In this document: piece by piece, positions 1 through 64,000 of the stretch
Layout: every line of letters begins with the position of its first letter
How positions within the stretch are numbered: the stretch's first letter is position 1
Notes under the pieces: model-generated
Seen by the model: the letters and a program-made list of their open reading frames with translations, nothing else
Database searches by the model: none
What the model was told of the DNA's origin: nothing
Program-made: the position numbers and the translations under genes
Origin: Candidatus Woesebacteria bacterium
GTDB lineage: Bacteria > Patescibacteriota > Microgenomatia > UBA8517
Direction: 5' to 3'
Length of the DNA: 64,000 nucleotides
NCBI GenBank assembly: GCA_963716475.1
Contig: OY970314.1
Span: forward strand, 237,226 to 301,225

Positions 1-14
1 GATGCCTTCGGAAC

Positions 15-242
15 TTGGCCAAAACTGCACCCTGGGTAATATTTATTGATGACGCAACCGATTTTGTTAAATCGGCGGTGGATTCAAAGATCGACAATTT
101 AGTGGCGATAAACATTCCGCAAGGAGTAGTTATGCCGAATTTTCGGCACGAACAGCTTATTGTGATCAAAAGATACCCTGAGAATATTCAGGCAATGTAC
201 CCTTTAATGTTTGCCGTTGATAAAGCCGTAGACGGATGCTAA
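15..242 (+). CDS. hypothetical protein, probably 5'-partial (ORF opens at window edge with TTG)
   Basis: 75-aa ORF from six-frame track; no recognisable motif; may continue upstream of the window. Confidence 0.25.
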   Translation: MAKTAPWVIFIDDATDFVKSAVDSKIDNLVAINIPQGVVMPNFRHEQLIVIKRYPENIQAMYPLMFAVDKAVDGC

Positions 243-278
243 ATTAAATAGTTAGTCGCACAATCATGGGACTCTGCC

Positions 279-1223
279 CTACTCCGGTATTGGTGTATAT
301 TTTGACAGATTGTTTTCATTAAGCATTTCTTCCGGATAACCCATTGACTGGTATTCTATTTTGGGAAAATATTTGTGTTTTACTTTATCGGATATTGAAG
401 AAATATTATCCATAGTTTGCTCACCTTGTGAAACCGGGTGTGTGAGTTCCCTAACCGATTTATATCCCAACTCTTCAAGGTAATTCTCTATGGAAGCTTT
501 AGCCCAATCTAATTCCACATCGATACCTTTTATTTCGGGAAAGACAAGAGTCGCAGCATAATCAACAATGGGTTCACTTAGAGCGTGGTGTGGTAGTAAA
601 CCTTTAGGATATAAAAAGTGTGTCAGTTCGTGAGCCATGAATCTTTTGAATGCCAGTTTGGGAAAATTTTTTTGACTGACCCCCTGTTTTTCAATATATT
701 CCCTGTCGGATTTACATTTTTCTCTAAGTAAATCCATGGAGTTAGGAACCATCATAATACCCAGCTTGCCATAAGTGACCGCGTGTGCAATAAGAATCGA
801 CCCGGCTTCAGTTGAACCCCTGGTGTCTATCATCCGCGCCGCGGGATTTCTCCAGTATTTGTCGGGATTCTCCCCCGGTTGTTCAAACAAATATAAAAAG
901 GCTGTAATCGTATCGGTACCGGTAAATATTATTCTATTCTTTATATTATGCTGATTTACTCCTTCCCTGTCGGGCGGACCAAGTAAATTAACCAGCCGGT
1001 TATACGCCGTCGAAATAATTTCATCCGAATCAATCCACACGGGTTTGGCTTCAATCTCAGTTTTTAAGGCTAAACATGTTTCGTCGTCCCACGTTTGATA
1101 AAAAGCTTCCCTATCAATTACTTTTTCCCGGTTCCTTTTAAATACTTTCGAAAGGATATTTTTCGCTTTTTCCGCAAAATATATTTTTTCCTCTGTTGGT
1201 GCCAAATCCGGATTTTGAGCCAT
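279..1223 (-). CDS. hypothetical protein with HExxH motif (putative zinc metallopeptidase-like)
   Basis: 314-aa ORF; motif MAHELTHF (HExxH) near the middle; lies divergent to the xer-type gene. Confidence 0.5.
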   Translation of the reverse strand: MAQNPDLAPTEEKIYFAEKAKNILSKVFKRNREKVIDREAFYQTWDDETCLALKTEIEAKPVWIDSDEIISTAYNRLVNLLGPPDREGVNQHNIKNRIIFTGTDTITAFLYLFEQPGENPDKYWRNPAARMIDTRGSTEAGSILIAHAVTYGKLGIMMVPNSMDLLREKCKSDREYIEKQGVSQKNFPKLAFKRFMAHELTHFLYPKGLLPHHALSEPIVDYAATLVFPEIKGIDVELDWAKASIENYLEELGYKSVRELTHPVSQGEQTMDNISSISDKVKHKYFPKIEYQSMGYPEEMLNENNLSKYTPIPE

Positions 1224-1325
1224 AACCTAAGTATAGCAAAGCAACGCTCAACCTACTAATGTCGCACAATCTTATTGACACAATCCTCAATCTATCTTAG
1301 TATCAAAGTGTTGAGTCTCTTATAA

Positions 1326-2279
1326 ATGGCTGATGCTGTCCAAAATCAGTCCGAAATAGCTTCGAAAGTAAACCAATTTTTGGAATATCTTCAGGTGGAA
1401 CGGGGCTGCTCTCCCCTAACGATCAGAAATTACCGCCACTACCTTAGTCGTTTTATCTTATGGATGGATTCACAGGGAATTAGGGAGAACCTGACTGATA
1501 TTAACCCCGATGTGATCAGAAGCTTCAGAGTGTATCTTTCTAATTTGCCTGGTGAAAATAAAGCCCTGTTAAGTAGACGCACACAGGGTTATCACGTAAT
1601 TGCCATGAGAAGTTTTCTTAAATGGCTTCTAAAAAATGATTATGCGGTTATGGCACCTGATAAAATTGAACTTCCCAAGGTAGAAGAGAGACAGGTAAAG
1701 TTTTTAAACGGAGAGCAGGTGGACAGGCTCCTTAATGCACCGAGTCAGTCTACTATTCAGGGCAAGCGTGACAAAGCAATTTTGGAAGTCCTTTTTTCCA
1801 CAGGGCTTCGTGTTTCGGAGTTAACAAAACTTGACCGCGATAAAATCGATCTGGACCGGCGCGAGTTTGGAATTATCGGAAAAGGCGGAAAAGCCAGGGT
1901 CGTGTTTTTGTCGCAAAGAGCAGCCGACTGGCTTATTAAATACTTAAACGAACGTGACGATCATTTCAAACCTCTTTTTATTCATCACAAGGGAAAGGTC
2001 GAACCGACCACAAGCGGAGAAAAAATGCGCCTCACTCCGAGGTCTGTTCAAAGAATGGTAAAAAAGTATTCTCACAAAATGAAACTTCCGGTTGAAGTTA
2101 CGCCCCATGTCATGCGCCACAGCTTCGCTACGGATTTACTGATGGCGGGGGCTGATATCAGGAGTGTTCAGGAAATGCTGGGACACAAAAATATTTCAAC
2201 AACTCAGATTTACACCCACGTAACCAATAAGCAGCTAAGGGATATTCACGCGGCATTTCATGGTAAAGGGGGAAATTAG
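1326..2279 (+). CDS. site-specific tyrosine recombinase XerC/XerD family
   Basis: N-terminal core-binding region (LEYLQVERGCSPLTIRNYRHYL); C-terminal catalytic box HVMRHSFATDLL...LGHKNISTTQIYTHV with R-H-R-Y residues. Confidence 0.85.
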   Translation: MADAVQNQSEIASKVNQFLEYLQVERGCSPLTIRNYRHYLSRFILWMDSQGIRENLTDINPDVIRSFRVYLSNLPGENKALLSRRTQGYHVIAMRSFLKWLLKNDYAVMAPDKIELPKVEERQVKFLNGEQVDRLLNAPSQSTIQGKRDKAILEVLFSTGLRVSELTKLDRDKIDLDRREFGIIGKGGKARVVFLSQRAADWLIKYLNERDDHFKPLFIHHKGKVEPTTSGEKMRLTPRSVQRMVKKYSHKMKLPVEVTPHVMRHSFATDLLMAGADIRSVQEMLGHKNISTTQIYTHVTNKQLRDIHAAFHGKGGN

Positions 2280-2281
2280 AG

Positions 2282-3292
2282 TTAGATCATATTTTTGTGA
2301 TTTTCAATTATTCTTGCCCCAATAATCTCTGTTGTTTTTGCAACCTCATGAAATATTGCCCGTTTAAGTTCACTCTTTCTTTGTGTATCGGTGGTCATTT
2401 CAACCTCGTTGGTAATCGGTTTAACAGTATTTTCAATTGCTATTAATTCTTCAAAGGCGGTTTGCACCTCCTCGGGACTCATGGCTCTTGAAATTTTACC
2501 AGCGTATTCCTCTCTTTTTGTATCAGGTTCGGATAGAAGAGCTGCTTTGAGGGGAAATGATTCTACAAAATTTCTGACATAATCCTTTTCGGATATTTTT
2601 CCGAAAATACCCCTTCGTAATATAGGAAAAACGAACTCTTTTACACCATTACCATTGGCAAAAGTTCTTGAGCTATTAATTTCCGGGTAATTTTTTTTGA
2701 AGTAGTGGTAGACGATAGAGTGCCCGGACCCTCCTTGTATAATTGCGAATTTCTTTTGATTGTTTTCAGGTTGACCTATGTACTTTTTGATTTGTTCTGT
2801 GACAGTGTCATTACGAAATTTAAGTTCTGCTGTCATTAGCTGTGTTCTTTTTTTTCGCAGTTCGAAAGAATCTTTTATTTTTCCCTCGTAGAATAATTCG
2901 TAAGACTTTAGGCGCAGATTTTCGGTGTCTGTAATTCCTTCCCCTGTGTCCTCTTCTTGGGATGAATCGATAAAATGAAATTCCTTATTCTCTGAAATAA
3001 CTTTTCTAACAATTGGCATTATGAAATCATGCCCGAGAAAATATTTATTGCAGTCTGCAATTGCGCGGTCTTTCGCTGCTGAATCGCTGGAGGACGAAGC
3101 CAGATTAATTTCTTTCTCCATGTCTTTGCGTGTCGAATCCGACTCTCCATGAAACTCCATTAGAATAACGTCCGCATTCTCACATTCCTGCCAAACCCGG
3201 TTAACATTTTCGGGTATGTGCGTAATATTTAGGAATTTTAAATCGATACTTGGTTTAGCCGGTTCACATTCCGCCACTTCAGATGATTCCAT
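2282..3292 (-). CDS. hypothetical protein
   Basis: 336-aa ORF; coding-like composition; no family recognised. Confidence 0.45.
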   Translation of the reverse strand: MESSEVAECEPAKPSIDLKFLNITHIPENVNRVWQECENADVILMEFHGESDSTRKDMEKEINLASSSSDSAAKDRAIADCNKYFLGHDFIMPIVRKVISENKEFHFIDSSQEEDTGEGITDTENLRLKSYELFYEGKIKDSFELRKKRTQLMTAELKFRNDTVTEQIKKYIGQPENNQKKFAIIQGGSGHSIVYHYFKKNYPEINSSRTFANGNGVKEFVFPILRRGIFGKISEKDYVRNFVESFPLKAALLSEPDTKREEYAGKISRAMSPEEVQTAFEELIAIENTVKPITNEVEMTTDTQRKSELKRAIFHEVAKTTEIIGARIIENHKNMI

Positions 3293-3312
3293 AAGGCTAT
3301 TATTAAGTATAG

Positions 3313-4374
3313 CTACTTCTCAATTTTTTCCCAGGGAAATCCCGGGCGGCCGAAGTGGCCGTAGGAGGCGGTAGCCAGATAGATCGGGGTTTGCAAGTTA
3401 AGTCTTTCGATAATTGAGCGTGGTCTGAAATCATATTTTTTGGCTACGTATTTGGACAGATCTTTCCCTTTTTCGTCTAAGGCGCGAAGCATCAGAGGCT
3501 CAGCCTTACCGATTGCATAGGCGACGGAGACCAGGCAGTCCTTGGCCAGTCCATTTCCTACTATGTTTTTGGCAACAAAACGGCACATATAGGCCCCACT
3601 TCTGTCAACTTTGGTTGGATCCTTTCCTGAAAAACATCCCCCTCCGTGTGGAATAAGTCCGCCATAGGTATCAACCATAATTTTCCGGCCGGTTAAACCC
3701 GTATCGCCCATGAATCCTCCGACTTCAAACCTTCCTGTTGGGTTAACAAGAATATCAATACCTTTGGTATCCCCCACTACTTTCTTAATTAATTTATTTG
3801 TAATTTCGCGTCTTATGGTTTCGATCGGAACTCCTTTTTTATGCTGAGTTGAGACCAGAACAGTTTTAATTTTCCCGTTCTGCATAGTGATCTGGGCTTT
3901 TCCGTCGGGATGGAGCCACTTAATCTTTTTGCTTCTGCGTAAATCCTCCAAACCTCTGGTAAGTTTATGGACCATGGCAACCGCCTTAGGAAGATACTCG
4001 GGAGTTTCGTCTGTCGCAAATCCGTACATGATTCCCTGATCGCCTGCGCCTCCGGTATCAACCCCCATGGCAATATCCGGAGATTGCCTCACGATATTTG
4101 TAATAATTTTAAGCTTGTCCGTGTGCCCGATATCCCTGTAAACTTTTCTTGCGATTTTGGCTGCATCAAATTTTGCGTGTGTTGTAACTTCGCCACCGAC
4201 AATGAAGAGACCGTGACTTCCGAATGACTCTACCGCAACCCGGCTTTTGGGGTCCTCGGTCAGACAGGCATCAAGAACTGCATCGGAAACCTGATCACAA
4301 ATTTTATCTGGGTGCCCGCTGGTCACGGATTCAACTGTGTAATTTTTGAAGGAATCTAAGAAAACATTACTCAT
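3313..4374 (-). CDS. metK: S-adenosylmethionine synthetase
   Basis: GHPDKICDQVSDAVLD, GGGCFSGKDPTKVDRSGAY and other MetK hallmark blocks; likely true start is the internal M (MSNVFLDSF) near 4374 rather than the ORF-track start at 4416. Confidence 0.9.
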   Translation of the reverse strand: MSNVFLDSFKNYTVESVTSGHPDKICDQVSDAVLDACLTEDPKSRVAVESFGSHGLFIVGGEVTTHAKFDAAKIARKVYRDIGHTDKLKIITNIVRQSPDIAMGVDTGGAGDQGIMYGFATDETPEYLPKAVAMVHKLTRGLEDLRRSKKIKWLHPDGKAQITMQNGKIKTVLVSTQHKKGVPIETIRREITNKLIKKVVGDTKGIDILVNPTGRFEVGGFMGDTGLTGRKIMVDTYGGLIPHGGGCFSGKDPTKVDRSGAYMCRFVAKNIVGNGLAKDCLVSVAYAIGKAEPLMLRALDEKGKDLSKYVAKKYDFRPRSIIERLNLQTPIYLATASYGHFGRPGFPWEKIEK

Positions 4375-4391
4375 ATCGGTTTTCCCCCTTC

Positions 4392-4492
4392 CGGAGGACA
4401 AGTCTAGCTTTGGCACCTTCTGAAGCCTTTACTCCAGAGGTTGTCGGCGGATCTTCAGGCTAGCTCCCTCCCCGCACTCTTGATATATGGAT
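4392..4492 (-). promoter_or_regulatory. SAM-I (S-box) riboswitch in metK leader
   Basis: Leader RNA (reverse complement) reads AUCAAGAGUGCGGGGAGGGAGCUAGCCUGAAGAUCCGCCGACAACC...GGUGCCAAAGCUAGAC, matching the conserved SAM-I core (CAAGAG, GAGGGA, GCCxGAxGA, CCGxCAACC, GGUGCCAA); CCUCC just 5' of the GGGGGA RBS suggests SD sequestration. Confidence 0.7.
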
Positions 4493-4494
4493 TC

Positions 4495-4522
4495 ATTCTA
4501 GCTCAGGGCTATCCCATGTCAA
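4495..4522 (-). promoter_or_regulatory. putative sigma70 promoter of metK (TTGACA-16-TAGAAT)
   Basis: Reverse complement reads TTGACAtgggatagccctgagcTAGAAT immediately 5' of the riboswitch. Confidence 0.4.
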
Positions 4523-4546
4523 GTAGAAAAAGGGTATAATTACGTT

Positions 4547-5059
4547 GTGGTTACCATAATTCTACCCGGATATTCAGTCAAAAATAAAGAATGGTTGGAA
4601 GAAACGGCTGAGAAAATTAATTCCAGTAACGAAATTATGCCAATTTATTGGGATCATTGGGTAGATACAGGGAATAAATTCAACCCCGAAGCAAAAGCTC
4701 AGCTTATCAGCGGTGTTGTCGGTATGCGGATATCTGATATTATTGCCAAGTCGATAGGAACACTCGTTGCGGCGTACCTGATTCAGCAAAGTCCTGAAAA
4801 AATCAATAAAGTAATCCTTAACGGGATTTGTCTCAACGACTTGGGCGAGGACGATAAAGAAATAATAAAAGCGGCTTTAAAATTAATTCCTCCCGAAAAC
4901 ATTATTTGTTATCAGAATGAAGATGATCCGCATGGAAATTTAGAACAGGCCAAGAATTTTCTCTCCGGAATAGACTCTGAAATAGTTATAATCTCTAAAG
5001 ACAGAGACGATCACGAATATCCCTATTTTGAAGAATTCCACGATTTTCTCTTAGGTTAG
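4547..5059 (+). CDS. hypothetical protein (possible alpha/beta-hydrolase-fold), GTG start
   Basis: 170-aa ORF; weak resemblance to small serine hydrolases; no clear catalytic motif. Confidence 0.45.
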   Translation: MVTIILPGYSVKNKEWLEETAEKINSSNEIMPIYWDHWVDTGNKFNPEAKAQLISGVVGMRISDIIAKSIGTLVAAYLIQQSPEKINKVILNGICLNDLGEDDKEIIKAALKLIPPENIICYQNEDDPHGNLEQAKNFLSGIDSEIVIISKDRDDHEYPYFEEFHDFLLG

Positions 5060-5060
5060 A

Positions 5061-5840
5061 CTAACGGACTTCGTACGAAAGAGAAACGGTAACGTCTATT
5101 TCGGTGGTTCCTGGTTGAACATTCGGCTGGGTAACCGATTTTTCGGTAACCACACTTCCGGCGCTGGGAGCCATAAGGGGTCGTATGTTAGAAGGAGTTT
5201 CCTCAGACACGTTGATTATTTTCCCGAGAGTTATTCCTGCTGCTTTGGCCAGGCCTTCTGCTTTAGTTTTTGCTTCGGCAACCGCCTGATCCCTGGCGTC
5301 CTGTAGAGTTTTATTTTTAAGGTTGTCGCTTAAATCAAAATTAACTCCGCCAATGGTATTGGCGCCGAAACTTGTGGCGGAAGCGAGCAGATCGTTAATT
5401 TTTGTAAAGTCGCGGATTGTAATTTCATATGAAGTCGAAACCTGATAACCTGTTATTCTTTGGGTAGGAGTCGTGTAGTCATACTGCGGGTAAACATAAT
5501 AGGAAATTGTTTTGATGTCTTTATCCGCGATTCCGGTCTTTTTGATTTGAGCAACCAAATCCTGGGATTTTTTATTGACAGAATCCTGAACGGTTTTAAG
5601 GTTGGTACCCGATTCCTGAATTCCTAAATCAACCTTGGCGATATCGGGAGCAACGGTAGAAGTACCGGTTCCCTGAACGATAAAGGGTTCACCCTTCGTT
5701 TGCGTTACCGAACTAAAGTTAATCGGAGGCCCCCATTTGGCAAAAATGAAAAGAAGAATAAAAAAGATTATTACTGTACCAACTGTTCTGGCGGATGCCG
5801 GGACTTTGTAATCGTCATTCACAAAACAAATATAACACAT
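5061..5840 (-). CDS. SIMPL-domain (DUF541) secreted/membrane-anchored protein
   Basis: N-terminal TM (VGTVIIFFILLFIFAKW) then a SIMPL-like region with VNKKSQDL...TGYQVSTSYEITIRDF...ARDQAVAEAKTKAEGLAKAAG; ORF-track start at 5909 is probably an upstream extension. Confidence 0.65.
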   Translation of the reverse strand: MCYICFVNDDYKVPASARTVGTVIIFFILLFIFAKWGPPINFSSVTQTKGEPFIVQGTGTSTVAPDIAKVDLGIQESGTNLKTVQDSVNKKSQDLVAQIKKTGIADKDIKTISYYVYPQYDYTTPTQRITGYQVSTSYEITIRDFTKINDLLASATSFGANTIGGVNFDLSDNLKNKTLQDARDQAVAEAKTKAEGLAKAAGITLGKIINVSEETPSNIRPLMAPSAGSVVTEKSVTQPNVQPGTTEIDVTVSLSYEVR

Positions 5841-5882
5841 TTTAGTTTGACAGAAAAGCATTTTGTAGAGTAAACTCGCGCT

Positions 5883-6161
5883 ATGACAAAAGAATATGAG
5901 GTATCCCAATTAAACAGAGATGTTATTGAGGGGAATATTGGTATGGTAATTGAACATTTGGCCGACGCCCGCCTCACGCCGACTGAAATTAAAATATTAT
6001 TGGCGACAGCAATACGTTCCAGAGCCAGAGTTAAGGAGTTGGAAGCAAACGCAATTGATGATTCTTTTGGAGATCTGGAACATTCCGGTGGCAAAAGTTC
6101 GTTTGAGAGAAGACGGGCCGAAAACTTACGGGAACTTGCCGAGCAAGTTGAAAAATTTTAA
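5883..6161 (+). CDS. small hypothetical protein (92 aa)
   Basis: Helical charged sequence; fills the gap between convergent genes; uncertain. Confidence 0.3.
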   Translation: MTKEYEVSQLNRDVIEGNIGMVIEHLADARLTPTEIKILLATAIRSRARVKELEANAIDDSFGDLEHSGGKSSFERRRAENLRELAEQVEKF

Positions 6162-6164
6162 GTA

Positions 6165-8807
6165 TTAAATTTCCCCTTCTTCCCCGCCTTTTTCAAGAAC
6201 TGCAGCGGCGGCCACATTATCGCTTTTATCTGCAAAGCGCATAAGAATTACTCCTTGGGTGGCACGCCCAAGTTCAGGAATATTTTTAAGAGGTAATTTA
6301 ATTACCTGTCCCATCTTGCTGGTAATTATCACCTGATCAAAATTTTGTGTAACCATTATTGCCGTTTTAAGATTTCCGGTTTTGGGATTAACTACGGAAG
6401 CCTTAACTCCTTTGCCTGCTCTTTTTTGAACCGGGAAGAGATGTATTGGGGTACGTTTCCCAAGTCCCTTTTCGGCTATCGTCAGGATATCCCTGAAAAA
6501 CTTCTTTCTTTTGTCGGCCGGAACCGTTTCTTTTCCGGGGAAGACCTCCATGCCGATAACTTCATCATCCTTTTCCAATTTTATTCCGGTGACTCCGGTG
6601 GTGGCTCGTCCCATTGGTCTGACATTTGCCTCCGGGAATCTTATTGATTTTGCACCCTTAGTTAGAATAATGATGTGGTCATCCCCCGTCGTAGGATGTA
6701 CCGAAACCAGTTGATCATCAGTACGAAGTTTTATTGCAATAAGTCCCGATGCCCTCAGGTTTTCAAATTCGGATAAAGACGTCTTTTTAATAATCCCTGT
6801 TTTGGTCGCCATGATCAAATGCTTAATTCCCAACTCTTTGGTAAGCGGCACCATGGATTTAATTTCCTCCCCCTGCTCAAGGTTTAACAAATTAACTAAG
6901 GCTTGTCCTTTTGCCTGACGCGAACTTTCGGGAATTTCCCAAGCTTTCAGACCGAAAACACGGCCTTTGTTGGTAAAGAAAAGAATTGTGTCGTGAGTGG
7001 TGGCGTCGATCATGTGCTCTATTTCATCTTCCTCTTTAGTTGCCATCCCGATAACTCCCTTGCCCCCTCTTCTTTGGGCTCTGTATGCTCCTGCCGAAAG
7101 ACGTTTGATGTAACCGGTCCTGGTTACCGTGATCAGGGTTTCTTCTTTGGCAACCAAGTCTTCTTCGCTGAATTCTCCCACAGCGTGTTTATAAATTTTG
7201 GTGCGTCTGGCGTCGCCGTATTTGGCCTTAAGTTCGGCAAGTTCGGTAACTATGATATCGAGAACCCTCTTGGGATCTTTCAAAATAGCGGTCAGAGCAT
7301 CAATCAGTTTCTTTATTTCCGCATATTCCGTTTCAATCTTCTCGCGTTCCAAGGCGGCAAGGCGCCTAAGCTGCATGTCAAGGATTGCAGTTGCCTGAAT
7401 ATCGCTCAAACCAAACCGGGAAATTAAATTTTTCTTGGCATCTTCCTGGGTTCTGCTTTCCCTGATGGTTTTAATAACGGCGTCAAGATTATCGAGAGCA
7501 ATCTTAAGCCCTTCCAAAATGTGGGCTCTCTTTTTGGCTTCGGTTAAATCAAAAATGGTTCTTCTCGTCACCACTCTTTGTCTGTGTTTTACATACTCGA
7601 CCAAAATTTGCTTGAGGTTAAGGGTATGGGGAGTGCCGTCAACCAGGGCCACGAAATTTGCGGAGAATGAACTTTGTAGTTTTGTGTGTTTGAAAAGATT
7701 ATTCAGGACCGATTTTGGTTTTGCATCACGCTTTAGGTCTACCGCAACTCTCATTCCGTCCTTGTCGCTTTCGTCCCTGAGATCGGCGATACCGATAACT
7801 TTTTTGTCTTTAACAAGTTCGGCAATTTTGGCCACAAGTTCGGCCTTATTTACCTGATAAGGAAGTTCGGTAATAATAATTTGCTGTTTGCCTTTGGCAC
7901 CTTCGACTATTTCGGCAATTCCACGGACAACAATGCGTCCCCTACCTGTGGCGTAAACTTCGTTAAGAGAAGCAGCGTCATAAATTACGCCACCTGTCGG
8001 AAAATCCGGACCGGGAACTATTTTTACCAAATCTTCTATAGAAATATCGCTTTCAAAACTGATTTCGCTTGGAGTGACTTCTTCCTGTGTTAACGCCTTT
8101 TCGGCACCGCTGGCAACAAGGTTAATCTTTTTAATAATAAAATCCGTATGGGTTTCCTGGTCTTTTATTTCAGGTACCTCAAAATTGGATTTAATTACAC
8201 GGCCTTTCTTAATTATTTCGGATATGGCGTCTACAAGTTCGCTTAAGTTGTGGGGCGGAATTTTGGTGGCCATCCCGACCGCGATTCCCTCGCTGCCCAT
8301 CAGAAGTAAATTGGGTAAAAGTGCCGGAAGATAAACCGGTTCTTTAAGGGTGGCGTCAAAATTGTCTATAAAGTCCACAGTTTCTTTCTCCATATCTACG
8401 AGAATACTGTCCGCAATTTTGGCAAGTTTTACCTCGGTGTAACGCATGGCAGCCGGCGGATCCCCGTCTACCGAGCCGAAGTTTCCCTGCCCGTGAACCA
8501 GGGGGTAGCGCATGGAAAAAGTCTGGGCAAGACGTACCATAGCGTCGTAAACCGCCATATCCCCGTGCGGATGGTATTTACCTAAAACTTCTCCGACCAC
8601 CTTGGCGCTTTTGGTGGTGCCTGATTGGGAAAAGTGAAGACCCATAAGGTGCATGGCATATAGGATGCGTCTGTGGACCGGCTTGAGGCCGTCCCTGACG
8701 TCCGGAAGGGCGCGGGCGACGATAACACTCATTGCATAATCAAGATAAGATGTAGATAACTCTGAAGTTATTTCAGTTGAGAGAACTTTACCGATATCAG
8801 TGGACAT
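6165..8807 (-). CDS. gyrA: DNA gyrase subunit A
   Basis: [34 protein letters not shown], and C-terminal beta-pinwheel repeats. Confidence 0.95.
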
Positions 8808-8867
8808 AATAATGAGGCTACTTCAGCCTCGACACATTTTATACTTTTGGGGGTTAAGAAGCAATGA

Positions 8868-9254
8868 CTAAACCGTGTCCTCAGGGGGTTTTTGATCTTC
8901 CTCTTTAGTTTCTTCTTCGGCTTTGGGTTCCTCCGGTTTTGGCTGATCCTCTGTCGGGGATTGATTATTTTTCTTACCGGATCGGAAGATAACGTAGCCG
9001 ATAACTGCAATCACCACCAAAACTCCAAGGCTAATCTTTTTGTGCGTCATTATCCACTGAATGGTGCTTTGTGGTGCCGGAGTTGCGGTAACCGGTGTGA
9101 TTGTTGGTTCAATAGTCGGTGCGATAGTTGCAACCGCTGTCGGTTCAACAGTGGCTTTGGCCGCGGCGGCCAAAACAGTAAATGGAACGGCAAGTGAACC
9201 AAGAAGGACAGCGGAGGTTACTGCAGCTGCGATAGTCTTTTGAAAAATCTTCAT
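8868..9254 (-). CDS. small Pro/Thr-rich surface protein with C-terminal THK-TM-FR-KK anchor
   Basis: Signal peptide, PT-rich linker (TVEPTAVATIAPTIEPTITPVTATPAP), then WIMTHKKISLGVLVVIAVIGYVIFRSGKK; this anchor resembles the C-terminus of the 10844..11752 protein. Confidence 0.55.
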   Translation of the reverse strand: MKIFQKTIAAAVTSAVLLGSLAVPFTVLAAAAKATVEPTAVATIAPTIEPTITPVTATPAPQSTIQWIMTHKKISLGVLVVIAVIGYVIFRSGKKNNQSPTEDQPKPEEPKAEEETKEEDQKPPEDTV

Positions 9255-9261
9255 GTTTCTT

Positions 9262-9302
9262 TCAGCTAACTTGCATTATACATAGAGAAATGTATCTGTC
9301 AA
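9262..9302 (-). promoter_or_regulatory. sigma70-type promoter (TTGACA-16-TATAAT) for the 8868..9254 gene
   Basis: Reverse complement reads cTTGACAgatacatttctctatgTATAATgc, 20 nt before the ATG. Confidence 0.45.
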
Positions 9303-9880
9303 GTCGTCAGTCTGGCCTTAATTACGGCACGCTGACCATCAAAGAGTCCCCAGCATGTGTAAATAGTTAATTCTTCAGCGTTGGTTGGAGAAACAAGGTC
9401 TACCCTATCCGGCCCTACGAAATATTTTTGATCTGCAACGTAGTTATATATTTTGCCGCTTTTGGTCTTAATAATAATTTTTTGACCCAGACTAAGGTAT
9501 GGCAGGTTACCAAAAATGATCTTTTTATTGTGTCCGTAGATGACGGTATTTCCCCCACTCCCCGGGGCGGCCGATGTGTTTAAAAATGTTGCAACAGAGT
9601 CGGAAATGAGCCAAACACCGTTCTTAATTTGTCCGGGTTCAACTTTAAGATCAATTTGAATCGAGGGAATAATAATTTCGGCCGGAATATCCATATTCGC
9701 TGTCGAGGTTGCCACAGCTTCGGGAACCTTTGAGAATGAGAGAATTCTGACACGGTAATAATTTACCGCGCCAAAAGAAAAAATGAGTAAACCGGCGAGA
9801 ATTAAAAATAACGGAGCTCTGTTATTTCTTTGAAGCTTTTTTGAGACCTTTGAGACCGAATGCTGAGAGTGTTGCACCAA
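9299..9880 (-). CDS. sortase-family transpeptidase
   Basis: N-terminal TM; His in VIYGHNKK; catalytic Cys in LTIYTCWG; downstream Arg (RAVIKARL), consistent with the sortase His-Cys-Arg triad. Confidence 0.7.
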   Translation of the reverse strand: MVQHSQHSVSKVSKKLQRNNRAPLFLILAGLLIFSFGAVNYYRVRILSFSKVPEAVATSTANMDIPAEIIIPSIQIDLKVEPGQIKNGVWLISDSVATFLNTSAAPGSGGNTVIYGHNKKIIFGNLPYLSLGQKIIIKTKSGKIYNYVADQKYFVGPDRVDLVSPTNAEELTIYTCWGLFDGQRAVIKARLTT

Positions 9881-10781
9881 TACCCATTATAGCCTGATAG
9901 AAGACCTCTGCAAAGGATCCTGTTCCTGCCATTGTTGAGGCACCTAAAACCTGTCCGCCTGTTCCTGTTCCTGCAGGGGTTCCGGGATCTCCTGGCATAC
10001 AATCGTTAACTGCATTGACTGCAAAGTGGTAACCGACTCCGGGCGTAAGACCGTTGATAGTATATGAAGTGACATTTCCTGTGTTGGCTACACCGTACTG
10101 ATAACCGGGGGCACTTCCGTAAACGATTGAGTAATATGTTGCATTAGCAACAGCGCTCCAGGTTAGTATTTCGCTATTTCCTGTACGGACTGCTGAAAGA
10201 ATAGTAGGTGTTCCGGGCTTTGTGGCATTGCATACTGAGGGACCCGCTTGGCTGGACGAATTTCCACCTTCGTTTGAAGGACCGGGTGTGGCTTCGGGTG
10301 TAGGACTAGGTGTAGCATTTGGCTCACAATCTACGATCGGAGCGTCGTTGCAAGCGACTGTCTGTGTATCAGCGGGCACAGTTTTCTGACAACTATTCCC
10401 TACATGGGTATAATCAGCAGGACAACCTGTTGGAGCGGTATGTTCGGGATTAATATCGTTATTGTTTCTGTGGCAACGCTCGTTCCAATTTCCATTATTT
10501 TGCCAATGATAACCGATTGGACAAATACCGTCTGCGTATTCGGTATGGCTTGTTGAACACTCATCATCACTTCCGTTATGATGTTCACAAATCTGGGTCT
10601 TGGTTCCTACACTCGAACCACATTGGGTTGCAACACAATCGGAGGTATCAACCCACCTATTATCAGTATGAGACGTGCCGGCTGAGACTGAGGTTAGGGA
10701 TTTTCCAAGAAGAAAAGCGGCTACAGCCAATACGGCTGTCAGGGCTAAAACTGAAGCTTTACCTGGATTAAATTTGCTCAT
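9822..10781 (-). CDS. Cys-rich secreted surface protein with fibronectin type III domain and C-terminal sorting signal
   Basis: Signal peptide; Cys/His/Trp-rich region; FN3-like TILSAVRTGNSEILTWSAVANATYYSIVYG...GLTPGVGYHFAVNAVN; C-terminus GQVLGASTMAGTGS + hydrophobic stretch + KKASKK. Confidence 0.65.
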   Translation of the reverse strand: MSKFNPGKASVLALTAVLAVAAFLLGKSLTSVSAGTSHTDNRWVDTSDCVATQCGSSVGTKTQICEHHNGSDDECSTSHTEYADGICPIGYHWQNNGNWNERCHRNNNDINPEHTAPTGCPADYTHVGNSCQKTVPADTQTVACNDAPIVDCEPNATPSPTPEATPGPSNEGGNSSSQAGPSVCNATKPGTPTILSAVRTGNSEILTWSAVANATYYSIVYGSAPGYQYGVANTGNVTSYTINGLTPGVGYHFAVNAVNDCMPGDPGTPAGTGTGGQVLGASTMAGTGSFAEVFYQAIMGIGATLSAFGLKGLKKASKK

Positions 10782-10843
10782 ATTTTTATGAACTGGGCTA
10801 TGATATCAGCGATTTCTCAGCTTGTCAAGTACTAACCTATAGG

Positions 10844-11752
10844 TTACGTACTTTTCTTTCTGAAGAGCAGGTAGCCGATTACTATAAGAACCAATACGAC
10901 TCCGAAAGAAATTAATTTGTGTGTCGAAATCCAGTTGCCAAACCCGGAACTTGTGGCCGTGGCGGATACGCCCGTGGCTATTGGGGAAGCTGTTGCGCTT
11001 GGGGTCGGGGTAACTTTGGTTCCTAATACGGATCCTGTTCCTTTCTCTTTAGGAAGGACTGTTACTTTGCCGGAAACAGGTGCGCTTGATGCGCCAAGAA
11101 CCTGAACTGTTGCTCCTGTGTCCCCAACCAGGCCCGACGAGTTGCCTGCGTGATCAATTGCTCTGATGTTGTAGTAATACTCTACGGTAGGATCAAGACC
11201 ATTGTCGTCCCACGTCATTGTATCTCCGGGGTTTCCGCCTGCTTCTACAAGCCTGTGGGAATCATCCGCGTTGAACCCGGCTACCGTACCTCTATATATA
11301 ATTACTTTTGTGTAATCGCTATCCAGCGGGTTTTTCCAGTGAATTTTATAGGTAGTTCCGCCTGCCATTCTGTCCTTTCCGAAGTCAGAAACAGACCCCG
11401 GAGCGGTTGTATCCAAGGTTACCGCCGTTTCACTTGATACTCCGTCTACAATGACCTCAAACCAGAATTTTCCTTCCGATCCAAACTGATACCCGTTTAC
11501 CTGAACCAGACACTGGTTTACCGTCAAATTAATGGCCGGTCCAAAGGCGACGTAGCTTCCTCCATCTTTCTTCGAATAAAACTGTGCGTTGGTTCCGTTG
11601 GAAGTACAGGAAAGTTTAAAATCCGTATAGTTGATATACCCCGGCAATGTTTGGATTTGGACAATAGTTGCAGCATGAGCAGAGCTTACAAATAAAGCCA
11701 AGCCTACCAAACCGCCAAGTAACGAAACAACTATTTTGTTAATTTTTTGCAT
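10844..11752 (-). CDS. secreted FN3-like surface protein with sorting signal and THK-TM anchor
   Basis: Signal peptide (AHA cleavage); FN3-like (YKIHWKNP...EYYYNIRAIDHAGNSSG); VQVLGASS...LPKEKGTGS; C-terminal ISTHKLISFGVVLVLIVIGYLLFRKKST. Confidence 0.65.
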   Translation of the reverse strand: MQKINKIVVSLLGGLVGLALFVSSAHAATIVQIQTLPGYINYTDFKLSCTSNGTNAQFYSKKDGGSYVAFGPAINLTVNQCLVQVNGYQFGSEGKFWFEVIVDGVSSETAVTLDTTAPGSVSDFGKDRMAGGTTYKIHWKNPLDSDYTKVIIYRGTVAGFNADDSHRLVEAGGNPGDTMTWDDNGLDPTVEYYYNIRAIDHAGNSSGLVGDTGATVQVLGASSAPVSGKVTVLPKEKGTGSVLGTKVTPTPSATASPIATGVSATATSSGFGNWISTHKLISFGVVLVLIVIGYLLFRKKST

Positions 11753-14700
11753 GTTTTTTGGTTCCTTTCTTTAGGCTGTACCCCCTCATAAAAAGTCCGA
11801 TTCCCAACGCGCTTAAAGCGAACATGAGTACTTCAGTCGGGCTTCCAGTTCCCGGAAGTTCTGTGGATGCGCCCAATACCTGTCCCTGCAAGTTTCCGCC
11901 GTAGCTATTGCCGTTGCCGATCGTAACGGTAGAATTAGCTTGGGAACAATCTTCGGTGAGACTGGTGTTGTATGTTGCTGTACAGCCTGCGAAGTTTTGA
12001 TAACTTCCGTTCGAAAGAGACGAATCGGTTGTAACCCTGTATGAAAGCGCAACTACCGCACCCGCAGCAAGCGGTCCGAAGTTCCATGTTAATCTGGATC
12101 CGTTTACTGTCGGATCCGTGCCTGTTACGCCTGATGTGGAATTTGTGATGTAAGTAAACCCGCCGGGCAAGATATCGGTAATCTGCACATTACTGAAGTT
12201 AACGTTTCCGTTATTTGTGATTGTCAAAGTATAGGTCACTTGATTTCCTGCATTGATTCCGCCACCGGAATTATTGGACTTTGCAATAGTAATGCTGGGA
12301 TTTTGCCAGGTGTTGGTTATGGTACAAGTCGCACTTTCCCCATTTCCTACCTCTAGCTCTGTACAGTTGTCGTATGAGGCTAGATAACTATCCACTGCCG
12401 GTTCTGTAACAGTATATGTTCCCACATTAACCAGGGATTCGTTTTGCCCGTCAGCCGGATCAAAAGTTATCGCGGTGCCTCCGTTTATCCGGAATGAGAA
12501 ATCGTCAAATGTTGCGTCTCCTCCACTGATTACTTTTTTGACAATTAGCGTTCCAGGCTGGTCATCATTGGTAATGGTGCAGGTCCTGGTTTCTCCTATG
12601 GTGATTGTTCCGGAACAATCTGTTCCGAGTGTCTTGGTATAACCGGCAAAATCTTCCTCGTTAACGGAGTAGTCTCCTGCGTCCAGGGTTACTGTCGTTC
12701 CGGGGTTTTCGGCTCCTGCGAAAGACGGGTCGGAAACATTTGTCCCTGTGACGTTCATCGTGAAGTCCCCGGCCAGTGCCTGCCCGCCGTTATCAGTAAT
12801 TACATGCTTGATGACGGTTAATTGCGGAGATACATCGTTATTGGTAATTGTGCAGGTTTTGGAATCGGCAAGAGTTAAGGTTATTGAACCGTTAGCTGTA
12901 CAATCCCCTCCCCAGTCGGAAGCTGAATAGCCGGGCAAGTTTATTTCACTCGCGTTATGGGCACCTATTGTGAATGGATTAAAATCACCGCTGGTAACTG
13001 TTGTGCTGTCAACTTTAAGGACAAAATCAGCTACGTTTTTGGTACCACCATGGTCATTATTAACTGTTTTGACAAGTTTAAGTTGGGGAGCAATTGCGGT
13101 ATTCGTTATGGTGCAGGTCTTTGTTTCGCCCAAAGCTATGGTTCCGGAACAACCCGCCGAGTCCGACTGAGTGTAGCCTGAAGGGCCGGATTCCGTAACA
13201 TTATATGTTCCAACTGTTGTCAGGGTTTTATTCACTCCACTTTCGCTTCCTGCAAAGGAGTTTCCACCGATTGCAGTTACTCCGCCGATTGTCATGGTAA
13301 AGTCGGCGGCCGTATTTATCGATGCGGTTACTCCATTATTAACGTGCTTAATAACAATTAAATGAGCTGCCTGATCGCTATTGCTTATTGTACAAATGGC
13401 ATTTTGAGCGAGCCCCAAGGTTATAGTACTGCCGGACAAATTACCGATATCGCAGGACCAACTTCCGTCTTGGGCATATCCTGCCAGGTTTGATTCGGAC
13501 AATGTGTATCCAACCCCCGCCGTTACCGCATGGAACGTAGCGGAATCGCCGGTATCAGTGAAGCCGTTAGCATCACCCGTTGCAGTTAAATTCCAATTTG
13601 CCGGTACGGCGCCTCCGCCGTAATTGTTTGCAACTACCTTAACCAATTTTAAAGTTGGGGCAATGTCATCGTTTGTGATAGTGCAAGTTGCTTCCTGGTT
13701 AATTCCGAGAGTAATATTGGAACCGTTTTGTGTCCCTCCCGCACAGACCCAATTACCTGCCGTATAACCGCCGGGATTTGTTTCACTTAAAGCGAAAGTA
13801 TCGGCTTTTAGTGTCGCACCCGAATCAACCGGGCTTGTCCCACTTAGGTCATTTGATCCTGTACCGTTTGCGGTAAGTGTGAAGTTAGCAACCGTGGCAG
13901 CTCCCCCGTTATTATTTACAACAATTTTTCGGAGGTGAAGTATTGGGGCAATATCGTTATTTGTTATGGTGCAGGTGGCAGATTCACCTAACCCGAGGGT
14001 TATATCATTTCCAAATTGATATCCTCCAACGCAGACCCAAGAGCTCGCGTTGTAGCCGCCGGGACCTGATTCAGATAATGCGTATGTACCGGTAGAGAAG
14101 GTGTCACCGCTATCAACAGGAGTTGTGCCACTTAATGGTGTTGCACCTGCAGCCGATAAAGTCCAAGCTGTTGCTGGCGCTGTACCACCATTATCATTAA
14201 CGATAACTTTTCGGAGCTGAAGAGCCGGTGCATTGTCGTTATTTGTTATAGTGCAGGTTGCCGTTCCGCCGTTCGCGATTACAACACCCGAGCAATTGTC
14301 ATACGAAGTTGTATAGCCGGTAAAAGGAGCTTCCGTAACATTATATGTCCCTGCATTTACAGTTAAATCATTTTCTGCATGGAGGTTATCGGTACTCTGG
14401 CTAAAAGTAATTGGATTCCCTCCGTTGACCGAAAAAGTAAAGTCGTTAGCATTTTCGCCCCCACCGTTATTGTTAATCACTACTTTCTTAACTTTCAAGG
14501 TTGCGGTCTTATCGTTGTTGTTAATAGTACAAGTTGCGCTGTCGCCCCCGGCGAGAGTGATTGAGCTTCCGGTTACGGCTTGCCCTCCATTTTTAACACA
14601 ACTCCAATCTCCGGCTGTGTAGCCTGCGGGAGTTGCCGATTCTGAAAGAGTATAAGTTCCAATTCCAACTGAGGCGTTTGTGACATTCGTGCTTCCGGTA

Positions 14701-16409
14701 GCCCCGGAAATTGTATTTGGACCGGTTGCTGTAAGTGTCCAATCTGTTGCAGCTGCCGCTCCCCCATTATCATTTGTTATTGTTTTGACAAGTGTTAAGT
14801 GTGCATTTTGAACAGTGTTGGTGATTGTGCAAAGAATATCTTGGTCGAATGCGGCATTTAGGGTCCAGGGATTTGTTCCTGTTACTGAAACTGGTGTTTG
14901 TGTTTCACTAATTACGCAGGAGACAGCCGACGTATAGTTACTTAGGGAAGTATCTGTTCCAGACGTTTCCCCGATGGAATTTGAACCAGCCGTGACCCCG
15001 ATTTTTCCTGTATCTCCACCATTCCCAATGTTTGTTGCCTTTGTGTTCCCATTCACCTGCAAATTAAATAATCCAGAATCACTTGAAGGAGAAAGAGTTT
15101 TGACTATCTCAATCGATGATGGTGGAACGGGAATGTCTACGGTAAAACCATCTTGGCAATTGCATTTAGATTTCGTCCCAGGGACGGCATCATTTGGCGA
15201 GCTGCATGCACCATCGTTTTGTTGCCAGCTAGTACAATAAGGGAGTTTTAGAAAGCCACTGCTATCTGGATTGCAAGTTGCAGTCATTGTTATGGAGATT
15301 GTCCCGGTTCCGGCACTGCTTATGTCTCCACAAGAATCAGTACCACTTTCTGTAAAAGGTGCAGGAGTACTCGGTAAAATTGTACCCGAGCATAACCCAT
15401 GCAATGCGCTTGTTTGACCATTTGTTGCAAACCAAAGGCCTACATTATAGCGATCACTTGCATTTGAGTGTATTTGCCAATTGGCTGTAAAATTTACGGT
15501 GTCGCCGGGAAATCTACATCCATGACCGTTAATTACAATTCCTGAGACGGAAGCAAGCGAGATGTCGTCAGCTGTGCAAACGAGTCCACTTGGAGATTTG
15601 GTTTGGTCTTGTACACACGCAATATTACTTAAAGTTGTGGCTGATGCACTATCATTAAATGTTGTTGTGGCTACAACTCTCTCCAAATCCTTAATCTCAA
15701 CTTGATAATTTGGCCTGTAGTTGCTGTCAAGTTGGTAGGAATAAACTATCTCGCCTTTATCATTTGCGGTTACGGAACCGGTAAAATTAACAGCCGGGGC
15801 ATCGGAAGAAGTTATATTAATAGTGTAGGTTTTCCCCGTGATGAACCCTACCCCTGTGATTAAGACTGAATCTGTGGGTGCGTAATCAAGCTTATCTGTG
15901 GCTATCGTGGCACTTCCGTCTGTTTGGTATGTAATATCGAATTGATCAATTGTGGAGGTGTCTACTGCGGTGTTTTGTAAAATAGTGGCTGATATATGGC
16001 CATTTTCAACCGGAGCCTCGGAAGTTAATATCGGGCTGGAGATTGGCTGATCCGAGGCAGGAGGACCCTGGACCGTTGGATTGCTCTCAGGTGCCTGGGT
16101 TACTACCGGTTGGTCGGAAGGAGTTGGTGTTACCATATCCGTTGCGGCGGGTGTATCTTCAGGGGTAGGGGTTGCAATCTCTGCGGGCGTAGCATCGGGT
16201 ACAGCCGTGGGAGTGGAGGTGTCGGTTGGCGCAATTGTGGTTTGATTAGCCGATGCATCTGTGTCTATCGGTTGGACAGTCGCTTCAGGAACCGGAGTGG
16301 GAGTTGCTTCCTGGGCTAAAACGGTAAGAGGTGCAGCAAGGGAATTAAAAAGAAGCGCACTAGTGGCGATCACCGACAGGATTTTATTGAAATTAAGCTT
16401 AAATTTCAC
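11739..16409 (-). CDS. giant (1556 aa) LPxTG-type cell-wall-anchored repeat adhesin
   Basis: Signal peptide; about 12 tandem ~100-110 aa repeats (L.L.K.V.NDNGG...W.L.A.G...Y.LSE...GY...W.C...ATCTITN.D); C-terminal DUF11-like block (VTYTLTITNNGNVNFSNVQITDILPGGFTY); C-terminus QVLGASTELPGTGSP + hydrophobic + KKGTKKHAKN. Confidence 0.8.
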   Translation of the reverse strand: MKFKLNFNKILSVIATSALLFNSLAAPLTVLAQEATPTPVPEATVQPIDTDASANQTTIAPTDTSTPTAVPDATPAEIATPTPEDTPAATDMVTPTPSDQPVVTQAPESNPTVQGPPASDQPISSPILTSEAPVENGHISATILQNTAVDTSTIDQFDITYQTDGSATIATDKLDYAPTDSVLITGVGFITGKTYTINITSSDAPAVNFTGSVTANDKGEIVYSYQLDSNYRPNYQVEIKDLERVVATTTFNDSASATTLSNIACVQDQTKSPSGLVCTADDISLASVSGIVINGHGCRFPGDTVNFTANWQIHSNASDRYNVGLWFATNGQTSALHGLCSGTILPSTPAPFTESGTDSCGDISSAGTGTISITMTATCNPDSSGFLKLPYCTSWQQNDGACSSPNDAVPGTKSKCNCQDGFTVDIPVPPSSIEIVKTLSPSSDSGLFNLQVNGNTKATNIGNGGDTGKIGVTAGSNSIGETSGTDTSLSNYTSAVSCVISETQTPVSVTGTNPWTLNAAFDQDILCTITNTVQNAHLTLVKTITNDNGGAAAATDWTLTATGPNTISGATGSTNVTNASVGIGTYTLSESATPAGYTAGDWSCVKNGGQAVTGSSITLAGGDSATCTINNNDKTATLKVKKVVINNNGGGENANDFTFSVNGGNPITFSQSTDNLHAENDLTVNAGTYNVTEAPFTGYTTSYDNCSGVVIANGGTATCTITNNDNAPALQLRKVIVNDNGGTAPATAWTLSAAGATPLSGTTPVDSGDTFSTGTYALSESGPGGYNASSWVCVGGYQFGNDITLGLGESATCTITNNDIAPILHLRKIVVNNNGGAATVANFTLTANGTGSNDLSGTSPVDSGATLKADTFALSETNPGGYTAGNWVCAGGTQNGSNITLGINQEATCTITNDDIAPTLKLVKVVANNYGGGAVPANWNLTATGDANGFTDTGDSATFHAVTAGVGYTLSESNLAGYAQDGSWSCDIGNLSGSTITLGLAQNAICTISNSDQAAHLIVIKHVNNGVTASINTAADFTMTIGGVTAIGGNSFAGSESGVNKTLTTVGTYNVTESGPSGYTQSDSAGCSGTIALGETKTCTITNTAIAPQLKLVKTVNNDHGGTKNVADFVLKVDSTTVTSGDFNPFTIGAHNASEINLPGYSASDWGGDCTANGSITLTLADSKTCTITNNDVSPQLTVIKHVITDNGGQALAGDFTMNVTGTNVSDPSFAGAENPGTTVTLDAGDYSVNEEDFAGYTKTLGTDCSGTITIGETRTCTITNDDQPGTLIVKKVISGGDATFDDFSFRINGGTAITFDPADGQNESLVNVGTYTVTEPAVDSYLASYDNCTELEVGNGESATCTITNTWQNPSITIAKSNNSGGGINAGNQVTYTLTITNNGNVNFSNVQITDILPGGFTYITNSTSGVTGTDPTVNGSRLTWNFGPLAAGAVVALSYRVTTDSSLSNGSYQNFAGCTATYNTSLTEDCSQANSTVTIGNGNSYGGNLQGQVLGASTELPGTGSPTEVLMFALSALGIGLFMRGYSLKKGTKKHAKN

Positions 16410-16532
16410 TTTAATCTGGACAGATACCCGAGATTATACTATCAGATGTATCAATGTCAAGTTTTGCCTTGTAAAGTATTTACTATAAGGGTTCTGGGAA
16501 ATTTTTATAAATATCCTAAATACTTCAACTAC

Positions 16533-16562
16533 AATATAGGTTGTGTAAAAACTGTTGTCAAT
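16533..16562 (-). promoter_or_regulatory. putative promoter (TTGACA-17-TATATT) upstream of giant adhesin gene
   Basis: Reverse complement reads TTGACAacagtttttacacaaccTATATT; near-identical to the promoter at 24711..24739. Confidence 0.4.
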
Positions 16563-16611
16563 GCATTAAATTACATCAAAAAGCAGGATTTGTTTAAACC
16601 GTTATAATTAG

Positions 16612-17511
16612 GTGCCGACCATGAAAAAATATTTACTGCCTTTTTTAGCCTTGTCCGTTGTGGCGTTAATCGTATTTGTTATTTTCTTTTCGTCCAGGAC
16701 GGGAACCCAACCCTCCTCCGTAAACTCCTCGGTTCCTAAATTTGACCACATTGTAGTGATAGTTATGGAAAACAAGACCGAACAAAATATCATCGGAAAT
16801 AAAGACGCGCCTTACATTAATTCTTTGGCCGGAGCTGGTGCTTTAGCTGCCAACTACTCTGCGGTAGGAAGCCCCAGTTTGCCCAATTATTTGGCTCTTT
16901 TGGGGGGAAGCACTTTTGGAGTTACCAGTGATTGCACAGATTGTTTTCAAAATTCCGCCAATTTGGTAGACCAACTGGAACAAAACCATAGAACTTGGAA
17001 AGCCTATATGGAATCTATGCCATCGCCCTGTTTTCTCGGAGACTCAAATCCATATGCCCAAAAGCATAACCCTTTCATATATTTCGACGATATTAAAAAT
17101 AATAGTGACCGTTGCAATAATATTGTCCCAATGGACGGGCTTACTTCCGACCTGGCCACGACTTCCTTTACCCCGGATTTTATTTGGATTAGCCCGAATC
17201 TGTGTAATGATATGCACGACTGCCCTGTCCCGCAGGGCGATACCTGGCTCTCGCAGCAAATTCCGGGAATATTGGAATCCCCCGCTTTTAAACTTCAGAA
17301 ATCGTTATTGGTCCTGACTTGGGATGAGGGGAATTCCTCGGATAAAAAAGTAGCTACGATTTTGGTTGGCGCAGGCGTTAAAGGGGGGTTTGTCTCAAAC
17401 ACTTCATACACCCATTATTCGCTTTTGAAAACAATTGAAGCATCCTGGAATCTTTTGCCCTTAACAGCCAATGATCAAAAGGCCATCCCCCTGTCCGACT
17501 TTTTCCAATAA
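16612..17511 (+). CDS. phosphoesterase-family protein (acid phosphatase / phospholipase C-like), secreted
   Basis: N-terminal TM/signal; HIVVIVMENKT, SLPNYLALLGG and DMHDCPV motifs typical of the PF04185 phosphoesterase family; likely ATG start at about 16621. Confidence 0.65.
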   Translation: MPTMKKYLLPFLALSVVALIVFVIFFSSRTGTQPSSVNSSVPKFDHIVVIVMENKTEQNIIGNKDAPYINSLAGAGALAANYSAVGSPSLPNYLALLGGSTFGVTSDCTDCFQNSANLVDQLEQNHRTWKAYMESMPSPCFLGDSNPYAQKHNPFIYFDDIKNNSDRCNNIVPMDGLTSDLATTSFTPDFIWISPNLCNDMHDCPVPQGDTWLSQQIPGILESPAFKLQKSLLVLTWDEGNSSDKKVATILVGAGVKGGFVSNTSYTHYSLLKTIEASWNLLPLTANDQKAIPLSDFFQ

Positions 17512-17515
17512 GTTT

Positions 17516-17546
17516 TACCAAAAAAGCGGGGCAGACCCGAAGCTGG
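17516..17546 (+). repeat. intergenic A6-GC(A/G)GGGG motif, copy a
   Basis: taccaaaaaagcggggcagacccgaagctgg; between convergent genes; reverse strand gives a GGG..CCC hairpin + T6. Confidence 0.4.
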
Positions 17547-17562
17547 AGATAGTCATAAGGTT

Positions 17563-17805
17563 TTAGCCCAAATCAATTTCTTTCGAACCGGATCTGAATG
17601 GCTGACCCTCGAGAATGTGTTTTCGATTACTCTCTAAATACATTGCGCTTTTTGTTAGGACAAATTCTATTCTTTCCGAGTAATCTATGAGATCCCTTGG
17701 TAAAACAAATCCCGTGTTTGCCTTCTCGGATAGTTCCCTGACGATAGCGACGGCAACATCAACCCGTTCGGTCTTTTTCCACTTCGAGCTCGGATTTAAA
17801 TTCAT
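17563..17805 (-). CDS. hypothetical small protein (80 aa)
   Basis: ORF only; position is consistent with a terminator-like element just downstream. Confidence 0.25.
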   Translation of the reverse strand: MNLNPSSKWKKTERVDVAVAIVRELSEKANTGFVLPRDLIDYSERIEFVLTKSAMYLESNRKHILEGQPFRSGSKEIDLG

Positions 17806-17832
17806 GCCCGTATTCTACCAAAAGAACGACTA

Positions 17833-18543
17833 ATGTCAAAGCTCCCGCAAATTTTGACTTTGTGCCTATGCGGGTATACACTCTCGGGCAAGATGGGAAA
17901 AGAACAAGCTAGAGAAATCTTTAGGCAACAACTTGCAGCCCTTGGAGGAAACGGGGAAGCCGAGGCTGAAAAGTTAAAAAAGAAGAATGATGAGATTGTG
18001 CGTCTGGCCTCCAAATTCGATAAAGAAACGGAAAAATCTCTAATCGAAGCAGAAGAGCGTTTTTTGAAGGAAACAGAACCGGTCGCCTCAGTAGCAGGTA
18101 TTCTCGAAGAAGCTTGCAAAACTATTGAAAAAAGGGAAAGGAAAGAACCCGGGTCAATAAAACAGAGTAAGATTTTTAGAGTAGATATTCTTGGTGATCA
18201 TGGTACTGACAGTTATCCGGAGTATTACAACCAGGTAGACTTTGTAAAGGCCGTAGAGGATGGAAAATCTATCGATAGTTCAATAAGCGGGGTTATCCTG
18301 GCTTATACAGGAAACACCGAAGCAAGCTCGAACTGTGTACATTTGTGGGTAAAGATGGAAAAAGATGAAAAATCACTCATTTTTCCCAGAATCGCCTGGT
18401 ACATAGGAGAAAAGAACGGCGTGGTCGAAATCGGGAATCTTGATGTAACTCCATTTGCAACTCTGGTAGCAGAAAAGGTAGCCAATAGAGACTTCTATAA
18501 AAAGGTAGAGTACCCCGGTTGGGGTGATTGGAGTTTAAATTAA
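17833..18543 (+). CDS. hypothetical protein
   Basis: 236-aa ORF (probable start MGKEQ at about 17893); charged helical N-terminal region then a globular part; the overlapping antisense ORF 17802..18119 looks spurious. Confidence 0.45.
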   Translation: MSKLPQILTLCLCGYTLSGKMGKEQAREIFRQQLAALGGNGEAEAEKLKKKNDEIVRLASKFDKETEKSLIEAEERFLKETEPVASVAGILEEACKTIEKRERKEPGSIKQSKIFRVDILGDHGTDSYPEYYNQVDFVKAVEDGKSIDSSISGVILAYTGNTEASSNCVHLWVKMEKDEKSLIFPRIAWYIGEKNGVVEIGNLDVTPFATLVAEKVANRDFYKKVEYPGWGDWSLN

Positions 18544-18561
18544 TTCCTCCTTATTTGAACT

Positions 18562-18584
18562 GTAAAAAAGCAGGGTGCTTTCAG
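18562..18584 (+). repeat. intergenic A6-GCAGGG motif, copy b
   Basis: gtaaaaaagcagggtgctttcag; overlaps the stop of the minus-strand acyltransferase gene. Confidence 0.4.
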
Positions 18585-19366
18585 TTTCTATACACACCCC
18601 TCATCTCCGGAGGCAGCATATCTGCAAGCCTTTGCATATGAACATCCGCGAGATACTGAGCCCTTTCTTTTGGATCTTTCGGTAGTGAACTCTTTTCGAG
18701 ATTCATTTCTCCCAAACTTAAGGGTTTTCCTACCTCGATTTTTGGGTGATTGGAAAACTTCCCGTAAACAATTGCTACGGGCAGATAACGCAATTTGTCA
18801 GCCTGGTCATATGCCTCAAGATATCCAATACCCTTTTTTGCAGGCAATAGTGCCCCGTTATCACTTCTGGTTCCTTCCGGAGCGATTCCATAAACCGAAC
18901 CGGGAAGTTTCATTACGTTTTCTGTAATTATTCTTAAGTTGGCACTCATTCGTTGGCTTCTTTTATCACTATATATATTTGCATTTGTACTATCTTTATC
19001 CTCAGGTTGGACAATGGGTAAAATTTGGATACCGAGAGGTTTTAAGGCCCTGAGAAGCATGGCGCTTTTGAAATCACGGGCGGGATCATAATGTTTCATT
19101 GCAGCAGGACCAATAATCCTTTTTGCATTTGTCAGAAAATTAAATACCATAGGAACGGCCAATTCGGCATCCGTCATGGATGTATGGCTTATATAGAAGA
19201 CTACGGAATTTTCTTTAAGAAGTTCATTTGCCGATAGAATGTTTTGCCGGCTTTCTTCGGAAAACTCAAGATTCAAACGGCGCAAAAGCCCTTCCCACAC
19301 TTTCCCCGCCGCAGCACGACGAAATTCCCGAAGGGATCCTCCCAACCCGGCTTCATTTTCCCGCAT
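18581..19366 (-). CDS. lysophospholipid (1-acyl-sn-glycerol-3-phosphate) acyltransferase family
   Basis: HxxxxD box (ISHTSMTD) and APEGTRS box characteristic of PlsC-type acyltransferases. Confidence 0.65.
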   Translation of the reverse strand: MRENEAGLGGSLREFRRAAAGKVWEGLLRRLNLEFSEESRQNILSANELLKENSVVFYISHTSMTDAELAVPMVFNFLTNAKRIIGPAAMKHYDPARDFKSAMLLRALKPLGIQILPIVQPEDKDSTNANIYSDKRSQRMSANLRIITENVMKLPGSVYGIAPEGTRSDNGALLPAKKGIGYLEAYDQADKLRYLPVAIVYGKFSNHPKIEVGKPLSLGEMNLEKSSLPKDPKERAQYLADVHMQRLADMLPPEMRGVYRN

Positions 19367-19393
19367 GAAAGTGATTATAACAAATTCAGTTTG

Positions 19394-19417
19394 CCCAAAA
19401 AAAGAGGGGTGCTTTTC
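19394..19417 (+). repeat. intergenic A7-GAGGGG motif, copy c
   Basis: cccaaaaaaagaggggtgcttttc. Confidence 0.35.
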
Positions 19418-19461
19418 TCCCTGTTTACACTAACCTTTATATTTATTAAACTGACTACCGT

Positions 19462-19974
19462 ATGGCTGATGTGACCAACATAGAAGGAACGGTTGCAAAA
19501 TCAATTGACACGGTTGTTACTAAAGAAGTTCCCCGGGAAAATTTAATGATGCGCTGGGCCGACGGGGGTGATCCGGCCACGTTATATTTATCAAAACGTC
19601 AGGCAGAATACACTCTTGATGCCCGTACGGGAATAAGAAACGCCAAAAACCCGGACGCTCCGGTTACTCCGGAATTCACCGAACCTATGCCGGAAGGATC
19701 AATTATAGACCTCGGAGAAGGCCAAACATTTTTGGTTTCACCCTCATCCAATAGGGCGATACAAAATCAGTTTCCGGAATCCGTTTTTGTAAAAAGAATT
19801 CCTACGGAGGATAAGGTTGACGAAAACGGAAAAAATATTGAGGGGTTTGCCGGTTTAAATCAAAGATTCCAGGCGGAAGGAAAAACATATATGGTCTATT
19901 CAAAAGAAAACGGTAATATTCCCCTTTCCAAAAAAACCGTAAACGATCTTCAGGGAACAAAGTTACAGATATAG
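19462..19974 (+). CDS. hypothetical protein
   Basis: 170-aa ORF; no family recognised. Confidence 0.45.
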   Translation: MADVTNIEGTVAKSIDTVVTKEVPRENLMMRWADGGDPATLYLSKRQAEYTLDARTGIRNAKNPDAPVTPEFTEPMPEGSIIDLGEGQTFLVSPSSNRAIQNQFPESVFVKRIPTEDKVDENGKNIEGFAGLNQRFQAEGKTYMVYSKENGNIPLSKKTVNDLQGTKLQI

Positions 19975-19978
19975 TTTT

Positions 19979-20007
19979 TACCAAAAAAAAGCAGGGGGTG
20001 GCTTCAC
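19979..20007 (+). repeat. intergenic A8-GCAGGGGG motif, copy d
   Basis: taccaaaaaaaagcagggggtggcttcac; followed by TTGACT-17-TAGGAT. Confidence 0.4.
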
Positions 20008-20060
20008 TCTTCAGGAAAGTACTTGACTTAAAAAGTATTCAGACTTAGGATGCAAGCACC

Positions 20061-20462
20061 ATGAATGAAAAAGACGAAGGCGCGCTCAGGAACCGGCTTC
20101 TGACTGAGGAATTTGGAAGAGATAGAGAAGTATTTAACTACGCCTATGATGCACTTCCCCACTTAATGACATATCCGGATTCTCATGCCGATGTGAGGAA
20201 GGTAATTGCTAAGGAATTGGACTATAACAAACTGCCTTTTGACGAAGAAAATGAATTATATAAAGGCATTGCTCTCAAAGATCAGGTCGGTATCGTAAAA
20301 GCCAATCAAGGAAGACGGCCTCTTTGTGAGGCTCTCGATATGCTTCCCTGTAAAAAAGAGGCATGTCCTATTTACATCGCGCCTGGAGCAAAAGATTATG
20401 AGGGTAAGGTTATTACTAAAGTTCCACTTTGCCGTGAGTTTAAAATAGCCTTCAAAAAGTAA
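20061..20462 (+). CDS. hypothetical protein
   Basis: 133-aa ORF preceded by a TTGACT-17-TAGGAT promoter-like sequence. Confidence 0.45.
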   Translation: MNEKDEGALRNRLLTEEFGRDREVFNYAYDALPHLMTYPDSHADVRKVIAKELDYNKLPFDEENELYKGIALKDQVGIVKANQGRRPLCEALDMLPCKKEACPIYIAPGAKDYEGKVITKVPLCREFKIAFKK

Positions 20463-20468
20463 GGAACT

Positions 20469-20494
20469 CCACAAAAAACAGAGGGGTCCTTTAC
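20469..20494 (+). repeat. intergenic A6-CAGAGGGG motif, copy e
   Basis: ccacaaaaaacagaggggtcctttac. Confidence 0.35.
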
Positions 20495-20517
20495 CTCAAT
20501 GATATATAATAAGACTG

Positions 20518-20607
20518 ATGAGCTCTAAATTAATCGGCTTGCTGGCACTGCTTATTTTTGGAGTCGGAATATTTGCTGTTATTTTTTGGTCTATATTAAG
20601 TCATTAA
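20518..20607 (+). CDS. unannotated 29-aa single-TM peptide (MSSKLIGLLALLIFGVGIFAVIFWSILSH)
   Basis: Not in ORF track (under 60 aa); TATATAAT box 8 nt upstream; strongly hydrophobic. Confidence 0.3.
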   Translation: MSSKLIGLLALLIFGVGIFAVIFWSILSH

Positions 20608-20619
20608 AGGGTTGTAATT

Positions 20620-20895
20620 CTAGCAAGGTTTGCCGTCGTTATCTTTAGTTTCCTCGTACCAAACAAACAAATCCGCTGCAGCTTTATCTATTTTTTTAAG
20701 GTTACCTAAAACCACATCTCTGATCTGAAGAGAAGTAACTTTTATAAGAGAGTTGGACTTTATCCATTCCGTAACATATATCGCAACGGTTTGCGCGTGT
20801 ACGCCATCAAGCCCGGCAGCCTCCGCTACCCTGACGATCTTGGTTTCGTCATAAACTTCCAGAGTTCCGTCCCTTTTAACAACATTAACGTTCAT
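20620..20895 (-). CDS. ATP-cone domain protein
   Basis: MNVNVVKRDGTLEVYDETKIVRV... resembles the ATP-cone regulatory domain of NrdR or ribonucleotide reductases. Confidence 0.5.
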   Translation of the reverse strand: MNVNVVKRDGTLEVYDETKIVRVAEAAGLDGVHAQTVAIYVTEWIKSNSLIKVTSLQIRDVVLGNLKKIDKAAADLFVWYEETKDNDGKPC

Positions 20896-20927
20896 CAGTC
20901 TATTTTATCAAAATATTTGAGATTTTT

Positions 20928-20957
20928 TACCACAAAAAAGCAGGGGGTGGTTTCAGG
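20928..20957 (+). repeat. intergenic A6-GCAGGGGG motif, copy f
   Basis: accacaaaaaagcagggggtggtttcagg. Confidence 0.4.
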
Positions 20958-20965
20958 ATCTATAT

Positions 20966-21439
20966 TTACAGCCACGGGAGCTTTACTTTACTGCAGTAGT
21001 TGTCCCAAGCGGTACCAAAAGTTTTTGATAATATTTCTTCTTCTTTGGGTGAATATATTCTGGATCCAATATATAAGACAATACCAATTAGAAGTCCTAA
21101 CCAGGAGTTAAGTAAAAAACCAATTAGCGGCAGCACAAGCAAAGACACACTCGTATATATAGGGTGCTTAACTAAAGAATAAGGGCCGCTTGTTATCAGT
21201 TCTTTTCGAGGCACTTTTATTAAAATTAAGACTACTGACCAAAGCCAAATAATAACTCCGGGAATTAATAAAATAACAGAAGCCGCTTTTAAGGTGAATG
21301 ACGATCCCCCAACATTAAAAAAAGATGGAAATATATTAGTCAGGATCAAACCGATTACCAGAAACGGCAACGTAAAAAGCATTATTTTATCTCCGCTTCC
21401 AATAAGTTCTTTTAATTTCATAATCATATCGTACCACAA
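20966..21439 (-). CDS. isoprenylcysteine carboxyl methyltransferase (ICMT/PEMT) family membrane protein
   Basis: Multi-TM; C-terminal GPYSLVKHPIYTSV...EEEILSKTFGTAWDNY matches the ICMT-family signature. Confidence 0.65.
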   Translation of the reverse strand: MWYDMIMKLKELIGSGDKIMLFTLPFLVIGLILTNIFPSFFNVGGSSFTLKAASVILLIPGVIIWLWSVVLILIKVPRKELITSGPYSLVKHPIYTSVSLLVLPLIGFLLNSWLGLLIGIVLYIGSRIYSPKEEEILSKTFGTAWDNYCSKVKLPWL

Positions 21440-21458
21440 TAAGCAGGGGGGATTTTAC
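21433..21458 (+). repeat. intergenic motif, copy g (A-run interrupted)
   Basis: accacaataagcaggggggattttac. Confidence 0.35.
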
Positions 21459-21480
21459 ACCAATATGTTAAACTGAGAAT

Positions 21481-21849
21481 ATGAAGGTTCGCATGTGGAT
21501 CGTTATCCTATTGGGTCTTGCCGGTGCAGCTTTGGAACTTTTAGCAAAGGGCGCATTTATATCCGACGATTTAAGATCAAATTCCGGTTTATTGGCCGTG
21601 ATTGGTTTAGCTCTTTGTGTATGGTATTTAATCTCATTCCTGATGGGTAAAGTCTCGTTGAATGCCAGAAATATTTCACTTTTACTTCTGGGGTTTTTCC
21701 TAAACGGAGCCGTTTTCTTTCTGATGAAAGATGGATTATTTATATTTATTTTATTCCCATTTATCGTAATCTTTGTTGTGATTTTGAGATTAATTTTTAA
21801 TTTTGCACACTATATCTCCGACCAATTTATCAAATCAAAAAATCGATAA
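21481..21849 (+). CDS. hypothetical integral membrane protein
   Basis: 122 aa with 3-4 predicted TM helices. Confidence 0.45.
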   Translation: MKVRMWIVILLGLAGAALELLAKGAFISDDLRSNSGLLAVIGLALCVWYLISFLMGKVSLNARNISLLLLGFFLNGAVFFLMKDGLFIFILFPFIVIFVVILRLIFNFAHYISDQFIKSKNR

Positions 21850-21862
21850 GATTTATTCTTAT

Positions 21863-21888
21863 ACCACAAAAATGCAGGGGCGATTCAC
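21863..21888 (+). repeat. intergenic motif, copy h
   Basis: accacaaaaatgcaggggcgattcac. Confidence 0.35.
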
Positions 21889-21902
21889 CTATGCGAGCGT
21901 TT

Positions 21903-24695
21903 TTATGGAGTATTCCAGAAAGAAATATTAGCGTAACTTTGGGAGGTCTTGGGCGTAGCGCTACCAACATTTGGTATAGTAAGCGTGTCACCACTATTGT
22001 TGTAAGAATCTAGCGCGCTGATAAATGGTTGTATTCCTAACCCTGACGAATAAGCTGCGTCTGCCTGTGAAATTATAAGTTGAATATTTGACGGACACCC
22101 AAAGGCTGCGCAATTAAGTTTGGCTGCAACGAGCTGTTGAAGCAAAGTCATTCTGGATTGATCTACGGAATTTCTTTTGGCACCGGTGGATGTTTTAGGA
22201 ATGCTAGAATAAAAGGCTCCAAACAGTTGGCTGAGTCCTGCAGATGGTGTGTTGGTGATAGTTCCTTTATGTATATTAGTTGCTGGTGAAAGATTCACAC
22301 CGATATAAAACGGATGCTCATTAAATATGAATGAGGTGAAGCTGGTATGTGTTTGCCAGAAACCGAGAGTTCTTGAGGGACTTAGTTTCTTGTTGGCAAA
22401 GGTACAAGTGATGTTTTTACCTGCGGTCAAATTTATAGTTGCGCTAAGCGTGGAATATGTGGTATTTGCATAAGATAGTGAAGTATCGTTGTCGATACAC
22501 GAGATTCCATTCGGTACCCAGAACACATTTGGCTCTGTTTCACCGATTGTAAAGGATCCCGGGAGCAGTTTATTGAAAACTTTGGTATTTAGGCTGCTGC
22601 CGTCATCGATAAGAGAAAAAGGTCCCAACGCCCCACCGCTAAATGAAAAACTCTCTATATCATTCGGTTGTGCATCTTTGATGATAGTAATGCTTCCGTA
22701 TCTGGTATTTGTAATGGTGCATGATTTTGCGTCTCCGGCGATTAATGTTACTGAACCATCTGATGCGCAATCCCCTGCTATAGTCGGACTGTAATTAGAT
22801 AAAGCCGTATTTGTCCCTGCTACCTCTCCAGCGGCATGCTTACCTGCGGTCACAATTACTGCGCCGGTTGTTCCCCTATCTGATACATCAGTAATTTTTG
22901 TAGAACCGTCTATCTGTAGGTCAAAAAGGCCGCCATCGGTACTCGGAAGTAAAACCTTATTTACTGTTAGTGTGGTTAAACTAAAAGGCTCGCACGCAGA
23001 GTCGCCGGCCGTATAATTGTTATCCCCAACATAGTGAGCGATAAAGGAGAATAAACCGTTTGATAAAGGACCTTCGGAACTGGATATTGCAGTTCCAGGA
23101 TCTTTGTTATCCAAGGGAATACTCCCGGCAGACGAACCTGTTGGGGTACATGCTCCATTAGTAAAGAAGGAAAAGTCAACATTTCCACTGGGCTCAAGCC
23201 CTGTTACTCCAATCCCTGCAACAGTTGCCTTATCGTAAACAGTCGAAGTAGAAGCATCTGTCGTTATGATACTGTTATCAAAATTATGAAGTTCTGTGCT
23301 AATTGTCGGAGTAGCTTGGTTCACTGTCAAATTTTCGCACGAGCTGTCGCCAGATAAATAATTTATGTCACCGTTATAGTGAGCCTTGAATGAATATGAA
23401 CCCGTGGAAAGTGGACCCCTACTGTTTGATGGATGGGCAATCCCGCTAGAAAGAACAACAGTCCCCGCAGAAGTATTTCCGGTTGAACAATCGCCACTTG
23501 TGTAGAAAGTAAAATCAACACTTCCGGTTGGAATTCCAAAAGCCCCGGAAGATGTGGCTTGGTCATGAACTGTGGACCCTAATGCAACAGGACCACTTAC
23601 TATACTTTCATTAGCCAAATGAATTTGTGTAGAAATATCTGGTGTAATTTGGTTTACCGTTAACAATTCACACAAGCTATCAGCGGGATTATTATTATCG
23701 TTACCTTCATAATGAGCGATAAATGAATATGTTCCCGCATTCAGTGGTCCTTCGCTATCGGACGGATGAGCTGTTCCGTCTGACAAAGTTACAATTCCTG
23801 CCGAACTTCCCGCATCTTCTGTACAACTACTATTTGGGTAGAAAGTAAAATCAACATTTCCGGTCGGATTATACCCTCCGGATATTGTGGCGCTGTCGTG
23901 AACGGTGGACCCGGCGTCAACTGATGTAATGGGGTTGTGTTCTGGATCATGAATGGTGGTGGAAAGAGTTGGAGACGCTTTATCGATAGTAACTGCTTCG
24001 TTACTGCAATTATCCGTAACAGGGTTATTGTTTGAATCTCCGTTATATGTTGCAATCCAGTGGTAGGTACCCGCCATTAGCGTGGTGTAGCCAGCTGAAG
24101 TTGAAGAACCATTTATTAGAGGCACCTCCACGTCTGTAAATACCGGCGTGTTTGAACAAGTCGAATCATTTGTATCATAAAGATTGAAAGTTACGGTTCC
24201 CGAAGGATCAGATCCCCCGCTAACAGTGGCGGTATCATAGATTTGTATACCCACCACTCCGCCGGCTGAAGGAGTAGTATAAATAGTCGGACTGGCTTTT
24301 TCAGTACCTGTACAATACAAACTTGCGGATTTTGTTTCGAAATTCGAATCAACTCTGTAGTGTGGCCCCCCTGTCCAGGTTGCTAGATCTAGGGTGTAAC
24401 TTGCAGGACTTGTTGACCCAAAAGGGATAGTTTTAAATATTAGGGGATCTGCCGGTACGAATTGGGTTCCATTTCCACCATGTTTATCGTAGAGAGTCAA
24501 AACAATTCCATCGTCCGGAATGATCCCGGTAAAGGTAACTTGTCCTGTTCCGTTACAATCTGCGCTAATGCCGGTAATTGCAAAAGTTGGCGTTTGTGCA
24601 AATGTTGTACTTTGCCTAAAAATACCTAGACGTGTCGTGACGAATCCCAGGAAGAAGACCAAACAAGCAGTGGCAGTCAATAACTTTTTAAACAT
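21903..24695 (-). CDS. large secreted protein (930 aa) with tandem Ig-like repeats and DUF11/prealbumin-like domain
   Basis: Signal peptide; about four ~110-aa repeats (..STVHDQATSSG..TGSVDFTFY..G.C......AGTV.LS.G.AHPS.S.GPL..G.YSF.AHY.GD.NY...S.CE.LTVNQ); then LTVNKVLLPSTDGGLFDLQIDGSTK...SCTITNTRYGSITIIK; no C-terminal sorting signal. Confidence 0.8.
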   Translation of the reverse strand: MFKKLLTATACLVFFLGFVTTRLGIFRQSTTFAQTPTFAITGISADCNGTGQVTFTGIIPDDGIVLTLYDKHGGNGTQFVPADPLIFKTIPFGSTSPASYTLDLATWTGGPHYRVDSNFETKSASLYCTGTEKASPTIYTTPSAGGVVGIQIYDTATVSGGSDPSGTVTFNLYDTNDSTCSNTPVFTDVEVPLINGSSTSAGYTTLMAGTYHWIATYNGDSNNNPVTDNCSNEAVTIDKASPTLSTTIHDPEHNPITSVDAGSTVHDSATISGGYNPTGNVDFTFYPNSSCTEDAGSSAGIVTLSDGTAHPSDSEGPLNAGTYSFIAHYEGNDNNNPADSLCELLTVNQITPDISTQIHLANESIVSGPVALGSTVHDQATSSGAFGIPTGSVDFTFYTSGDCSTGNTSAGTVVLSSGIAHPSNSRGPLSTGSYSFKAHYNGDINYLSGDSSCENLTVNQATPTISTELHNFDNSIITTDASTSTVYDKATVAGIGVTGLEPSGNVDFSFFTNGACTPTGSSAGSIPLDNKDPGTAISSSEGPLSNGLFSFIAHYVGDNNYTAGDSACEPFSLTTLTVNKVLLPSTDGGLFDLQIDGSTKITDVSDRGTTGAVIVTAGKHAAGEVAGTNTALSNYSPTIAGDCASDGSVTLIAGDAKSCTITNTRYGSITIIKDAQPNDIESFSFSGGALGPFSLIDDGSSLNTKVFNKLLPGSFTIGETEPNVFWVPNGISCIDNDTSLSYANTTYSTLSATINLTAGKNITCTFANKKLSPSRTLGFWQTHTSFTSFIFNEHPFYIGVNLSPATNIHKGTITNTPSAGLSQLFGAFYSSIPKTSTGAKRNSVDQSRMTLLQQLVAAKLNCAAFGCPSNIQLIISQADAAYSSGLGIQPFISALDSYNNSGDTLTIPNVGSATPKTSQSYANISFWNTP

Positions 24696-24710
24696 CCTTT
24701 GCTTAGAACA

Positions 24711-24739
24711 TATATAGGTTGTGTAAGATGTTCTGTCAA
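24711..24739 (-). promoter_or_regulatory. strong sigma70-type promoter (TTGACA-17-TATATA) of the 930-aa protein gene
   Basis: Reverse complement reads TTGACAgaacatcttacacaaccTATATAtgttctaagcaaaggATG; shares the spacer core TTACACAACCTATA with the 16533..16562 promoter. Confidence 0.5.
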
Positions 24740-24808
24740 TATCTCAAAATATATCGTTTTTGTCCTATTACCATTCATGATATATATCCTCTGAGCGTAA
24801 ATTATGAG

Positions 24809-24843
24809 TATCAAAAAAGCAGGTAGTCTTTCGTCTCCCTGCA
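24809..24843 (+). repeat. intergenic motif, copy i (doubles as minus-strand intrinsic-terminator-like hairpin)
   Basis: atcaaaaaagcaggtagtctttcgtctccctgcag: GCAGG..CCTGC stem; reverse strand gives stem + T6 right after the sipW-like stop. Confidence 0.45.
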
Positions 24844-24845
24844 GT

Positions 24846-25901
24846 TTAATTTCCCGGGGTTGTGGTAGGTTCTTGAGGCGGGGTTTCAGTCGGCGTAGGG
24901 CTTGGCGTTGGTGTTGGAGGCACTGTTGGTTCTATGGTTGGTAACACTACTGACTCACCGGCAACCTGTGGTTCTGGAGATTTGCATGGTCCCACATAAT
25001 CTTCTTCGTGTCCTGCTTTTGGAGTTCCGTTTTCGTCAAAATGTCCATTTAATGCTTGGGGTGGAATTTCTAGGGTAATATAATTCGCCGGCTCATCTTT
25101 TCTTCCGGCAACATGGCATATTGTGATTTTTTCTGATGGTGTTGGTTCCCAGTTACCGGCAGTAAACGAATTACCTAAACTTAAATCGTGATCAGTAAAG
25201 TACGATGAAGATACTCCAGCTAAAACAAAAAATATTGCAAATATGGGAATTACCATTGAGACTTTGTTTGTGCCATTATCCTCTTCCGAAACTTTTATTT
25301 TTTTTAATAAAAAACCAATTCGCTTTATTGATTCTTTCTTTAGATATTTTAGCTCTTCATATACAATAATAGTTGCTGGAACGATCACCAGAAGTATAAA
25401 TATTTTTGGATCTTTAGCGGAATTTGCCGCATACCCCAAAAACGGTATACCGATTATTACTTTGCCAACTATCTGACTAGGTTTTATTTGCGCACCATCA
25501 ATAGCGGAATTTGCATCGCCTCTTGTTGTATAACTCCCCATTATCACAGAAACTATTCTGTGAGTTATAAAGGATTCTGAGTCTGCGGAATTTTTAAATG
25601 TAACAACGTCGCCAGTTTTGTAATTTTTAAGAGGTGATGAAAAGACAATAGATCCGGTTTGAATTGTCGGTTGCATGGAACCTGACGTAACAATATAAAC
25701 ACTTGGAATACCGGCAATATTTTTAATATCTAAAGATGAAAGATATAAATGATTTTTTACCAAAAATATCCCGACTAAAGCGCCAGTTTCCAATAAGACC
25801 AGCAACAAAAGAGAGGCCAAAATTATATCGTAGATTTTTTTAGACATTTGCCCAATAGATTGCGCGAATACAACCGCGATAACAATCGTATCCGTGTTCA
25901 C
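24846..25901 (-). CDS. SipW-like type I signal peptidase (S26) with C-terminal TM/Pro-Thr-rich extension
   Basis: SGSMQPTIQTGSIVF (Ser box) and downstream His region; N-terminal TM; extra C-terminal TM segments and PTPTPSPTPTETPPQEPTTTPGN tail; GTG start. Confidence 0.65.
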   Translation of the reverse strand: MNTDTIVIAVVFAQSIGQMSKKIYDIILASLLLLVLLETGALVGIFLVKNHLYLSSLDIKNIAGIPSVYIVTSGSMQPTIQTGSIVFSSPLKNYKTGDVVTFKNSADSESFITHRIVSVIMGSYTTRGDANSAIDGAQIKPSQIVGKVIIGIPFLGYAANSAKDPKIFILLVIVPATIIVYEELKYLKKESIKRIGFLLKKIKVSEEDNGTNKVSMVIPIFAIFFVLAGVSSSYFTDHDLSLGNSFTAGNWEPTPSEKITICHVAGRKDEPANYITLEIPPQALNGHFDENGTPKAGHEEDYVGPCKSPEPQVAGESVVLPTIEPTVPPTPTPSPTPTETPPQEPTTTPGN

Positions 25902-25932
25902 GCAATCTCAGGACAAACAATTCGTATCAACA

Positions 25933-26691
25933 TCAATTCTGATGCCCGATTTGTATGTTCATCCAATCAACGATAGCTGACGGCGCAGCAATCGAAATTT
26001 GCGAATCACCAGTGTCTAAACTTGTTAATGCGTCAGCACTTATCTGTGTCGATTTAACGTTAAACGTTAAATCCAAACTTTTACCCTGTAAGGTATTATC
26101 AGCGTTTGGATCCATTGCTAATTGGATACTTAATCTGTATTTATATCCAGGTTTTAATGCACCTGTAAATACTCCACCGCCTGTTCCCATCATATTGTTT
26201 TCAACAATAGAGTTCCAAGTTGTTAGAGATATTTTTCCTGTTGTATCACTTGCAGCCAATGCAGTGTAATAAGCACCATACGTTCCACTACCAGTCCCAT
26301 CAGTTATAAACGGATCTGTGACTTCCCAAGTAGATGTACCATCTGGTTTGAGAAATTCCATTTGGGCCGTTTTTATATACATGTGGTCAGCCATTACACT
26401 TTCACCAGTCCAGCTAAAATAACCAAACCACCCAAGATTTATTGAACCTTCGTTTGTCATCTGAATAGTGGCAAGAGTGGTAGCATCACCTGGTCTTAGA
26501 TTAGTCGTAGTTCCTAAATCATATGTAAATGTGTTACTGGGTGAATCGGCATTAACGTCCATTGCTAGAGTACCGGAGGTCAAAGTGTTTGCATATGAAA
26601 CATCAGTATCATTAAAAAAAGCCCCTGTGGCCTTGACGGCAACTACAGTAACAAGTGCTATTGTTGCAACACTTATTAATATTTTTTTCAT
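25933..26691 (-). CDS. TasA/camelysin-like secreted protein with SipW-cognate-class signal peptide
   Basis: N-terminus MKKILISVATIALVTVVAVKATGAFFNDTDVSYANTLTSGTL matches the A(Y/F)F(S/N)D...N.(L/F)..G.L signal class; beta-rich body; directly downstream of the SipW-like peptidase. Confidence 0.65.
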   Translation of the reverse strand: MKKILISVATIALVTVVAVKATGAFFNDTDVSYANTLTSGTLAMDVNADSPSNTFTYDLGTTTNLRPGDATTLATIQMTNEGSINLGWFGYFSWTGESVMADHMYIKTAQMEFLKPDGTSTWEVTDPFITDGTGSGTYGAYYTALAASDTTGKISLTTWNSIVENNMMGTGGGVFTGALKPGYKYRLSIQLAMDPNADNTLQGKSLDLTFNVKSTQISADALTSLDTGDSQISIAAPSAIVDWMNIQIGHQN

Positions 26692-26919
26692 AAAATTTTC
26701 ACCCCCTTTCCCGTCCCATACTGCGTGGGGACGACACGCATATCAAAATGAAATTTTTCAAAAATACGAGAAGCTACCAATGTAGTCGTTGACTGAAGAG
26801 CCACGTCGAACTTTGTACTATTCATCGTATCGACGAAACCAAGAACTAACCCGTGAGGCAGTTAGGGGTTAATAATTCGAATATGAGACTTTGTTGTAAA
26901 AAGTCAATATATCAAACAT

Positions 26920-26945
26920 ACACAAAAAGGAGGGGGCGCTTTTAG
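26920..26945 (+). repeat. intergenic motif, copy j
   Basis: acacaaaaaggagggggcgcttttag; overlaps the stop of the second sortase gene. Confidence 0.35.
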
Positions 26946-27544
26946 TAGACTTGGTTTGCAATGACGATGAGGCGGTCGAGGGTGGTGCCCGGGGGGTAAC
27001 AGGTTTGCATAGTAAGAGTGTTTTTATCCGGGTTTCCGGTCAGATATTGACTATCATTTGGGGCTACCACTTTTACCTGATCGACTAAATATTTATATTT
27101 TGTGCCTTGATAGTAAATAAATACTTCATCCCCTTTTGTAAGTTTTCCGAGAAGGTAAAAAACGGCATTATAAGTATTGACGTTATAAAAGGCATCCGTC
27201 GAGTGGGCAAAGATATAAACATTTCCCTTACTTCCCGGCAGTGCAGTCCCTTTTGCCTGGGCTACCCCGCGCTTTAAGGCTTTCAGATATTCGGTTTTAT
27301 TTTGTGAATCGACATTGGCAACGACGGGGGCTACGGCGTCAATTTTGGGGATGATTATGGAAAAATCCGTATTAGGGGGTGTCAGGACTTTTGCAGGAGT
27401 GACTGTTTGTTCATCCGCGATTATGAATTTATTGCCGACAGCTTGGTTATAGTTATATTTGATTTCTTCCTTGGCAACGGGCCAGAAAATTGCAACCAAA
27501 ACGACAAGAGCAACAGCAATTAAAATGGTACCGGCGATCTTCAT
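26942..27544 (-). CDS. sortase-family transpeptidase (second copy)
   Basis: N-terminal TM; NVYIFAHS (His); LTMQTCYPPG (catalytic Cys); TLDRLIV (Arg). Confidence 0.7.
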   Translation of the reverse strand: MKIAGTILIAVALVVLVAIFWPVAKEEIKYNYNQAVGNKFIIADEQTVTPAKVLTPPNTDFSIIIPKIDAVAPVVANVDSQNKTEYLKALKRGVAQAKGTALPGSKGNVYIFAHSTDAFYNVNTYNAVFYLLGKLTKGDEVFIYYQGTKYKYLVDQVKVVAPNDSQYLTGNPDKNTLTMQTCYPPGTTLDRLIVIANQVY

Positions 27545-27593
27545 TAATTGATTATATCAGGCAATCACCTTTTGGGAACGGACGGCCGGTGAA

Positions 27594-28859
27594 TTATATA
27601 GGCTTGAGGGTTTTAAATAACAATTTTTGTATTTTGAAAATAAAAGTCTCAGTCCGGCGTTTTAAAATCACAGTTATGGGGCTTCCGTCCGGCGGATTTG
27701 TTATTCCTGCGGGGTAGTATCCGTCTGCGCTGATATTGGCCTTAACACCGGGTGTATCGTAAGGAAGATAAAATTGTCCGGAGCTTCCGGAAATTACGGT
27801 ATTATCTTGACTGACAATAGTTGCTCCGGAAATCCCCCGGCCTGCCTCGTTAATAAGCACTCCTTTCAAAACACTTGGCGTAAAGAAGTTTTTAAGTACA
27901 GCCGCTCCTTGTCTTCCCGTTCCGTTATCATTCCAAATTTGAGTAGTGCCGCCGAACCCTGTCCAATAATTGATACCGATAAGATTATGGTTATTTGCAA
28001 GTAGGGTTAAGGCGGAATTAATCCAATCCGCCTGTTGGGCTTCCGTTAAATTACCCTGTATTGAAGGAATCGGAACGCCGAATTCTCCTAAAACTACCTT
28101 GCCTCCGGAGGAGGTTGCAATATCCGTAATTCCCTGGTTAAGCTGCCCGGGTGTGGGAACGTAATGGTCAATAACTACTACTCCCCCAAGAGCCTGGGTT
28201 GTGGCCGGGTCCATCACAAGGCGGGCAACATCCGCGTTCATTGGAAAATAATTTGTAGTTACGTTCTTGCCGATCTGAGCCATTGCATCCCTGGAAATCT
28301 GGTACTCGTCTATTAAAAATTGCCTGTGTCCTGCCACATCTCCTGTTTGCCTGGGGTCCCCCGGACCTCCGTTTTCGCATTCAGTGCAGGCCGTAAAAAT
28401 ATCTCCGTCGGCAAATAGATTTCCGTTATCCAGAATAAATTGCTTGAGCATAGTCTCATGCAGGGTCCTTGTTATTGGAGGGTAATTAAACCATCCTTCC
28501 CAGCCTGCGAAGTTGCCCCTGAACCAGACATTGAGGTTATATTTACGGGCCGCGTCCACCCACCTTTTTAAAAACGGAATAAATTCGGAGTCATAAGGAG
28601 TTCCGATTGCAATGTAGTTGGCACCGGTTCCCGCGATGGCTTTGACCTGGGTGTCGATGGTTGCGTCGAAAACAGGGTCTCCCGCGTACTGTCTGGCCAG
28701 GTCGCGGCTAAATTTAACGGTATCAACCGACTGCACCTGCCAAAAATGCGCAGGGTAATCGCCGGGAACCACAGGGTTCTTTTTAAAGACGATAACGGTA
28801 CCAATAATTATTATCAGTACAATACAAATGACGGTTAGTATGATGTTAGTTTTTCGCAT
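27594..28859 (-). CDS. membrane-anchored putative glycoside hydrolase (TIM-barrel, GH5/GH113-like) with C-terminal CarboxypepD_reg-like domain
   Basis: N-terminal TM; candidate acid/base and nucleophile Glu (TECENGG, VVLGEFG); C-terminal beta-sandwich-like region GVLINEAGRGISGATIVSQDNTVISGSSGQFYL. Confidence 0.5.
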   Translation of the reverse strand: MRKTNIILTVICIVLIIIIGTVIVFKKNPVVPGDYPAHFWQVQSVDTVKFSRDLARQYAGDPVFDATIDTQVKAIAGTGANYIAIGTPYDSEFIPFLKRWVDAARKYNLNVWFRGNFAGWEGWFNYPPITRTLHETMLKQFILDNGNLFADGDIFTACTECENGGPGDPRQTGDVAGHRQFLIDEYQISRDAMAQIGKNVTTNYFPMNADVARLVMDPATTQALGGVVVIDHYVPTPGQLNQGITDIATSSGGKVVLGEFGVPIPSIQGNLTEAQQADWINSALTLLANNHNLIGINYWTGFGGTTQIWNDNGTGRQGAAVLKNFFTPSVLKGVLINEAGRGISGATIVSQDNTVISGSSGQFYLPYDTPGVKANISADGYYPAGITNPPDGSPITVILKRRTETFIFKIQKLLFKTLKPI

Positions 28860-28876
28860 ATTTCATTTTGGTAGGA

Positions 28877-30511
28877 CTATTTCTGTTTTCCGAGAACGGG
28901 AGTGTAATTAAGGCCTGAAAGGTACTGCGGGTCAATTTCATAAACGTCTGCAAAGGGATAACTTGACACCAGATGGTATTTGGCAAATCCCGGGGCGTTA
29001 GCGATTGCTTTATATGTTAAATCGTTATTATCATAAGTTCTCATCACGATCCAGCGTGCCCATTTGTCCGGCCGGGCAAGTGCGTTTGTCCAGTATAGCC
29101 CCGTTCCTTCATGAATAAACCTGCTCATGGGTAGACCTGAGGAGAATATGATAGCGTCATGACTGGCAACGGAGATTAATATAAAGCCCGGCTGATTCCC
29201 TGCGGCCTGGTTTAGATATCCGGCTACCTGACTGACGTTTTTCTGGGAGCTGCCCACCCTGGCGTCATCAATTGTAACGGCGTCGCCGTTTCTAAAAGCA
29301 AAGAACATTATGAATGCGTAAAGTCCTATTAAAACCCAACGCAGGTTTTTGACTCTTCCTATCAGGTAGCCGATAAATACCGCAAAAGCCGGCATCATCA
29401 TAATTCCGTAGCGGATGTTAAACCAGGTGTTACCGGAAATCCCCTGGACAAAAAGAACTGAAAAGCCCATAACCAGGGCCAATATATTAAAAACAAGGGG
29501 GGCCGCAAGAGATACCGTAGCAAGGCGCGTTGACCCTTTAATATTCTTGTCGGACCAAAGTAAGATTCCGGCAATAAATCCCAATCCCGCCACAAAAGTA
29601 ATACAGTTATAGAGAATTGCATACAAATAAATTTGACCGGACAGGAGAAGGTTGCCTTTAGTCGGCAGATTGCCGGCCGCCAGAAGCTGCATCTGCTGGG
29701 CATGTGCGGAAAAAGGACCCAGTACAAAATAAAGCGGATCTTTAAAAATGGCTGCGTTCCAGCCAAACCAGAGAACGATTCCGACTGCCCCCATGGTAAG
29801 AAAAAGAATCGTAAGCCCTTCGGCTACTTTATAACCCCGGTTTTTCCAGGTTGAAATTGCCACAATTGCTGTTGCAAAGAGAAGAAGAAACCAGCCGTCG
29901 TAACGCACGAGAGTGGAAAGCATAATCCAGAGAGAGGTCTTCATTAAATTAAGTAAGGATTTATCCTCCGCCCAGCAAATCAGGTAATAACAGCCGGCCG
30001 TCATGGTTGCGAGGAGTAAAAGCTCCGTCATTGCAGTGGATTGCAGGTATAAAATGTTGAGGTTGAGGGCAAAGACGGCAACTCCGGCAATACGGCCCAG
30101 TATATTTACATTCAGTTTCTCCAATATCTTATAGATGATGAGTCCGGTGGCAACAAAACTGATCATGTTCCAGATTGCTCCGGCAAACCCCGAGTGCCAG
30201 GCCCAATTATTCCAGACAAGAGGAATCATCAAAATATGATTAAGGGGCAGCCAGACGCTTCCGAGCTGGGCCAATCCCGGCTTGAGATTCTCTACAACCC
30301 TTCTGCCGATATCCAAGTGACTCCTTGCGTCGTTATAACTTAATCCCAAACCGTTTTGCAGAAATACATAGAAATAAGATATGGATAAGACACTTAAAAT
30401 CGCCGCAATCATCCAGAATATATTTCGTTTCAAAAATGAACGTAACTCAATAATCTGTTTTTTGGGAATCGCGAAATCAATAGATTTCTCGGTTGAATAT
30501 ATAGTTTTCAT
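28877..30511 (-). CDS. GT-C fold membrane glycosyltransferase (ArnT/PMT-like)
   Basis: 544 aa, about 11-13 TM helices; first extracytoplasmic loop carries an acidic/Arg motif (YNDARSHLDIGRRV) as in GT-C enzymes; large C-terminal soluble domain. Confidence 0.5.
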   Translation of the reverse strand: MKTIYSTEKSIDFAIPKKQIIELRSFLKRNIFWMIAAILSVLSISYFYVFLQNGLGLSYNDARSHLDIGRRVVENLKPGLAQLGSVWLPLNHILMIPLVWNNWAWHSGFAGAIWNMISFVATGLIIYKILEKLNVNILGRIAGVAVFALNLNILYLQSTAMTELLLLATMTAGCYYLICWAEDKSLLNLMKTSLWIMLSTLVRYDGWFLLLFATAIVAISTWKNRGYKVAEGLTILFLTMGAVGIVLWFGWNAAIFKDPLYFVLGPFSAHAQQMQLLAAGNLPTKGNLLLSGQIYLYAILYNCITFVAGLGFIAGILLWSDKNIKGSTRLATVSLAAPLVFNILALVMGFSVLFVQGISGNTWFNIRYGIMMMPAFAVFIGYLIGRVKNLRWVLIGLYAFIMFFAFRNGDAVTIDDARVGSSQKNVSQVAGYLNQAAGNQPGFILISVASHDAIIFSSGLPMSRFIHEGTGLYWTNALARPDKWARWIVMRTYDNNDLTYKAIANAPGFAKYHLVSSYPFADVYEIDPQYLSGLNYTPVLGKQK

Positions 30512-32043
30512 AGGTTTTTCGGATTTTTTCTTAAGGGAGTTAAGACGAGAGACAAACAGGCAATAATTATTGCTCCGGTAATAATTTCGTAATATTGGTA
30601 AGAAGTAAGAAATTTACTTAGGTAAGATTCATAAATAAATGATTTTGAAACACCCTGCCGCAGCTCGTAAATATTTCGGTCAAACGAATATCGTTGTACC
30701 TGCCCCGAGATTTGTTCGAGATTGGCAGCCTCAACCTGCGGTGGATTTGCACTCGAGGTAAGCGCCCCGGCCGTATTTACGATGACAGAGTAACCGAATA
30801 AGACCGAAAATATAATTAGCCGGAGACTGCTTGTCCGCCATTTATCAAGAAATGCCGCTATACAAATACCCCCCAGGCCGTAAAGCGGAATCAAATATCG
30901 TGAGCCAAAAGCCCAGCCTCCCCAGGGATCTCCCCAAAGTGCATAGAGGATAAGAGTTATCAGCATGACCGCTATTATTACGGAACCTATTTGGCGGTTT
31001 TTTCTGTAAATTACCCAGGCTCCGAGGATGCTTAAAAGTATCACCGGGGTAAATACGATAATTCCCCGATCCGGGCTGATAAGTTCCAGATAGAGACCGT
31101 TTACCAGATAACGTGATTGGAAGAAAGAGAGTGCCGATTTCGCAGGAGGTGTGTCAAAAGTTTTTTCAAGATCTGCGGTTACCGGCCGGGAATTTGCAGG
31201 ATTCCCGTTAGCGTCTATGTTTTTTACGGACTCTACCGTACCCGAAAATTGTAAAGGATTTTGATAGGATTTCAGGTTGAACCAGAGGAAAAATGCAAGC
31301 GGGACCAGAACCGTCAGAAAGCTAAATAAATGCCAAAGCTTTATTTTTAAATGGTAAGTCTTTGAAGTTTGTGTAAGGGTAAAATAATTCGCTAATGCCC
31401 AAATACCGATGGGGGCCATCAAAATGAGATTCGGATAGTCCAAAGGGATAGACATTGCGCACAGAAACCAGACCAGGGCGAGTGACCAGATCTTTTTGGA
31501 ACCGAGAAGTAAATAGAGACTAAGTAAAATCAGGAAAGTGGAGACGTGGTGCTGATAAAGAGTTACGGCATAATTAAATGCCGGTGTCGCAAACAGAAAC
31601 GTTAATGCACCAAGTGTAGACGCTACGGGATGAAAACCAAGTTTAACGGCAATTTGCCTGATTAGAAATACATTCAAGAGAGCAAAGATTGATATAACGG
31701 CATATGCTCCGAGCTGTGAACTTCCCAGAAGCTTACCGATTACATATCCCGGCATGACAATATAAGAAAGTCCCGGGGCGAATAGAGATACATAGTGGCC
31801 GTTAATATAACCAAGGTCAGGAATGGAGAACTGTGCGAGCGGAATAGAAAAGAAAAAGGATTTATTTTCCAGCAACGAATAGACCAACGCGAATCTCCCG
31901 CGCTCCGGTGAAAGTTCAAACGGACCATCACTTGTCCAGTAATTGGTATTAAGCGTATCCGGTGTGGGCGTTCCGATGTGTCCGCGCAAACTGAATAGTA
32001 GTATAACTGCCGCAAATATGAGGTATAGGTATTTGTTTTTCAT
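30508..32043 (-). CDS. GT-C fold membrane glycosyltransferase (paralog)
   Basis: 511 aa, polytopic; loop motif TSDGPFELSPERGRF after TM1; 4-nt overlap with the downstream gene suggests translational coupling. Confidence 0.5.
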   Translation of the reverse strand: MKNKYLYLIFAAVILLFSLRGHIGTPTPDTLNTNYWTSDGPFELSPERGRFALVYSLLENKSFFFSIPLAQFSIPDLGYINGHYVSLFAPGLSYIVMPGYVIGKLLGSSQLGAYAVISIFALLNVFLIRQIAVKLGFHPVASTLGALTFLFATPAFNYAVTLYQHHVSTFLILLSLYLLLGSKKIWSLALVWFLCAMSIPLDYPNLILMAPIGIWALANYFTLTQTSKTYHLKIKLWHLFSFLTVLVPLAFFLWFNLKSYQNPLQFSGTVESVKNIDANGNPANSRPVTADLEKTFDTPPAKSALSFFQSRYLVNGLYLELISPDRGIIVFTPVILLSILGAWVIYRKNRQIGSVIIAVMLITLILYALWGDPWGGWAFGSRYLIPLYGLGGICIAAFLDKWRTSSLRLIIFSVLFGYSVIVNTAGALTSSANPPQVEAANLEQISGQVQRYSFDRNIYELRQGVSKSFIYESYLSKFLTSYQYYEIITGAIIIACLSLVLTPLRKNPKNL

Positions 32044-32843
32044 ATTGAAATTCTGAGATTATTAATAGCGAAGCTGCGTAATTTTATTGCCAGGGTCGAG
32101 GATAATGCTTTAAATTCTATAAAGTCGAGTGTACGTGTTGTTCCGATTCTGGGAACATTTAACCGGTTAATCTTCGTATCCAATATTTTTTCATCCATGG
32201 AAAAACCAAGTGCGTAACCGCTTTTATCAACCAGTTGCAATATATCATTATTATATTTCCCCTTTGGATATGAAAAATAGCGTATAGGAATTTTTAGACG
32301 ATTCTCGAGCGCCAGCTTGCTGCCGCCGATTTCGCGGATCATTTGTTTCCGGTTACAGGTAGTTAAAATTGTGTGAGTAGCACCATGGCTACCGATTTCC
32401 CATCCGTCATTATGCAGGGAAAGTATCTGACTGTCCGACAGGAGCTTCTTCTGATTGCCTAGTTGGCTTCTGTCGGCATGCTCGACGTATGACAAAACGA
32501 ACAGAATCGGTTTAACACGATATTGCCTGAATAATTCTTTTGCCTGAAAAATATCGGCATAGCCGTCATCAAATGTTATTAGAAACTTGGGCTTAATCCA
32601 TCTTTTTTTGCCCTTTAAGTATGCTTCAAGATCCTGCGCGGTTGCCGGTTCAAAGTTTTTAGACATGTATTCAATCTGACGCCCGAGTGTTTCAAGGCTG
32701 ATACCGAATTTCCAGTTATCGTCCCCGACGCTATGGAAACATAAAACCACAAAATCGGGCCTCGTCAACCCCAGTAAACTATTCACGGCGTAGATGCACC
32801 TATTGATAACCTTACGGATAGTAATGAGCATATTTGTTTTCAT
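32040..32843 (-). CDS. polysaccharide deacetylase (NodB homology domain)
   Basis: FLITFDDGYADIF motif, HSVGDD and HGATHTIL His boxes. Confidence 0.75.
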   Translation of the reverse strand: MKTNMLITIRKVINRCIYAVNSLLGLTRPDFVVLCFHSVGDDNWKFGISLETLGRQIEYMSKNFEPATAQDLEAYLKGKKRWIKPKFLITFDDGYADIFQAKELFRQYRVKPILFVLSYVEHADRSQLGNQKKLLSDSQILSLHNDGWEIGSHGATHTILTTCNRKQMIREIGGSKLALENRLKIPIRYFSYPKGKYNNDILQLVDKSGYALGFSMDEKILDTKINRLNVPRIGTTRTLDFIEFKALSSTLAIKLRSFAINNLRISI

Positions 32844-32845
32844 AA

Positions 32846-33751
32846 TTATTTTGACGATCCCGCCAGTTCCCAGGTATTACCGATAACCGCTTTCTGATTA
32901 GAAACGGCAAATGTGTATAGAAATACAAACGGATAACAAATGGCGGCAAGAGGTGCTTTTATAAACATTTTTAGCCCCTCGGTTATGCAGAGAGCGGCGG
33001 GCCAGGCGTTTTGGTTTTGGACAAAGCCGGTTCCGAAGAAATCTTTCATAATTTTTACGGAATGTAAGTAGCGTACGCTTTGTTTTCTATTGTCCCCTAG
33101 AGTTGCCGGAATCCGGTAAAATATTTCGGTGTTTTTTACAAACGCGTATTTAAACCCGTTTTTAATTGCATAAAGGTAGGAAAACATATCCTCGCCATAA
33201 CTGAAAGGAAAATTTATCGATTTATATAGCCGTTTGGAAAAAGCCCTGGCTTGTCCGTGGCAGGTATATAAGTTCATACCCTTTTTGTATTTTTCAAAGA
33301 CACCGGACCGGTAAACGGCACCGAGGGTAAGCACTCTACTTACAAAATTCGAATTGTATAATTCGGACACCTTGCATGAAGTCAGATCAGATTCCCCGTC
33401 TATAATAGGTTTAGCCAATTTTATAAGGAAATCTTTGTTCCTGATCGATATATCGCCGTTCAGGACTATTAGAATATCGGACCCGGTCTTATGAGTAATT
33501 TGGTTCAGACCCCGGGCTATTCCCATCCGCTTTTTATTTTTTATTACGTGTATTAACGGACTTTTTATGGCCCGGATGGTTCCGACCGTATTATCAGTTG
33601 ATCCGTCGGACGAAACAATAATCCTATCTATCTTGATACCATCCTTATCCTGCTTAAGAAGCGCTCTTAAGAGCCGGCCTATGTTTTTTTCTTCATTAAA
33701 TGCAGGTATGCCGACGGTTAGCGTTTTTAAATGTTTGGATTTTTTTGGCAT
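32846..33751 (-). CDS. glycosyltransferase family 2
   Basis: VGIPAFNEEKNIGRLLRALLKQ...IIVSSDGSTDNT, the GT2 DxD/rossmann N-terminus. Confidence 0.8.
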   Translation of the reverse strand: MPKKSKHLKTLTVGIPAFNEEKNIGRLLRALLKQDKDGIKIDRIIVSSDGSTDNTVGTIRAIKSPLIHVIKNKKRMGIARGLNQITHKTGSDILIVLNGDISIRNKDFLIKLAKPIIDGESDLTSCKVSELYNSNFVSRVLTLGAVYRSGVFEKYKKGMNLYTCHGQARAFSKRLYKSINFPFSYGEDMFSYLYAIKNGFKYAFVKNTEIFYRIPATLGDNRKQSVRYLHSVKIMKDFFGTGFVQNQNAWPAALCITEGLKMFIKAPLAAICYPFVFLYTFAVSNQKAVIGNTWELAGSSK

Positions 33752-33752
33752 A

Positions 33753-34661
33753 TTAATCTTTTGTTGAGTTAATGCTGGCCCAGGTACCGTTTATAAGTTT
33801 TGGAGGATTGACATATTTTACTACACGTAAAATAACCTGAATCAGAAGTGCCGTGGGAAGTAGTACCGGAAAGCGGATAAAAGTTTTGAGTATCCCCATA
33901 ATTTTTCTGGATAGGGGCACTTTAAATTCCGGGTTTAAGTCCTCGGTAAAATATTCCTGCACAAGTTTCTTACCGCTGATGAAGCGTACGTTCTGTTTTA
34001 GATAATCCTTAAAATTACCGGCAAGCCTGGTGTAGACAATAGCTTTTGAAGCAAATTTAAATTTGATTTTTTCTTTCCTGGCCAGAAAATATAAATATTT
34101 TGCATCGACGATTAAGCCTTGCGGAAAGTAAACCGTATCGGCAAAATTTTTACGGAGTGCCAAAGCAAGTCCGTTACAATTGTGAACGGAATCACCGCCG
34201 TTCAGATCTTTTCGTGTTTCATACCAAAACTCCTGTGTAACTTCCGTGATTTGTTCGAAGAAACTACGTGGAGGAAAAATCGCATCCCTTCCGCTAGTCA
34301 ACCCCACTGCCCCATTTTTAAACTCTGCCACAAGTTGGTCCAATACATGGTTATCCGATAACATACAGTCTGCATCGAAGGTAACGACAATATCGCTTTT
34401 ATTGATTCTAAAGAGCTGGTTAAGACGGTTAGCTTTACCGACAGAAGTTTCCCCAATCAGACATTCAATTTTTTTGTACCGCTCTCCCATTTTCTTGACA
34501 ATTTGGGGAGTTGCATCCGTACATCCGTCGCAAATCACCAAAATCTTATCCAGCACAAAATTATCCTGTTTTTGAGTAACTATTGACCGTAAAAGAGATT
34601 CGATGTTTTTTGCTTCATTTTTTGCCGGAATCCCTATGGTTACTTTTAATTTTTTAGACAT
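33753..34661 (-). CDS. glycosyltransferase family 2
   Basis: IGIPAKNEAKNIESLLRSIVTQ...ILVICDGCTDAT; paralog of the upstream GT2. Confidence 0.8.
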   Translation of the reverse strand: MSKKLKVTIGIPAKNEAKNIESLLRSIVTQKQDNFVLDKILVICDGCTDATPQIVKKMGERYKKIECLIGETSVGKANRLNQLFRINKSDIVVTFDADCMLSDNHVLDQLVAEFKNGAVGLTSGRDAIFPPRSFFEQITEVTQEFWYETRKDLNGGDSVHNCNGLALALRKNFADTVYFPQGLIVDAKYLYFLARKEKIKFKFASKAIVYTRLAGNFKDYLKQNVRFISGKKLVQEYFTEDLNPEFKVPLSRKIMGILKTFIRFPVLLPTALLIQVILRVVKYVNPPKLINGTWASINSTKD

Positions 34662-35577
34662 ATATTTTGTTCATAAGCTGATTTTTTATTCCGGGGTTTC
34701 TCAAATTGAAAAAGGCCTGACGCAGTGCGATATAGGTTTGCAAATGCTTATTTATTTGCTTTTTAGACACTTTATTAATTGAACGCATCCAAAAATCTTT
34801 TGATTGTGTAACGGCAAGATAATTTAAATCAAAATTGGGAAACGTGGTACCGGCTTCTTCCCAGTCGATTAGCCAAATTTTTCCATTTGTATTGATAATA
34901 TTGTCGGGCGATAGGTCTCCATGCATAAAGACTTTTTTAATACTCCGGTTTTTGTAAAACCAAAGCCAGGAGGCCGCTGCCGTCTTTATAATTTCCTTCG
35001 ATTTTTTTGGCTCATTAATGCAAAGTATTAGCGTATAAAACGGCAATGAAAGTATAGGGCTAACGCCTGCAGCTTTTATTGATTTATCGCGGCTTATGAA
35101 GTTTGACCAGTATCCGACTGAGCCGATTACTTTTTCCATGACCCTTTTTTGAACAGCCTTGTTATAAGAAGTTAAGCGTCGGCCCTTGATGTAAGGGTAG
35201 AAAACCGCAAACAAATTATTTTGCTCGATAGTATCGTGAATGTACGGAATGAATATTTCCTGCTTCCTTTTACTGAATATTTTACTTTTTAACATTTCAA
35301 TAACACGGGACTCATTTTTTAGGTTGTAGTAGTTAATATCTAAAATTTTTCCACGCCATACTTTTGCGAAATAATCTGATTTTCCGTCACTATAAATACC
35401 AAAAGAGAAATTTTCACTCTCTTTCAAATTCTTCTCCAGTTTGTATTTGCCAAGTCTATGAGGCAGCCGGGGGATTTTATTGTCGACTATCCTGTTTATC
35501 AATAGAGCCATATACAGCCATAAAGTAAAATAGGGGTATTTTTTTTGCATATTATGTAGCTCCTTTAAATAGTTCAA
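34654..35577 (-). CDS. protein-kinase-like fold phosphotransferase (APH/CotS/sugar-kinase-like)
   Basis: Catalytic loop HGDLSPDNIIN and DWE motif (Mg-binding Asp) typical of the aminoglycoside/choline-kinase superfamily. Confidence 0.5.
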   Translation of the reverse strand: MNYLKELHNMQKKYPYFTLWLYMALLINRIVDNKIPRLPHRLGKYKLEKNLKESENFSFGIYSDGKSDYFAKVWRGKILDINYYNLKNESRVIEMLKSKIFSKRKQEIFIPYIHDTIEQNNLFAVFYPYIKGRRLTSYNKAVQKRVMEKVIGSVGYWSNFISRDKSIKAAGVSPILSLPFYTLILCINEPKKSKEIIKTAAASWLWFYKNRSIKKVFMHGDLSPDNIINTNGKIWLIDWEEAGTTFPNFDLNYLAVTQSKDFWMRSINKVSKKQINKHLQTYIALRQAFFNLRNPGIKNQLMNKIYV

Positions 35578-38500
35578 GCGTTTGCGACGCGCTTTTATCC
35601 CAGTCGAAATTTCCCGACCACCTGACGGATTCCTTAGACATTTTTCTCCTCAAACCCGGATTTTCGAGAAGCCGCAGGATATTTCTTGTAAATTCGTCAA
35701 CGTCTCCGTATGAAACAAGAAATCCGCTGTGCGGATTATGAACAGCATCTCTTAGGCCCGCGACGTTACTGGCAATTACGGGAGTTCCGCAGGCATTTGC
35801 TTCAATTGTGGTAATTCCCCAACCTTCAATAAGCGACGGATTAACAAACACCCAGGCTTTTTGGTAGAGATTAACTTTCTCTTTTTCGCTAACTTTTCCT
35901 GTAAAAGTAATCTTGTGATCAAGGTGGAGTTTTTTGGTAAGTTTCATAAGGTTTCTCTTTTCGTCGCCGTCGCCTGCAATTACAAATTCAACCGTCGGCA
36001 TTCTTCTTAATATCTTTTTGGCACTTTTAATGAATATAGGAATACTTTTTTGCGGACTGAGCCTGCCTAGGTATAAAACCATGGGACTGACTGATTTCCT
36101 GCCGGGTTTATATATATTTGAGTCAACGCCGTTGTAAACCACATAAGGCTCGTTTTGTGAGATGTTGTGCTCCAAAATATCGGCTTTAGATGACGGTGAC
36201 ACAGTCATTACCTGCGTGTTTCTGTATACCGCCGGCATAGCATATTTTTCAAGAATCATTCCGATCCATGAGAGCGGCGGCTTTAGCCTGATGCGGAAAA
36301 CGTCCTGATGAACATGGTGAATTAAAAGGAATATTTTTTCTTTCGCATAAAGAGGCGTGAAAAAAGGAATTCCGTTTTCCGAATCTATAATTAAATCAAA
36401 ACGGCCTCTGAATTTGAATACATAATATAGAAATGCCCAGATAAATACTGTATAGAATCCTCCGCGGCGGATTATATTTATTCCGTCAATCTGTTCGTTT
36501 CTGGGTGACTTGTGGTCGTCCCCGCAGAATAGTGTGACTTCATGACCCTGCCTTACCCAGCGTTTGGCCAATTCGTGAACATAGACTTCCGCCCCGCCGC
36601 TCCAGACGTGTTTTGTATCGCGCCAGTTGAAGACTAAAATATTGAGTTTATTTTTATTGATAGCCGTAAGAGGCGCCGGCGCCGGTGTAAAAAGTCCCAG
36701 TAGGTCTAGCGTATTTCTGGAAACAGATTGCAGTTTTCGGTAGTTAATATGAACGGAAAGCATCGCAGCAAAGTAAGCAATTCCTCCGATAAACATGACA
36801 TCCACAATTTCGGAAATATTTGCATGGAAGACAAACATTCCTATTATTTGAAGCAATGAAAACATAAATCCAAAATACGGCAACATATGTTCGCCTTTGG
36901 ATTGGTGGTAAAGAATTATGCTAAGGGCTGATGTTTGGAATACCATGGCCAGTGAATAAAGAGGCAGAAAAGGTGTAACCGAGAGAATTTTGGGACCAAA
37001 AAGTATTGGCGCAGTAAACTTTCCAAATACTCCGATACCTATAAACGCAATAAGCGATGATATGACTGTCGCTGTCAGAAGTTTATAAAAAGTAGATTCG
37101 GACTTTTCCCCTTTACCCTCATGCCTGCTAATTAGCGGGATTATAAAGGGTGTAAACTGCGACCCGAAGAAATAAATCATTTTTCCCGTCAGTGAAAGGA
37201 GCGTATAGCGGCCCGCGTCTGCCGGGCTCAGGAAAAGTTTTGCAAGAATTACGTCGAATGTTAAAAATGCTATAACCGACAGATTATTAACGAATGTCGA
37301 AGTGAAAAATCTCTTTGGGAACGTTTCAGGTACGGCCAGCTGAACGCCCTCTTCCCTACTCTTTATGTGACTGGCGAAATACCAGCCTACTATGAAAGAA
37401 ATGAGCAGTGATGCCGGAATTGCCAGATAAACCAAATCATGTAATCCTATTTCTACAAAGAAAATTGAAAGTGATAGCTTAGTTAATGCGACAATTACCC
37501 CCATGAACCCGAAAACAATAAAAAGAAGATTCCCGTTGATGAATCCGGAATCAACCGCATTGGCGAGGCCGATGACCCAAATGGGAACAAAAATTATAAA
37601 AGGAACAATAGTATCGGATTTGAATACGTGTTGAAGAACGGGAGTTAGTAGCAGCCAGACTGTTGCCAGAACGATAGAAACTTTAATACCGTCTTTTCTG
37701 GTTTTTGCCCAAAATCTTTTGGCGGGTGTATCGTTCTTGCCGAGAAGGAAAGCGCTCTTATGAGTAACGGAGTTTGATAAGGCGCTAAAAGGAACCGTTG
37801 CCAGGTATAGGAAGCTTCCAACGAGACCCACCATTCCGAAATCTTCAAGGCTAAGTTTGCGGCCAAGATAGGCGTTATATAAAAAATTTAAAGCATTCTC
37901 AAACATCGTCGCCCCGATCAGAAATGCCCCTGAGAAATATTCTGATTTCACCAGAGTCTTTATTCTTGCGATTCCGGGTATTCTGAGATTTTTAATAAAA
38001 TTGAACTCAAAACTTTTTGCTACTTCTTCTTTAACTTTTACCCTGTCCAGTCCATGGATTGTCTTTTCCCAAAAATGAGGTTTGACGAGCAACTGGTAGA
38101 ATGCAACAAACGCCCCGATACTAGTTAGGAGCCAGTAAAACGGAACCAGGAAAACATATTTTATTATGCTCCACTCTTCTCTCTTGGCTGCGCCGATCAT
38201 GTAGTAGTAGAGGTAAAGAAAATTGCCGAAAACTGCAGAAAACACGGCCATATAAAATATCGAAGGCGGATATAAAGCCTCGATCTGGGGACCGACAAAT
38301 TTATAAAGCAGAAAGTAAGCTGCGGTCATAGCCCACAGAAAAGGATTTATCAGCATAAAACCTACTCTAAGACCCGAAACCAGCTGGAAGATTAAAGAGT
38401 GCACCCGTTTTTCCTTGGCGAAGCTTAGGGGATTTCGCATCTGGACAAAATATGTTTGCATGTAGCCCTTGAGCCACCTACTCCTTTGGCGTATCCAGTT

Positions 38501-40183
38501 TTTGAGATTACTGTTGGCTTCTTCCAAGGTTAACGAATCAATAATTGCGGTTTTATAGCCAGCCCTGAAAAGTCTGGCACCAAGATCCGCATCTTCAGTA
38601 ACATTAAACGGGTCCCAGCCTTCGATCTTCTTTAAACCTGCTGTTCTGAAGTGGTTACTAGTGCCGCCTAAAGGAATTGATGTTCCAATTGTTTGGAGTC
38701 CGGGGAGGACAACATCAAACCACAAAGAATATTCGGCTGTAAAAAGCCTGGTCAGAATATTTTGATGGGGATTATAGTAATTAAGTTTTGCCTGCAGGCA
38801 AATTACGTCTCTCCGTGAATTACGGAATCCTAAGTAAGCCTTTTTAAGTTGTTCCGGCTCAGGTTGATCTTCAGCGTCATAAATAACAATAAAATCCCCT
38901 TTTGCGTGATTCAACCCGTAATTACAGGCTTTGGGTTTGGTTTTTGGCTGTGAATCCGGAACTATTAAGATTCTGAAATAACCGGGAAGATCCATCTTGC
39001 GGGCGGCTTTGATTGTTTCTTTATCGTCATTTTCAAGAAGTAGCAATACGTCGAGTTTGTCCTTAGGCCAATCAAGTTTTTTAATATTTTCCACGAACTG
39101 AGGTAAAACCTCGGTCTCTCTGTAAAGAGGGCAAAGAATGGAGTAAACCGGAAGGCTCCCGTCGGCAATTCCTCTGAGCCGGCTCTCATCAAAGCTAATT
39201 TCAGGAGGACTATGCAAACTTTTAAGAACTAATAACCCGCCGAAAAGTACGTCCAAAAAGTACACAAAGGACAGGAGCGCAAGAAATATTATTGCAGTTA
39301 ACTGGGGACTAAAGACAAGTCCTAAGATAAATATAGCCAGCGCCAGGGATAAAACTAACTTTTGGATGGGTGTAAAGGTTACGATTGCGGATTTTGTCTG
39401 GTGAAGGGTTGTGTGGGTTATAAATCTCCGGTTTTTGTAGAATACACCGGCTCCAAGCATCGAATTTTTTAATTTAGGTTTTAGACGATAAATCTTACCC
39501 GGCGAGAGTCTTAGAGCTATCGCAGTACTAACGATTTGCCAGGAAGTTTTGATAAGGTTAACTTTAGATTTACCGCTTTCTCTTTTCTGAAAGTCAATGT
39601 TAATTGACCCGATTTTCATACCCAGCTGCTTTGCGGTGTGGATAAGATGTAAATCGAAAGCCCAGGGTTTGATATCTTTTGTCTCGAGATGGTAAATTAT
39701 CTCTCTTTTGAAAAGCTTCAAACCAGATTGGGTGTCCAGATCCGTTCCGAGAAGGAATTTGGCATAAATCATATGCCCGGCCTTCGATATAAACCGTCTT
39801 AAACGACCCTCTTTATGGATTTTCCTATTTCCGATTACTATCCCCAAATTGTCTTTTTCTGCTTTTTTCAGCATCTCGGGGATGTATTCAGGTGCATACT
39901 GCAAGTCGCCGTCTATCATGGCGATGTATTCAGCATCTGAATGCTCCGAACCTTCCAAAATCGAGTAGCCTTTTCCGACTCTACCCTGCTTTAATAAAAT
40001 CGTTACAGGGTACTTCCCTGACAGACTTCTGAGAGCTCCGCCGATGTTATCGCTGGAGTGGTCGTCGATAATGATAATACCGTAGGGGATTTTTAACCTG
40101 CCCAGGCTTTTCCCGATTCTGGAGGTTAATTTATAAAGACTTGCGCTTTCATTTAAGACCGGAATAACGACATCAATCTTATT
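35552..40183 (-). CDS. giant multidomain polysaccharide synthase: GT2(Dpm1-like)-TM-GT2(processive, QxxRW)-Wzx-like flippase-GT4 fusion
   Basis: Continuous 1568-codon ORF (track start is TTG at 40258; probable ATG MNKIDVVIPVLNES at about 40183). Domains: VVIPVLNESASL...IIIIDDHSSD...DGDLQ (GT2); DAEDQPE...TEDADLG...QRSRWLKG (cellulose-synthase-like GT2); about 12-TM polysaccharide-biosynthesis/flippase-like segment; C-terminal GT4 (GGAEVYVHELAKRW...EGWGITTIEANACGTPVIAS). Confidence 0.8.
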   Translation of the reverse strand, partial: NKIDVVIPVLNESASLYKLTSRIGKSLGRLKIPYGIIIIDDHSSDNIGGALRSLSGKYPVTILLKQGRVGKGYSILEGSEHSDAEYIAMIDGDLQYAPEYIPEMLKKAEKDNLGIVIGNRKIHKEGRLRRFISKAGHMIYAKFLLGTDLDTQSGLKLFKREIIYHLETKDIKPWAFDLHLIHTAKQLGMKIGSINIDFQKRESGKSKVNLIKTSWQIVSTAIALRLSPGKIYRLKPKLKNSMLGAGVFYKNRRFITHTTLHQTKSAIVTFTPIQKLVLSLALAIFILGLVFSPQLTAIIFLALLSFVYFLDVLFGGLLVLKSLHSPPEISFDESRLRGIADGSLPVYSILCPLYRETEVLPQFVENIKKLDWPKDKLDVLLLLENDDKETIKAARKMDLPGYFRILIVPDSQPKTKPKACNYGLNHAKGDFIVIYDAEDQPEPEQLKKAYLGFRNSRRDVICLQAKLNYYNPHQNILTRLFTAEYSLWFDVVLPGLQTIGTSIPLGGTSNHFRTAGLKKIEGWDPFNVTEDADLGARLFRAGYKTAIIDSLTLEEANSNLKNWIRQRSRWLKGYMQTYFVQMRNPLSFAKEKRVHSLIFQLVSGLRVGFMLINPFLWAMTAAYFLLYKFVGPQIEALYPPSIFYMAVFSAVFGNFLYLYYYMIGAAKREEWSIIKYVFLVPFYWLLTSIGAFVAFYQLLVKPHFWEKTIHGLDRVKVKEEVAKSFEFNFIKNLRIPGIARIKTLVKSEYFSGAFLIGATMFENALNFLYNAYLGRKLSLEDFGMVGLVGSFLYLATVPFSALSNSVTHKSAFLLGKNDTPAKRFWAKTRKDGIKVSIVLATVWLLLTPVLQHVFKSDTIVPFIIFVPIWVIGLANAVDSGFINGNLLFIVFGFMGVIVALTKLSLSIFFVEIGLHDLVYLAIPASLLISFIVGWYFASHIKSREEGVQLAVPETFPKRFFTSTFVNNLSVIAFLTFDVILAKLFLSPADAGRYTLLSLTGKMIYFFGSQFTPFIIPLISRHEGKGEKSESTFYKLLTATVISSLIAFIGIGVFGKFTAPILFGPKILSVTPFLPLYSLAMVFQTSALSIILYHQSKGEHMLPYFGFMFSLLQIIGMFVFHANISEIVDVMFIGGIAYFAAMLSVHINYRKLQSVSRNTLDLLGLFTPAPAPLTAINKNKLNILVFNWRDTKHVWSGGAEVYVHELAKRWVRQGHEVTLFCGDDHKSPRNEQIDGINIIRRGGFYTVFIWAFLYYVFKFRGRFDLIIDSENGIPFFTPLYAKEKIFLLIHHVHQDVFRIRLKPPLSWIGMILEKYAMPAVYRNTQVMTVSPSSKADILEHNISQNEPYVVYNGVDSNIYKPGRKSVSPMVLYLGRLSPQKSIPIFIKSAKKILRRMPTVEFVIAGDGDEKRNLMKLTKKLHLDHKITFTGKVSEKEKVNLYQKAWVFVNPSLIEGWGITTIEANACGTPVIASNVAGLRDAVHNPHSGFLVSYGDVDEFTRNILRLLENPGLRRKMSKESVRWSGNFDWDKSASQTLELFKGAT

Positions 40184-40320
40184 CATATTTTTGCTGACCC
40201 CATATCCTAAGTGAAGGAATCCCCCTCTCGTTATGGGGTTATGAGAACTTGTTGGCAATTATGCAATAAAATGCTGAATAATTGCTGAAATATATAGCTA
40301 AGATTTTATAAGAATGACGG

Positions 40321-42426
40321 TTAAGCTGCGGCTTTTTGGGAGCGGACGATGGAGTAAATCACAATTCCAAGACCAACTATTACAATCAGCCAATAGACGG
40401 GACTGCCTCCCTTGATTGTAATTATAACCGGGGCAATAAGAAGCGCAATCAAATTCATAACTTTAATTAACGGATTTAAAGCCGGACCCGAAGTATCTTT
40501 TAAAGGATCTCCTACGGTATCCCCCACAACTGCCGCCTTATGTTCGTCGCTCCCTTTTCCTCCGGCCGCTCCGGCCTCAATCATTTTCTTGGCATTATCC
40601 CAGGCCCCTCCGGTATTGCTCATAAATACGGCCAAAAGCTGGCCGGTCAAAATAGCTCCGGCAAGATACCCGCCGAGAGCTTCTGCGTGGAGTGTGACCC
40701 CGACCAAAATCGGGACGGTAATTGCGATAAGAGCCGGAGAAGCCAAAGCCGAAATGGCTGCCTTGGTGGTCAAATCTACAACTTTTGCGTAATCCGGCTT
40801 TTGGGTTCCCTTCATGATGCCGGGCATTTCCCTGAACTGTCGCCTGACTTCTTTTATAACTGCAAAGCAGGAATCGGAAACTGCCTTGATTGTCAGACTG
40901 GAGAAGAGGAAGGGTAAAGCCCCTCCGATCAGAAATCCGACAAAGACCAGAGGCTGGGCAATGTTTATTCCGGTTAAGTGTGAACTTTCAAGGTAACTTT
41001 CAAATAGAGAAACTGCAGCAATAACGGCAGAGGCGATGGCGAAACCTTTGGTTGTGGCCTTTGTCGTATTACCGATTGAATCGAGTTTATTTAGGATGCC
41101 CAAGGCTTTACCCTTCATTGCAGCCAACTCGGAAATTCCCTGGGCGTTATCGGAAATGGGACCGTAAGAATCCATCGAAACAATAAGACCTGTGGTTGTC
41201 AGCATTCCCATACCTGCAAGGGCTACTCCATAGGCGGCCATCAGGGGGTTACTGAAAAGCACAAATGAAACCAGGATTGTGGCCCCGATTGCCAGAATTG
41301 CCCAGACGGTTGAGGAAAATCCGCTTGTCAGCCCGGATAAAATTACTGTTGCCGGGCCGGTTTGGGCCTGTTTGACGATTTCTTTAACCGGCTTATGATC
41401 TCCTGTTGCATAGTCGGTAAGAAGGAATATGCCGACCGAAAGGATAATCCCCAAGGTTGTGGCAACTGCCAATTTCCAGTCATGGGTAAAGTAGTTTGAA
41501 AGGTAGAAAAATCCGGCGATGGAAACAACCGCCGCAATTCCAAATCCTTTCAGGATTGAGTTCATACCGTCCTTTATTGAATTTTTGTTTTTGGGATTGA
41601 TACTGAAAATACCGAGCATTGATGTCCCGATTCCGAGGGCCCTGACGGCTAAGGGAAACAAAACTCCGGCAACTCCGAAAGTTGCTGCTCCCAAAATCAT
41701 TGCGGCAACTAAAGTTACTTCATAAGACTCAAAAATATCGGCTGCCATTCCGGCACAATCCCCGACGTTGTCCCCCACCTGATCTGCAATTACTGCGGCA
41801 TTTCTCGGGTCATCCTCGGGAATATCCTTTTCAACTTTTCCGACAAGATCAGCCCCGACGTCCGCCGCCTTAGTGTAGATTCCTCCCCCGACCCTCATGA
41901 ATAGAGCTATAAGGCTTCCCCCGAAACCAAATCCTACCAAAACCTCCGTGGCCAGTGCCCCGTAGTGCCAGTATATGAGCGTAGCCCCGAGAAGCCCTAA
42001 GCCGACCGTTAACATTCCGGTTGTTGCCCCGGCCTTAAGGGCCAAAGAAAGTGCGTCTCCGAAGCTTTTGGTGGCCGCCTGGGCGACTTTAACATTTGAA
42101 CGTGTGGCTATATTCATCCCAAAAGTGCCGATAGCTGCCGAAAATACCGATCCCAAAAGAAACGCCAATGTCCGTCCCAGTGCTGGAGAACCTGCCGGAG
42201 CGCTTATATAAATGAAGACTGCCAAAATGACGATAATCGGAGCTATAGTTTTAAACTGTCTTTTGAGATAGGCGTTGGCACCTGTCTGGACAGCTTTACT
42301 TACTTCCTCCATTTTATCGTTACCCTTTTCCTGCTTTATAGCGTACCAGGCCAGGGCAACGGCGACAAAGATTGCGGCGATTGCGGTTGACAAAATTATT
42401 GTCAGGAACGAATTGGTTGCAAACAT
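40321..42426 (-). CDS. hppA: membrane-bound proton-translocating pyrophosphatase (H+-PPase)
   Basis: GDNVGDCAGMAADIFESY, DNAKK and other V-PPase signature blocks; about 16 TM. Confidence 0.9.
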   Translation of the reverse strand: MFATNSFLTIILSTAIAAIFVAVALAWYAIKQEKGNDKMEEVSKAVQTGANAYLKRQFKTIAPIIVILAVFIYISAPAGSPALGRTLAFLLGSVFSAAIGTFGMNIATRSNVKVAQAATKSFGDALSLALKAGATTGMLTVGLGLLGATLIYWHYGALATEVLVGFGFGGSLIALFMRVGGGIYTKAADVGADLVGKVEKDIPEDDPRNAAVIADQVGDNVGDCAGMAADIFESYEVTLVAAMILGAATFGVAGVLFPLAVRALGIGTSMLGIFSINPKNKNSIKDGMNSILKGFGIAAVVSIAGFFYLSNYFTHDWKLAVATTLGIILSVGIFLLTDYATGDHKPVKEIVKQAQTGPATVILSGLTSGFSSTVWAILAIGATILVSFVLFSNPLMAAYGVALAGMGMLTTTGLIVSMDSYGPISDNAQGISELAAMKGKALGILNKLDSIGNTTKATTKGFAIASAVIAAVSLFESYLESSHLTGINIAQPLVFVGFLIGGALPFLFSSLTIKAVSDSCFAVIKEVRRQFREMPGIMKGTQKPDYAKVVDLTTKAAISALASPALIAITVPILVGVTLHAEALGGYLAGAILTGQLLAVFMSNTGGAWDNAKKMIEAGAAGGKGSDEHKAAVVGDTVGDPLKDTSGPALNPLIKVMNLIALLIAPVIITIKGGSPVYWLIVIVGLGIVIYSIVRSQKAAA

Positions 42427-42591
42427 ACTATATATAGATAATAAAAGGACTCGGTTTTCCTGAGTCCTAAGGCTATTTTAAGAAATCCAGTTTATTTGTC
42501 AATGCCCACGTTGGCCGGTTTACAATACCACTTGACATGAAGTTTGGAATAACACAATACTGGTATATACAGAAATTGGGGGTGAGAAGTA

Positions 42592-42744
42592 ATGGCTAAA
42601 AGAAAAAGTCCAAAGAGAACCGGAAGATCCAAGGGCGTAGTTCGTGGAATTACCGACAACAGAAATTTAAGTGTTCTCGTCGTCGTACTCGCTCTCCTTT
42701 TGTTTGTTTTTTCGGCAGTTTATATGAGTAGGGGCGGAATATAA
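42592..42744 (+). CDS. unannotated 50-aa small basic/TM protein (MAKRKSPKRTGRSKGVVRGITDNRNLSVLVVVLALLLFVFSAVYMSRGGI)
   Basis: Not in ORF track; RBS GGGGGTGAG 5 nt upstream of the ATG; basic N-terminus plus one TM helix. Confidence 0.35.
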   Translation: MAKRKSPKRTGRSKGVVRGITDNRNLSVLVVVLALLLFVFSAVYMSRGGI

Positions 42745-42823
42745 AAACCTTTTATTTGTATATCCGGATTGGAGAGTTTGGTCTTTCGGCTTTGCTTAGG
42801 ACTTCGTTAGCTGAAGTTTATGG

Positions 42824-44764
<1,941 letters not shown>

Positions 44765-44799
44765 CTAACGTATATATTTTTAGCTTTCGTAAAGGGGAT

Positions 44800-45426
44800 C
44801 TAAACAAGGCTGACGACCATGTTTGTAAGATTAAGGGCAACATTTCCGTTAGCTCTAAGATAACTTAGGGTCTGGCTTAAGGTTTCCAGATTTTTAGCGG
44901 TTTCGGGGAAACCGGTCTTTTGTAAATGAAGATTCCCGTGAAGAAAATTGACCAAATTTTCGGCAAATTCTATAGCTTTTTCTCGGTTTTTAATTTTGTC
45001 TACATAAGCAAGTTTTTCCCCCGTTGACAATTTAATAAATAGTTTTGCTTCGCCACTTTCATCTTGTGCCACCTGCCCTTTAACCCTGATTACCTGGCAT
45101 CTTGAAACAATAGTCGGTATTACTTTTCGCGTCGAGGGAGCAGTTAAGGCAAAGTAAATATTTTCCTGCGGTTCCTCCAAATTTTTGAGAAAGGCATTTA
45201 AAGCCTCCTCCCCCGCTTTGTGTATATTCGTAGAGACGACAAGCGTCGGTTCATTAAAACTGAGACGGATTAAACTGTTCAGACTTCTGACGTCATCAAT
45301 TTTAACTAAGGAGAACTCCATCACTTTTGCATGAAGTTTTTTGGCCAGCTTTTCCACTTCAGCATTTAACATTTCAGTATTCGTTCCGATTAGAAGATAT
45401 GCATGCATGGTTTTGACAATTAACAA
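44800..45426 (-). CDS. DNA polymerase III delta'-like subunit (short, P-loop-less)
   Basis: NAFLKNLEEP...TIVSRCQVIRV matches the clamp-loader delta'/tau sensor region; no GxxGxGK Walker A; 208 aa. Confidence 0.6.
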   Translation of the reverse strand: MLIVKTMHAYLLIGTNTEMLNAEVEKLAKKLHAKVMEFSLVKIDDVRSLNSLIRLSFNEPTLVVSTNIHKAGEEALNAFLKNLEEPQENIYFALTAPSTRKVIPTIVSRCQVIRVKGQVAQDESGEAKLFIKLSTGEKLAYVDKIKNREKAIEFAENLVNFLHGNLHLQKTGFPETAKNLETLSQTLSYLRANGNVALNLTNMVVSLV

Positions 45427-45534
45427 TTAGCATTTAACGGTTTAGATTACAAGTTTTTGATCAGTTTGTGTAAATACTGAATGACATGCCTCTAAGGTAC
45501 AACAAATCGGCGTTCAATTCACCCTTGCAACACA

Positions 45535-45596
45535 TTGCAGGGTTTTCTTGAATGCTGTTATAATGAATCAGCAGTTAAAAGTTAATTTGTTAACTG
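45535..45596 (+). promoter_or_regulatory. pilB promoter (TTGCAG-18-TATAAT) with overlapping imperfect palindrome CAGCAGTTAAAAGTTAATTTGTTAACTGTTAGCTG
   Basis: -10 TATAAT at about 45559-45564; about 35-bp dyad (AGTTAA/TTAACT half-sites flanked by CAGC/GCTG) between the -10 and the start codon. Confidence 0.4.
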
Positions 45597-45603
45597 TTAG
45601 CTG

Positions 45604-47349
45604 TTGTTTATCATGCCCACTGCCAAACCTATTCCAATTACGGAGGATAACGGAACCGAAACTCTAGCTGACGTTTTGGTAAAACTCGGAGTTCTTGATG
45701 CGACGCGTGCCAAACAGATAAAACTTGCGGAGATTCAAAGCGGATCGACTCAAGAGGATATTCTCAGACAGGGTAATATGGTGCCTGAGGGAAAATTGGT
45801 CCAGGCAAAAGCTCAACTTTATAATATTCAGTTTATAGATCTGACTGCAATCCCCATAGCTCCGGCTGCCCTTTCGGCACTTCCCGCAGAAGTAGCGGAG
45901 CGTTTCAAAGTTTTTCCTGTAGGAATCGACAGAAAAGACAAAAGCTTAATTCTGGCGATGGCAGACCCCCTGGACCTCTCCGCAATAGAGTTTATCGAGC
46001 AAAAAACAGGTTTTCATATCAGACCACGTGCGGCTCTTGCATCACAGATAGAAGATTTTGTTCAGAACCGCTACACGTCTTCTCTTACCCAGGAGGTATC
46101 GGCGGCGCTTAAGGAAGTCGAGCCCGAGAAGGAAAAAATGGCGGCTCTTCAGAATTCCACAGGGGGGTTCATACGCGAGGAAAAAATTGCCCAGATTGTG
46201 TCGCAAATATTGGAATTTGCCATTAAGAGCAGGGCCAGCGACGTTCATATAGAACCTCAGGAAAAATCCACCAGAGTCCGCTATCGAATCGATGGAATTT
46301 TGCAGGAAAAGCTTTCAATCCCAAGGGAACTCCATGATTCTTTAATTTCGAGAATAAAGATATTAAGCGGAATGAAAATTGATGAGAAAAGAATCCCCCA
46401 GGACGGCAGATTTAATTTTAAAGGCAGTGAGGAGGAGGTCGATCTTCGTATTTCATCTCTTCCGACAACCTGGGGAGAAAAAATTGTCATGAGGCTTCTC
46501 AAAAAATCAGGCGGTGTACCCGACCTTCCCGAACTGGGACTTAGGGGCCGGGGTTTAAAGAATTTACAGGATGCAATCCTCCGGCCTCACGGAATAATTC
46601 TTATCTGCGGACCGACGGGATCCGGTAAAACAACAACACTTTATTCGGTTATATCCAAGCTGAATACTACAAAGGTCAATATTGTTACTTTGGAAGACCC
46701 TATCGAGTATAAAATACCCGGTGTAAATCAGGTGCAGATTAACCCTGCGGTAGGACTGACTTTTGCATCCGGCTTGAGGTCATTCCTTCGTCAGGACCCG
46801 AATATTATTCTGGTCGGGGAAATTAGGGATCGCGAAACTGCCGATTTGGCCGTTCAGGCTTCACTTACGGGGCATTTGGTATTTTCAACTTTGCATACGA
46901 ATGATGCTTCGGGCGCCCTCCCCCGCCTTCTTGATATGGGTGCCGAGCCGTATCTTCTGGCATCGTCAATTACCTGTATTGTGGCTCAGCGTGTGGTTAG
47001 GGAAGTTCACCAAGCCTGCAAAGAGGCCTACTCACCCGATCCTAAAGTTTTGTCTGATATTCAGAAGGAACTGGGTAATCTTTGGCACCCGACGGGGGAA
47101 GTCAAATTTTATAAGGGTAAGGGCGATCCCGATTGCGCCAACTCGGGTTATTACGGCAGGATTGGTATTTTTGAAGTTATTCCCGCTTCGGAAATGATCG
47201 GAAAACTGATTTTGGAAAGGGCTTCCTCGACCGATATAGAGAAAATGGCAAGACAAGAGGGAATGATATCTCTCAAACAGGACGGGTACTTGAAAGTTAC
47301 CGAAGGAATTACTACAGTAGAAGAGGTACTAAGGGTAGCACAGGAATAA
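45604..47349 (+). CDS. pilB: type IV pilus assembly ATPase PilB (GspE family)
   Basis: N-terminal GSPII_E_N domain; Walker A GPTGSGKTTTLYS; Asp box, Walker B and His box. Confidence 0.9.
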   Translation: MFIMPTAKPIPITEDNGTETLADVLVKLGVLDATRAKQIKLAEIQSGSTQEDILRQGNMVPEGKLVQAKAQLYNIQFIDLTAIPIAPAALSALPAEVAERFKVFPVGIDRKDKSLILAMADPLDLSAIEFIEQKTGFHIRPRAALASQIEDFVQNRYTSSLTQEVSAALKEVEPEKEKMAALQNSTGGFIREEKIAQIVSQILEFAIKSRASDVHIEPQEKSTRVRYRIDGILQEKLSIPRELHDSLISRIKILSGMKIDEKRIPQDGRFNFKGSEEEVDLRISSLPTTWGEKIVMRLLKKSGGVPDLPELGLRGRGLKNLQDAILRPHGIILICGPTGSGKTTTLYSVISKLNTTKVNIVTLEDPIEYKIPGVNQVQINPAVGLTFASGLRSFLRQDPNIILVGEIRDRETADLAVQASLTGHLVFSTLHTNDASGALPRLLDMGAEPYLLASSITCIVAQRVVREVHQACKEAYSPDPKVLSDIQKELGNLWHPTGEVKFYKGKGDPDCANSGYYGRIGIFEVIPASEMIGKLILERASSTDIEKMARQEGMISLKQDGYLKVTEGITTVEEVLRVAQE

Positions 47350-47350
47350 C

Positions 47351-48409
47351 ATGAACGTTAAACAATTACTGCAATCCGTGATAGATGCTGAGGCAAGCGA
47401 TTTACATCTTGTAACGGGTATTCCGCCGACTCTGCGTAAAGACGGGGAGCTTATGCCGATTCCCTCTACCGGTGTTCTTACTCCGGATAATATCGGGGAT
47501 CTTCTTAAGGAGATATTGACCAGCGAACAAATCGAGAGACTGGCCGTTAATAAAGAATTGGATTTTTCTCTGTCATTTTCCGAAAAAGGAAGGTTCAGAG
47601 TCAACGCTTATACGCAGAAAGGCTCACTGGCCGCTGCTTTCAGGTTAATTCCTTTAGTAATTCCTTCAATTGAAAATTTGGGACTTCCCTCGATCTTGCA
47701 TTCATTTACCAGTTTGCGTCAGGGTTTTGTTCTGGTAACCGGTCCTACCGGACACGGAAAGTCTACAACACTGGCAGCGATGATTCAGGAAATTAATCAG
47801 ACCCGCCCGGTTCATATTGTGACAATCGAAGATCCGGTCGAGTTTGTTTTTAACCCGGTAAAGGCAATTATTTCCCAAAGAGAAATGCGAAGTGACACTC
47901 ATTCGTGGGAAATTGCTCTCCGCTCGGCTCTTAGGGAGGACCCCGACGTTGTATTTATAGGTGAAATGAGAGATTACGAAACCATTGCGGCGGCTCTGAC
48001 TGTTGCCGAAACCGGGCATCTGGTTTTTGCAACCCTGCATACCAATAATGCGGCGCAGTCAATCGACAGAATTGTGGATGTTTTTCCCGAGGAGCAGCAG
48101 CAGCAGATACGTTTACAACTGAGTAATGTCATCGAGGCAGTCTTTTCTCAAAGACTTATCCAAAGTGCCACCAAAGGCAGAGTGGTCACATATGAAGTAA
48201 TGTTGGGAAGTAGCGCCATCCGGACCACCATCCGCGAGGGCAAGACTCATCAGATTGAGAGCATTATTGAAACTTCCCACGAGGTTGGTATGAGTACTCT
48301 GGAAAGGTCTCTTGCCGATTTGGTCAAAAGAGGCGTGGTTACGCTTGAGGTGGCAGAAAGTTGGTCCCTTCGTCCGGAAGAACTGACACGTCTGATCCGT
48401 ACCACTTAA
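47351..48409 (+). CDS. pilT: twitching-motility/retraction ATPase PilT
   Basis: GPTGHGKSTTLAAMI Walker A; PilT-like length (352 aa) and C-terminal AIRNLIRE-like block (AIRTTIREGK). Confidence 0.85.
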   Translation: MNVKQLLQSVIDAEASDLHLVTGIPPTLRKDGELMPIPSTGVLTPDNIGDLLKEILTSEQIERLAVNKELDFSLSFSEKGRFRVNAYTQKGSLAAAFRLIPLVIPSIENLGLPSILHSFTSLRQGFVLVTGPTGHGKSTTLAAMIQEINQTRPVHIVTIEDPVEFVFNPVKAIISQREMRSDTHSWEIALRSALREDPDVVFIGEMRDYETIAAALTVAETGHLVFATLHTNNAAQSIDRIVDVFPEEQQQQIRLQLSNVIEAVFSQRLIQSATKGRVVTYEVMLGSSAIRTTIREGKTHQIESIIETSHEVGMSTLERSLADLVKRGVVTLEVAESWSLRPEELTRLIRTT

Positions 48410-48435
48410 TATGGTAAGTAAAGGAAACTTCAGTA

Positions 48436-49644
48436 ATGAAAAGGTTTAATTACAAAGCCAAAGACAAGTTAGGGAATCTTGTTACGGGGGAAGTAGAGGC
48501 ATTCACTCCAAATGCGGCTGCAAGGCTGGTTAAGGGCAGAGGTCTTTATGTTATTTCCATAACGCCTAAAATGGACTCCCCCTTTGCCGTTATAAGAAGA
48601 TACAGGGACAGGGTTACCGTTGGTGATGTTGCAACTTTTACACGCCAACTTTCAACGATGATCAACGCGGGTCTCCCCATTACGGAGGCGATTTTAATTT
48701 TGAGATCACAGTCGAAAGGATCGATGCAAAAAATTGTCGCCCAGATTCTTGCGGATATTGAGGCGGGAGATTCTTTTTCCGACTCACTAAGTAAGCACCC
48801 TAAAGTATTCTCCCGTACGTATATTGCCCTCGTCCGGTCGGGGGAGGTCGGCGGAGTAATGGATGCGGTACTTCTCCGGTTGGCCGATAATATGGAGAAA
48901 CAGGAAGAATTCGGCAGCCGCGTGAGAGGGGCAATGATTTACCCGGCAATCATTATTGTAGGAATGGTAGTAGTCAGTTTCGTGATGATGATTTTTGTTA
49001 TCCCTAAGTTAACTTCTCTTTATACGGATTTTGGTGCCACACTCCCCGTCCCGACACAGATACTTATGGGAGTTTCTAGTTTCTTTGTCCGTTTTTGGTA
49101 CATAATGATCCTCCTCGTGGGTGGGGTGCTTTACGCTTACAGAATATATGTTTCAACACCCAAAGGGCGCAGGAATATGGACGCCTTTATATTCAAAATT
49201 CCCGTATATGGTGAGCTGCAGCGTCAGATTATTTTAACGGAATTGACACGTACTCTTTCTCTCATGGTCGGAGCAGGCGTTCCCATTCTTGAGGCTCTGA
49301 CTATTACTTCCGAGGTTGTGACCAATACTATAATTTCAGAAGCCTTGCGGGATGCGGCAACACAGGTTGAAAGAGGATTTCCTATAGCCTTTTCGTTTTC
49401 GCGTCATCCCGAGGCCTTCCCGTATTTATTAAGCCAGATGATAGCAGTGGGAGAAGAAACGGGGAAAATGGATGAAGTTTTGACTAAAATCAGCCACATT
49501 TTCGAAGTGGAAAGCGATGAAAAAGTCAAAGGTCTAACTGCGGCGATTGAACCGCTTGTGATGATAGTTTTGGGTATCGGGGTCGGATTTTTGGTTATTG
49601 CCGTAATACTTCCGATTTATAATTTGACCAGTCAAATTCAATAA
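48436..49644 (+). CDS. pilC: type IV pilus platform protein PilC (GspF family)
   Basis: Two GspF repeats with 3 TM; typical cytoplasmic-domain motifs. Confidence 0.85.
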   Translation: MKRFNYKAKDKLGNLVTGEVEAFTPNAAARLVKGRGLYVISITPKMDSPFAVIRRYRDRVTVGDVATFTRQLSTMINAGLPITEAILILRSQSKGSMQKIVAQILADIEAGDSFSDSLSKHPKVFSRTYIALVRSGEVGGVMDAVLLRLADNMEKQEEFGSRVRGAMIYPAIIIVGMVVVSFVMMIFVIPKLTSLYTDFGATLPVPTQILMGVSSFFVRFWYIMILLVGGVLYAYRIYVSTPKGRRNMDAFIFKIPVYGELQRQIILTELTRTLSLMVGAGVPILEALTITSEVVTNTIISEALRDAATQVERGFPIAFSFSRHPEAFPYLLSQMIAVGEETGKMDEVLTKISHIFEVESDEKVKGLTAAIEPLVMIVLGIGVGFLVIAVILPIYNLTSQIQ

Positions 49645-49702
49645 AATTAGCTTCGGAATAGTACTTGACAAGCAAATTTAGATAGTTAATACTGAATATG
49701 TA

Positions 49703-50287
49703 ATGAAAAGAACACTTGCCCAAGGCTTCACGCTGATTGAACTCCTGATCGTTATCGCAGTCCTCGGAATTTTGGCGGTTGCCGTTCTTTCTGCAATTAA
49801 CCCGATCGAACAGATTGACAGAAGCAGGGATACGGGAAGCCGGTCCGATGCCGAACAGCTTATAGGAGCTGTTGACAGGTTTTATGCTACTCAGGGTTAT
49901 TATCCCTGGAGATCAAGTCCGACTCTCGGTGCAGACGCATATGCCTTTAAGAGGATTACGGCTTTGACTGATTGGCAGGACAATACTGGTGTAAATGTGT
50001 TGGATAAGCTTTCGGGTGTTGGCGTCGGTGCGGCCGGCGAGGTAAAGTTGTCTTTTGTTCAGAGAATAATTGGAGCGGGATATAATTATATGTTTGTTTA
50101 TAACAGAGGAACCTCGGGTGATAGTACTTATGTATGTTTCAGCGGAAAGTCTAAGGCTTTTCAGAAAGAGGCTACGGATCGTTGTGCAGGTACCAATGGA
50201 GCTATACCGGATGATTTAGATAGAGCTTCTGTGTGTAATGTAACTGTGGATGGCGTTGCCGGCAAGAGTATGACGTGTCTTCCTTAG
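49703..50287 (+). CDS. type IV major pilin candidate (PilA-like)
   Basis: Class III signal and N-methylation motif AQGFTLIELLIVIAVLGILAVAVLSAI; first pilin, right after pilC; followed by a T-rich tract. Confidence 0.8.
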   Translation: MKRTLAQGFTLIELLIVIAVLGILAVAVLSAINPIEQIDRSRDTGSRSDAEQLIGAVDRFYATQGYYPWRSSPTLGADAYAFKRITALTDWQDNTGVNVLDKLSGVGVGAAGEVKLSFVQRIIGAGYNYMFVYNRGTSGDSTYVCFSGKSKAFQKEATDRCAGTNGAIPDDLDRASVCNVTVDGVAGKSMTCLP

Positions 50288-51008
50288 TGTCTTTTTTTTT
50301 ATTTTTCTTCTAGGACTTGTTTTTGGTTCGTTTATTTCGGCACTGACGTGGCGCTACCCCCTTGGCATCTCGGTTAATAAAGGAAGAAGTATTTGTCCGA
50401 ACTGTAAGAGTCAAATTTCCTGGAAAGATAATATTCCCCTGCTCTCCTTTATTCTTCTCGGAGGCAGATGCCGGAATTGCAAAAAGCCGATCTCATGGCG
50501 TTATCCTGCGATTGAGCTTGCGACCGGAATCGGTTTTATGCTAATAGGTTATCAAGTTTTGTGGTTAGTAGTCTTTTGTATCCTGGAAGCAATATTTATT
50601 ATTGATCTGGAGCATAGAATTATTCCCGACACATTTGTATTTACAGGAATTCTTTTACTTAGCTTATTCTTTATGTTTAGCGGCTATACGCTACTCCTGC
50701 CCGCTCTTTTGGGTGGTTTTCTTGCGGCAACATTCCTGGTTCTTATTCACTTATTTACCAAAGGGCGCGGTATGGGCCTCGGGGATGTTAAATTTGCCGT
50801 TTTGGGAGGAGTCTTGGTCGGACTGAAACTAACCCCGGTGTGGCTATTTTTGGCTTTCTTGACAGGCGCGGCGGTAGGAAGCATACTGATTTTGGGTAAG
50901 CGCGCACACCTTAAAAGCCAGATAGCTTTTGGACCTTTTTTGGTAGCCGCTATCCCTTTAGCTTTATTTTATGGAGAAAAAATACTTCTCTGGCTTAAGT
51001 TTTATTGA
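50287..51008 (+). CDS. pilD: prepilin peptidase PilD (A24 family); N-terminus lacks an in-frame canonical start (possible frameshift or slippage at T9 tract)
   Basis: Reading frame ..FFFIFLLGLVFGSFISALTWRYP..CPNCKSQISW..CRNCKKPISWRYP (Zn-finger CxxC..CxxC) continues into the track ORF 50538..51008 (A24 TM core with GMGLGDVKF); in this frame a TGA lies just upstream and no ATG/GTG/TTG occurs before the conserved N-terminus; a GTG overlapping the pilin stop is in the +1 frame before a T9 run. Confidence 0.65.
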
Positions 51009-51585
51009 GGTTATGGTCGCCGTAAGTGTTATTGCCATTTTGACCCTGCTTGTAATAAATACTTATCTCGGTCAGACTTTTAAAGGATATGATGCGAAAC
51101 GCAAGGGAGACCTCGATAGAATTAAAGTGGCCACGGAAGAGTACGAAAAGGACAATAATTGCTACCCTCCCGCCGCTCTTGTTAAATGTGAGAATGGAGG
51201 TGCCGGACTTAAACCTTACTTAAACACAATTCCCTGTGACCCGAAAACCCATGAATCGTATGCTTATGAACCGGATCCCGAGGGTTGCCCCATATGGTTT
51301 CGGGCTTATGCCAAATTGGAAAATCTGGGCGACAAGTCAGCAATACCGGGAATTGGCCCGGGCGGAGCCTATAATTATTATGTGTCAAGTCCGAACGCAC
51401 CCCTTCTTGGTGGATTTGCCAGTGAGGTCCCGACCTCTCATTGGGGTTGTTTTAGCGGAATCTGTAAGCCTTTAAAAGAGAATCCTCCGGGAAACCCTGT
51501 TTGCGGCCCTTCCAGTACGACATCCGATTGTTATAGTCTTAACCATTGTATTCCTGAGGGTGCTCAGGATTGGGAGTGTAAATGA
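50971..51585 (+). CDS. pilin-like protein (minor pilin/pseudopilin)
   Basis: N-terminus FSGLSFIEVMVAVSVIAILTLLV (Gly at -1, Glu at +5); Cys-rich C-terminal region; overlaps the pilD 3' end. Confidence 0.6.
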   Translation: MEKKYFSGLSFIEVMVAVSVIAILTLLVINTYLGQTFKGYDAKRKGDLDRIKVATEEYEKDNNCYPPAALVKCENGGAGLKPYLNTIPCDPKTHESYAYEPDPEGCPIWFRAYAKLENLGDKSAIPGIGPGGAYNYYVSSPNAPLLGGFASEVPTSHWGCFSGICKPLKENPPGNPVCGPSSTTSDCYSLNHCIPEGAQDWECK

Positions 51586-52163
51586 AGAAATTTTCCAAAA
51601 CCGAGCTGATTTCAATATTTGTCATTTTTTTTATTTTGATAGCTGTTTCTGTTCCTAATTTTGTTATAAGTATAAGGAGAGCCCGCGATCAGGTAAGGAG
51701 GGACGATATGGGGACATTGGTTCATGCACTGGATCAGTATATGACCGATTTTAAAACGTTTCCGTCTGCTTCTCCTGACGGACGCATGATGGATTGTCTC
51801 AAGCCCGGAGATAAACCGGTTAAAGATAATAAAGGAAATTGGACGTTTAGCCCGATCCCCTGCGACTGGGGGAAAGATTCTTTTGCCAACCTTATAAACG
51901 GTAATATTTATATATCTGTGCTTCCCCGCGACCCGGATTATCAAAAAGGAGCAAAGTATTTGTATTTTAGTGACGGAGACAGATATCAAATCTATGCCGC
52001 AATGGAGGGGTCGGATGAAGCGGAAGTTGATCCAAAAATAGTTGCCAGGGGTCTTTTGTGCGGAACCAGAGTTTGCAATATTGGCCGCTCTTATAATGTT
52101 CCTACTGATATTTCTATCGAGGAATATGATAAATTATTAATAGTACCCAATGTTAAAAAATAA
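51582..52163 (+). CDS. atypical pilin-like protein lacking the conserved Gly before the hydrophobic segment
   Basis: MKKFSKTELISIFVIFFILIAVSV... then RRARDQVRRDDMGTLVHALDQYMTDF (pilin-like alpha1 pattern) and conserved YP..LPRDP block shared with neighbouring pilins. Confidence 0.5.
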   Translation: MKKFSKTELISIFVIFFILIAVSVPNFVISIRRARDQVRRDDMGTLVHALDQYMTDFKTFPSASPDGRMMDCLKPGDKPVKDNKGNWTFSPIPCDWGKDSFANLINGNIYISVLPRDPDYQKGAKYLYFSDGDRYQIYAAMEGSDEAEVDPKIVARGLLCGTRVCNIGRSYNVPTDISIEEYDKLLIVPNVKK

Positions 52164-52710
52164 TCGGAAATTATCTAAAGGTTTTACTCTAATCGAGATT
52201 TTGGTGGTAATGGTAATTTTGGGAATTTTGGTTACCATCGGTCTCGCTTCGTTTGTGTCTGCACAGGCAAGAAGCCGTGATGTCAGGCGTAAAAGTGACC
52301 TTAAGCAAATTGCAACGTCTCTGGATCTTTACTATTCCGATTATGAGGTCTACCCTACGGGTTCGGTTGACGGAAAAATCAAGGGTTGCCCATCCGGTAC
52401 GGGAGTGGCTTGTGTTTGGGGAGGAACTCCGTCGGAATTTAAGGATGGGAAAACTACTTATATGAAAATAGTTCCGGCTGATCCTTTACTGGGGTATAAC
52501 TACTATTATCGGACTATTACCGTTAACTCTTCGGTGGTCGGTTTTCAACTTTATGCACATTTGGAAAACACCAAGGACATCAATTGTCTACCCGATGCAA
52601 CGGGTGTAGCCAACTGCAGTAACCCTGTAATTCCCGCCGGTGTAACATGCGGCGGATCTTCAAAATGTAATTTTTCTTTAACAAGTTCTAACGTAACACC
52701 GACTCAGTAG
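52150..52710 (+). CDS. type IV pilin-like protein
   Basis: KGFTLIEILVVMVILGIL...RSRDVRRKSDLKQIATSLDLYYSDYEVYP...VPADP. Confidence 0.7.
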   Translation: MLKNNRKLSKGFTLIEILVVMVILGILVTIGLASFVSAQARSRDVRRKSDLKQIATSLDLYYSDYEVYPTGSVDGKIKGCPSGTGVACVWGGTPSEFKDGKTTYMKIVPADPLLGYNYYYRTITVNSSVVGFQLYAHLENTKDINCLPDATGVANCSNPVIPAGVTCGGSSKCNFSLTSSNVTPTQ

Positions 52711-52751
52711 TGGTCTTAGAAAACTTTTCGTAGTATCATTTATACAGGAAT

Positions 52752-53252
52752 ATGTCTGCCCGATTTATAAAACTTGGCTTCACACTAATCGAACTTCTGG
52801 TGGTTATTTCTATAATCGGGATTTTGGCAACTCTTGTTGTTGCAAACTTAAATTCCGCAAGATCTCGTGCCCGCGACGCTGCGAGAAAGTCGGATCTTGG
52901 GAATATTTCCACAGCTCTTAGAATTTATTATAACGATAGAAACGTTTATCCGGCCAAAGACGCCTCATATCAGATTGTAGGCTGCAGTTCATACACTACC
53001 CCAGCTACTTGTGCCTGGGGGACCGAATGGTCAGTAGGCTCCGATCCCAATAAGATTACATATATGGCAACGGTTCCGAAAGACCCTCTCCCTTCACAGT
53101 CATACAGGTATGAGCCCGGTGCGACGGGTGATACATTTATCCTGACGGCTTGTTTGGAAAACGGCAGTGACGCTCAAGGCGTAACCACAGTCAGTACAGC
53201 CTACGATACTTTCTGTTCATCGTCCCATTGGATGTTCCAGTTAAAGCAATGA
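52752..53252 (+). CDS. type IV pilin-like protein
   Basis: LGFTLIELLVVISIIGILA...RSRARDAARKSDLGNISTALRIYYNDRNVYP...VPKDP. Confidence 0.7.
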   Translation: MSARFIKLGFTLIELLVVISIIGILATLVVANLNSARSRARDAARKSDLGNISTALRIYYNDRNVYPAKDASYQIVGCSSYTTPATCAWGTEWSVGSDPNKITYMATVPKDPLPSQSYRYEPGATGDTFILTACLENGSDAQGVTTVSTAYDTFCSSSHWMFQLKQ

Positions 53253-53740
53253 AAATTATAAAAAACGGCTTCACACTGATTGAACTTTTGGTAGTTATTT
53301 CTATAATCGGGATTTTGGCTGCAATGGCCACCTTATCCTTCACCTCGGCTCAGAGACAGGCGAGGGACGTCACCAGAAAATCTGATTTAGCGCAATACCG
53401 CACTGCATTGGAAATGTTTGCCAATAAAAATAACGGTTTGTATCCAACTTCTTCTGCGACCTCCGTGTCACGCATCGATCCTAAAAATCTTTGTACTACA
53501 CTGGAACTTGGCACGAACTGTCCTGCCGATCCGAAGACAAGTGACTCTAATTATTATTATAGCTATATAACTGATGTTGCAGCCGCCCCGCTTTTCTCTG
53601 CGCAAGCGACACAGTATGTTCTGTGGGCAAAACTCGAAAACGTTACAACATCACCCACCTACTGGGTACTTTGCTCGGGCGGTAAAAGCGGGGTCCTAGC
53701 TACCGGTGTCACTCCGTCAACCGGAGCGTGTCCTATCTGA
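53228..53740 (+). CDS. type IV pilin-like protein
   Basis: NGFTLIELLVVISIIGILAAMA...RQARDVTRKSDLAQYRTALEMF; probable start MKIIKNGF at about 53249. Confidence 0.7.
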   Translation: MDVPVKAMKIIKNGFTLIELLVVISIIGILAAMATLSFTSAQRQARDVTRKSDLAQYRTALEMFANKNNGLYPTSSATSVSRIDPKNLCTTLELGTNCPADPKTSDSNYYYSYITDVAAAPLFSAQATQYVLWAKLENVTTSPTYWVLCSGGKSGVLATGVTPSTGACPI

Positions 53741-54213
53741 TGAAATTACAAATCCCAAATTCCAAAATACAAACTCTGGCTCGGGGTTTCACTTTGATCG
53801 AACTTCTGGTGGTTATTTCCATTATTGGAATACTTCTGGGGCTTTCGGTTTTTGGCCTGCAGGGGGCAAGGTTGTCTGCCAGGGATGCCCGACGTAAGTC
53901 TGATTTGGAAGCTATTCGGAGCGGACTTGAAATGTATAAGGCGGATTGTAATAGCTACCCTCTTACTGCTCAAGTAGCCGGTGGGACGGCGCTTGTCGGC
54001 GCTGCGGGACTGGCCGGATGTACCGGAAATACTTATATTTCACTGATACCGATGGATCCAGTTTCTCCGGCCCGATCCTATGCGTACGTATCCGCCGGCA
54101 CGACTTATACTTTGTGTGCTGCGTTGGAACAGGCACCATCCCCCGCAATGGCACCGAACCCCGCCTGTGGTAGCTGTACGGTTGGATGTAATTATCGGGT
54201 TATAAATCCATGA
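53728..54213 (+). CDS. type IV pilin-like protein
   Basis: RGFTLIELLVVISIIGILLGL...ARDARRKSDLEAIRSGLEMYKADCNSYP...IPMDP. Confidence 0.7.
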   Translation: MSYLMKLQIPNSKIQTLARGFTLIELLVVISIIGILLGLSVFGLQGARLSARDARRKSDLEAIRSGLEMYKADCNSYPLTAQVAGGTALVGAAGLAGCTGNTYISLIPMDPVSPARSYAYVSAGTTYTLCAALEQAPSPAMAPNPACGSCTVGCNYRVINP

Positions 54214-54220
54214 CCATGAA

Positions 54221-54775
54221 ATGGAAACATCAAATTACAAAAAACAAATACCAAATAAAAAAGGTGGTTATGGGTACACCCCAATAAGAACCATTCGAAA
54301 GAACCCTGTCAGTGTGTATGCCTACACCCTGATTGAAATTCTGGTAACCCTGACAATCATAGGACTTCTTTTTGGCTTCGGATACGCCAATTTTAGGGAT
54401 TTTTCGAGACGGCAGGTACTCAGCGATGCCGTAAAGACGATACAAGGAGACTTGAGGTTTACCCAGGCTAATGCAATAACAGGCCAGAAGCCGACAGGTT
54501 GTGATTTAACCAAAACGCTTGACAGTTATAGCTTCAAAGTTGTTTCTGAAACTGAATACACAATTTTAGCAAACTGCGGAAGTACGACAGTTACAGTAAA
54601 GGATGTAAATATAGCTCCGGGTATTACTATTGCGCCTATTCCCATAACTCTGAATTTTAAAATTTTAGGTCAAGGGACAGACGTGGGCAGTTCCGATTGG
54701 ACACTGACTCTGGTGCAAGACGGAACGGCAAACACGGGAACCGTGACTGTGACGTCGGGAGGAGAAATAAAATGA
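54221..54775 (+). CDS. pseudopilin-like protein (non-canonical AYTLIE leader)
   Basis: Long basic leader then AYTLIEILVTLTIIGLLFGFGYANF; beta-rich C-terminus. Confidence 0.5.
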   Translation: METSNYKKQIPNKKGGYGYTPIRTIRKNPVSVYAYTLIEILVTLTIIGLLFGFGYANFRDFSRRQVLSDAVKTIQGDLRFTQANAITGQKPTGCDLTKTLDSYSFKVVSETEYTILANCGSTTVTVKDVNIAPGITIAPIPITLNFKILGQGTDVGSSDWTLTLVQDGTANTGTVTVTSGGEIK

Positions 54776-55215
54776 AATCACAATCCGGGCAGTCGCTTTT
54801 TGAGCTTGTGGTTGCAATTGCGATTAGCGCTCTGATGATTGTTGCCATGGTTTCCCTGGCGGTAAACTCCATCCAAAATGCAAATTTTGCCAAAAATAAG
54901 GCCCTGGCCTCAACTTATGCCCAGCAGGCGATGGAGTGGCTCAGAGGACAAAGGGATAGCGGAATAGATACCTTTATCGATAATGTAACAATGGCTACCG
55001 GTTCGAGTAGATGTTTAAACGATTTAGCTTGGACAGTTGCTCCCTGCGGTTCGGGTGCAACCATCACGGGGACCCCTTTTATACGTCAAGTAACTTTTAG
55101 CGTAACGACCCAAAACACTAAAAAAGTTGTTAAGGCAGATGTTACGGTTTCCTGGAAGGACTCGCAAGGAACCCATCAAGTAGAAAGTGCCACGAATTTG
55201 GCAGATTTGAGATAG
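54772..55215 (+). CDS. pseudopilin-like protein
   Basis: MKSQSGQSLFELVVAIAISALMIVAMVSLAVN; the track ORF 54697 start is an upstream extension. Confidence 0.55.
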   Translation: MKSQSGQSLFELVVAIAISALMIVAMVSLAVNSIQNANFAKNKALASTYAQQAMEWLRGQRDSGIDTFIDNVTMATGSSRCLNDLAWTVAPCGSGATITGTPFIRQVTFSVTTQNTKKVVKADVTVSWKDSQGTHQVESATNLADLR

Positions 55216-55224
55216 TGTTTAAAA

Positions 55225-55740
55225 ATGACAAATAGTAAATTACGAATCACAAAAGTTGCGGGAAAGGGTATGAGTCTGGTCGAAATTCTTGTTGTGATTA
55301 CAATTTTTGCGGTACTCGGTATTTTGATTACACAATCCGTTATCCTGACTTTGCAGGGTTCTCAAAAGAGTGAATCGATTGTGCGTGCAAGGGAAAACCT
55401 GGATTATTCTCTGAATATAATCGAACGGCAACTCAGAAATGCCGACTCTGTCATATCATGTCCAGACCCCTATACAATTAATTATCTGGACCAAAGCGGT
55501 GTTTCCACTTCATTTTCGTGTCAACAAATGGGGTCAAACGATTCTTATATTGCGTCAGGTTCTGCCAGATTGACGACAGACACGGTTAAAATAACAGGCT
55601 GTACTTTTACCTGTACTCCGGCGACTATGACCAATCCTGCATTGGTTAAAGTAGACCTTATTGTGCAGGAAGATTTTAAATCGGGGGCGCAAAGCGCCAG
55701 TATATCGGCCTCAACGCAGATTTATCTCAGGAATTATTAA
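55225..55740 (+). CDS. pseudopilin-like protein
   Basis: GKGMSLVEILVVITIFAVLGILITQSVILTL. Confidence 0.55.
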   Translation: MTNSKLRITKVAGKGMSLVEILVVITIFAVLGILITQSVILTLQGSQKSESIVRARENLDYSLNIIERQLRNADSVISCPDPYTINYLDQSGVSTSFSCQQMGSNDSYIASGSARLTTDTVKITGCTFTCTPATMTNPALVKVDLIVQEDFKSGAQSASISASTQIYLRNY

Positions 55741-55754
55741 CATTTTCCGGTATT

Positions 55755-57581
55755 TTAGACAACAATTACATTCGTAAATCTACGGTCTTTGTTAAGGAAT
55801 CTTTCAAGATTTTTCTCGTCTTTGCGTGAAAGATTTTCAACGACCATTCTCCAAGTAAAAATTCCATTATGGGTCCGGTTTTCCTGGGGATTAATATTTC
55901 CTCCAAGGGCATCTATTTTGGAAGAAACCAAGGATGTGATGCCGTGTGCATCCGGTCCCTCGATCAAGATTGATGTCAGCCCAAGATGCTCTTTTGTTAT
56001 TTCTGCGTCGTCTAAGTGTTTTTCCAGATCAGCCGTGTCCATCACACCCGCACCGATTTTGTAATAGAGATCTTCGACCAAATTTTTAGTTCCTAATATA
56101 AACAATAAATGCTCGAGATTACCCTTACATTTGTCAATTTTAGACAAATCGGCGAGATCGATTAGACCCCTTTTGGCAATAATATTTCCGATCGCCTCTT
56201 TGCCCTTGATTTTAAGAATCGATCTCTCCTCATCGGACAACATTTCGTCTATTATTTTTATTGTAGCCGGTAAACTATATTCTTTTGATTCTTTTTCCGG
56301 AGCAATTCTTGGTTCTCCCAACTCTATTCTTATACGGGCACCGTTTGGCAAAACCGTTGATATGGGAAATCTTTCACCGTCGATAAAAACATATTTGGCT
56401 CTTGCCCCCATTTGATGGCTGTTTGCAAAAGCAAAATCATAACCGGTAGCTTTTAACTTTAAGAACTTGGCCTCATCAGTCTCAGTGAACACCAGTTTAA
56501 GAGCATGCTTCGATAGATCCGTATCCCCTTTTCTTATGAGACTTACTACCCCCCATCTATTGAAGTCCTCTTTTTCACTGCTCGTGATTGCAATTTCCGT
56601 TGAACCTTGTTGAAAATCCAGAGTCAGTTGTATAGCGCTATAATCGTTGTCTCTTGGTTTGAAGTAAAAGTCGTCAAAACGTTTGTCATCCTCAATTTCT
56701 GCAAAATTTTGTCTGACTGCACCGAGCATTTTATAGACATTGTTTCTTGTATCGGCACTTTCGGCGCCTGGGACTATCACCCTGAAACTTATTAAATCAT
56801 TTATTTTATGGGGAAGATCTTTGCCCATTTTATTTTTTAATTTGGGTAAGCTGATCATTCTGGTTTCGACATTTGCGTCAATCGAGGCGTCTGCGGCGAT
56901 GAATTCCAGGGTTGATTTCAACCAGGCTTTGAATTTTTCCTCAGTCCTGGGATCTGCATTGAGGGTACGTGAGTATTTTTCGAAGTCTTCGGGACAGGAA
57001 TATTCCATAGAAAGATCTTCAAGCTCTCTCATAACCTTCCACATTCCAAGAGATTCCGCCATTTTTGCATAGCTTTTTGTTTCATTGGCTTTTGCAATTT
57101 GCTTATCAACCGGCATAAAACCAAGAGTTCTCATGTTATGTAAACGGTCAGCAAGTTTAAGTACACCAACATTCGGGTCTATAAGGTTCTTACTGAAGAT
57201 TTTTCTTACTGTTTCCCTATCATTTTCAATTTTACTTACACCATTTTGTTTTTCTGATCGAAGTTGGGAAACGCCATCTACCAGGAATGCCACATTTGGT
57301 CCGAATTCGTTTTCGATATCATTTAGTGTTAGTGTCGTATCTTCGATAGTATCGTGAAGTAGTGCCGCTATTCTAAGATCGGGCGAACTGATACCCCATT
57401 CGCTGCTGATTATTTTTTCAACTGCCTTACAGTGCGTGATATATGGGGTGCCTTCTGCCCGGAGGCGTCCTTCGTGGGCCCTTTCGGCCATAGTGTAGGC
57501 AGTAGAATAAATACCCGAATATTCGGGTATATTTTCCAAATGATCTTGGTTTGGGGCACCTCTTTCCATATTGAATTGCAA
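55755..57581 (-). CDS. bifunctional (p)ppGpp synthetase/hydrolase Rel/SpoT homolog
   Basis: HD hydrolase motif (LLHDTIEDT); synthetase block YFKPRDNDYSAIQLTLDF...TEIAITS; TGS-like KYVFIDGERFPISTVLPNGARIRI. Confidence 0.8.
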   Translation of the reverse strand: MQFNMERGAPNQDHLENIPEYSGIYSTAYTMAERAHEGRLRAEGTPYITHCKAVEKIISSEWGISSPDLRIAALLHDTIEDTTLTLNDIENEFGPNVAFLVDGVSQLRSEKQNGVSKIENDRETVRKIFSKNLIDPNVGVLKLADRLHNMRTLGFMPVDKQIAKANETKSYAKMAESLGMWKVMRELEDLSMEYSCPEDFEKYSRTLNADPRTEEKFKAWLKSTLEFIAADASIDANVETRMISLPKLKNKMGKDLPHKINDLISFRVIVPGAESADTRNNVYKMLGAVRQNFAEIEDDKRFDDFYFKPRDNDYSAIQLTLDFQQGSTEIAITSSEKEDFNRWGVVSLIRKGDTDLSKHALKLVFTETDEAKFLKLKATGYDFAFANSHQMGARAKYVFIDGERFPISTVLPNGARIRIELGEPRIAPEKESKEYSLPATIKIIDEMLSDEERSILKIKGKEAIGNIIAKRGLIDLADLSKIDKCKGNLEHLLFILGTKNLVEDLYYKIGAGVMDTADLEKHLDDAEITKEHLGLTSILIEGPDAHGITSLVSSKIDALGGNINPQENRTHNGIFTWRMVVENLSRKDEKNLERFLNKDRRFTNVIVV

Positions 57582-57613
57582 TTATACCACCCACTTGCTA
57601 AACTGGATTTACC

Positions 57614-58519
57614 ATGCAAAAAGATGACTCCGGCCAGGCTTTAGTACTGGTACTTCTTTCGCTTTCTGTTGTTCTAACTTTGATCTTATATATATTGTCC
57701 CGTTCGGTTACCGACGTTGCAGTTTCTTCAAGACAGGAAGAAGCCGTGCGGGCTTTTTCTGCAGCCGAGGCCGGGATCGAACGCTCGCTTGTGGTTGGTA
57801 CAGGATTTCCCGAGACGGGTATCGGAAATGCAAGCTACACAACTTCGGTAACAAGCTTTGCCTCGGGGAGTGGCGAGTTGTCTTTTCCATCCCCGGTTTC
57901 ATATGGAGATGTCGTAACGGTTTGGTTCGTTTCTCATGATAATAGTGGAAAGTTGGTGTGTAACCCTCCCCCGTTGCCTTGTTACTTTGGAACTCAAATG
58001 AAGGTATGTTGGGGTAATCCGGGTACCCCAAGAGATTCACTAACCACTCCTGCGGTTGAGTTGAGTGTGTATTATGAATCCCCTGCCAACAGTGGTTTTG
58101 CCAACCTAAATGTTGGGCGGGTTCTTGTAGATCCCAATTCAGGAAGGAGCGCGGGTAACGCTTTTATTATTTCGCCCGATTGGTCAGCGGGAACGTGTCA
58201 AATCGGGAATCAAACATACGCCTTTCAGAAGACAATAAACTTTTCCGACATGAAGATACCTGCAGGTTCCTATGGGGCCGTGAATGGTATGCAGCTAGCA
58301 CAAATAAGAATGCTCTATAACAGTGATGTTTCTCAGGCAGTTGGCGTTGGTGTTACCGGTAGTACTTTACCGTCTCAGGGGAAAGTAATTGATTCAAGTG
58401 GTTTTGCCGGCGATATTAATAACAGGAGTAACCGTAGGATTATAGTCTATCAGAGTTGGCCGGAATTTCCTTTTACTTCAAGTACAATTATCTCTCCTGT
58501 CGGAATTATAAAGAATTAA
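57614..58519 (+). CDS. PilX-N-like minor pilin/pilus-associated protein
   Basis: N-terminus DSGQALVLVLLSLSVVLTLILYILS resembles the PilX_N class (no Glu+5); beta-rich body. Confidence 0.45.
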   Translation: MQKDDSGQALVLVLLSLSVVLTLILYILSRSVTDVAVSSRQEEAVRAFSAAEAGIERSLVVGTGFPETGIGNASYTTSVTSFASGSGELSFPSPVSYGDVVTVWFVSHDNSGKLVCNPPPLPCYFGTQMKVCWGNPGTPRDSLTTPAVELSVYYESPANSGFANLNVGRVLVDPNSGRSAGNAFIISPDWSAGTCQIGNQTYAFQKTINFSDMKIPAGSYGAVNGMQLAQIRMLYNSDVSQAVGVGVTGSTLPSQGKVIDSSGFAGDINNRSNRRIIVYQSWPEFPFTSSTIISPVGIIKN

Positions 58520-59934
58520 GGCGCCACTTCCTGCCAGCTCATAGTGCGGGCCCCAAGTGAGCCGGGGAATAAAAGAACCTGGTCGGGGGCGAATTCAAAA
58601 AACTCTGCCGGTGTTGTAGAATTTGCCGCTTCAAGATCTCTTTGAAGACCCATACCTCTATAAGTTGCTATTGATCCGCGTACCCGAAGCTGAAGGTCGG
58701 AACTCGTGCTTTTTGTACCTGTTCGGTACTCTCCATCGGCGATAAATATTCCCTCAAGATTGGGGGGCGTATTTTCATTAACGACCGCCGGGTCAAACCC
58801 GACTGTCGGGCTCACTATAATATTCCCCTTTGTTCCGCTGCCGTTGTCTCCGGCAACCAGTAGGAAAAATCCGGCACCTTTGTTCAGATTAATATTTCCT
58901 GTTATGGTAACGTTAGAACCTTTAACGATTATAACCACCTTATTATTACCCAAAGACGTACCTCCGGGATTATTTATTATCAAATCGGATCCCCCGTTTG
59001 ACGCCGGATCATATTCCCACCAATAGATACCGGTTGCCGTATCTTTTTGTGCAGATCCGTTAAAAAGAGAAGCTACGTTTATTGAGGCCGATGAAGAGTT
59101 TATGGTTGTGCCTTCAGGTACTGCATTCAGGAAATAAGCCGAATTGTATGTCTTTGCAGCATTATAGCCCGATTGGGCCAACCAGCCCGTTTCAGAAACA
59201 TTTGCCTGATTAAGGTTGGTATTGCCCTTATGTGCCGGGATACCCGGATATCCACCTCCACCCGTAAGGTCAAAATACTGACTTGATCCTGGGGGAGGAG
59301 GGGTGGGAGTTGGGGCCGGTGTGGGAGTGGCGCATGATGCGGTAGCCGGGCAGGATTTTGTCGTACAGCCACAACTGCCATTCACACCGCCGTCATTTAC
59401 TGTTCCGCCGCCGTAGCCACAACCCGACGGGCAAGGCTGATTGCTGCACCCCGCCTGTGCCGGAGTACAATCGTCAAAACAGGAAGAACAACCATTCCAA
59501 CCGTCGCGGACGCACTGTCCCGCTACAGAGTAACAACTACCGCTTGTCACACAAGACCCAGGAATACAACCACCGACCCATGTGCAGCTTTGAGCGACGG
59601 GATTACAATGGTAAAGACACGAATTCCCCGCCGTGGCATTTTGGCATGAGGCTTGATCTGTATAGGCGCTGCAAGGCAATCCTCCCAGCGAGGTATTGCA
59701 AACAGTACCGCAATTCCAACTACAAGTACCTAATCCGGCAGCGCAATTACCGCCCGCGTTATAACATACTGTAGAATGTGAGAGGCTACAATAACAACCG
59801 GACACATCTTGACCACAAAATATAGTTCCCTGGCAACCTGCATATACTTGTTTTGTTAAGCCGCCGGTACACGCGATAATAATTCCCGAAACAAAAATTA
59901 ATTTAAAAAGCCAATTACTGAAGAATTGTCTCAC
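58516..59934 (-). CDS. secreted Cys-rich protein with Pro/Thr linker and C-terminal beta-rich domain
   Basis: Signal peptide; about 45 Cys in the first ~200 aa; PTPAPTPTPPPP linker; Gly/Asn/Thr-rich C-terminal domain. Confidence 0.55.
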   Translation of the reverse strand: MRQFFSNWLFKLIFVSGIIIACTGGLTKQVYAGCQGTIFCGQDVSGCYCSLSHSTVCYNAGGNCAAGLGTCSWNCGTVCNTSLGGLPCSAYTDQASCQNATAGNSCLYHCNPVAQSCTWVGGCIPGSCVTSGSCYSVAGQCVRDGWNGCSSCFDDCTPAQAGCSNQPCPSGCGYGGGTVNDGGVNGSCGCTTKSCPATASCATPTPAPTPTPPPPGSSQYFDLTGGGGYPGIPAHKGNTNLNQANVSETGWLAQSGYNAAKTYNSAYFLNAVPEGTTINSSSASINVASLFNGSAQKDTATGIYWWEYDPASNGGSDLIINNPGGTSLGNNKVVIIVKGSNVTITGNINLNKGAGFFLLVAGDNGSGTKGNIIVSPTVGFDPAVVNENTPPNLEGIFIADGEYRTGTKSTSSDLQLRVRGSIATYRGMGLQRDLEAANSTTPAEFFEFAPDQVLLFPGSLGARTMSWQEVAP

Positions 59935-59955
59935 ACTTTTACAATATCACCTTGT

Positions 59956-60981
59956 TTAGGGTTTTTCCAGTCCGAAAGGAGGTTGAAAAGCATTCTTGGC
60001 TATCATTTCATTCGTCTGCGCAATTAATAGCTGCCACCAATCATCATCACGCTCGGAAGAACCCTGAAGAGCCCCGCATGTCTGTAAGATGGAACCATGT
60101 TCCAGGCAACGGTTTTCTATATAGCCAAAGGAGCTTAAAATTGCAAAATTTTCATAAACAAATGCGTAATCTTTAACATTTACCCCATCTATAAAAGAGT
60201 CACCGCTCCTTTCATAAGCAAAAAAGGTGTTGGCTGTAAACAATAGCCTCCCATGTCCATCCACGCCAAAAAACATATTGTTTCCAAGGCTGTATGACAT
60301 ACTATATCTTGGATCAAGTTTATCGGATATAAGCATGGAAAAACCCTGTCTTGGATCTATCATTGCCTCTCTTCGGGTAACGCCGTTGTTATCCAGTATC
60401 ATTAAATCAACTTCTCCGCCAGAAGGCTTTTCAAGAAGCTCAAGATACTGCTCGTAGGTCACGTTATTACCCATGACTTTGGTGTAACGGTAATAGGCCG
60501 CCCGTAAAAACATATCTGCCACGTCATTGGTTCCTTCCTGAGTCATCCACACACCGGTAATCGAGTTATTTGGTTGGATATTATCGTGCACCACATCATC
60601 AGAAAGCCCGATGATAATGGGAATATCTAAGGTGCTACCGTTCTCAAGCGTGACTGTGCCGTTCCACTCCTTATGCCATTCTGCAGGAAAGAGGGGCGAG
60701 AATTCAAGACTTGGGCCATGTTCAAGCGGAATTTGCGTTAGTGTCGGTGTTTCAACGAGCGTAGACGTTTCAGTGGAAGTTGGCATTTCACTTGGTGCCG
60801 GTGTTTCGGTGGGGGTAAAAGTCTCCGGAGTTGCGGGGCCGATTGTAATTTCTGTCGGGGCAACTTTTGTTGAGCTAGGGCTGGTTAAATCGGGAGTACC
60901 CGTGGAACTTGGTAATACTTCACATCCGGAGAGCCCCATGGCAACAACAAGTGTTAGGTTTACAATGTCTCTCTTGGACAT
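59956..60981 (-). CDS. putative lipoprotein, function unknown
   Basis: Lipobox VAMGLSGC after an n/h region (likely start MSKRDIVNLTLVV); Thr/Pro-rich spacer then a globular domain. Confidence 0.5.
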   Translation of the reverse strand: MSKRDIVNLTLVVAMGLSGCEVLPSSTGTPDLTSPSSTKVAPTEITIGPATPETFTPTETPAPSEMPTSTETSTLVETPTLTQIPLEHGPSLEFSPLFPAEWHKEWNGTVTLENGSTLDIPIIIGLSDDVVHDNIQPNNSITGVWMTQEGTNDVADMFLRAAYYRYTKVMGNNVTYEQYLELLEKPSGGEVDLMILDNNGVTRREAMIDPRQGFSMLISDKLDPRYSMSYSLGNNMFFGVDGHGRLLFTANTFFAYERSGDSFIDGVNVKDYAFVYENFAILSSFGYIENRCLEHGSILQTCGALQGSSERDDDWWQLLIAQTNEMIAKNAFQPPFGLEKP

Positions 60982-61159
60982 GTTTGCACGCACGCTGCTA
61001 AACATTCCGTCAAGATTGGCCTCAAGTGGATTACTGAATTCAGGCGGATTGATTTCATTTTTCATAGGTTTCGTCGGGATAGCGCTCAATTATAGGCTAT
61101 ATAGTCAAGCAATTCAAATTACGCTAAAGTGTTAGCAATTGTTGTGAGGGAGTTGAAGC

Positions 61160-64000
61160 TTAAGGAACATCACTATTTAGGTCTCCGTTCGTGGATACAT
61201 CCGCGTCTTTAACCTGCCACCAACCGGAGTGGTAAATAACCGTAACGTTCGAACTACCTGAACATTTTGAAACTCCGTTATAAATTGCCGAGGCAGTAAG
61301 AGTTGCACCCGGGGGAGAAAGTGGTGTTGCCCAGGTTGTATAACCGTCAGAAGAATTGTTATCAGAACCAGGACTTACAGTGATAGAGCCTGTATCGCTT
61401 GAGCTAAAAGACACACTGTCGGGGGTAATGTTAGTTAGAGTTGCCGTGAATGGCCAGGCAGGATCTCCCATTACCATGGTTTTTGGGTTAGGTGTTAAGG
61501 TAACGGTGCATGGAGGGACTGTAACAACCGCCGTGTTGCTGCATATTGTTCCTGTGTTCATGGTTGCCCTTGCAGTTATAGTGGAAGTTCCGGCGGAAAT
61601 ACCCGTGGCGATTGTTGTATATGGAGAAGAACCAACACTGCCGGGACTTACGGTAGCTACACCGGTTGTACCTGAGGTAAAAGTGACATTTGAAATGGTT
61701 CCGTTTATCGGAGTAACGGTTGCGGTAAGAGTTGCAGTTTCTCCGATCTTGATGGTGGCAGGAGTTAGGCTAACAGTGCAGGAAGAAGCGGAATATTTGA
61801 AATAAATATCTGCCCAGTCCCCGTTTGAAGGCAAAGTAACCGTAACGGAATTACCGGCAGTATAACTATTTACAGGAGGTGAGGTATCGATGGTATTGGG
61901 AGTATGTGAAATTGTGTAACCGGAGAGGTTGGTGGCAGTAACGGTATATGTACCTGTGGGCAGGGAATTGAAAAGAAAGTAAGGAGAATCGGCAGAACTG
62001 GTGTTAACCGGCCCGGTTATGGTTACGTTTTGGCCGGGAATTACCAGATCCACTCCACTGGTATTAACATGATGTCCCTGGATCATAACGGTAGCGGGTA
62101 GAACCGTGACAACTGCCGTATTGTTGCATGTTGTTCCGGTATTCATGGTGGCCGTTGCAGTTATTGTGGAAGTTCCTACAGCAACACCTGTGGCTATGGT
62201 TGTATATGCAACGGTAGTATCGCTGGCAGGACTAACTGTAGCCTTAGAGGGTGAGCCTGAGGTAAAGGAAACACTGGAAATAGTACCGTTTGTGGGTGTG
62301 ACGGTTGCGGTAAGACCGGCAGTTTCTCCAACATGAACAGTCGCAGGTGTGAGAGTAAGATTGCATGACGGAATGGGGGTATATTTGAAATAAATATCTG
62401 CCCAGTCCCCGTTTGAAGGCAGTGTAACAGTTACTGAATTACCGTTGGTGTAACTATTCGCTGGAGGGGATGTGTCAATAGTATTGGGAGTATGTGAGGT
62501 CGTGTAACCGGCAATATTATTGGCAGTGACGGTATATGTTCCTGTAGGCAGGGAACTAAAATTCCAGTAGGGAGAGGCGGAAGAACTGGTGTTAACCGGC
62601 CCGGTTATGGTTACTCCTTGACCCGGAATTACCAGGTCAACTCCGCTGGTATTAACGTGATGTCCCTGGATCATAACGGTAGCAGGAAGAACAGTAATCG
62701 TTGAGGTACCTGTATTTGTTGCTCCCGTACTCGTATTGCACCTTGCAGTGATGGTAGAAGTTCCGGCGGAAACACCCGTAACAACGGTTGTATATGCAAC
62801 GGTGGTATCACTGGCAGGGTTTACTGTAGCAACGCCGGTTGTACCCGAGACAAAACCTACACTGGAAATAGTATCACCCCATACTGTGGTGTTTCCGGTA
62901 ATGGTTGCAGTATCACCAACCGTAATGGTCGCAGAACCGGGAGTAACGGTGCATGACGGAATGGGGGTATATTTGAAATAAATATCTGCCCAGTCCCCGT
63001 TTGAAGGCAGTGTAACAGTTACGGAATTACCGGCGGTATAACTATTTACAGGAGGTGACGTGTCGATGGTATTGGGAGTATGTGAAATTGTGTAACGGGA
63101 GGGGTCGGGGTTGGTAGCAGTGACGGTATATGTTCCTGTAGGCAGGGAACTAAAATTCCAGTAGGGAGAGGCGGAAGAACTGGTATTGGTAGGTCCGGTG
63201 ATAGTTACGTTTTGGCCGGGAATTACCAGATCCGCTCCGCTTGTATTAACATGATGTCCCTGAATCATGACTGCCGATTGAAGGACTGTCACTACGGCAG
63301 TATTGAAACATGTCGTTCCCGTATTCATAGTGGCCGTTGCAGTTATTGTGGAAGTTCCTACGGCAACACCTGTGGCCACGGTTGTGTATGGAGAAGCATT
63401 GACGGTGCCGGGACTTACTGTAGCTTTAGACGGTGAACCTGAGGTAAAACTGACGCTCGAGATGGTACCGTTTACCGGTGAAACATTTGCGGTAAGGTTT
63501 GCGGTTCCTCCCACATATACGTTTGTGGAAGAAAGAGTGAGACTACAGGAAGGAATGGGAGTGAATTTGAAATAAATATCTGCCCAGTCCCCGTTTGAAG
63601 GCAGAGTAACCGTTACGGAATTACCGGCGGTATAGCCACATGCTGTGGGAGGCGATGTATTAATACAGGAAGTGTGCGAAATTGTGTAATTGGTGGGGTC
63701 GGGATTAGTAGCAGTGATCGTATACGTACCGGTGGGCAGGGAATTAAAAAACCAGGTGGGGGTGTTGGTATTAACAGGCTGCCCTGTAACCGTTACTGCC
63801 TGGCCGGGAATTACTAACGGATTACCGTTAACATCAACATAGCGACCCTCAATCGTGACGGTGGCCTGTGCTATCGTAACAACCGAGGTATTGGTACAGG
63901 TTGTTGTGCCATCATTCATAGTGGCCGTTGCAGTTATTGTGGAAGTTCCTACAGCAACACCCGTGGCTATGGTTGTATATGCAACGGTAGTATCGCTGGC
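61160..64000 (-). CDS. giant repetitive surface protein, 5'-partial (continues beyond window end), with alternating Big_2-like Ig domains
   Basis: At least 919 aa in window; ~195-aa protein repeats (VSFTSGSPSKATVSP...TTVATGVAVGTSTITATATMNTGTTC + QGHHVNTSGVDLVIPGQNVTITGP...GDWADIYFKYTPIPSC); 61790..64000 carries near-identical ~590-bp DNA tandem copies; the M at 63919 is internal because the repeat pattern continues to position 64000. Confidence 0.75.
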   Translation of the reverse strand, partial: ASDTTVAYTTIATGVAVGTSTITATATMNDGTTTCTNTSVVTIAQATVTIEGRYVDVNGNPLVIPGQAVTVTGQPVNTNTPTWFFNSLPTGTYTITATNPDPTNYTISHTSCINTSPPTACGYTAGNSVTVTLPSNGDWADIYFKFTPIPSCSLTLSSTNVYVGGTANLTANVSPVNGTISSVSFTSGSPSKATVSPGTVNASPYTTVATGVAVGTSTITATATMNTGTTCFNTAVVTVLQSAVMIQGHHVNTSGADLVIPGQNVTITGPTNTSSSASPYWNFSSLPTGTYTVTATNPDPSRYTISHTPNTIDTSPPVNSYTAGNSVTVTLPSNGDWADIYFKYTPIPSCTVTPGSATITVGDTATITGNTTVWGDTISSVGFVSGTTGVATVNPASDTTVAYTTVVTGVSAGTSTITARCNTSTGATNTGTSTITVLPATVMIQGHHVNTSGVDLVIPGQGVTITGPVNTSSSASPYWNFSSLPTGTYTVTANNIAGYTTSHTPNTIDTSPPANSYTNGNSVTVTLPSNGDWADIYFKYTPIPSCNLTLTPATVHVGETAGLTATVTPTNGTISSVSFTSGSPSKATVSPASDTTVAYTTIATGVAVGTSTITATATMNTGTTCNNTAVVTVLPATVMIQGHHVNTSGVDLVIPGQNVTITGPVNTSSADSPYFLFNSLPTGTYTVTATNLSGYTISHTPNTIDTSPPVNSYTAGNSVTVTLPSNGDWADIYFKYSASSCTVSLTPATIKIGETATLTATVTPINGTISNVTFTSGTTGVATVSPGSVGSSPYTTIATGISAGTSTITARATMNTGTICSNTAVVTVPPCTVTLTPNPKTMVMGDPAWPFTATLTNITPDSVSFSSSDTGSITVSPGSDNNSSDGYTTWATPLSPPGATLTASAIYNGVSKCSGSSNVTVIYHSGWWQVKDADVSTNGDLNSDVP
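61790..64000. repeat. tandem ~585-597-bp near-identical DNA repeats inside the giant surface protein gene
   Basis: Landmark string tttgaaataaatatctgcccagtccccgtttgaaggca recurs at about 61797, 62385, 62970 and 63567; long identical blocks between copies. Confidence 0.7.

What the first reader, a model, noticed from the sequence alone, without database searches (positions are those of the whole stretch)
8868..11752. Second shared C-terminal anchor (W-I-x-T-H-K-x-I-S-x-G-V-x-L-V-x-I-x-I-G-Y-x-x-F-R...KK) on two proteins
The 128-aa PT-rich protein ends ...TIQWIMTHKKISLGVLVVIAVIGYVIFRSGKK, and the 302-aa FN3 protein ends ...GNWISTHKLISFGVVLVLIVIGYLLFRKKST after its QVLGAS/GTGS element. The near-identical TM-anchor residues (THK, G, IGY, FR) look like a conserved C-terminal sorting/anchoring tag distinct from LPxTG and PEP-CTERM. 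It could be a membrane-retention signal or the recognition tag of a different processing enzyme.
Basis: seen in the sequence. Interest (0 to 1): 0.5.

Follow-up and report, generated by a model that had tools for sequence, protein, structure and literature searches.

The report
Conserved membrane-anchor tail on CPR surface proteins
Two neighbouring surface proteins of a tiny uncultured bacterium (Candidatus Woesebacteria) share a real, strongly conserved tail (W-I-L-T-H-K-K-I-S-L-G, a membrane helix, then basic residues) that no database model describes, that recurs on unrelated surface proteins in this lineage, and that most likely pins them in the cell membrane without needing sortase.

Summary
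The shared tail is real and far beyond chance. A tail profile built only from orthologues found elsewhere scores the window's 128-aa protein at 54 bits and the 302-aa protein at 41 bits. The next best segment in the window scores 6 bits. One detail is wrong: the 128-aa protein does not end at ...GKK. It carries 33 more conserved, acidic, proline-rich residues.

The conserved core is [K/N]-W-[IV]-[LM]-T-H-K-K-I-S-[LI]-G, then about 10 hydrophobic residues, Tyr, and a basic cluster. "IG" and "FR" are not conserved.

A search of 1.84 billion proteins found 47 carriers of 80-2131 aa, all with the tail at or within about 35 residues of the C-terminus:
- tandem-FN3 proteins;
- signal-peptide-plus-stalk mini-proteins;
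- FN3 proteins related to the window's MAGTGS protein;
- large adhesin-like proteins related to the window's LPGTG adhesin.

No Pfam or NCBIfam model covers the tail. It is confined to Woesebacteria, Levyibacteriota and relatives, at 1-2 copies per genome, usually in a sortase/adhesin island between gyrB and gyrA.

Sortase activity tracks LPxTG substrates, not this tail, and one carrier has no sortase nearby. Best reading: a sortase-independent, retained membrane anchor whose juxtamembrane motif is recognised by an unknown partner. Cleavage by a dedicated enzyme is not excluded.

The parts
10847..10933 (-). THKK-type tail of the 302-aa protein: WISTHKLISFG, a TM helix with Tyr, then RKKST at the extreme C-terminus
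   Evidence: Translation. Scores 40.9 bits against the orthologue tail HMM. AlphaFold2 predicts a helix at 271-277, a break at H278 and a helix at 279-301.
10844..11752 (-). 'fn302': signal peptide, two FN3-like beta-sandwich domains, a disordered stalk and the THKK tail. Its start overlaps the adhesin stop by 14 nt.
   Evidence: ORF. 108 homologues. AF2 mean pLDDT 85 with domains above 95. Foldseek gives tandem FN3. The 14-nt overlap is conserved in L047 and L048.
11018..11056 (-). Conserved short linear motif LPKEKGTGSVLGT (family consensus LPKE-x(1-4)-GSVLGTE) in the disordered stalk of fn302. Function unknown.
   Evidence: Translation. Column conservation: L 65/77, P 74/77, G 75/77, L 77/77, G 76/77. 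pLDDT below 50.
8970..9056 (-). THKK-type tail of the 128-aa protein: WIMTHKKISLG, a TM helix with Tyr, then RSGKK
   Evidence: Translation. Scores 54.4 bits against the tail HMM built without this family.
8871..8969 (-). 33-residue acidic, Pro-rich cytoplasmic extension after the basic cluster of the 128-aa protein
   Evidence: Translation. Invariant E/P/K positions across 9 orthologues.
8868..9254 (-). 'tail128': signal peptide, Pro/Thr stalk, THKK tail and cytoplasmic extension, with no folded ectodomain. The N-terminus resembles the adhesin N-terminus.
   Evidence: ORF. Orthologues. N-terminal similarity of 41-51% to adhesin-family N-termini.
9299..9880 (-). Sortase B' (LTIYTCWG type), paired with the MAGTGS protein
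   Evidence: Pfam Sortase, 6e-20. The same pairing recurs in L003/L027, L044 and L046.
9822..10781 (-). 'fn319': FN3 protein ending QVLGASTMAGTGS, a TM helix and a basic cluster (sortase-type signal). Relatives elsewhere carry the THKK tail instead.
   Evidence: Pfam fn3. P0120, P0122, P0145 and P0152 are 41-45% identical in the FN3 region and carry the THKK tail.
11739..16409 (-). 1556-aa SpaA_2/DUF11 adhesin ending QVLGASTELPGTGS, a TM helix and a basic cluster. Relatives elsewhere carry the THKK tail instead of LPxTG.
   Evidence: P0128 and P0153 are 59% identical over the N-terminal 250 aa but end in the THKK tail and have no LPxTG.
26942..27544 (-). Sortase A' (TLxQTCYPPGT type). It is the enzyme that normally sits directly upstream of the LP[AG]TG adhesin in related genomes.
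   Evidence: tblastn 66% to the L043 sortase. Catalytic-site alignment.

Best explanation
The tail is a lineage-specific C-terminal membrane-anchor module of secreted surface proteins in Woesebacteria and related Microgenomates.

Proposed mechanism:
- After Sec export through an N-terminal signal peptide, the hydrophobic helix and the cytoplasmic Lys/Arg cluster act as a stop-transfer anchor.
- The ectodomain is then held on a disordered Pro/Thr stalk above the cytoplasmic membrane.
- The nearly invariant juxtamembrane motif W-[IV]-[LM]-T-H-K-K-I-S-[LI]-G sits at the outer membrane interface. Together with a Gly, a Leu and a Tyr inside the helix, it is a recognition surface for a partner not yet identified: a membrane protein, self-association, or anionic envelope components.
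- The module is a sortase-independent alternative to LPxTG/MAGTG wall sorting. Homologous adhesins and FN3 proteins carry either a sortase signal or this tail.
- Where the adhesin has LPxTG, a separate tail-anchored tandem-FN3 protein (fn302) is always encoded immediately after it.

Shown: the motif, its modularity, its distribution, the gene linkage and the sortase correlations. Inferred: the topology, retention in the mature protein, and the existence of a partner.
For: 1. Modularity. 47 profile hits in 1.84e9 proteins, all with the tail at or within about 35 residues of the C-terminus, on proteins of 80-2131 aa. Their ectodomains are unrelated: Beta_helix, CHB_HEX_C, MBG, Big_3_5, SpaA, fn3.

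2. Signal swapping. Relatives of the window's LPGTG adhesin (59% identical N-termini) and of its MAGTGS FN3 protein (41-45%) end in this tail, with no LPxTG and a single C-terminal TM.

3. Complementary pattern. In every locus where the upstream gene is visible (17 non-redundant pairs aligned), fn302 with the tail directly follows an LP[AG]TG adhesin. Loci whose adhesin carries the tail itself (L043, L044, L046, L017) have no fn302.

4. Sortase independence.
- A' sortase has Cys->Gly in L019 and L044, is absent in L046, and is intact wherever an LPxTG adhesin is adjacent.
- P0150 has no sortase within 8 kb.
- Orthologues lacking the motif keep the sortase-adhesin-fn302 operon with a generic TM anchor.

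5. Retention.
- The 128-aa family has a conserved 33-residue cytoplasmic extension beyond the basic cluster, and several large carriers have similar extensions.
- The 128-aa ectodomain is only about 40 Pro/Thr-rich residues, which makes little sense as a released product.

6. Selection at protein level. The motif holds 3.8 bits per column, compared with 4.2 for LPxTG in the same loci. DNA identity between the two window copies is only 62%.

7. Structure. AF2 places two FN3 domains on a disordered stalk that ends in a kinked helix starting at the motif.
Against: - No experiment or proteomic datum shows that the helix stays on the mature protein.
- The tripartite layout (motif, TM, basic cluster) and a motif as conserved as LPxTG are exactly what cleaved sorting signals look like.
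- A motif this invariant on the outer face (His plus two Lys) is unusual for a plain stop-transfer anchor and implies a recognition event that I could not identify.
- Whole genomes were not available, so co-occurrence with a distant processing enzyme could not be tested.
- The loci are phylogenetically related, so the complementary pattern and the sortase correlations rest on few independent events.
- L043 keeps an intact A' sortase next to a tail-bearing adhesin.
Confidence: 0.55

Rival explanations
1. It is a cleaved C-terminal sorting signal of the PEP-CTERM / GlyGly-CTERM / MYXO-CTERM kind. A dedicated membrane peptidase or transpeptidase, encoded elsewhere in the genome, recognises WILTHKKISLG at the helix start, removes the helix and hands the protein to the wall, a lipid or the S-layer.
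For: - Tripartite architecture, with the motif abutting the helix as in exosortase- and rhombosortase-type signals.
- Found on unrelated secreted proteins.
- Motif conservation equal to LPxTG.
- Interchangeable with sortase signals in homologues.
Against: - Only 1-2 copies per genome. Contigs of 765 kb and 863 kb gave one locus each.
- No polytopic protease is conserved next to any of about 40 loci.
- Conserved cytoplasmic extensions of 10-35 residues follow the basic cluster in several families.
- The 128-aa protein would release only a 40-residue Pro/Thr peptide.
- No known CTERM model matches above threshold.
Confidence: 0.17
2. The tail marks acceptor or docking proteins for the neighbouring sortase. 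The membrane-proximal Lys of THKK (or the tail as a docking helix) lets sortase A' ligate the LPxTG adhesin onto membrane-anchored fn302 or tail128. The product would be a covalent, membrane-tethered adhesin equivalent to the single-chain tail-bearing adhesins.
For: - A sortase lies within the flank in 21 of 23 informative loci.
- The LPxTG adhesin and fn302 are translationally coupled by a 14-nt overlap or encoded in one frame.
- Split (LPxTG adhesin plus fn302) and single-chain (adhesin with tail) arrangements are complementary.
- H and the first K are invariant in 112 tails.
- tail128 sits 45 nt downstream of sortase B' in the window.
Against: - Orthologues of fn302 without THKK keep the same operon, and four of about 23 have only Arg, not Lys, before the helix.
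- Tail-bearing proteins exist with an inactivated sortase (L044, L019), without A' (L046), or with no sortase nearby (L050, L039).
- The tail is also on large adhesins that would have nothing to accept.
- Known sortase acceptor lysines lie in folded pilin domains (own knowledge).
Confidence: 0.12
3. Nothing special: the two window proteins are simple paralogues, or share a generic hydrophobic anchor, and the similarity reflects common descent or composition only.
For: - All carriers belong to one narrow lineage, and most sit in one gene island that also holds IS200-like transposase genes which could shuffle modules.
- tail128 looks like an adhesin with its middle deleted.
Against: - 54-bit cross-family match against a 6-bit background.
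- Outside the tail, the two window proteins were matched by BLAST only across their low-complexity Pro/Thr linkers and the tail (35% identity over 102 aa).
- H and K are invariant across four architectures while the DNA has diverged to 62%.
- The polar motif THKK-IS-G is not explained by hydrophobic composition.
- The tail has been lost or replaced in some close orthologues yet kept in 29%-identical ones.
Confidence: 0.08

Closest known systems
LPXTG-type cell-wall sorting signal and sortase (Gram-positive bacteria; sortase is near-ubiquitous in Microgenomates, PMC6744442)
   Same: It is a C-terminal module of motif, hydrophobic helix and basic cluster on signal-peptide-bearing surface proteins. 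It is encoded in the same operons and is interchangeable with LP[AG]TG/MAGTG signals in homologous proteins.
   Different: There is no LPxTG-like pentapeptide. The motif abuts the helix instead of lying a few residues before it. Sortase integrity follows LPxTG substrates, not this tail. Carriers exist without any nearby sortase.
Haft-type C-terminal sorting domains: PEP-CTERM/exosortase, GlyGly-CTERM/rhombosortase (PMC3237569), MYXO-CTERM/myxosortase (PMC11980579)
   Same: Tripartite architecture, a motif directly at the helix start, occurrence on otherwise unrelated secreted proteins, and restriction to one lineage.
   Different: No partner enzyme was identified. Only 1-2 carriers occur per genome, rather than several to dozens. 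Several carriers have conserved cytoplasmic extensions after the basic cluster. No NCBIfam CTERM model reaches its cut-off; the best are PFE-CTERM at 14.5 versus 24 bits and PID-CTERM at 11.3 versus 26 bits, both matching only the helix.
Plain C-terminal hydrophobic-tail membrane anchors of Gram-positive surface proteins (for example Listeria ActA; own knowledge)
   Same: Signal peptide, ectodomain, one C-terminal helix and cytoplasmic basic residues, with sortase-independent retention in the membrane.
   Different: Such anchors are not conserved as a transferable motif. Here an 11-residue polar/aromatic juxtamembrane motif is as conserved as LPxTG across unrelated carriers.
SafA, the small membrane protein genetically linked to actinobacterial housekeeping sortase (PMC9282373)
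   Same: The 128-aa protein is a small single-pass membrane protein encoded immediately downstream of a sortase in the window.
   Different: It has no FPW motif and no sequence similarity. In other genomes tail128 is not next to a sortase (L013, L030). Its tail is shared with large surface proteins, which SafA's is not.

Membership tests
Dedicated C-terminal protein-sorting domain (LPXTG / PEP-CTERM / GlyGly-CTERM class) | Tripartite layout: signature motif, transmembrane helix, basic cluster | tested here: met
   W-[IV]-[LM]-T-H-K-K-I-S-[LI]-G, about 17 hydrophobic residues, then K/R-rich end, in 112 non-redundant tails.
Dedicated C-terminal protein-sorting domain (LPXTG / PEP-CTERM / GlyGly-CTERM class) | Located at the extreme C-terminus | tested here: inconclusive
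   Most carriers end 0-4 residues after the basic cluster. The 128-aa family, P0119, P0127, P0141, P0148, L005, L009 and L039 carry 10-35 more residues, which are conserved in the 128-aa family.
Dedicated C-terminal protein-sorting domain (LPXTG / PEP-CTERM / GlyGly-CTERM class) | Carried by several otherwise unrelated secreted proteins | tested here: met
   There are four architecture classes with different Pfam content, all with N-terminal signal peptides.
Dedicated C-terminal protein-sorting domain (LPXTG / PEP-CTERM / GlyGly-CTERM class) | Multiple carriers per genome | tested here: not met
   Two in this 64-kb window. One locus each on contigs of 765 kb and 863 kb. Only 30 pattern matches in 185,579 species genomes. 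Caveat: the scans used one peptide pattern, not an HMM over whole genomes.
Dedicated C-terminal protein-sorting domain (LPXTG / PEP-CTERM / GlyGly-CTERM class) | Co-occurrence with a dedicated processing enzyme | not testable with these tools
   Whole genomes could not be profiled. In about 40 loci no conserved neighbouring peptidase other than sortases was seen.
LPXTG sortase substrate | LPxTG-like pentapeptide a few residues before the helix | tested here: not met
   Absent from both window tails and from single-TM large carriers. The stalk motif LPKE..GSVLGTE lies 30-45 residues upstream and has Glu where the scissile Thr would be.
LPXTG sortase substrate | Dependence on a cognate sortase (genomic proxy: an intact sortase co-occurs) | tested here: not met
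   A' sortase has Cys->Gly in L019 and L044 and is absent in L046. No sortase lies within 8 kb of P0150 or in L039.
Type I stop-transfer membrane anchor | N-terminal signal peptide plus a single C-terminal hydrophobic helix followed by cytoplasmic basic residues | tested here: met
   The sequences show it directly. AF2 predicts helices at 3-20 and 279-301. The hydrophobic-window scan finds a single C-terminal TM in large carriers.
Type I stop-transfer membrane anchor | The helix is retained in the mature protein | not testable with these tools
   Supported only indirectly, by the conserved cytoplasmic extension.
SafA-like sortase-associated small membrane protein (for the 128-aa protein) | Conserved FPW motif and constant adjacency to the housekeeping sortase (PMC9282373) | tested here: not met
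   No FPW in the 128-aa family alignment. Adjacent to sortase B' in the window, but not in L013, L030 or L011.

The most novel reading that the evidence does not exclude
The THKK tail is the recognition element of an undescribed envelope-assembly step in CPR bacteria. One version: a new sorting signal processed by an unidentified enzyme. The other: a protein-borne, membrane-proximal lysine acceptor onto which sortase ligates LPxTG adhesins, giving a protein surrogate for lipid II. In that version the split adhesin-plus-fn302 pair is covalently rebuilt into the same product as the single-chain tail-bearing adhesins.
Probability: 0.2. Interest if true: 0.75.

Novelty: new variant of a known kind. 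Interest (0 to 1): 0.42.

Why it matters
CPR/Patescibacteria are thought to live attached to other cells, and their surface proteins are almost entirely uncharacterised.

This tail defines a searchable marker, roughly 35 positions and 40-67 bits, for one class of their surface proteins. It shows that the same adhesin families switch between sortase-mediated wall anchoring and a conserved membrane anchor. It also points to an unknown partner that reads an 11-residue juxtamembrane motif as strictly as sortase reads LPxTG.

It would justify a new C-terminal domain model in Pfam or NCBIfam, and it gives a concrete handle for studying envelope organisation in organisms that cannot yet be cultured alone.

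Tried and rejected
- Word-indexed homology search with the tail profile returned a single hit. The index cannot seed on so short a query. The exhaustive HMMER search was needed.
- I first read P0157 and P0159 as Rosetta-stone fusions of adhesin and fn302. Inspection showed that they keep LPATG, TM and KKRK followed by the fn302 signal peptide. They are in-frame tandem ORFs, not domain fusions, so the fusion argument was dropped.
- Two genome hits, L007 (Ignavibacteriales) and L008 (Bacteroidales), are RND efflux pumps with W-V-[LM]-G-H-K-K-I-[ST] at an internal helix start. They were rejected as chance or convergent matches.
- The stalk motif LPKE..G was considered as a long-spacer sortase signal. 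It was rejected as unsupported: Glu replaces Thr, tail128 lacks it, and sortase integrity does not follow it.
- An RNA- or DNA-level cause for the conservation was rejected on codon divergence.
- The cluster-member look-up gave no taxonomy.
- The fold search of fn302 gave only generic tandem FN3 and no functional clue.
- The P0122 context look-up returned a 1.5-kb contig and was uninformative.
Full report
**What is in the window**

The finding lies in a minus-strand surface-protein cluster just upstream of gyrA (6165-8807). In transcription order the genes are as follows.
- A 1556-aa SpaA_2/DUF11 adhesin (11739-16409) that ends QVLGASTELPGTGS, a TM helix and a basic cluster.
- The 302-aa protein ('fn302', 10844-11752). 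Its start codon overlaps the adhesin stop by 14 nt.
- A 319-aa fn3 protein (9822-10781) that ends QVLGASTMAGTGS, a TM helix and a basic cluster.
- A 193-aa sortase (9299-9880).
- The 128-aa protein ('tail128', 8868-9254).
- A second sortase, of a different type, lies at 26942-27544.

Close homologues are annotated Candidatus Woesebacteria. The exact proteins occur on a 982,852-bp contig, so the window comes from a CPR (Microgenomates) genome of about 1 Mb.

**Checking the observation**

The two tails read WISTHKLISFGVVLVLIVIGYLLFRKKST (10847-10933) and WIMTHKKISLGVLVVIAVIGYVIFRSGKK (8970-9056).

I built an HMM only from tails of fn302 orthologues from other samples. It contained no window sequence and no tail128 sequence. 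Results:
- 54.4 bits for tail128 (E = 7e-10 even for a 1.8-billion-protein database);
- 40.9 bits for the window's own fn302;
- 5.9 bits for the next best of 1104 six-frame segments.

A six-frame regex finds exactly these two copies.

The two tail-coding stretches are only 62% identical in DNA. Only 9 of the 16 identical residues share a codon; Ser, for example, is TCT in one and AGC in the other. The identity is therefore kept by selection on the protein, not by recent duplication or conversion.

The 128-aa protein does not end at ...RSGKK. It continues for 33 acidic, proline-rich residues, which are conserved among its nine orthologue clusters.

At family level the conserved positions are W, T, H, K, K, I, S, L/I, G, one Leu, one Tyr about 20 residues after the Trp, and the terminal basic cluster. 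H and the first K are invariant in 112 non-redundant tails.

**Is it a tag or just two paralogues?**

fn302 has 108 homologues, and about 80 carry the motif. tail128 has a small orthologue family, and all members carry it.

A profile of the tail alone was scored against every one of 1.84 billion representative proteins. It found 47 proteins at E <= 1e-3, of 80 to 2131 residues, all with the tail at or within about 35 residues of the C-terminus. Besides fn302 and tail128, the carriers fall into two further groups.
- Large secreted proteins with Beta_helix, CHB_HEX_C/Fn3_assoc, MBG, Big_3_5, SdrD_B, SpaA-type and FN3-like domains. Their N-terminal 250 residues are 50-59% identical to the window's LPGTG adhesin. 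They end in this tail, with no LPxTG and a single C-terminal helix.
- FN3 proteins 41-45% identical to the window's MAGTGS protein that also end in the tail.

So both sortase-substrate families of this window have relatives in which the sortase signal is replaced by the THKK tail.

No Pfam or NCBIfam model matches the tail. A consensus tail gives only sub-threshold hits to PFE-CTERM and PID-CTERM over the helix, and to an RND-pump helix.

**Distribution**

A back-translated pattern scan of one genome per 185,579 species matched 30 stretches. Of the 11 confirmed, nine are CPR: Woesebacteria, Levyibacteriota and 'Patescibacteria group'. Several MAGs titled 'uncultured Gammaproteobacteria' have gyrA 81-86% identical to the window's. 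The other two confirmed matches are RND pumps.

JGI metagenomes gave 30 more loci. Contigs of 765 kb and 863 kb contributed one locus each. The tail is therefore rare, at about 1-2 per genome, and confined to one lineage.

**Gene context**

Across about 40 loci the common order is:

gyrB ... H+-PPase -> sortase A' (TLTLQTCYPPGT) -> adhesin (QVLGASTELP[AG]TGS) -> fn302 (THKK tail) -> [fn3 protein with MAGTGS -> sortase B' (LTIYTCWG)] -> [tail128] -> gyrA.

- A sortase lies within the fetched flank in 21 of 23 informative loci. The exceptions are L039 and L050.
- In every locus where the upstream gene is visible, fn302 directly follows an LP[AG]TG adhesin; 17 non-redundant pairs were aligned.
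- In loci whose adhesin itself carries the tail (L043, L044, L046, L017), fn302 is absent.
- In a further lineage, adhesin and fn302 are one open reading frame that still contains LPATG, TM and KKRK followed by the fn302 signal peptide (P0157, P0159, L005, L009, L039).

**Does the tail depend on the sortases?**

The evidence says no.
- In an alignment of 26 sortases, all A' enzymes next to an LP[AG]TG adhesin keep the catalytic Cys.
- The two A' genes with no such adhesin beside them have Gly at that position: L019 (fn3 protein and tail128 only) and L044 (adhesin with the THKK tail).
- L046, another tail-bearing-adhesin locus, has no A' at all. L043 keeps an intact one.
- P0150, a 1667-aa tail-bearing protein, lies between transporter and housekeeping genes with no sortase within 8 kb.
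- fn302 orthologues that lack the motif (P0077, P0096) keep the sortase-adhesin-fn302 operon and end in a generic helix preceded by a basic residue.

Hence fn302 is always membrane-anchored. The THKK motif is a clade-specific, transferable version of that anchor, and sortase A' serves the LPxTG adhesin rather than the tail.

**Structure**

AlphaFold2 with 80 homologues (mean pLDDT 85) gives, for fn302:
- a signal-peptide helix;
- two beta-sandwich domains (31-113 and 122-200, pLDDT above 95);
- a disordered stalk (210-270);
- a short helix at 271-277 (FGNWIST), a break at H278 and a helix at 279-301.

Foldseek against the PDB finds only tandem FN3 ectodomains of cell-surface receptors.

Within the disordered stalk, the motif LPKE-x(1-4)-GSVLGTE is nearly invariant (window 11018-11056). 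The large carriers have a related VLG[IAV]ST-x(3-8)-WPKLAY-x-G ... VLG[TA]ET element. I could not assign a function to either.

**How conserved is the motif compared with a real enzyme-recognition motif?**

I used the 17 non-redundant loci that encode both an LPxTG adhesin and a THKK fn302. The LPxTG pentapeptide holds 4.2 bits per column, and the 11-residue THKK motif holds 3.8. The helices behind them hold 2.8 and 2.7. The motif is thus constrained about as tightly as a sortase site, which argues for a specific recognition event.

**Interpretation**

The best-supported reading is a sortase-independent, retained type I membrane anchor. Its juxtamembrane motif is read by an unidentified partner, and the lineage uses it as an alternative to LPxTG/MAGTG wall sorting.

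Retention is inferred from three points:
- the conserved cytoplasmic extensions;
- the near absence of an ectodomain in tail128;
- the lack of any candidate processing enzyme.

It is not shown. The rivals are these.
- A genuinely cleaved sorting signal with a distant enzyme. This is favoured by the tripartite layout and the strength of the motif. It is disfavoured by the low copy number and the extensions.
- An acceptor or docking role for sortase-mediated ligation of the adhesin onto fn302. This is favoured by the tight adhesin-fn302 coupling and the invariant Lys. It is disfavoured by carriers without a functional sortase and by motif-less orthologues, some of which have Arg only.
- Simple paralogy, which searches exclude.

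**Comparison with the literature**

Sortase is reported as near-ubiquitous in Microgenomates (PMC6744442), and individual genomes note a sortase (PMC7143001). I found no description of this tail. The catalogue of C-terminal sorting domains (PMC3237569; bioRxiv 10.1101/2023.06.07.544157; PMC11980579) does not include it. SafA (PMC9282373) is a precedent for a small membrane protein linked to a sortase, but tail128 shares none of its defining features.

**Verdict**

This is a real, previously unmodelled C-terminal anchor domain, a new variant of a known kind. It is of moderate interest. It would become considerably more interesting if a processing enzyme or a sortase-acceptor role were demonstrated.

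Noticed in passing
P0157, P0159; L005:2-2596, L009:1-6165, L039:1494-8156: Adhesin and fn302 are encoded as one reading frame in these records. The frame still contains ...VLGAST..LPATG, a TM helix and KKRK, followed directly by the fn302 signal peptide, the FN3 domains and the THKK tail. This is a polyprotein-like precursor that sortase and signal peptidase would cut into the same two products as the split genes.
   Followed up: partly
L019:730-1347 and L044:7334-7945 (compare window 26942-27544): The A'-type sortase has Gly in place of the catalytic Cys (TLQTG, TIQTG) in exactly the two loci where no LP[AG]TG adhesin lies beside it. All others keep TLQTC. These are apparent pseudo-sortases, and they track loss of the substrate.
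   Followed up: partly
window 11739-11752; L047 and L048 8001-8014: The 14-nt overlap between the adhesin stop and the fn302 start is conserved in orthologous operons whose fn302 proteins are only about 40-49% identical to the window's. This suggests translational coupling.
   Followed up: partly
window 11018-11056 (fn302 residues 233-245); C-terminal regions of P0125-P0155: Nearly invariant linear motifs lie in a stalk that AlphaFold predicts to be disordered. fn302 has LPKE-x(1-4)-GSVLGTE. The large carriers have VLG[IAV]ST-x(3-8)-WPKLAY-x-G ... VLG[TA]ET. QVLGAST also precedes both the LPGTGS and the MAGTGS sortase signals in the window. Function is unknown.
   Followed up: partly
L019:3220-7431, L020:308-4519, L021:11878-15834, L024:12098-16054: The gyrA open reading frames are 1318-1403 aa here, against 880 aa in the window. 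They probably contain an intein.
   Followed up: no
L004, L011, L012 (records CAZWNZ010000001.1, CAZYCE010000005.1, CAZTGB010000009.1): These MAGs are titled 'uncultured Gammaproteobacteria', yet they carry the Woesebacteria-type island and a gyrA 81-86% identical to the window's. The taxon labels are evidently wrong.
   Followed up: partly
L044:4051-4722, L046:2071-2742; similar about 225-aa ORFs in L003:7500-8177, L016:314-1075, L017:4119-4796: Y1_Tnp (IS200-like) transposase genes recur inside the gyrB-gyrA surface-protein island. They may drive its rearrangements and the swapping of modules.
   Followed up: no
window 21903-26691 (minus strand, downstream of sortase A'): In the window, sortase A' is followed by three genes rather than by the adhesin: a 252-aa protein with a camelysin-like Peptidase_M73 N-terminus, a 351-aa protein with no family hit, and a 930-aa Big_3_5 protein. 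The adhesin lies 10 kb further on. About 13 kb of glycosyltransferase and polysaccharide-deacetylase genes separate H+-PPase from sortase A'.
   Followed up: partly
L007:363, L008:6010: RND efflux pumps of Ignavibacteriales and Bacteroidales have W-V-[LM]-G-H-K-K-I-[ST] at the start of an internal transmembrane helix. This is a chance or convergent match to the tail motif.
   Followed up: partly

Follow-up and report, generated by a model that had tools for sequence, protein, structure and literature searches.

A near-invariant seven-residue QVLGAST box precedes the sortase cleavage signal in surface proteins of a Microgenomates lineage

Which part of a surface protein's C-terminus marks it as sortase cargo in an uncultured ultra-small bacterium of the candidate phyla radiation (Microgenomates/Woesebacteria)? 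The question is raised by a 64-kb stretch of its DNA (the window), where a search of all six frames finds just three copies of QVLGAS, one close to the C-terminus of each of three consecutive minus-strand genes. The initial annotation had read these strings as an extended or lineage-specific recognition sequence for the adjacent sortase. Translations and the six-frame search recover every quoted string in its gene, and among ORFs of 80 aa or more, whatever their frame, neither QVLGAS nor even VLGA is present anywhere else in the 64 kb. QVLGAST (the VLG box) is a near-invariant box of seven residues just before the sortase cleavage signal in the surface proteins of this lineage. We assign a probability of roughly one half to the reading that the C-termini of the two outer genes form a lineage-specific extended or bipartite cell-wall sorting signal, where recognition by a sortase is what we infer from the correlation between box and sortase family; the box probably helps the lineage's own sortases to recognise their cargo. 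As had been supposed, it lies outside known sortase signals: no curated model covers it (TIGR01167, PF00746 and all others searched), and the searchable literature describes no such extension.

The first outer gene encodes an adhesin of 1556 aa (11739..16409, minus strand) with a signal peptide, nine SpaA_2 prealbumin-like domains (Pfam, 1.1e-125 over nine stretches) and DUF11 (1.3e-13). Its QVLGAST (11862..11882, minus strand) is separated by a single residue (E) from the pentapeptide LPGTG (11844..11858), after which SPTEVLMFALSALGIGLFMRGYSLKKGTKKHAKN and the stop (11739..11843) supply a hydrophobic helix and a basic tail. Orthologues in loci L013 (2117..8299) and L030 (998..6349) end in QVLGASTELPATGSP, and the E+LPxTG arrangement is seen again in relatives. 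The other outer gene encodes a Cys-rich fn3 protein of 319 aa (9822..10781, minus strand; fn3 6.3e-08) directly before sortase 1, and is the predicted dedicated substrate of this gene pair. Here QVLGAST (9933..9953) runs without a gap into MAGTG (9918..9932), followed at 9822..9917 by SFAEVFYQAIMGIGATLSAFGLKGLKKASKK and the stop, which comprise a conserved stretch after the predicted cleavage site, the helix and the basic tail; their coding segment overlaps the start of the sortase-1 gene. This substrate/sortase overlap measures 56–59 nt in many loci, and an orthologue of the 319-aa protein adjoins the sortase in nearly every related locus. In both proteins a hydrophobic segment and a positive tail come directly after the pentapeptide, which is canonical LPxTG in the adhesin and the variant MAGTG in the 319-aa protein, as originally described. 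An example peptide pair with and without the box is GGQVLGASTMAGTGSFAE and STMAGTGSFAE.

The middle gene encodes a secreted, membrane-anchored operon protein of 302 aa (10844..11752, minus strand) that has VLG boxes, gave no match in Pfam and NCBIfam searches and shows no LPXTG-type pentapeptide beside its helix. The architecture proposed as common to all three proteins (QVLGAS, GTGS, helix, Lys-rich tail) stands for the two outer genes and fails for this one, in which the helix begins 32 residues beyond GTGS. The order is QVLGASS (11084..11104), LPKEKGTG (11033..11056), SVLGT (11018..11032), a 27-residue S/T/P-rich linker and the helix NWISTHKLISFGVVLVLIVIGYLLFRKKST, part of a membrane anchor (10844..10936) that has a basic tail and belongs to the W[IV]x[TN]HK[KL]IS[LF]G type. 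Alignment of four orthologues indicates that QVLGASS is an extra box of this genome only, and that the conserved element is LPKEKGTG with SVLGT (11018..11056; family consensus KVTVLPK..G.VLG[TA], with L233, P234, G240, V242 and L243 invariant in 4 sequences). We therefore rejected (i) the protein as a third example of the sorting signal, since QVLGASS is not conserved, (ii) its GTGS as a sorting pentapeptide, since it belongs to a different conserved element (LPK..G.VLG), and (iii) its tail as a TG sorting signal, since the anchor is of a different conserved type with no pentapeptide beside the helix. The helix motif WxxTHKKISLG is common to this protein and to a small secreted membrane protein of 128 aa encoded after sortase 1 (8868..9254, minus strand), a called gene and conserved operon member with an acidic/Lys-rich tail and orthologues in L048, L031, L028, L029 and L026; the substrate and sortase genes lie between these two. 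Two families of C-terminally anchored operon proteins have a box and no TG pentapeptide, the 302-aa family and a 'VLGxxT-SKxPLDINKYLPYIL' family. Since such proteins exist, the box may have a role other than cleavage; the distance from box to membrane varies among them.

The 302-aa family invites a reading with pilus-like logic, which we regard as improbable: the box would serve for docking, or as an acceptor, while two operon sortases assemble a covalent multi-protein surface structure, and not in wall anchoring as such, with box-only membrane proteins as its membrane-bound base and the lysine of KVTVLPK as nucleophile. It would account for the invariant L233 and P234, with K235 in 3/4 orthologues, immediately before the family's VLG box, for the helix motif in both small membrane proteins around the substrate and sortase genes, and for an operon that joins a large SpaA-type adhesin to small fn3-type proteins and, in relatives, to two sortases. 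VTVLPK may also be akin to the pilin motif VxVYPK, but K235 is Glu in L010, neither small protein (302-aa, 319-aa) matches pilin-domain or isopeptide models, and neither sortase reaches the class C cut-off.

In a whole-protein alignment of 34 sequences of the 319-aa family, only G276, V278, L279, G280, T287 and G288 are invariant. The AlphaFold2 model from these sequences places residues 273–288 in coil (pLDDT <50) after a Gly-rich linker, between an fn3 domain (pLDDT >90) that ends near residue 265 and a helix at 290–318, so that the box is predicted to be part of a disordered linker between folded domain and helix. The alternating hydrophobic V and L could in principle form a strand, and QVLGAST would then be the last beta-strand of a folded passenger domain. 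This reading, to which we give hardly any credence, is contradicted by the coil placement beyond the fn3 domain and by the occurrence of the same, duplicable box after unrelated domains (SpaA/DUF11/SdrD_B adhesins, fn3, LNR/DUF4215, Ice_binding-like), between which the box appears to be portable.

We sampled related loci by sortase similarity alone and then scored the abutting genes. Where the sortase is at least 55% identical, 26/27 abutting genes carry [VI]LG-x-[STK]-[TS]-[MLT][AG]x[TA]G; at 35–55% identity the box is strict in 10/19 and modified in 7 (QVLG-LAATG, VAGIS-ALASTG), and at 35% or less (Chloroflexi, class-GN Vibrionaceae) it is found in 0/4 neighbours, a series in which all positive loci belong to one lineage and phylogenetic inertia is only partly controlled. 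A profile of the tail retrieves 904 clusters at E<=1e-3; with the threshold tightened to E<=1e-10 the number is 201. The box is thus, as first proposed, a conserved, non-canonical and lineage-restricted extension of the signal that tracks the family of the adjacent sortase. The pattern [VI]LG.[STK][TS] occurs 67 times in the related loci versus ~6 times in shuffled ORFs, with 54 of the 67 within 70 aa of the C-terminus; together with the uniqueness of VLGA in the window, this excess excludes a chance origin.

The codons of the three window boxes differ at synonymous positions (V GTA/GTT/GTT; L TTG/CTT/TTA; G GGC/GGC/GGT; A GCA/GCA/GCC; S TCC/TCA/TCA). Their identity is therefore held at the protein level, and we discarded a DNA repeat or recent gene conversion as its source. 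The same codons bear on the very unlikely reading that the box is functionless in itself and is a passenger of a tail module spread by duplication, shuffling or gene conversion within Microgenomates. Such spread would be in line with the single lineage of all examples and with tails that are modular and swapped between passenger domains, but beside the synonymous differences it has to contend with V, L and G that stay invariant among variable flanks over sortase divergence down to ~35% identity, and with a box that is kept through independent duplications, spacer changes and pentapeptide changes.

The signal opens with a flexible linear box, G-Q-V-L-G-A-S-T. Next comes the pentapeptide, which is [ML]-A-x-T-G for the dedicated 319-aa substrate and E-L-P-x-T-G for the adhesin, and the signal closes with a hydrophobic helix and then a basic tail. 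We propose to define it as [VI]LG-x-[ST]-[TS], 0–5 residues before [LMF][APG]x[TA]G, then helix and basic tail; the adhesin and the 319-aa protein both have this form, as do 223/227 retrieved tails with pentapeptide and helix. MAxTG is the commonest pentapeptide (153 of the 223 box-bearing tails typed). Conservation is stronger in the box than at positions L/M-A/P of the pentapeptide and, VLG itself aside, is highest for the Thr at box position +5. A spacer of 3 residues in 190/227 tails suggests tight coupling of box and pentapeptide; overall, spacing varies (0, 3, 4, 5 or more residues), and the box is duplicated in 67/177 tails (~38%), with copies 8–12 residues apart. Because of this variable spacing, the duplication and the box in TG-less operon proteins, the box behaves, as judged from these tails, as a separate module and not like a set of subsites added to a rigid recognition sequence.

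A module of this kind might also be one that the sortase does not read, an alternative that we hold to be doubtful although the strongest of those considered. The box would be an independent wall-proximal or juxtamembrane module of the lineage's C-terminally anchored proteins, such as a Ser/Thr O-glycosylation site, a secondary cleavage (shedding) site or a peptidoglycan/S-layer contact, and its closeness to the pentapeptide would only reflect that both need a place just outside the membrane. The frequent duplication and the conserved Thr +5 would suit such a role, as would the presence of the box in three anchor types, two of them without any TG motif, and beside two different sortase families; from sortase chemistry, moreover, T|G cleavage should leave the mature protein with its box. 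An independent module does not, however, require the near-fixed 3-residue spacing, the operon contains no conserved glycosyltransferase or protease across the related loci, and the other large surface proteins in the 64-kb window were searched for the box and have none. A further argument against it comes from L081, where a sortase gene follows each of two Ice_binding-like paralogues (36% identical, E 2e-30) of the same genome: the paralogue before a sortase-1-family enzyme ends in GQVLGASTLASTGSF (box + LASTG), whereas its counterpart, paired with a class-F-like sortase (120 bits to NF033748), has a plain LPNTG without a box, though anchored in the same envelope. This contrast, a single case, fits a sortase-family specificity of the box.

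Sortase 1 (9299..9880, minus strand; PF04203 6e-20, 71.7 bits vs a cut-off of 26.6) combines an N-terminal membrane helix with a sortase barrel. All 22 aligned family members share H117 (YGHN), C176 (LTIYTCWG) and R184, and the AlphaFold2 model (pLDDT 80.7; helix 22–45, then strands) has as best Foldseek matches 4d70, 7s4o, 6ixz and 5k9a, sortases of classes A, C and D at E ~1e-11. All NCBIfam class models score far below cut-off (best, the SrtD exception, 38.1 vs 140 bits; class D 35.7/165, C 29.7/160, F 29.2/166, E 28.8/160; class GN TIGR03784 32.7/158.25), suggesting a Microgenomates-wide family outside classes A–F. Sortase 2 (26942..27544, minus strand; PF04203 1.4e-26; TIGR01076 60.3 bits vs 39.35), which the initial annotation had not linked to the finding, also stays below class cut-offs (C 69.8/160, D 60.5/165, E 52.8/160). 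It is 27% identical to sortase 1 and 60–62% identical (tblastn) to operon sortases of L079 and L080; in relatives its orthologues lie within the operon, directly before the adhesin or a MAxTG substrate, and box-bearing ELPATG adhesins are also found beside the sortase-2 family alone. The VLG box thus co-distributes with two Microgenomates sortase families. That the adjacent sortase reads the signal agrees with the box tracking the sortase-1 family, but sortase 2 is a candidate enzyme as well; either both families, at 27% identity, have evolved to read the box or neither does. The conserved juxtamembrane sortase motif YYRVRILSF was rejected as a candidate docking site, as it does not track box presence.

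If the bipartite sorting signal is the correct reading, the precursor would be kept in the membrane by its helix after Sec export, and a membrane-anchored sortase would dock on the VLG box. The register between box and scissile bond shifts by 0 to >6 residues, which a single rigid and extended groove could not accommodate; the box would act as an exosite-type determinant on a flexible tether instead of additional rigid subsites. Cleavage would take place between T and G with a thioacyl intermediate on C176, assisted by H117 and R184, and the sortase would pass the protein to a peptidoglycan precursor, leaving the box at that end of the mature protein which lies nearest the wall. Further boxes upstream would increase the avidity of docking, and operon proteins with a box and no TG motif would dock without being cleaved.

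Among known systems, the LPXTG signal (TIGR01167 LPXTG_anchor; PF00746 Gram_pos_anchor) shares the TG-ending pentapeptide, hydrophobic helix and basic tail, the location at the extreme C-terminus of signal-peptide surface proteins and genes near sortase genes. It differs in that neither model covers the near-invariant G-Q-V-L-G-A-S-T before the pentapeptide, and in that the dominant pentapeptide here is MAxTG or LAxTG instead of LPxTG. The adhesin and 319-aa tails give no match to either model at E<=10, and the 302-aa tail reaches 7.2 bits with TIGR01167 (E 8.5, cut-off 15.9). Box-type tails are nevertheless tied to sortase signals, because ELPATG relatives pass these curated models (P0140: TIGR01167 24.1 bits, cut-off 15.9; PF00746 25.4 bits, cut-off 20). 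Class E sortase signals (Actinobacteria, NF033747) are LAxTG and have, as here, Ala for Pro at pentapeptide position 2; sortases 1 and 2 score only 28.8 and 52.8 bits vs the class E cut-off of 160, Met is common at position 1 here, and class E signals are not known to have an upstream box. Gram-positive pilus loci encode a class C sortase and a housekeeping sortase with a tip adhesin and pilins, and the present operon resembles them in its SpaA-fold adhesin, its small Ig/fn3-like proteins and the two sortases of relatives; it differs in the class C and pilin/isopeptide results given above, and sortase polymerisation of the operon proteins would be pure conjecture by analogy. The class GN ('marine') sortases (TIGR03784), each with a single adjacent target, show the same abutting substrate–sortase layout, which we observe in almost every locus, including those of Vibrionaceae from the same search (L019–L023), whose targets have no VLG box. 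The system described here differs from them in that the box-bearing signals involve further substrates and a second sortase, beyond one sortase–target pair.

The sortase operon spans positions 8868-16409 of the window and consists of five co-directional minus-strand genes: a 1556-aa adhesin with nine SpaA_2 prealbumin-like domains and a DUF11 domain (11739..16409), a 302-aa protein without a family match (10844..11752), a 319-aa Cys-rich fn3 protein (9822..10781), a 193-aa sortase (sortase 1, 9299..9880; PF04203, 6e-20) and a 128-aa small membrane protein (8868..9254). The four non-enzyme proteins have N-termini that appear signal-peptide-like. gyrA is next after the operon. The stretch 35552..55740 encodes a 1568-aa protein (35552..40258) whose glycosyltransferase domains are of the GT2, GT2-like and GT4 kinds, together with an H+-pyrophosphatase (40321..42426) and gyrB (42824..44752). 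It also contains a type IV pilus cluster (PilB-like 45604..47349, PilT-like 47351..48409, PilC-like 48436..49644 and about ten small ORFs to 55740); synteny of the H+-pyrophosphatase and gyrA/gyrB with the sortase operon recurs in three loci from relatives (L077, L078, L080).

The initial annotation had read QVLGAS[ST] followed by x-GTGS, at the C-termini of the adhesin, the 319-aa protein and the 302-aa protein, as suggesting an extended or lineage-specific signal for the adjacent sortase. All strings quoted for the three genes were found in the window, and among ORFs of at least 80 aa in six frames QVLGAS, and even VLGA, is confined to them; large surface-type window proteins without C-terminal anchors have no such element (the VLG box). 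Codons of the three boxes differ at synonymous positions, so that their identity is one of protein, and a DNA repeat or gene conversion is ruled out as its source. The adhesin ends in QVLGAST-E-LPGTG, a helix and a KK-rich tail, and the 319-aa protein in QVLGAST-MAGTG, SFAEVFYQAIM, a helix and KKASKK. In the 302-aa protein, QVLGASS is followed by nine residues, LPKEKGTG, SVLGT, a 27-residue S/T/P-rich linker and the helix NWISTHKLISFGV. Alignment with orthologues from three relatives (L030, L013, L010) shows no conservation of this QVLGASS; the conserved parts of the family are KVTVLPK..G.VLG[TA] and the helix motif W[IV]x[TN]HK[KL]IS[LF]G. The proposed signal thus stands for the adhesin and the 319-aa protein, while the 302-aa protein has the literal string only, unconserved, and a different kind of anchor.

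The helix motif is common to the 302-aa and 128-aa proteins (window 10844..10936 and 8868..9254; in relatives L028 2794..3159, L030 6327..7262, L013 8265..9185 and L004 4953..9185), and may mediate helix-helix contacts inside the sortase operon. A second anchor without TG, [QNE][VI]LGxxT-SKxP-LDINKYLPYIL followed by a helix and ARRKL, occupies the position of the 302-aa gene in relatives (L029 4425..6905, L038 4545..6668, L046 3..1328, L039 1..711, L026 4811..7330).

We fetched 75 loci from species-representative genomes and metagenomes with the sortase alone as bait, read in each the gene ending at the sortase start, and removed duplicates before counting. Sortase identity was measured against sortase 1 of the window, and tails were scored by the strict composite [VI]LG-x-[STK]-[TS]-[MLT][AG]x[TA]G. 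The box was found in the predicted substrates beside close sortases, and its strict share is lower the more distant the sortase: 26 of 27 abutting genes at sortase identities of at least 55%, 10 of 19 at 35-55%, and 0 of 4 at 35% or less (Anaerolineales with LPTTG, class-GN Vibrionaceae). The intermediate group has seven further modified forms, including QVLG-LAATG, KVAGIS-ALASTG, IVLSADT-LAETG and, in L015, a spacer of six residues; L007, with KLTTLANTG, is one member clearly without a box. Over the loci we counted 67 occurrences of the motif, where about 6 were expected; 54 of them fall within 70 residues of a C-terminus. An index-free search with a tail profile, counted in clusters of 50% identity, matched 904 clusters at E<=1e-3 and 201 at E<=1e-10. 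The box occurs over hundreds of Microgenomates protein clusters. A word-indexed search with the tail alignment returned short fragments only, which serve as examples and not as a census. Named homologues of sortase 1 and the 319-aa protein, from which the lineage of box proteins is assigned, belong to Woesebacteria, Amesbacteria and 'Microgenomates', with Daviesbacteria also among them, and place the organism of the window in the candidate phyla radiation. A tblastn search of 72,556 plasmids with an ELPATG-type tail gave spurious Streptomyces antiporter matches only (E=5), and this collection therefore holds no such tails.

We determined the anatomy, conservation, portability, disorder, co-distribution and spacing of the box. 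When 34 proteins of the 319-aa family are aligned over their whole length, no columns but G276, V278, L279, G280, T287 and G288 (G-x-VLG plus TG) are invariant, and the seven-residue box is conserved more than the L/M-A/P positions of the pentapeptide; that the box is a functionless inheritance we consider very improbable. It is portable between passenger proteins, being found after unrelated domains (SpaA/DUF11/SdrD_B adhesins, fn3, LNR/DUF4215 Cys-rich and Ice_binding-like proteins). AlphaFold2 of the 319-aa protein models the fn3 domain at pLDDT >90, residues 273-288 (GTGTGGQVLGASTMAG) as coil at pLDDT <50 and residues 290-318 as a helix; the box is thus predicted to be unstructured, and the same model led us to reject it as the last strand of the passenger domain. 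The pentapeptide is MAxTG in 153 tails, LAxTG in 27, MAxAG in 15, LPxTG in 12, LGxTG in 10 and FAxTG in 3. Its coupling to the box is tight, not rigid: the spacer has three residues (AST) in 190 of 227 tails, four in 12 (AST plus E before LPxTG), none in 11 (VLG-LAxTG) and at least five in a few.

The last part of the substrate gene, which codes for helix and KK tail, runs in another frame over the start of the sortase-1 gene (window 9822..9880). The overlap measures 56-59 nt in the window and many loci (including L024-L031 and L076), and its maintenance across these loci suggests translational coupling. In L069 (6904..7983; also L064-L066) a member of the substrate family has a normal SVLGASTLASTGGF signal, a helix and KKR, but some 75 further residues precede its stop. 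These may extend into the cytoplasm or result from read-through into the region that overlaps the sortase gene.

Two features of the tails would also suit a box that acts as an independent wall-proximal module, in glycosylation, shedding or envelope contact. These are (i) its presence in further operon proteins that have no TG motif, namely the 302-aa and LDINKYLPYIL families, and (ii) its duplication, two boxes being present in 67 of 177 tails, 8-12 residues apart with many and varied spacers. The fixed spacing to the pentapeptide argues against such a module, as does a contrast within one genome, and we regard it as unlikely, if still a serious alternative. The contrast is found in L081 (5657..9681), where the passengers of two tandem substrate-sortase gene pairs are Ice_binding-like paralogues that share 36% identity (E 2e-30). 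One has a VLGAST-LASTG tail (TGQVLGASTLASTGSF) and is followed by a sortase-1-family enzyme, itself 36% identical to that of the window. The other has a plain GGPGLPNTGF tail with no box, and the sortase after it is class-F-like, with NF033748 as its best model (120 bits). Organism, envelope and passenger family are equal, and sortase type and tail type change together. Although a single case, L081 is the strongest argument for assigning the box to the sorting pathway of these particular sortases, as against its being common to anchored proteins of the lineage in general.

Sortase 1 has an invariant His-Cys-Arg set (H117, C176, R184) and a confidently predicted sortase fold preceded by an N-terminal membrane helix; its sequence similarity to solved sortases is weak (best 36 bits), and it lies far under all NCBIfam class cut-offs. 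Sortase 2 (26942..27544, minus strand) is 27% identical to it, with 93 bits to PF04203 and TIGR01076 above cut-off. In the window sortase 2 clusters (24846..27544, minus strand) with a signal peptidase of archaeal/SipW type (24846..25901; TIGR02228, 86.7 bits) and a TasA/camelysin-like protein that carries the signal ...VKATGAFFND (25933..26691; PF12389, 4e-08). The cluster has the appearance of a TasA-like fibre module, here encoded by a CPR bacterium. The orthologue of sortase 2 in relatives lies instead within the sortase-1 operon, directly before the adhesin (L013, L079) or an MAxTG substrate (L080, L028), and in L082 a sortase-2-type enzyme adjoins a box+ELPATG adhesin and a two-box membrane protein with sortase 1 not nearby. 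Since sortase-2 orthologues adjoin box substrates in relatives, the adjacent sortase is not the sole candidate reader, as had been assumed. A one-to-one assignment of LPxTG to sortase 2 and MAxTG to sortase 1 gave no clean rule: sortase 2 is present in 3 of 3 assessable genomes with ELPxTG adhesins, and also in loci with MAxTG substrates only. The sortase juxtamembrane motif YYRVRILSF was rejected as a docking site; it is clade-conserved and does not track the box (L007 has the motif without a box; L011, L012 and L016 a box without the motif).

With a probability of about 0.5, the box is a separate docking determinant that aids capture of the precursor by sortase 1 and/or 2. A flexible tether would carry the box, and the membrane-anchored enzyme or enzymes would capture the precursor before cleaving it at T|G as usual and passing it on to the wall; additional box copies would raise avidity, and box-only proteins would dock and stay uncut. 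A role in pilus-like covalent assembly appears improbable. Operon composition speaks for it, as does VTVLPK, conserved beside the box of the 302-aa family: in KVTVLPK (window 11033..11056, just before that box) L and P are invariant and K is present in 3 of 4 aligned sequences. This string may resemble the pilin motif VxVYPK, whose lysine is the sortase nucleophile. Equally speculative is a further step, by which the box would be an autonomous docking motif that draws every operon protein with a C-terminal anchor, whether it can be cleaved or not, to a complex of two sortases. This complex would build an adhesin assembly, covalent and based in the membrane, in which the box+TG proteins (the adhesin and the fn3 protein) are donors and box-only membrane proteins, such as the 302-aa protein with the conserved VTVLPK lysine beside its box, acceptors; if true, this would be a pilus-like system unique to candidate-phyla-radiation bacteria with a new recognition element.

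Judged from sequence, the box is a genuine addition to the sortase sorting signal, specific to the lineage and under strong selection. It behaves as a separable module, and that a sortase reads it is our inference. The initial annotation broadly holds for two of the three proteins. Microgenomates surface adhesins are presumed to mediate host-cell attachment. If the box docks, it would (i) constitute a bipartite sorting signal and yield a simple rule by which the anchored surface proteome of these uncultured bacteria can be predicted from sequence, (ii) explain how MAxTG, LAxTG and LPxTG tails are served in one cell, and (iii) offer a new specificity handle for sortase-based protein ligation. 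Docking is directly testable with the two recombinant enzymes and a few peptides, such as the box-bearing GTGGQVLGASTMAGTGSFAE and NLQGQVLGASTELPGTGSPTE.

Sortase signals usually consist of a pentapeptide, a helix and a charged tail and, to our knowledge, are usually described without conserved upstream residues. VLGARR-type strings may occur in Firmicutes. Searchable literature gave nothing relevant on these strings, on sortase in CPR, Patescibacteria or Microgenomates, or on the box itself (VLGA, VLGAST or QVLGA with sortase). The box is also outside every curated Pfam and NCBIfam model, in agreement with the initial placement of QVLGAS outside known sortase signals. Sortase itself is near-ubiquitous in Microgenomates (PMC6744442). 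Box tails resemble LPXTG sorting signals, and their ELPATG relatives pass TIGR01167 and PF00746, whereas the window tails match neither and are missed by LPXTG models entirely. With A in place of P, the pentapeptide is reminiscent of class E signals, but neither enzyme here belongs to class E; the pairing of substrate and sortase genes recalls the dedicated targets of class GN, whose tails are without the box.

Follow-up and report, generated by a model that had tools for sequence, protein, structure and literature searches.

A co-oriented intergenic motif at the gene boundaries of a strain-specific island in a Candidatus Woesebacteria chromosome

The stretch of DNA analysed here (64 kb, referred to as the window) belongs to the chromosome of a Candidatus Woesebacteria strain, an uncultured member of the CPR whose genes are leaderless and devoid of Shine-Dalgarno sequences; those around the array described below carry an extended -10 element 6-9 nt before the ATG. 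The window includes an island of ~10.5 kb (16464-26941) with ~14 genes on both strands, and the entire array of a short intergenic motif lies inside it. The boundaries of the island were inferred by comparison with a relative, L049. The island is inserted between the stop codon of a sortase gene (26942-27544, minus strand) and the promoter of a SpaA-type pilin gene (11739-16409, minus strand), and the homologues of these two genes in L049 are 57 nt apart (TAA-AACTTGACA...TATAAT). The array is absent from the relatives L049, L052-L056 and L057, and the locus, flanked by the H+-pyrophosphatase and gyrA genes, is a variable hotspot whose content differs among relatives. These comparisons show that the array sits in a strain-specific island. 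The units of the island consist of unrelated, non-paralogous genes, the ICMT gene bearing a horizontal-transfer signature, and the neighbouring inserted block (about 27.6-40.3 kb) contains zero copies of the motif.

The motif is ~30 bases long, occurs once in almost every gene gap and keeps its direction constant across the island. Read on the minus strand, which is the direction of almost all genes surrounding it, it is composed of TGAAA, a C-rich tract, TGC, T5-8 and then G(T)GGTA, often followed by an A-run; the C-rich tract and the uninterrupted T5-8 are the sole nearly invariant part in 16 aligned copies. The original prediction had listed ten copies (a to j), all on the plus strand, and had read them on the minus strand as a C-rich tract followed by a T-run, and both points were confirmed, the copies by their exact spans. 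The motif behind its printed consensus is real, but it is looser than the prediction implied. The 19-mer ACCACAAAAAAGCAGGGGG was found at 3 sites only when allowing up to 3 mismatches (0.03 expected), and the core AAAAGCAGGGG gave 9 matches with at most one mismatch (1.8 expected). In leave-one-out profile HMMs, in which the held-out copy was scored against both strands of the window, every held-out copy was the top non-training position. Six copies (b, c, d, f, h, and j) were robust (E<0.05), and a, e, g, and i were weak (6.9-8.8 bits, with 7.0 for a, 7.1 for g and 6.9 for i; background maximum 5.8-6.7 bits). Furthermore, we have found an eleventh co-oriented, degenerate copy (k, CATCAAAAAGCAGGATTTGTTTAAAC) in the next gene gap leftward. 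The motif thus occupies 11 of the 13 intergenic regions in 16410-26941 and none of the 20 intergenic regions of at least 25 nt in the rest of the window (Fisher p=4e-7), its orientation is uniform in 11/11 copies (p=0.001), and the remaining 54 kb of the window hold no copies. These tests of occupancy and orientation bear out the proposal of a dense, oriented element confined to gene boundaries rather than chance. Exact-pattern scans of 185,579 species genomes, JGI metagenomes, and IMG/VR revealed no multi-copy cluster of the motif.

The copies are described here from left to right with their minus-strand sequences. Copy k (16574-16599, GTTTAAACAAATCCTGCTTTTTGATG), absent from the earlier list, occupies a divergent gap and precedes the second pilin-gene promoter (TTGACA) by 20 nt; it forms one subtype with copy i, and similar promoters follow both (repeat D8). 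Copy a (17516-17543, GCTTCGGGTCTGCCCCGCTTTTTTGGTA) lies in a convergent gap, 4 nt past the stop of a plus-strand gene (16612-17511) and 19 nt past that of a minus-strand gene (17563-17805), and contains a small 4-bp hairpin. The stop codon of an acyltransferase gene (18581-19366, minus strand) is overlapped by copy b (18562-18584, CTGAAAGCACCCTGCTTTTTTAC; hairpin of -10.8 kcal/mol, z -1.6), which is also 18 nt past the stop of a plus-strand gene (17833-18543), and in the divergent gap beyond, 17 nt separate the T-run of copy c (19394-19418, AGAAAAGCACCCCTCTTTTTTTGGG) from the extended -10 element (TGTTATAAT) of this leaderless acyltransferase gene downstream. Copy d (19979-20006, TGAAGCCACCCCCTGCTTTTTTTTGGTA), 4 nt past the stop of the plus-strand gene 19462-19974, is flanked by two plus-strand genes, and copy e (20469-20494, GTAAAGGACCCCTCTGTTTTTTGTGG) is located 6 nt past the stop of another one (20061-20462), with a 29-aa plus-strand ORF (20518-20607) between it and the 3' end of the ATP-cone gene (20620-20895, minus strand). 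Copy f (20928-20955, TGAAACCACCCCCTGCTTTTTTGTGGTA) follows the ICMT stop codon by 12 nt, lies at about -34 to -60 relative to the leaderless ATP-cone gene, and shares 94% identity over 32 nt with copy d (repeat D12). In the case of copy g (21433-21459, TGTAAAATCCCCCCTGCTTATTGTGGT), in a divergent gap, the copy's own GTGGTACGAT is the extended -10 element of the leaderless ICMT gene (ATG at 21421). Copy h (21863-21887, TGAATCGCCCCTGCATTTTTGTGGT; hairpin z -1.6) lies in a convergent gap, 11 nt past the stop of the plus-strand gene 21481-21849 and ~15 nt past that of the gene for a 930-aa surface protein, whose promoter is ~75 nt downstream of copy i (24809-24833, CGAAAGACTACCTGCTTTTTTGATA; hairpin GCAGGGAGAC-GAAA-GACTACCTGC), itself 3' of a SipW-like gene (24846-25901, minus strand). 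Finally, copy j (26920-26945, CTAAAAGCGCCCCCTCCTTTTTGTGT), which has no hairpin, marks the right edge of the island, overlapping the sortase stop codon 17 nt upstream of the promoter of a camelysin/TasA-like gene. As originally proposed, six copies (a, b, f, h, i, and j) are at the 3' end of minus-strand genes, 0-17 nt past the stop; two of them, b and j, and not three as claimed, cover stop codons, and copy g extends over a gene start or promoter. It had been missed that all five plus-strand genes have a copy 4-18 nt past their stop codon. Altogether, 7 of the 11 copies are downstream of a minus-strand gene and 6 just upstream of a minus-strand promoter, copy d alone being neither.

Canonical intrinsic terminators, one of the readings offered before, were not supported as stated: a consensus terminator scan made zero predictions at the motif, hairpin energies in the 40 nt before the T-run were not better than those of shuffles (Stouffer z -0.35, with b, h, and i alone being marginal), and no consensus structure was found across the 16 aligned copies. 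The hairpins described in copies a and i are present, as are small ones in b and h. REP-like repeats found no support either, as the 81-nt single strands around the copies folded no better than shuffles (z -1.8 to +1.2) and the copies are local instead of dispersed. The absence of a conserved fold, together with the absence of hairpin enrichment before the T-tract, argues against the motif being a canonical hairpin terminator, a REP element, or the attC site of an integron. Strong canonical hairpin terminators do exist elsewhere in the window (42446, minus strand; 45543, plus strand), and a family-like copy in L057 (5531-5572) is a true terminator with a 13-bp stem (AGGGGTATTTCTT-GAAA-AAGAGGTACCCCT) followed by G and T7.

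In the related strains L058 and L059 the ATP-cone gene has the motif on both sides, and the neighbour upstream of this unit varies, being a co-directional gene, a divergent gene or, in the window, the ICMT gene. The orthologous copy f was found in both strains; its core is identical to that of L059 at 24 of 25 positions, compared with 67% at synonymous third positions (p about 6e-4 in a post hoc test). In addition, the homology between L058 and L059 ends exactly at the C-run, synteny breaking at the motif. All these data show that the motif is co-inherited with the ATP-cone unit in related strains and that the core of copy f is under selective constraint, which was demonstrated for this copy only, one that overlaps a promoter-upstream region. 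Neither the strain-specific island nor a motif travelling with a gene unit could have been revealed by the original prediction, which had been made from the sequence alone.

The explanation that we tentatively prefer, while holding it to be possible rather than probable, is that the motif is a polar, T-tract-based stop or insulator that was carried by each gene unit and multiplied during the assembly of the island. As the boundary module of these small units, it would halt leftward RNA polymerase at the long T-tract, and because the hairpin is weak, variable, or absent, the halt would probably be assisted by a factor such as NusA, NusG, or Rho. The module lies either immediately ahead of the following unit's leaderless promoter or right behind a leftward gene. 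It would be inherited together with its gene unit and would have multiplied while units were being added and rearranged through recombination at the junctions, which could explain the presence of one co-oriented copy in nearly every gap of the island. Since the genes are leaderless and lack Shine-Dalgarno sequences, each unit needs its own 5'-terminal start and read-through would be useless to it. Here we infer the stop function, any dependence on factors, and the mode of recombination. In favour of this stop we counted the true terminator of L057 and the modest hairpins of b, h, and i, the T-tract architecture, position, and leaderless context, the flanks of the ATP-cone unit, the conservation of copy f, the homology break at the C-run, and the lack of the array in three related genomes at the hotspot. 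Against it we counted the lack of group hairpin enrichment, of terminator-scan matches and of a consensus structure, the canonical hairpin terminators that the organism has elsewhere, the copies c, g, and k, which lack a co-directional upstream gene, and copy d, which has a minus-strand gene on neither side. A terminator can do without conserved primary sequence (CCCCTGC, GTGGTA), and termination by bacterial RNA polymerase at a T-tract alone is not known, both of which also count against a stop. Moreover, convergent genes elsewhere in the window are 1-14 nt apart, or overlap, without a terminator, so that a stop at every junction is not a general need.

Alternatively, the motif could be a recombination site at which a site-specific recombinase inserts or excises units of one or two genes plus the motif, much as happens in integron arrays and Xer-dependent dif modules, and co-oriented sites would then be left at each junction. 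This would agree with the single site per junction in the same orientation irrespective of gene strand, with the unrelated genes in the units, with two-gene units that are sensible as such (like the SipW-like and TasA/camelysin-like pair), and with the lack of the entire array in relatives. The motif-flanked ATP-cone unit with its synteny break, the 94% identity of d and f despite unrelated flanks, the conservation of primary sequence rather than structure, and the transfer signature of the ICMT gene also fit. However, we consider it unlikely, given that no recombinase is found inside or adjoining the island and that the only tyrosine recombinase (1326-2279) is Xer-like, keeps its place in all relatives and, with 124.8 bits, falls short of the integron-integrase cut-off of 265 bits. 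The site has neither inverted arms nor an attC-type fold, the empty junctions of L049 and L052 lack the motif, the left end of the island is not terminated by it, four copies are very degenerate, and the exact-pattern database scans gave no multi-copy cluster. Even more doubtful is that the copies are relics, non-functional or only locally functional, of a single junction segment (such as the one at the ATP-cone gene, with half a terminator and a promoter-upstream region) which segmental duplication or gene conversion spread to adjacent gaps during island growth, most of these copies now decaying. The graded conservation, from the d-f pair down to the barely detectable a, e, g, i, and k, would be expected then, as would the likewise duplicated promoter segments beside i and k (D8) and a constraint shown for copy f alone. 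The motif resembles the 3' half of an ordinary bidirectional terminator, the full form of which was seen in a chance match in Thermolongibacillus (L002). But neutral decay fails to explain the occupancy of nearly every gap, the uniform orientation, and the zero copies inside genes, the duplicated unit is merely ~30 nt without flanking homology, and the two copies around the ATP-cone gene have been retained in relatives.

Two regulatory readings seem improbable to us. An operator array, bound by a sequence-specific protein at a site made of A-run, GCAGGGG and T-run with a weak AAAAGC...GCTTTT inverted repeat around the G-rich core, would co-regulate or roadblock transcription across the island. 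The conservation of sequence without structure, the weak A-run/T-run symmetry in b, c, d, i, and j, the local clustering expected of a local regulon and the constraint on the copy f core are in its favour. The site array of the original prediction is nevertheless unsupported, because the distance from the T-run to the -10 element downstream of it is inconstant (4, 17, 26, 40, 43 or about 98 nt) and five copies abut the 3' ends of plus-strand genes; besides, the spacer between the half-sites can be anything between 3 and 9 nt long. The island proteins yielded no DNA-binding domain: the 170-aa protein gave a faint MazE/AbrB-like match and no structural match, and has homologous segments in giant proteins (3/15 homologue clusters, 1,653-5,191 aa), and the 80-aa protein is just a plain helical hairpin. 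The least probable of all is a leftward promoter-upstream module, a UP-like T-tract/A-tract element with TGGTA as extended -10 or -35, from which the minus-strand genes would be transcribed, along with antisense RNAs arising at the 3' ends of the five plus-strand genes. It can point to the GTGGTACGAT of copy g, to the T-run and A-run of copy f, which occupy about -28 to -44 in the ATP-cone promoter and are conserved in relatives, and to the TGGTA(A/T)AA of a, d, f, and h, but the distance to the -10 element spans 4 to about 98 nt and the TGGTAnnn hexamers of these four copies have no conserved final T. Furthermore, sigma-70 promoters contain nothing equivalent to the C-run and TGC, the best conserved part of the motif, and the spacing is also unsuited to ECF-type (13-18 nt) and sigma-54 promoters.

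Among known systems, weak-hairpin intrinsic terminators stimulated by NusA/NusG have been described in B. subtilis. The motif shares with Rho-independent terminators a G+C-rich segment before a run of 5-8 T, a position 0-37 nt past stop codons, the full 13-bp hairpin of its L057 counterpart and, with bidirectional ones, the A-run on its other side. In contrast to them, most copies have no hairpin at the T-run and no enrichment over shuffles, unrelated loci share a conserved 3'-arm sequence, a co-directional upstream gene is missing for four copies, and the motif travels with the downstream gene instead of the upstream one. REP/BIME, BOX, RUP, and Correia repeats are likewise extragenic, repeated, and at gene ends, but the motif is neither palindromic nor dispersed, is strictly uniform in orientation, and has no associated transposase. 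Xer-dependent dif modules (pdif) and dif-integrating elements resemble the array in their small gene modules, sites of ~28-30 bp and an Xer-family recombinase gene within the window; unlike pdif sites, which alternate in orientation, the copies do not, and they lack the 11-6-11 layout, inverted arms and AT-rich centre, the xer gene being 14 kb off and conserved in array-less relatives. As for integrons, the array has no integron integrase, its genes are near-equally split between strands, each with its own promoter, and the ~30-nt motif shows no R''/L''-L'/R' inverted structure or single-strand fold of attC. Nevertheless, like integron cassette arrays (including CALIN), it is strain-specific and is formed by short units, mostly of one unrelated gene, with co-oriented sites between them, and contains horizontally acquired genes and genes of unknown function. 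Finally, the location of the array in the H+-pyrophosphatase/gyrA hotspot, with content differing among relatives, recalls the neisserial 'minimal mobile elements', a term used in two reports (PMC3787668, PMC2911385). In these elements, variable genes lie between conserved flanking genes.

The ten motif sites between positions 17516 and 26945 are all on the plus strand, and a check against the sequence confirmed the coordinates of the original prediction. The copies are far more degenerate than the consensus printed for them: only 3 sites match its 19-mer within three mismatches, where 0.03 are expected. With one mismatch allowed, the 11-mer core AAAAGCAGGGG gave 9 matches in the window, where 1.8 were expected. 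When the ten copies were used to make a profile HMM, they scored 9.7–20.7 bits with it, against 5.9 bits for the best other position of the window. In a leave-one-out analysis, each held-out copy outscored all other non-training positions on both strands of the window, with E<0.05 for copies b, c, d, f, h, and j and weak scores for copies a, e, g, and i. We have also found an eleventh, degenerate copy (copy k, 16574–16599), which is co-oriented with the other ten and occupies the next gap to the left of copy a, at 942 bp from it; the ten original copies are spaced 430–2946 bp apart. Copies are present in 11 of the 13 intergenic regions in 16410–26941 and in 0 of 20 elsewhere in the window, counting there only regions of at least 25 nt (Fisher p=4e-7), and all 11 have the same orientation (p=0.001). 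The motif array is therefore real and not a product of chance, as had been claimed.

The array lies in a piece of bacterial chromosome that carries gyrA, gyrB, an H+-pyrophosphatase gene, type IV pilus genes, two sortase/pilin loci, a Xer-type recombinase gene, and metK behind a SAM riboswitch. This riboswitch (RF00162, 45.6 bits, 4370–4489, minus strand) is upstream of metK and overlaps the GTG at 4416 listed as its start, so that the true start is probably further downstream. Shine-Dalgarno sequences are nearly absent across the genes of the window (for example at the starts 17805, 19366, 20895, 4547, 9880, 27544, and 42426), and many genes have a TATAAT-like or extended −10 element (TGnTAnnnT) ending 6–9 nt before the start codon, which together point to leaderless transcripts; judging from these signals, leaderless mRNAs seem to be the rule in the host organism. 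The GyrA of the window belongs to a 90%-identity cluster labelled Candidatus Woesebacteria / Microgenomates, which makes the host a CPR bacterium. Gene calls on an identical Logan contig independently confirmed the small genes of the region on both strands. Canonical hairpin terminators are used elsewhere in the window, for example at 42446 (minus strand) and 45543 (plus strand), and the convergent gene pairs outside the island that holds the array are separated by 1–14 nt or overlap (2279/2282, 5059/5061, 55740/55755, and 58516/58519), with no terminator and no space for any.

Within the island, where the array units hold one or two genes each, all five plus-strand genes have a motif copy 4–18 nt past their stop codon, and six of the eight minus-strand genes have one 0–17 nt past theirs. 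A minus-strand gene precedes 7 of the 11 copies, the exceptions being c, d, g, and k. Copies d and f are the best conserved (94% over 32 nt), and copy d is flanked by no minus-strand gene. An unannotated ORF for a hydrophobic peptide of 29 aa, MSSKLIGLLALLIFGVGIFAVIFWSILSH (20518–20607, plus strand), separates copy e from the 3′ end of the ATP-cone gene and is preceded, at a distance of 7 nt, by a TATAAT element of its own. As a separate observation, a 44-nt segment is 75% identical between the promoter regions 16534–16577 and 24712–24755, each just downstream of a copy of the same subtype (k and i, respectively); the two minus-strand promoters concerned (TTGACA-17-TATATT) are the second one of the 1556-aa pilin gene and that of the 930-aa Ig-like protein gene.

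When 16 copies were aligned (11 of the window and five of relatives), the minus-strand consensus was AAA-n-C-n-CCCC-TGC-TTTTTT-GTG-n-AAAAAA, in which the end of the C-run and the T-run are nearly invariant. The run of five to eight T is present in 10 of the 11 window copies (copy g has TTATT), which satisfies the U-tract of at least 5 expected of an intrinsic terminator. Regarding structure, RNAalifold predicted 0 pairs on this alignment and thus no conserved secondary structure, the folding of 81-nt DNA single strands around 10 copies showed no excess stability (z −1.8 to +1.2 against shuffles), and no match to a consensus terminator was found at any motif copy. Hairpins were not enriched in the 40 nt before the T-run (minimum free energy, 500 shuffles per copy, Stouffer z −0.35), with marginal ones only at copies b, h, and i (z −1.1 to −1.6), and the covariance models of Rfam 15 gave no relevant match at E<=1 in 16000–28000. 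The coding of a short peptide was discarded: the shared reading 'KPPPAF(L/F)W' simply results from translating the motif, is preceded by stop codons, and lacks a start codon.

Three short contigs (L058–L060) carry a homologue of the ATP-cone gene with 80% identity, and the nucleotide homology to the window (20639–20946) extends from the coding sequence over the promoter and includes the core of copy f. The orthologue of this copy in L059 is GTGAAAACCCCTGCTTTTTTGTGTAAAAAAT (18 bits), and a second co-oriented copy, CCGCCCCTGCTTTCTTCAGCAAAAAAA, is found 2 nt after the ATP-cone stop codon in the relative. The 25-nt core of copy f is identical to that of L059 at 24 of 25 positions, against 67% at synonymous third positions (binomial p ~6e-4, for a segment picked post hoc, after the data had been seen), indicating that the motif is under constraint, at least at copy f. 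Starting at the ATG, L058 and L059 show 100% identity; from the motif to the ATG they have diverged by ~10%, and upstream of the C-run they are unrelated. Furthermore, each of the three genomes has another gene upstream of the ATP-cone gene (a co-directional gene of 200 aa, a divergent gene, or ICMT). The motif therefore belongs to the downstream unit, and synteny breaks at the motif. Two family-like copies are present in another relative, L057; one of them makes up the 3′ arm and the T7 of a hairpin terminator with a perfect 13-bp stem, and the other has no hairpin. No other junction repeat was found in the hotspot of L057, and the motif was absent near acyltransferase homologues (60–67% amino acid identity) in other, more distant CPR genomes. 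A genome- or lineage-wide motif was rejected, as scans with the exact pattern returned single, unclustered matches at chance level: 18 in the GTDB genomes (185,579 species; ~17 expected by our own estimate), 7 in IMG/VR, and 9 in JGI metagenomes. In a more distant CPR relative (L020), the neighbouring gaps 4813–4960 and 5714–5954, upstream of NUDIX and MazG genes, both contain GACCAAGTACACTCTTCAATATAAC, a separate local intergenic repeat whose sequence is unlike the island motif.

Relatives that share the flanks of the region fall into three groups, with gyrA at 82–84% nucleotide identity. The interval between the H+-pyrophosphatase gene and gyrA measures 31.5 kb in the window (8808–40320), 2 kb with two sortases in L052–L056, 8 kb with a sortase and a 2160-aa pilin in L049–L051, and 7 kb with small genes in L057. 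The interval is a hypervariable hotspot in this Woesebacteria clade, in which sortase and surface-protein genes are always present. In L049, the homologue of the sortase gene 26942–27544 (minus strand) is followed after 57 nt by the homologue of the pilin gene 11739–16409 (minus strand). In the window, ~10.5 kb (~16464–26941) separate the sortase stop codon from the pilin promoter, and this span is exactly that of the motif array. The empty junctions of L049 and L052 have no motif, and none was found by the HMM scan in a second inserted block (~27.6–40.3 kb), a glycosyltransferase/deacetylase cluster. As an aside, the gyrB of L052–L056 (2261–5491) encodes 1076 aa with an intein (PF14890), whereas that of the window (42824–44752) encodes 642 aa and has no intein.

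The island proteins are mutually unrelated, and the cargo includes a phosphoesterase, an acyltransferase, the ATP-cone protein, the ICMT methyltransferase, the 930-aa Ig-like surface protein, a SipW-like and camelysin/TasA-like pair, and several proteins with no assigned function. The ICMT/Ste14-like methyltransferase (151 aa, 20966–21421, minus strand) has more than 1200 homologues at 70–78% amino acid identity, partly on non-CPR contigs (WOR-3; contigs with IS1 elements and PadR/MacB genes). The nucleotide identity (74–77%) is limited to the coding sequence, which, together with the non-CPR homologues, is the pattern of a gene that the CPR genome acquired by horizontal transfer; the motif was absent beside the homologues on non-CPR contigs. 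At 24846–26691 (minus strand), a signal-peptidase-like protein (351 aa, weak S26 match) adjoins a camelysin/TasA-like protein (Peptidase_M73), a pair that recalls the sipW-tasA fibre module of B. subtilis and is here in a CPR island, beside a sortase. The gene of the 930-aa surface protein contains three to four tandem repeats of ~336–345 nt (22976–23912, minus strand; Big_3_5 domains) with 65–82% nucleotide identity. The family of a 170-aa protein (19462–19974, plus strand) is small, comprising 15 clusters at 50% identity, and homologous segments are repeated as many as 10 times within giant proteins of 1,653–5,191 aa. An AbrB/MazE-like regulator of the island was discarded, given a faint NCBIfam match only (E 0.026) and no PDB fold match for the model of the 170-aa protein (pLDDT 83). 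The 80-aa island protein is a two-helix hairpin.

The motif is thus a short, unstructured, and oriented sequence that sits at the borders between the gene units of a strain-specific island and is passed on together with a unit. Its most economical function would be that of a polar stop or insulator for leftward transcription, a reading that we favour tentatively and at somewhat less than an even chance. In its favour are the C-rich tract with a long T-run, the position (behind most leftward genes and ahead of leftward leaderless promoters), and the kinship with one true terminator; with the hairpin missing, the stop could only be weak or assisted by a factor. The intrinsic terminators of the original prediction are borne out only partly: the T-run is there, the hairpin is not, and the position after a minus-strand gene is mixed (7 copies of 11). 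Copies c, f, g, i, j, and k lie upstream of minus-strand promoters at variable distances, and in copy g the GTGGTACGAT part doubles as the extended −10 of the leaderless ICMT gene. At six promoters, the T-run precedes the −10 element by 4, 17, 26, 40, 43, or ~98 nt, a fixed distance being expected of a transcription factor operator, and five copies are located at gene 3′ ends. The binding-site array proposed initially likewise finds only partial support; an operator array appears improbable to us, and a leftward promoter module, for which the same variable distances rule out a fixed promoter element, is the least probable of the readings considered. A sigma-54 or ECF promoter was rejected, because the invariant GG is missing and the TGAAA-GTGG spacing varies from 13 to 18 nt.

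The motif could also be the recombination junction of a cassette-like system, with one site per junction, an orientation that is uniform whatever the gene strand, a conserved primary sequence, a break of synteny at the site, and unrelated cargo; the lack of a recombinase, of an inverted-arm architecture, and of the motif at the empty site stands against it, and we regard it as unlikely. The sole tyrosine recombinase of the window (1326–2279; 124.8 bits against TIGR02249, cut-off 265) resembles XerC/D/XerA and is syntenic in relatives without the array. Slightly more doubtful is the specific form in which a non-integron, hairpin-less CPR gene-cassette system would use unstructured ~30 bp sites of the form TGAAA–C-rich tract–TGC–T-run–GTGGTA to delimit mobile single-gene units, each with its own leaderless promoter, and insertion, excision, and exchange would take place at these sites in the H+-pyrophosphatase–gyrA hotspot. 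A decaying duplicated junction seems rather unlikely. A repeat derived from paralogous gene duplication was discarded, the island proteins being unrelated to one another. The same applies to a phage or plasmid origin (no nucleotide match in phage or plasmid collections and no meaningful PHROG signal in the island proteins), to a tRNA-fragment att site (no tRNA or tmRNA genes in the window, and a motif that cannot be parsed as T-arm plus acceptor stem), and to an oriC/DnaA-box cluster (TTATCCACA with <=1 mismatch gave 15 unclustered matches against 17 expected).

To our knowledge, CPR bacteria are uncultured organisms with ~1-Mb genomes, and very little has been learned about their transcription signals and the ways in which they gain genes. 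A hairpin-poor stop driven by a T-tract, if that is what the motif is, would represent an unusual termination mode for a bacterial polymerase and would show by what means transcription units are insulated in a genome with leaderless genes and no Shine-Dalgarno sequences. A recombination junction would instead reveal a new route of cassette assembly outside integrons, in a lineage with strain-variable surface and envelope genes. Either way, the 30-nt probe and the hotspot could be used to follow strain-level gene flux in Woesebacteria metagenomes; a decaying duplicated junction would be a local curiosity.

Several known systems share features with the motif. Intrinsic terminators require a stable G+C-rich hairpin 0–3 nt before the U-tract, which the motif does not have. 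Integron attC sites consist of an imperfect inverted repeat (R″-L″...L′-R′) that folds as single-stranded DNA, a fold that is missing here, and no integron integrase (IntI) adjoins the array. REP/BIME elements are imperfect palindromes of 20–40 nt, and the REP-like nature suggested for the motif finds only partial support, with no palindrome or fold and no copies in the remaining 54 kb of the window (window-only scan). Xer/dif sites have two ~11-bp inverted arms around an AT-rich centre of 6–8 bp, whereas the alignment of the motif, read as a dif-like site, shows a G-rich centre and arms that agree only in A/T runs. As these defining features are lacking, the motif falls outside the four families and is best filed as a new form of short intergenic junction repeats. 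By analogy, it would work most like a terminator or insulator, and its arrangement is most like that of an integron cassette array, with which it shares the layout of co-oriented sites between short, mostly single-gene units.
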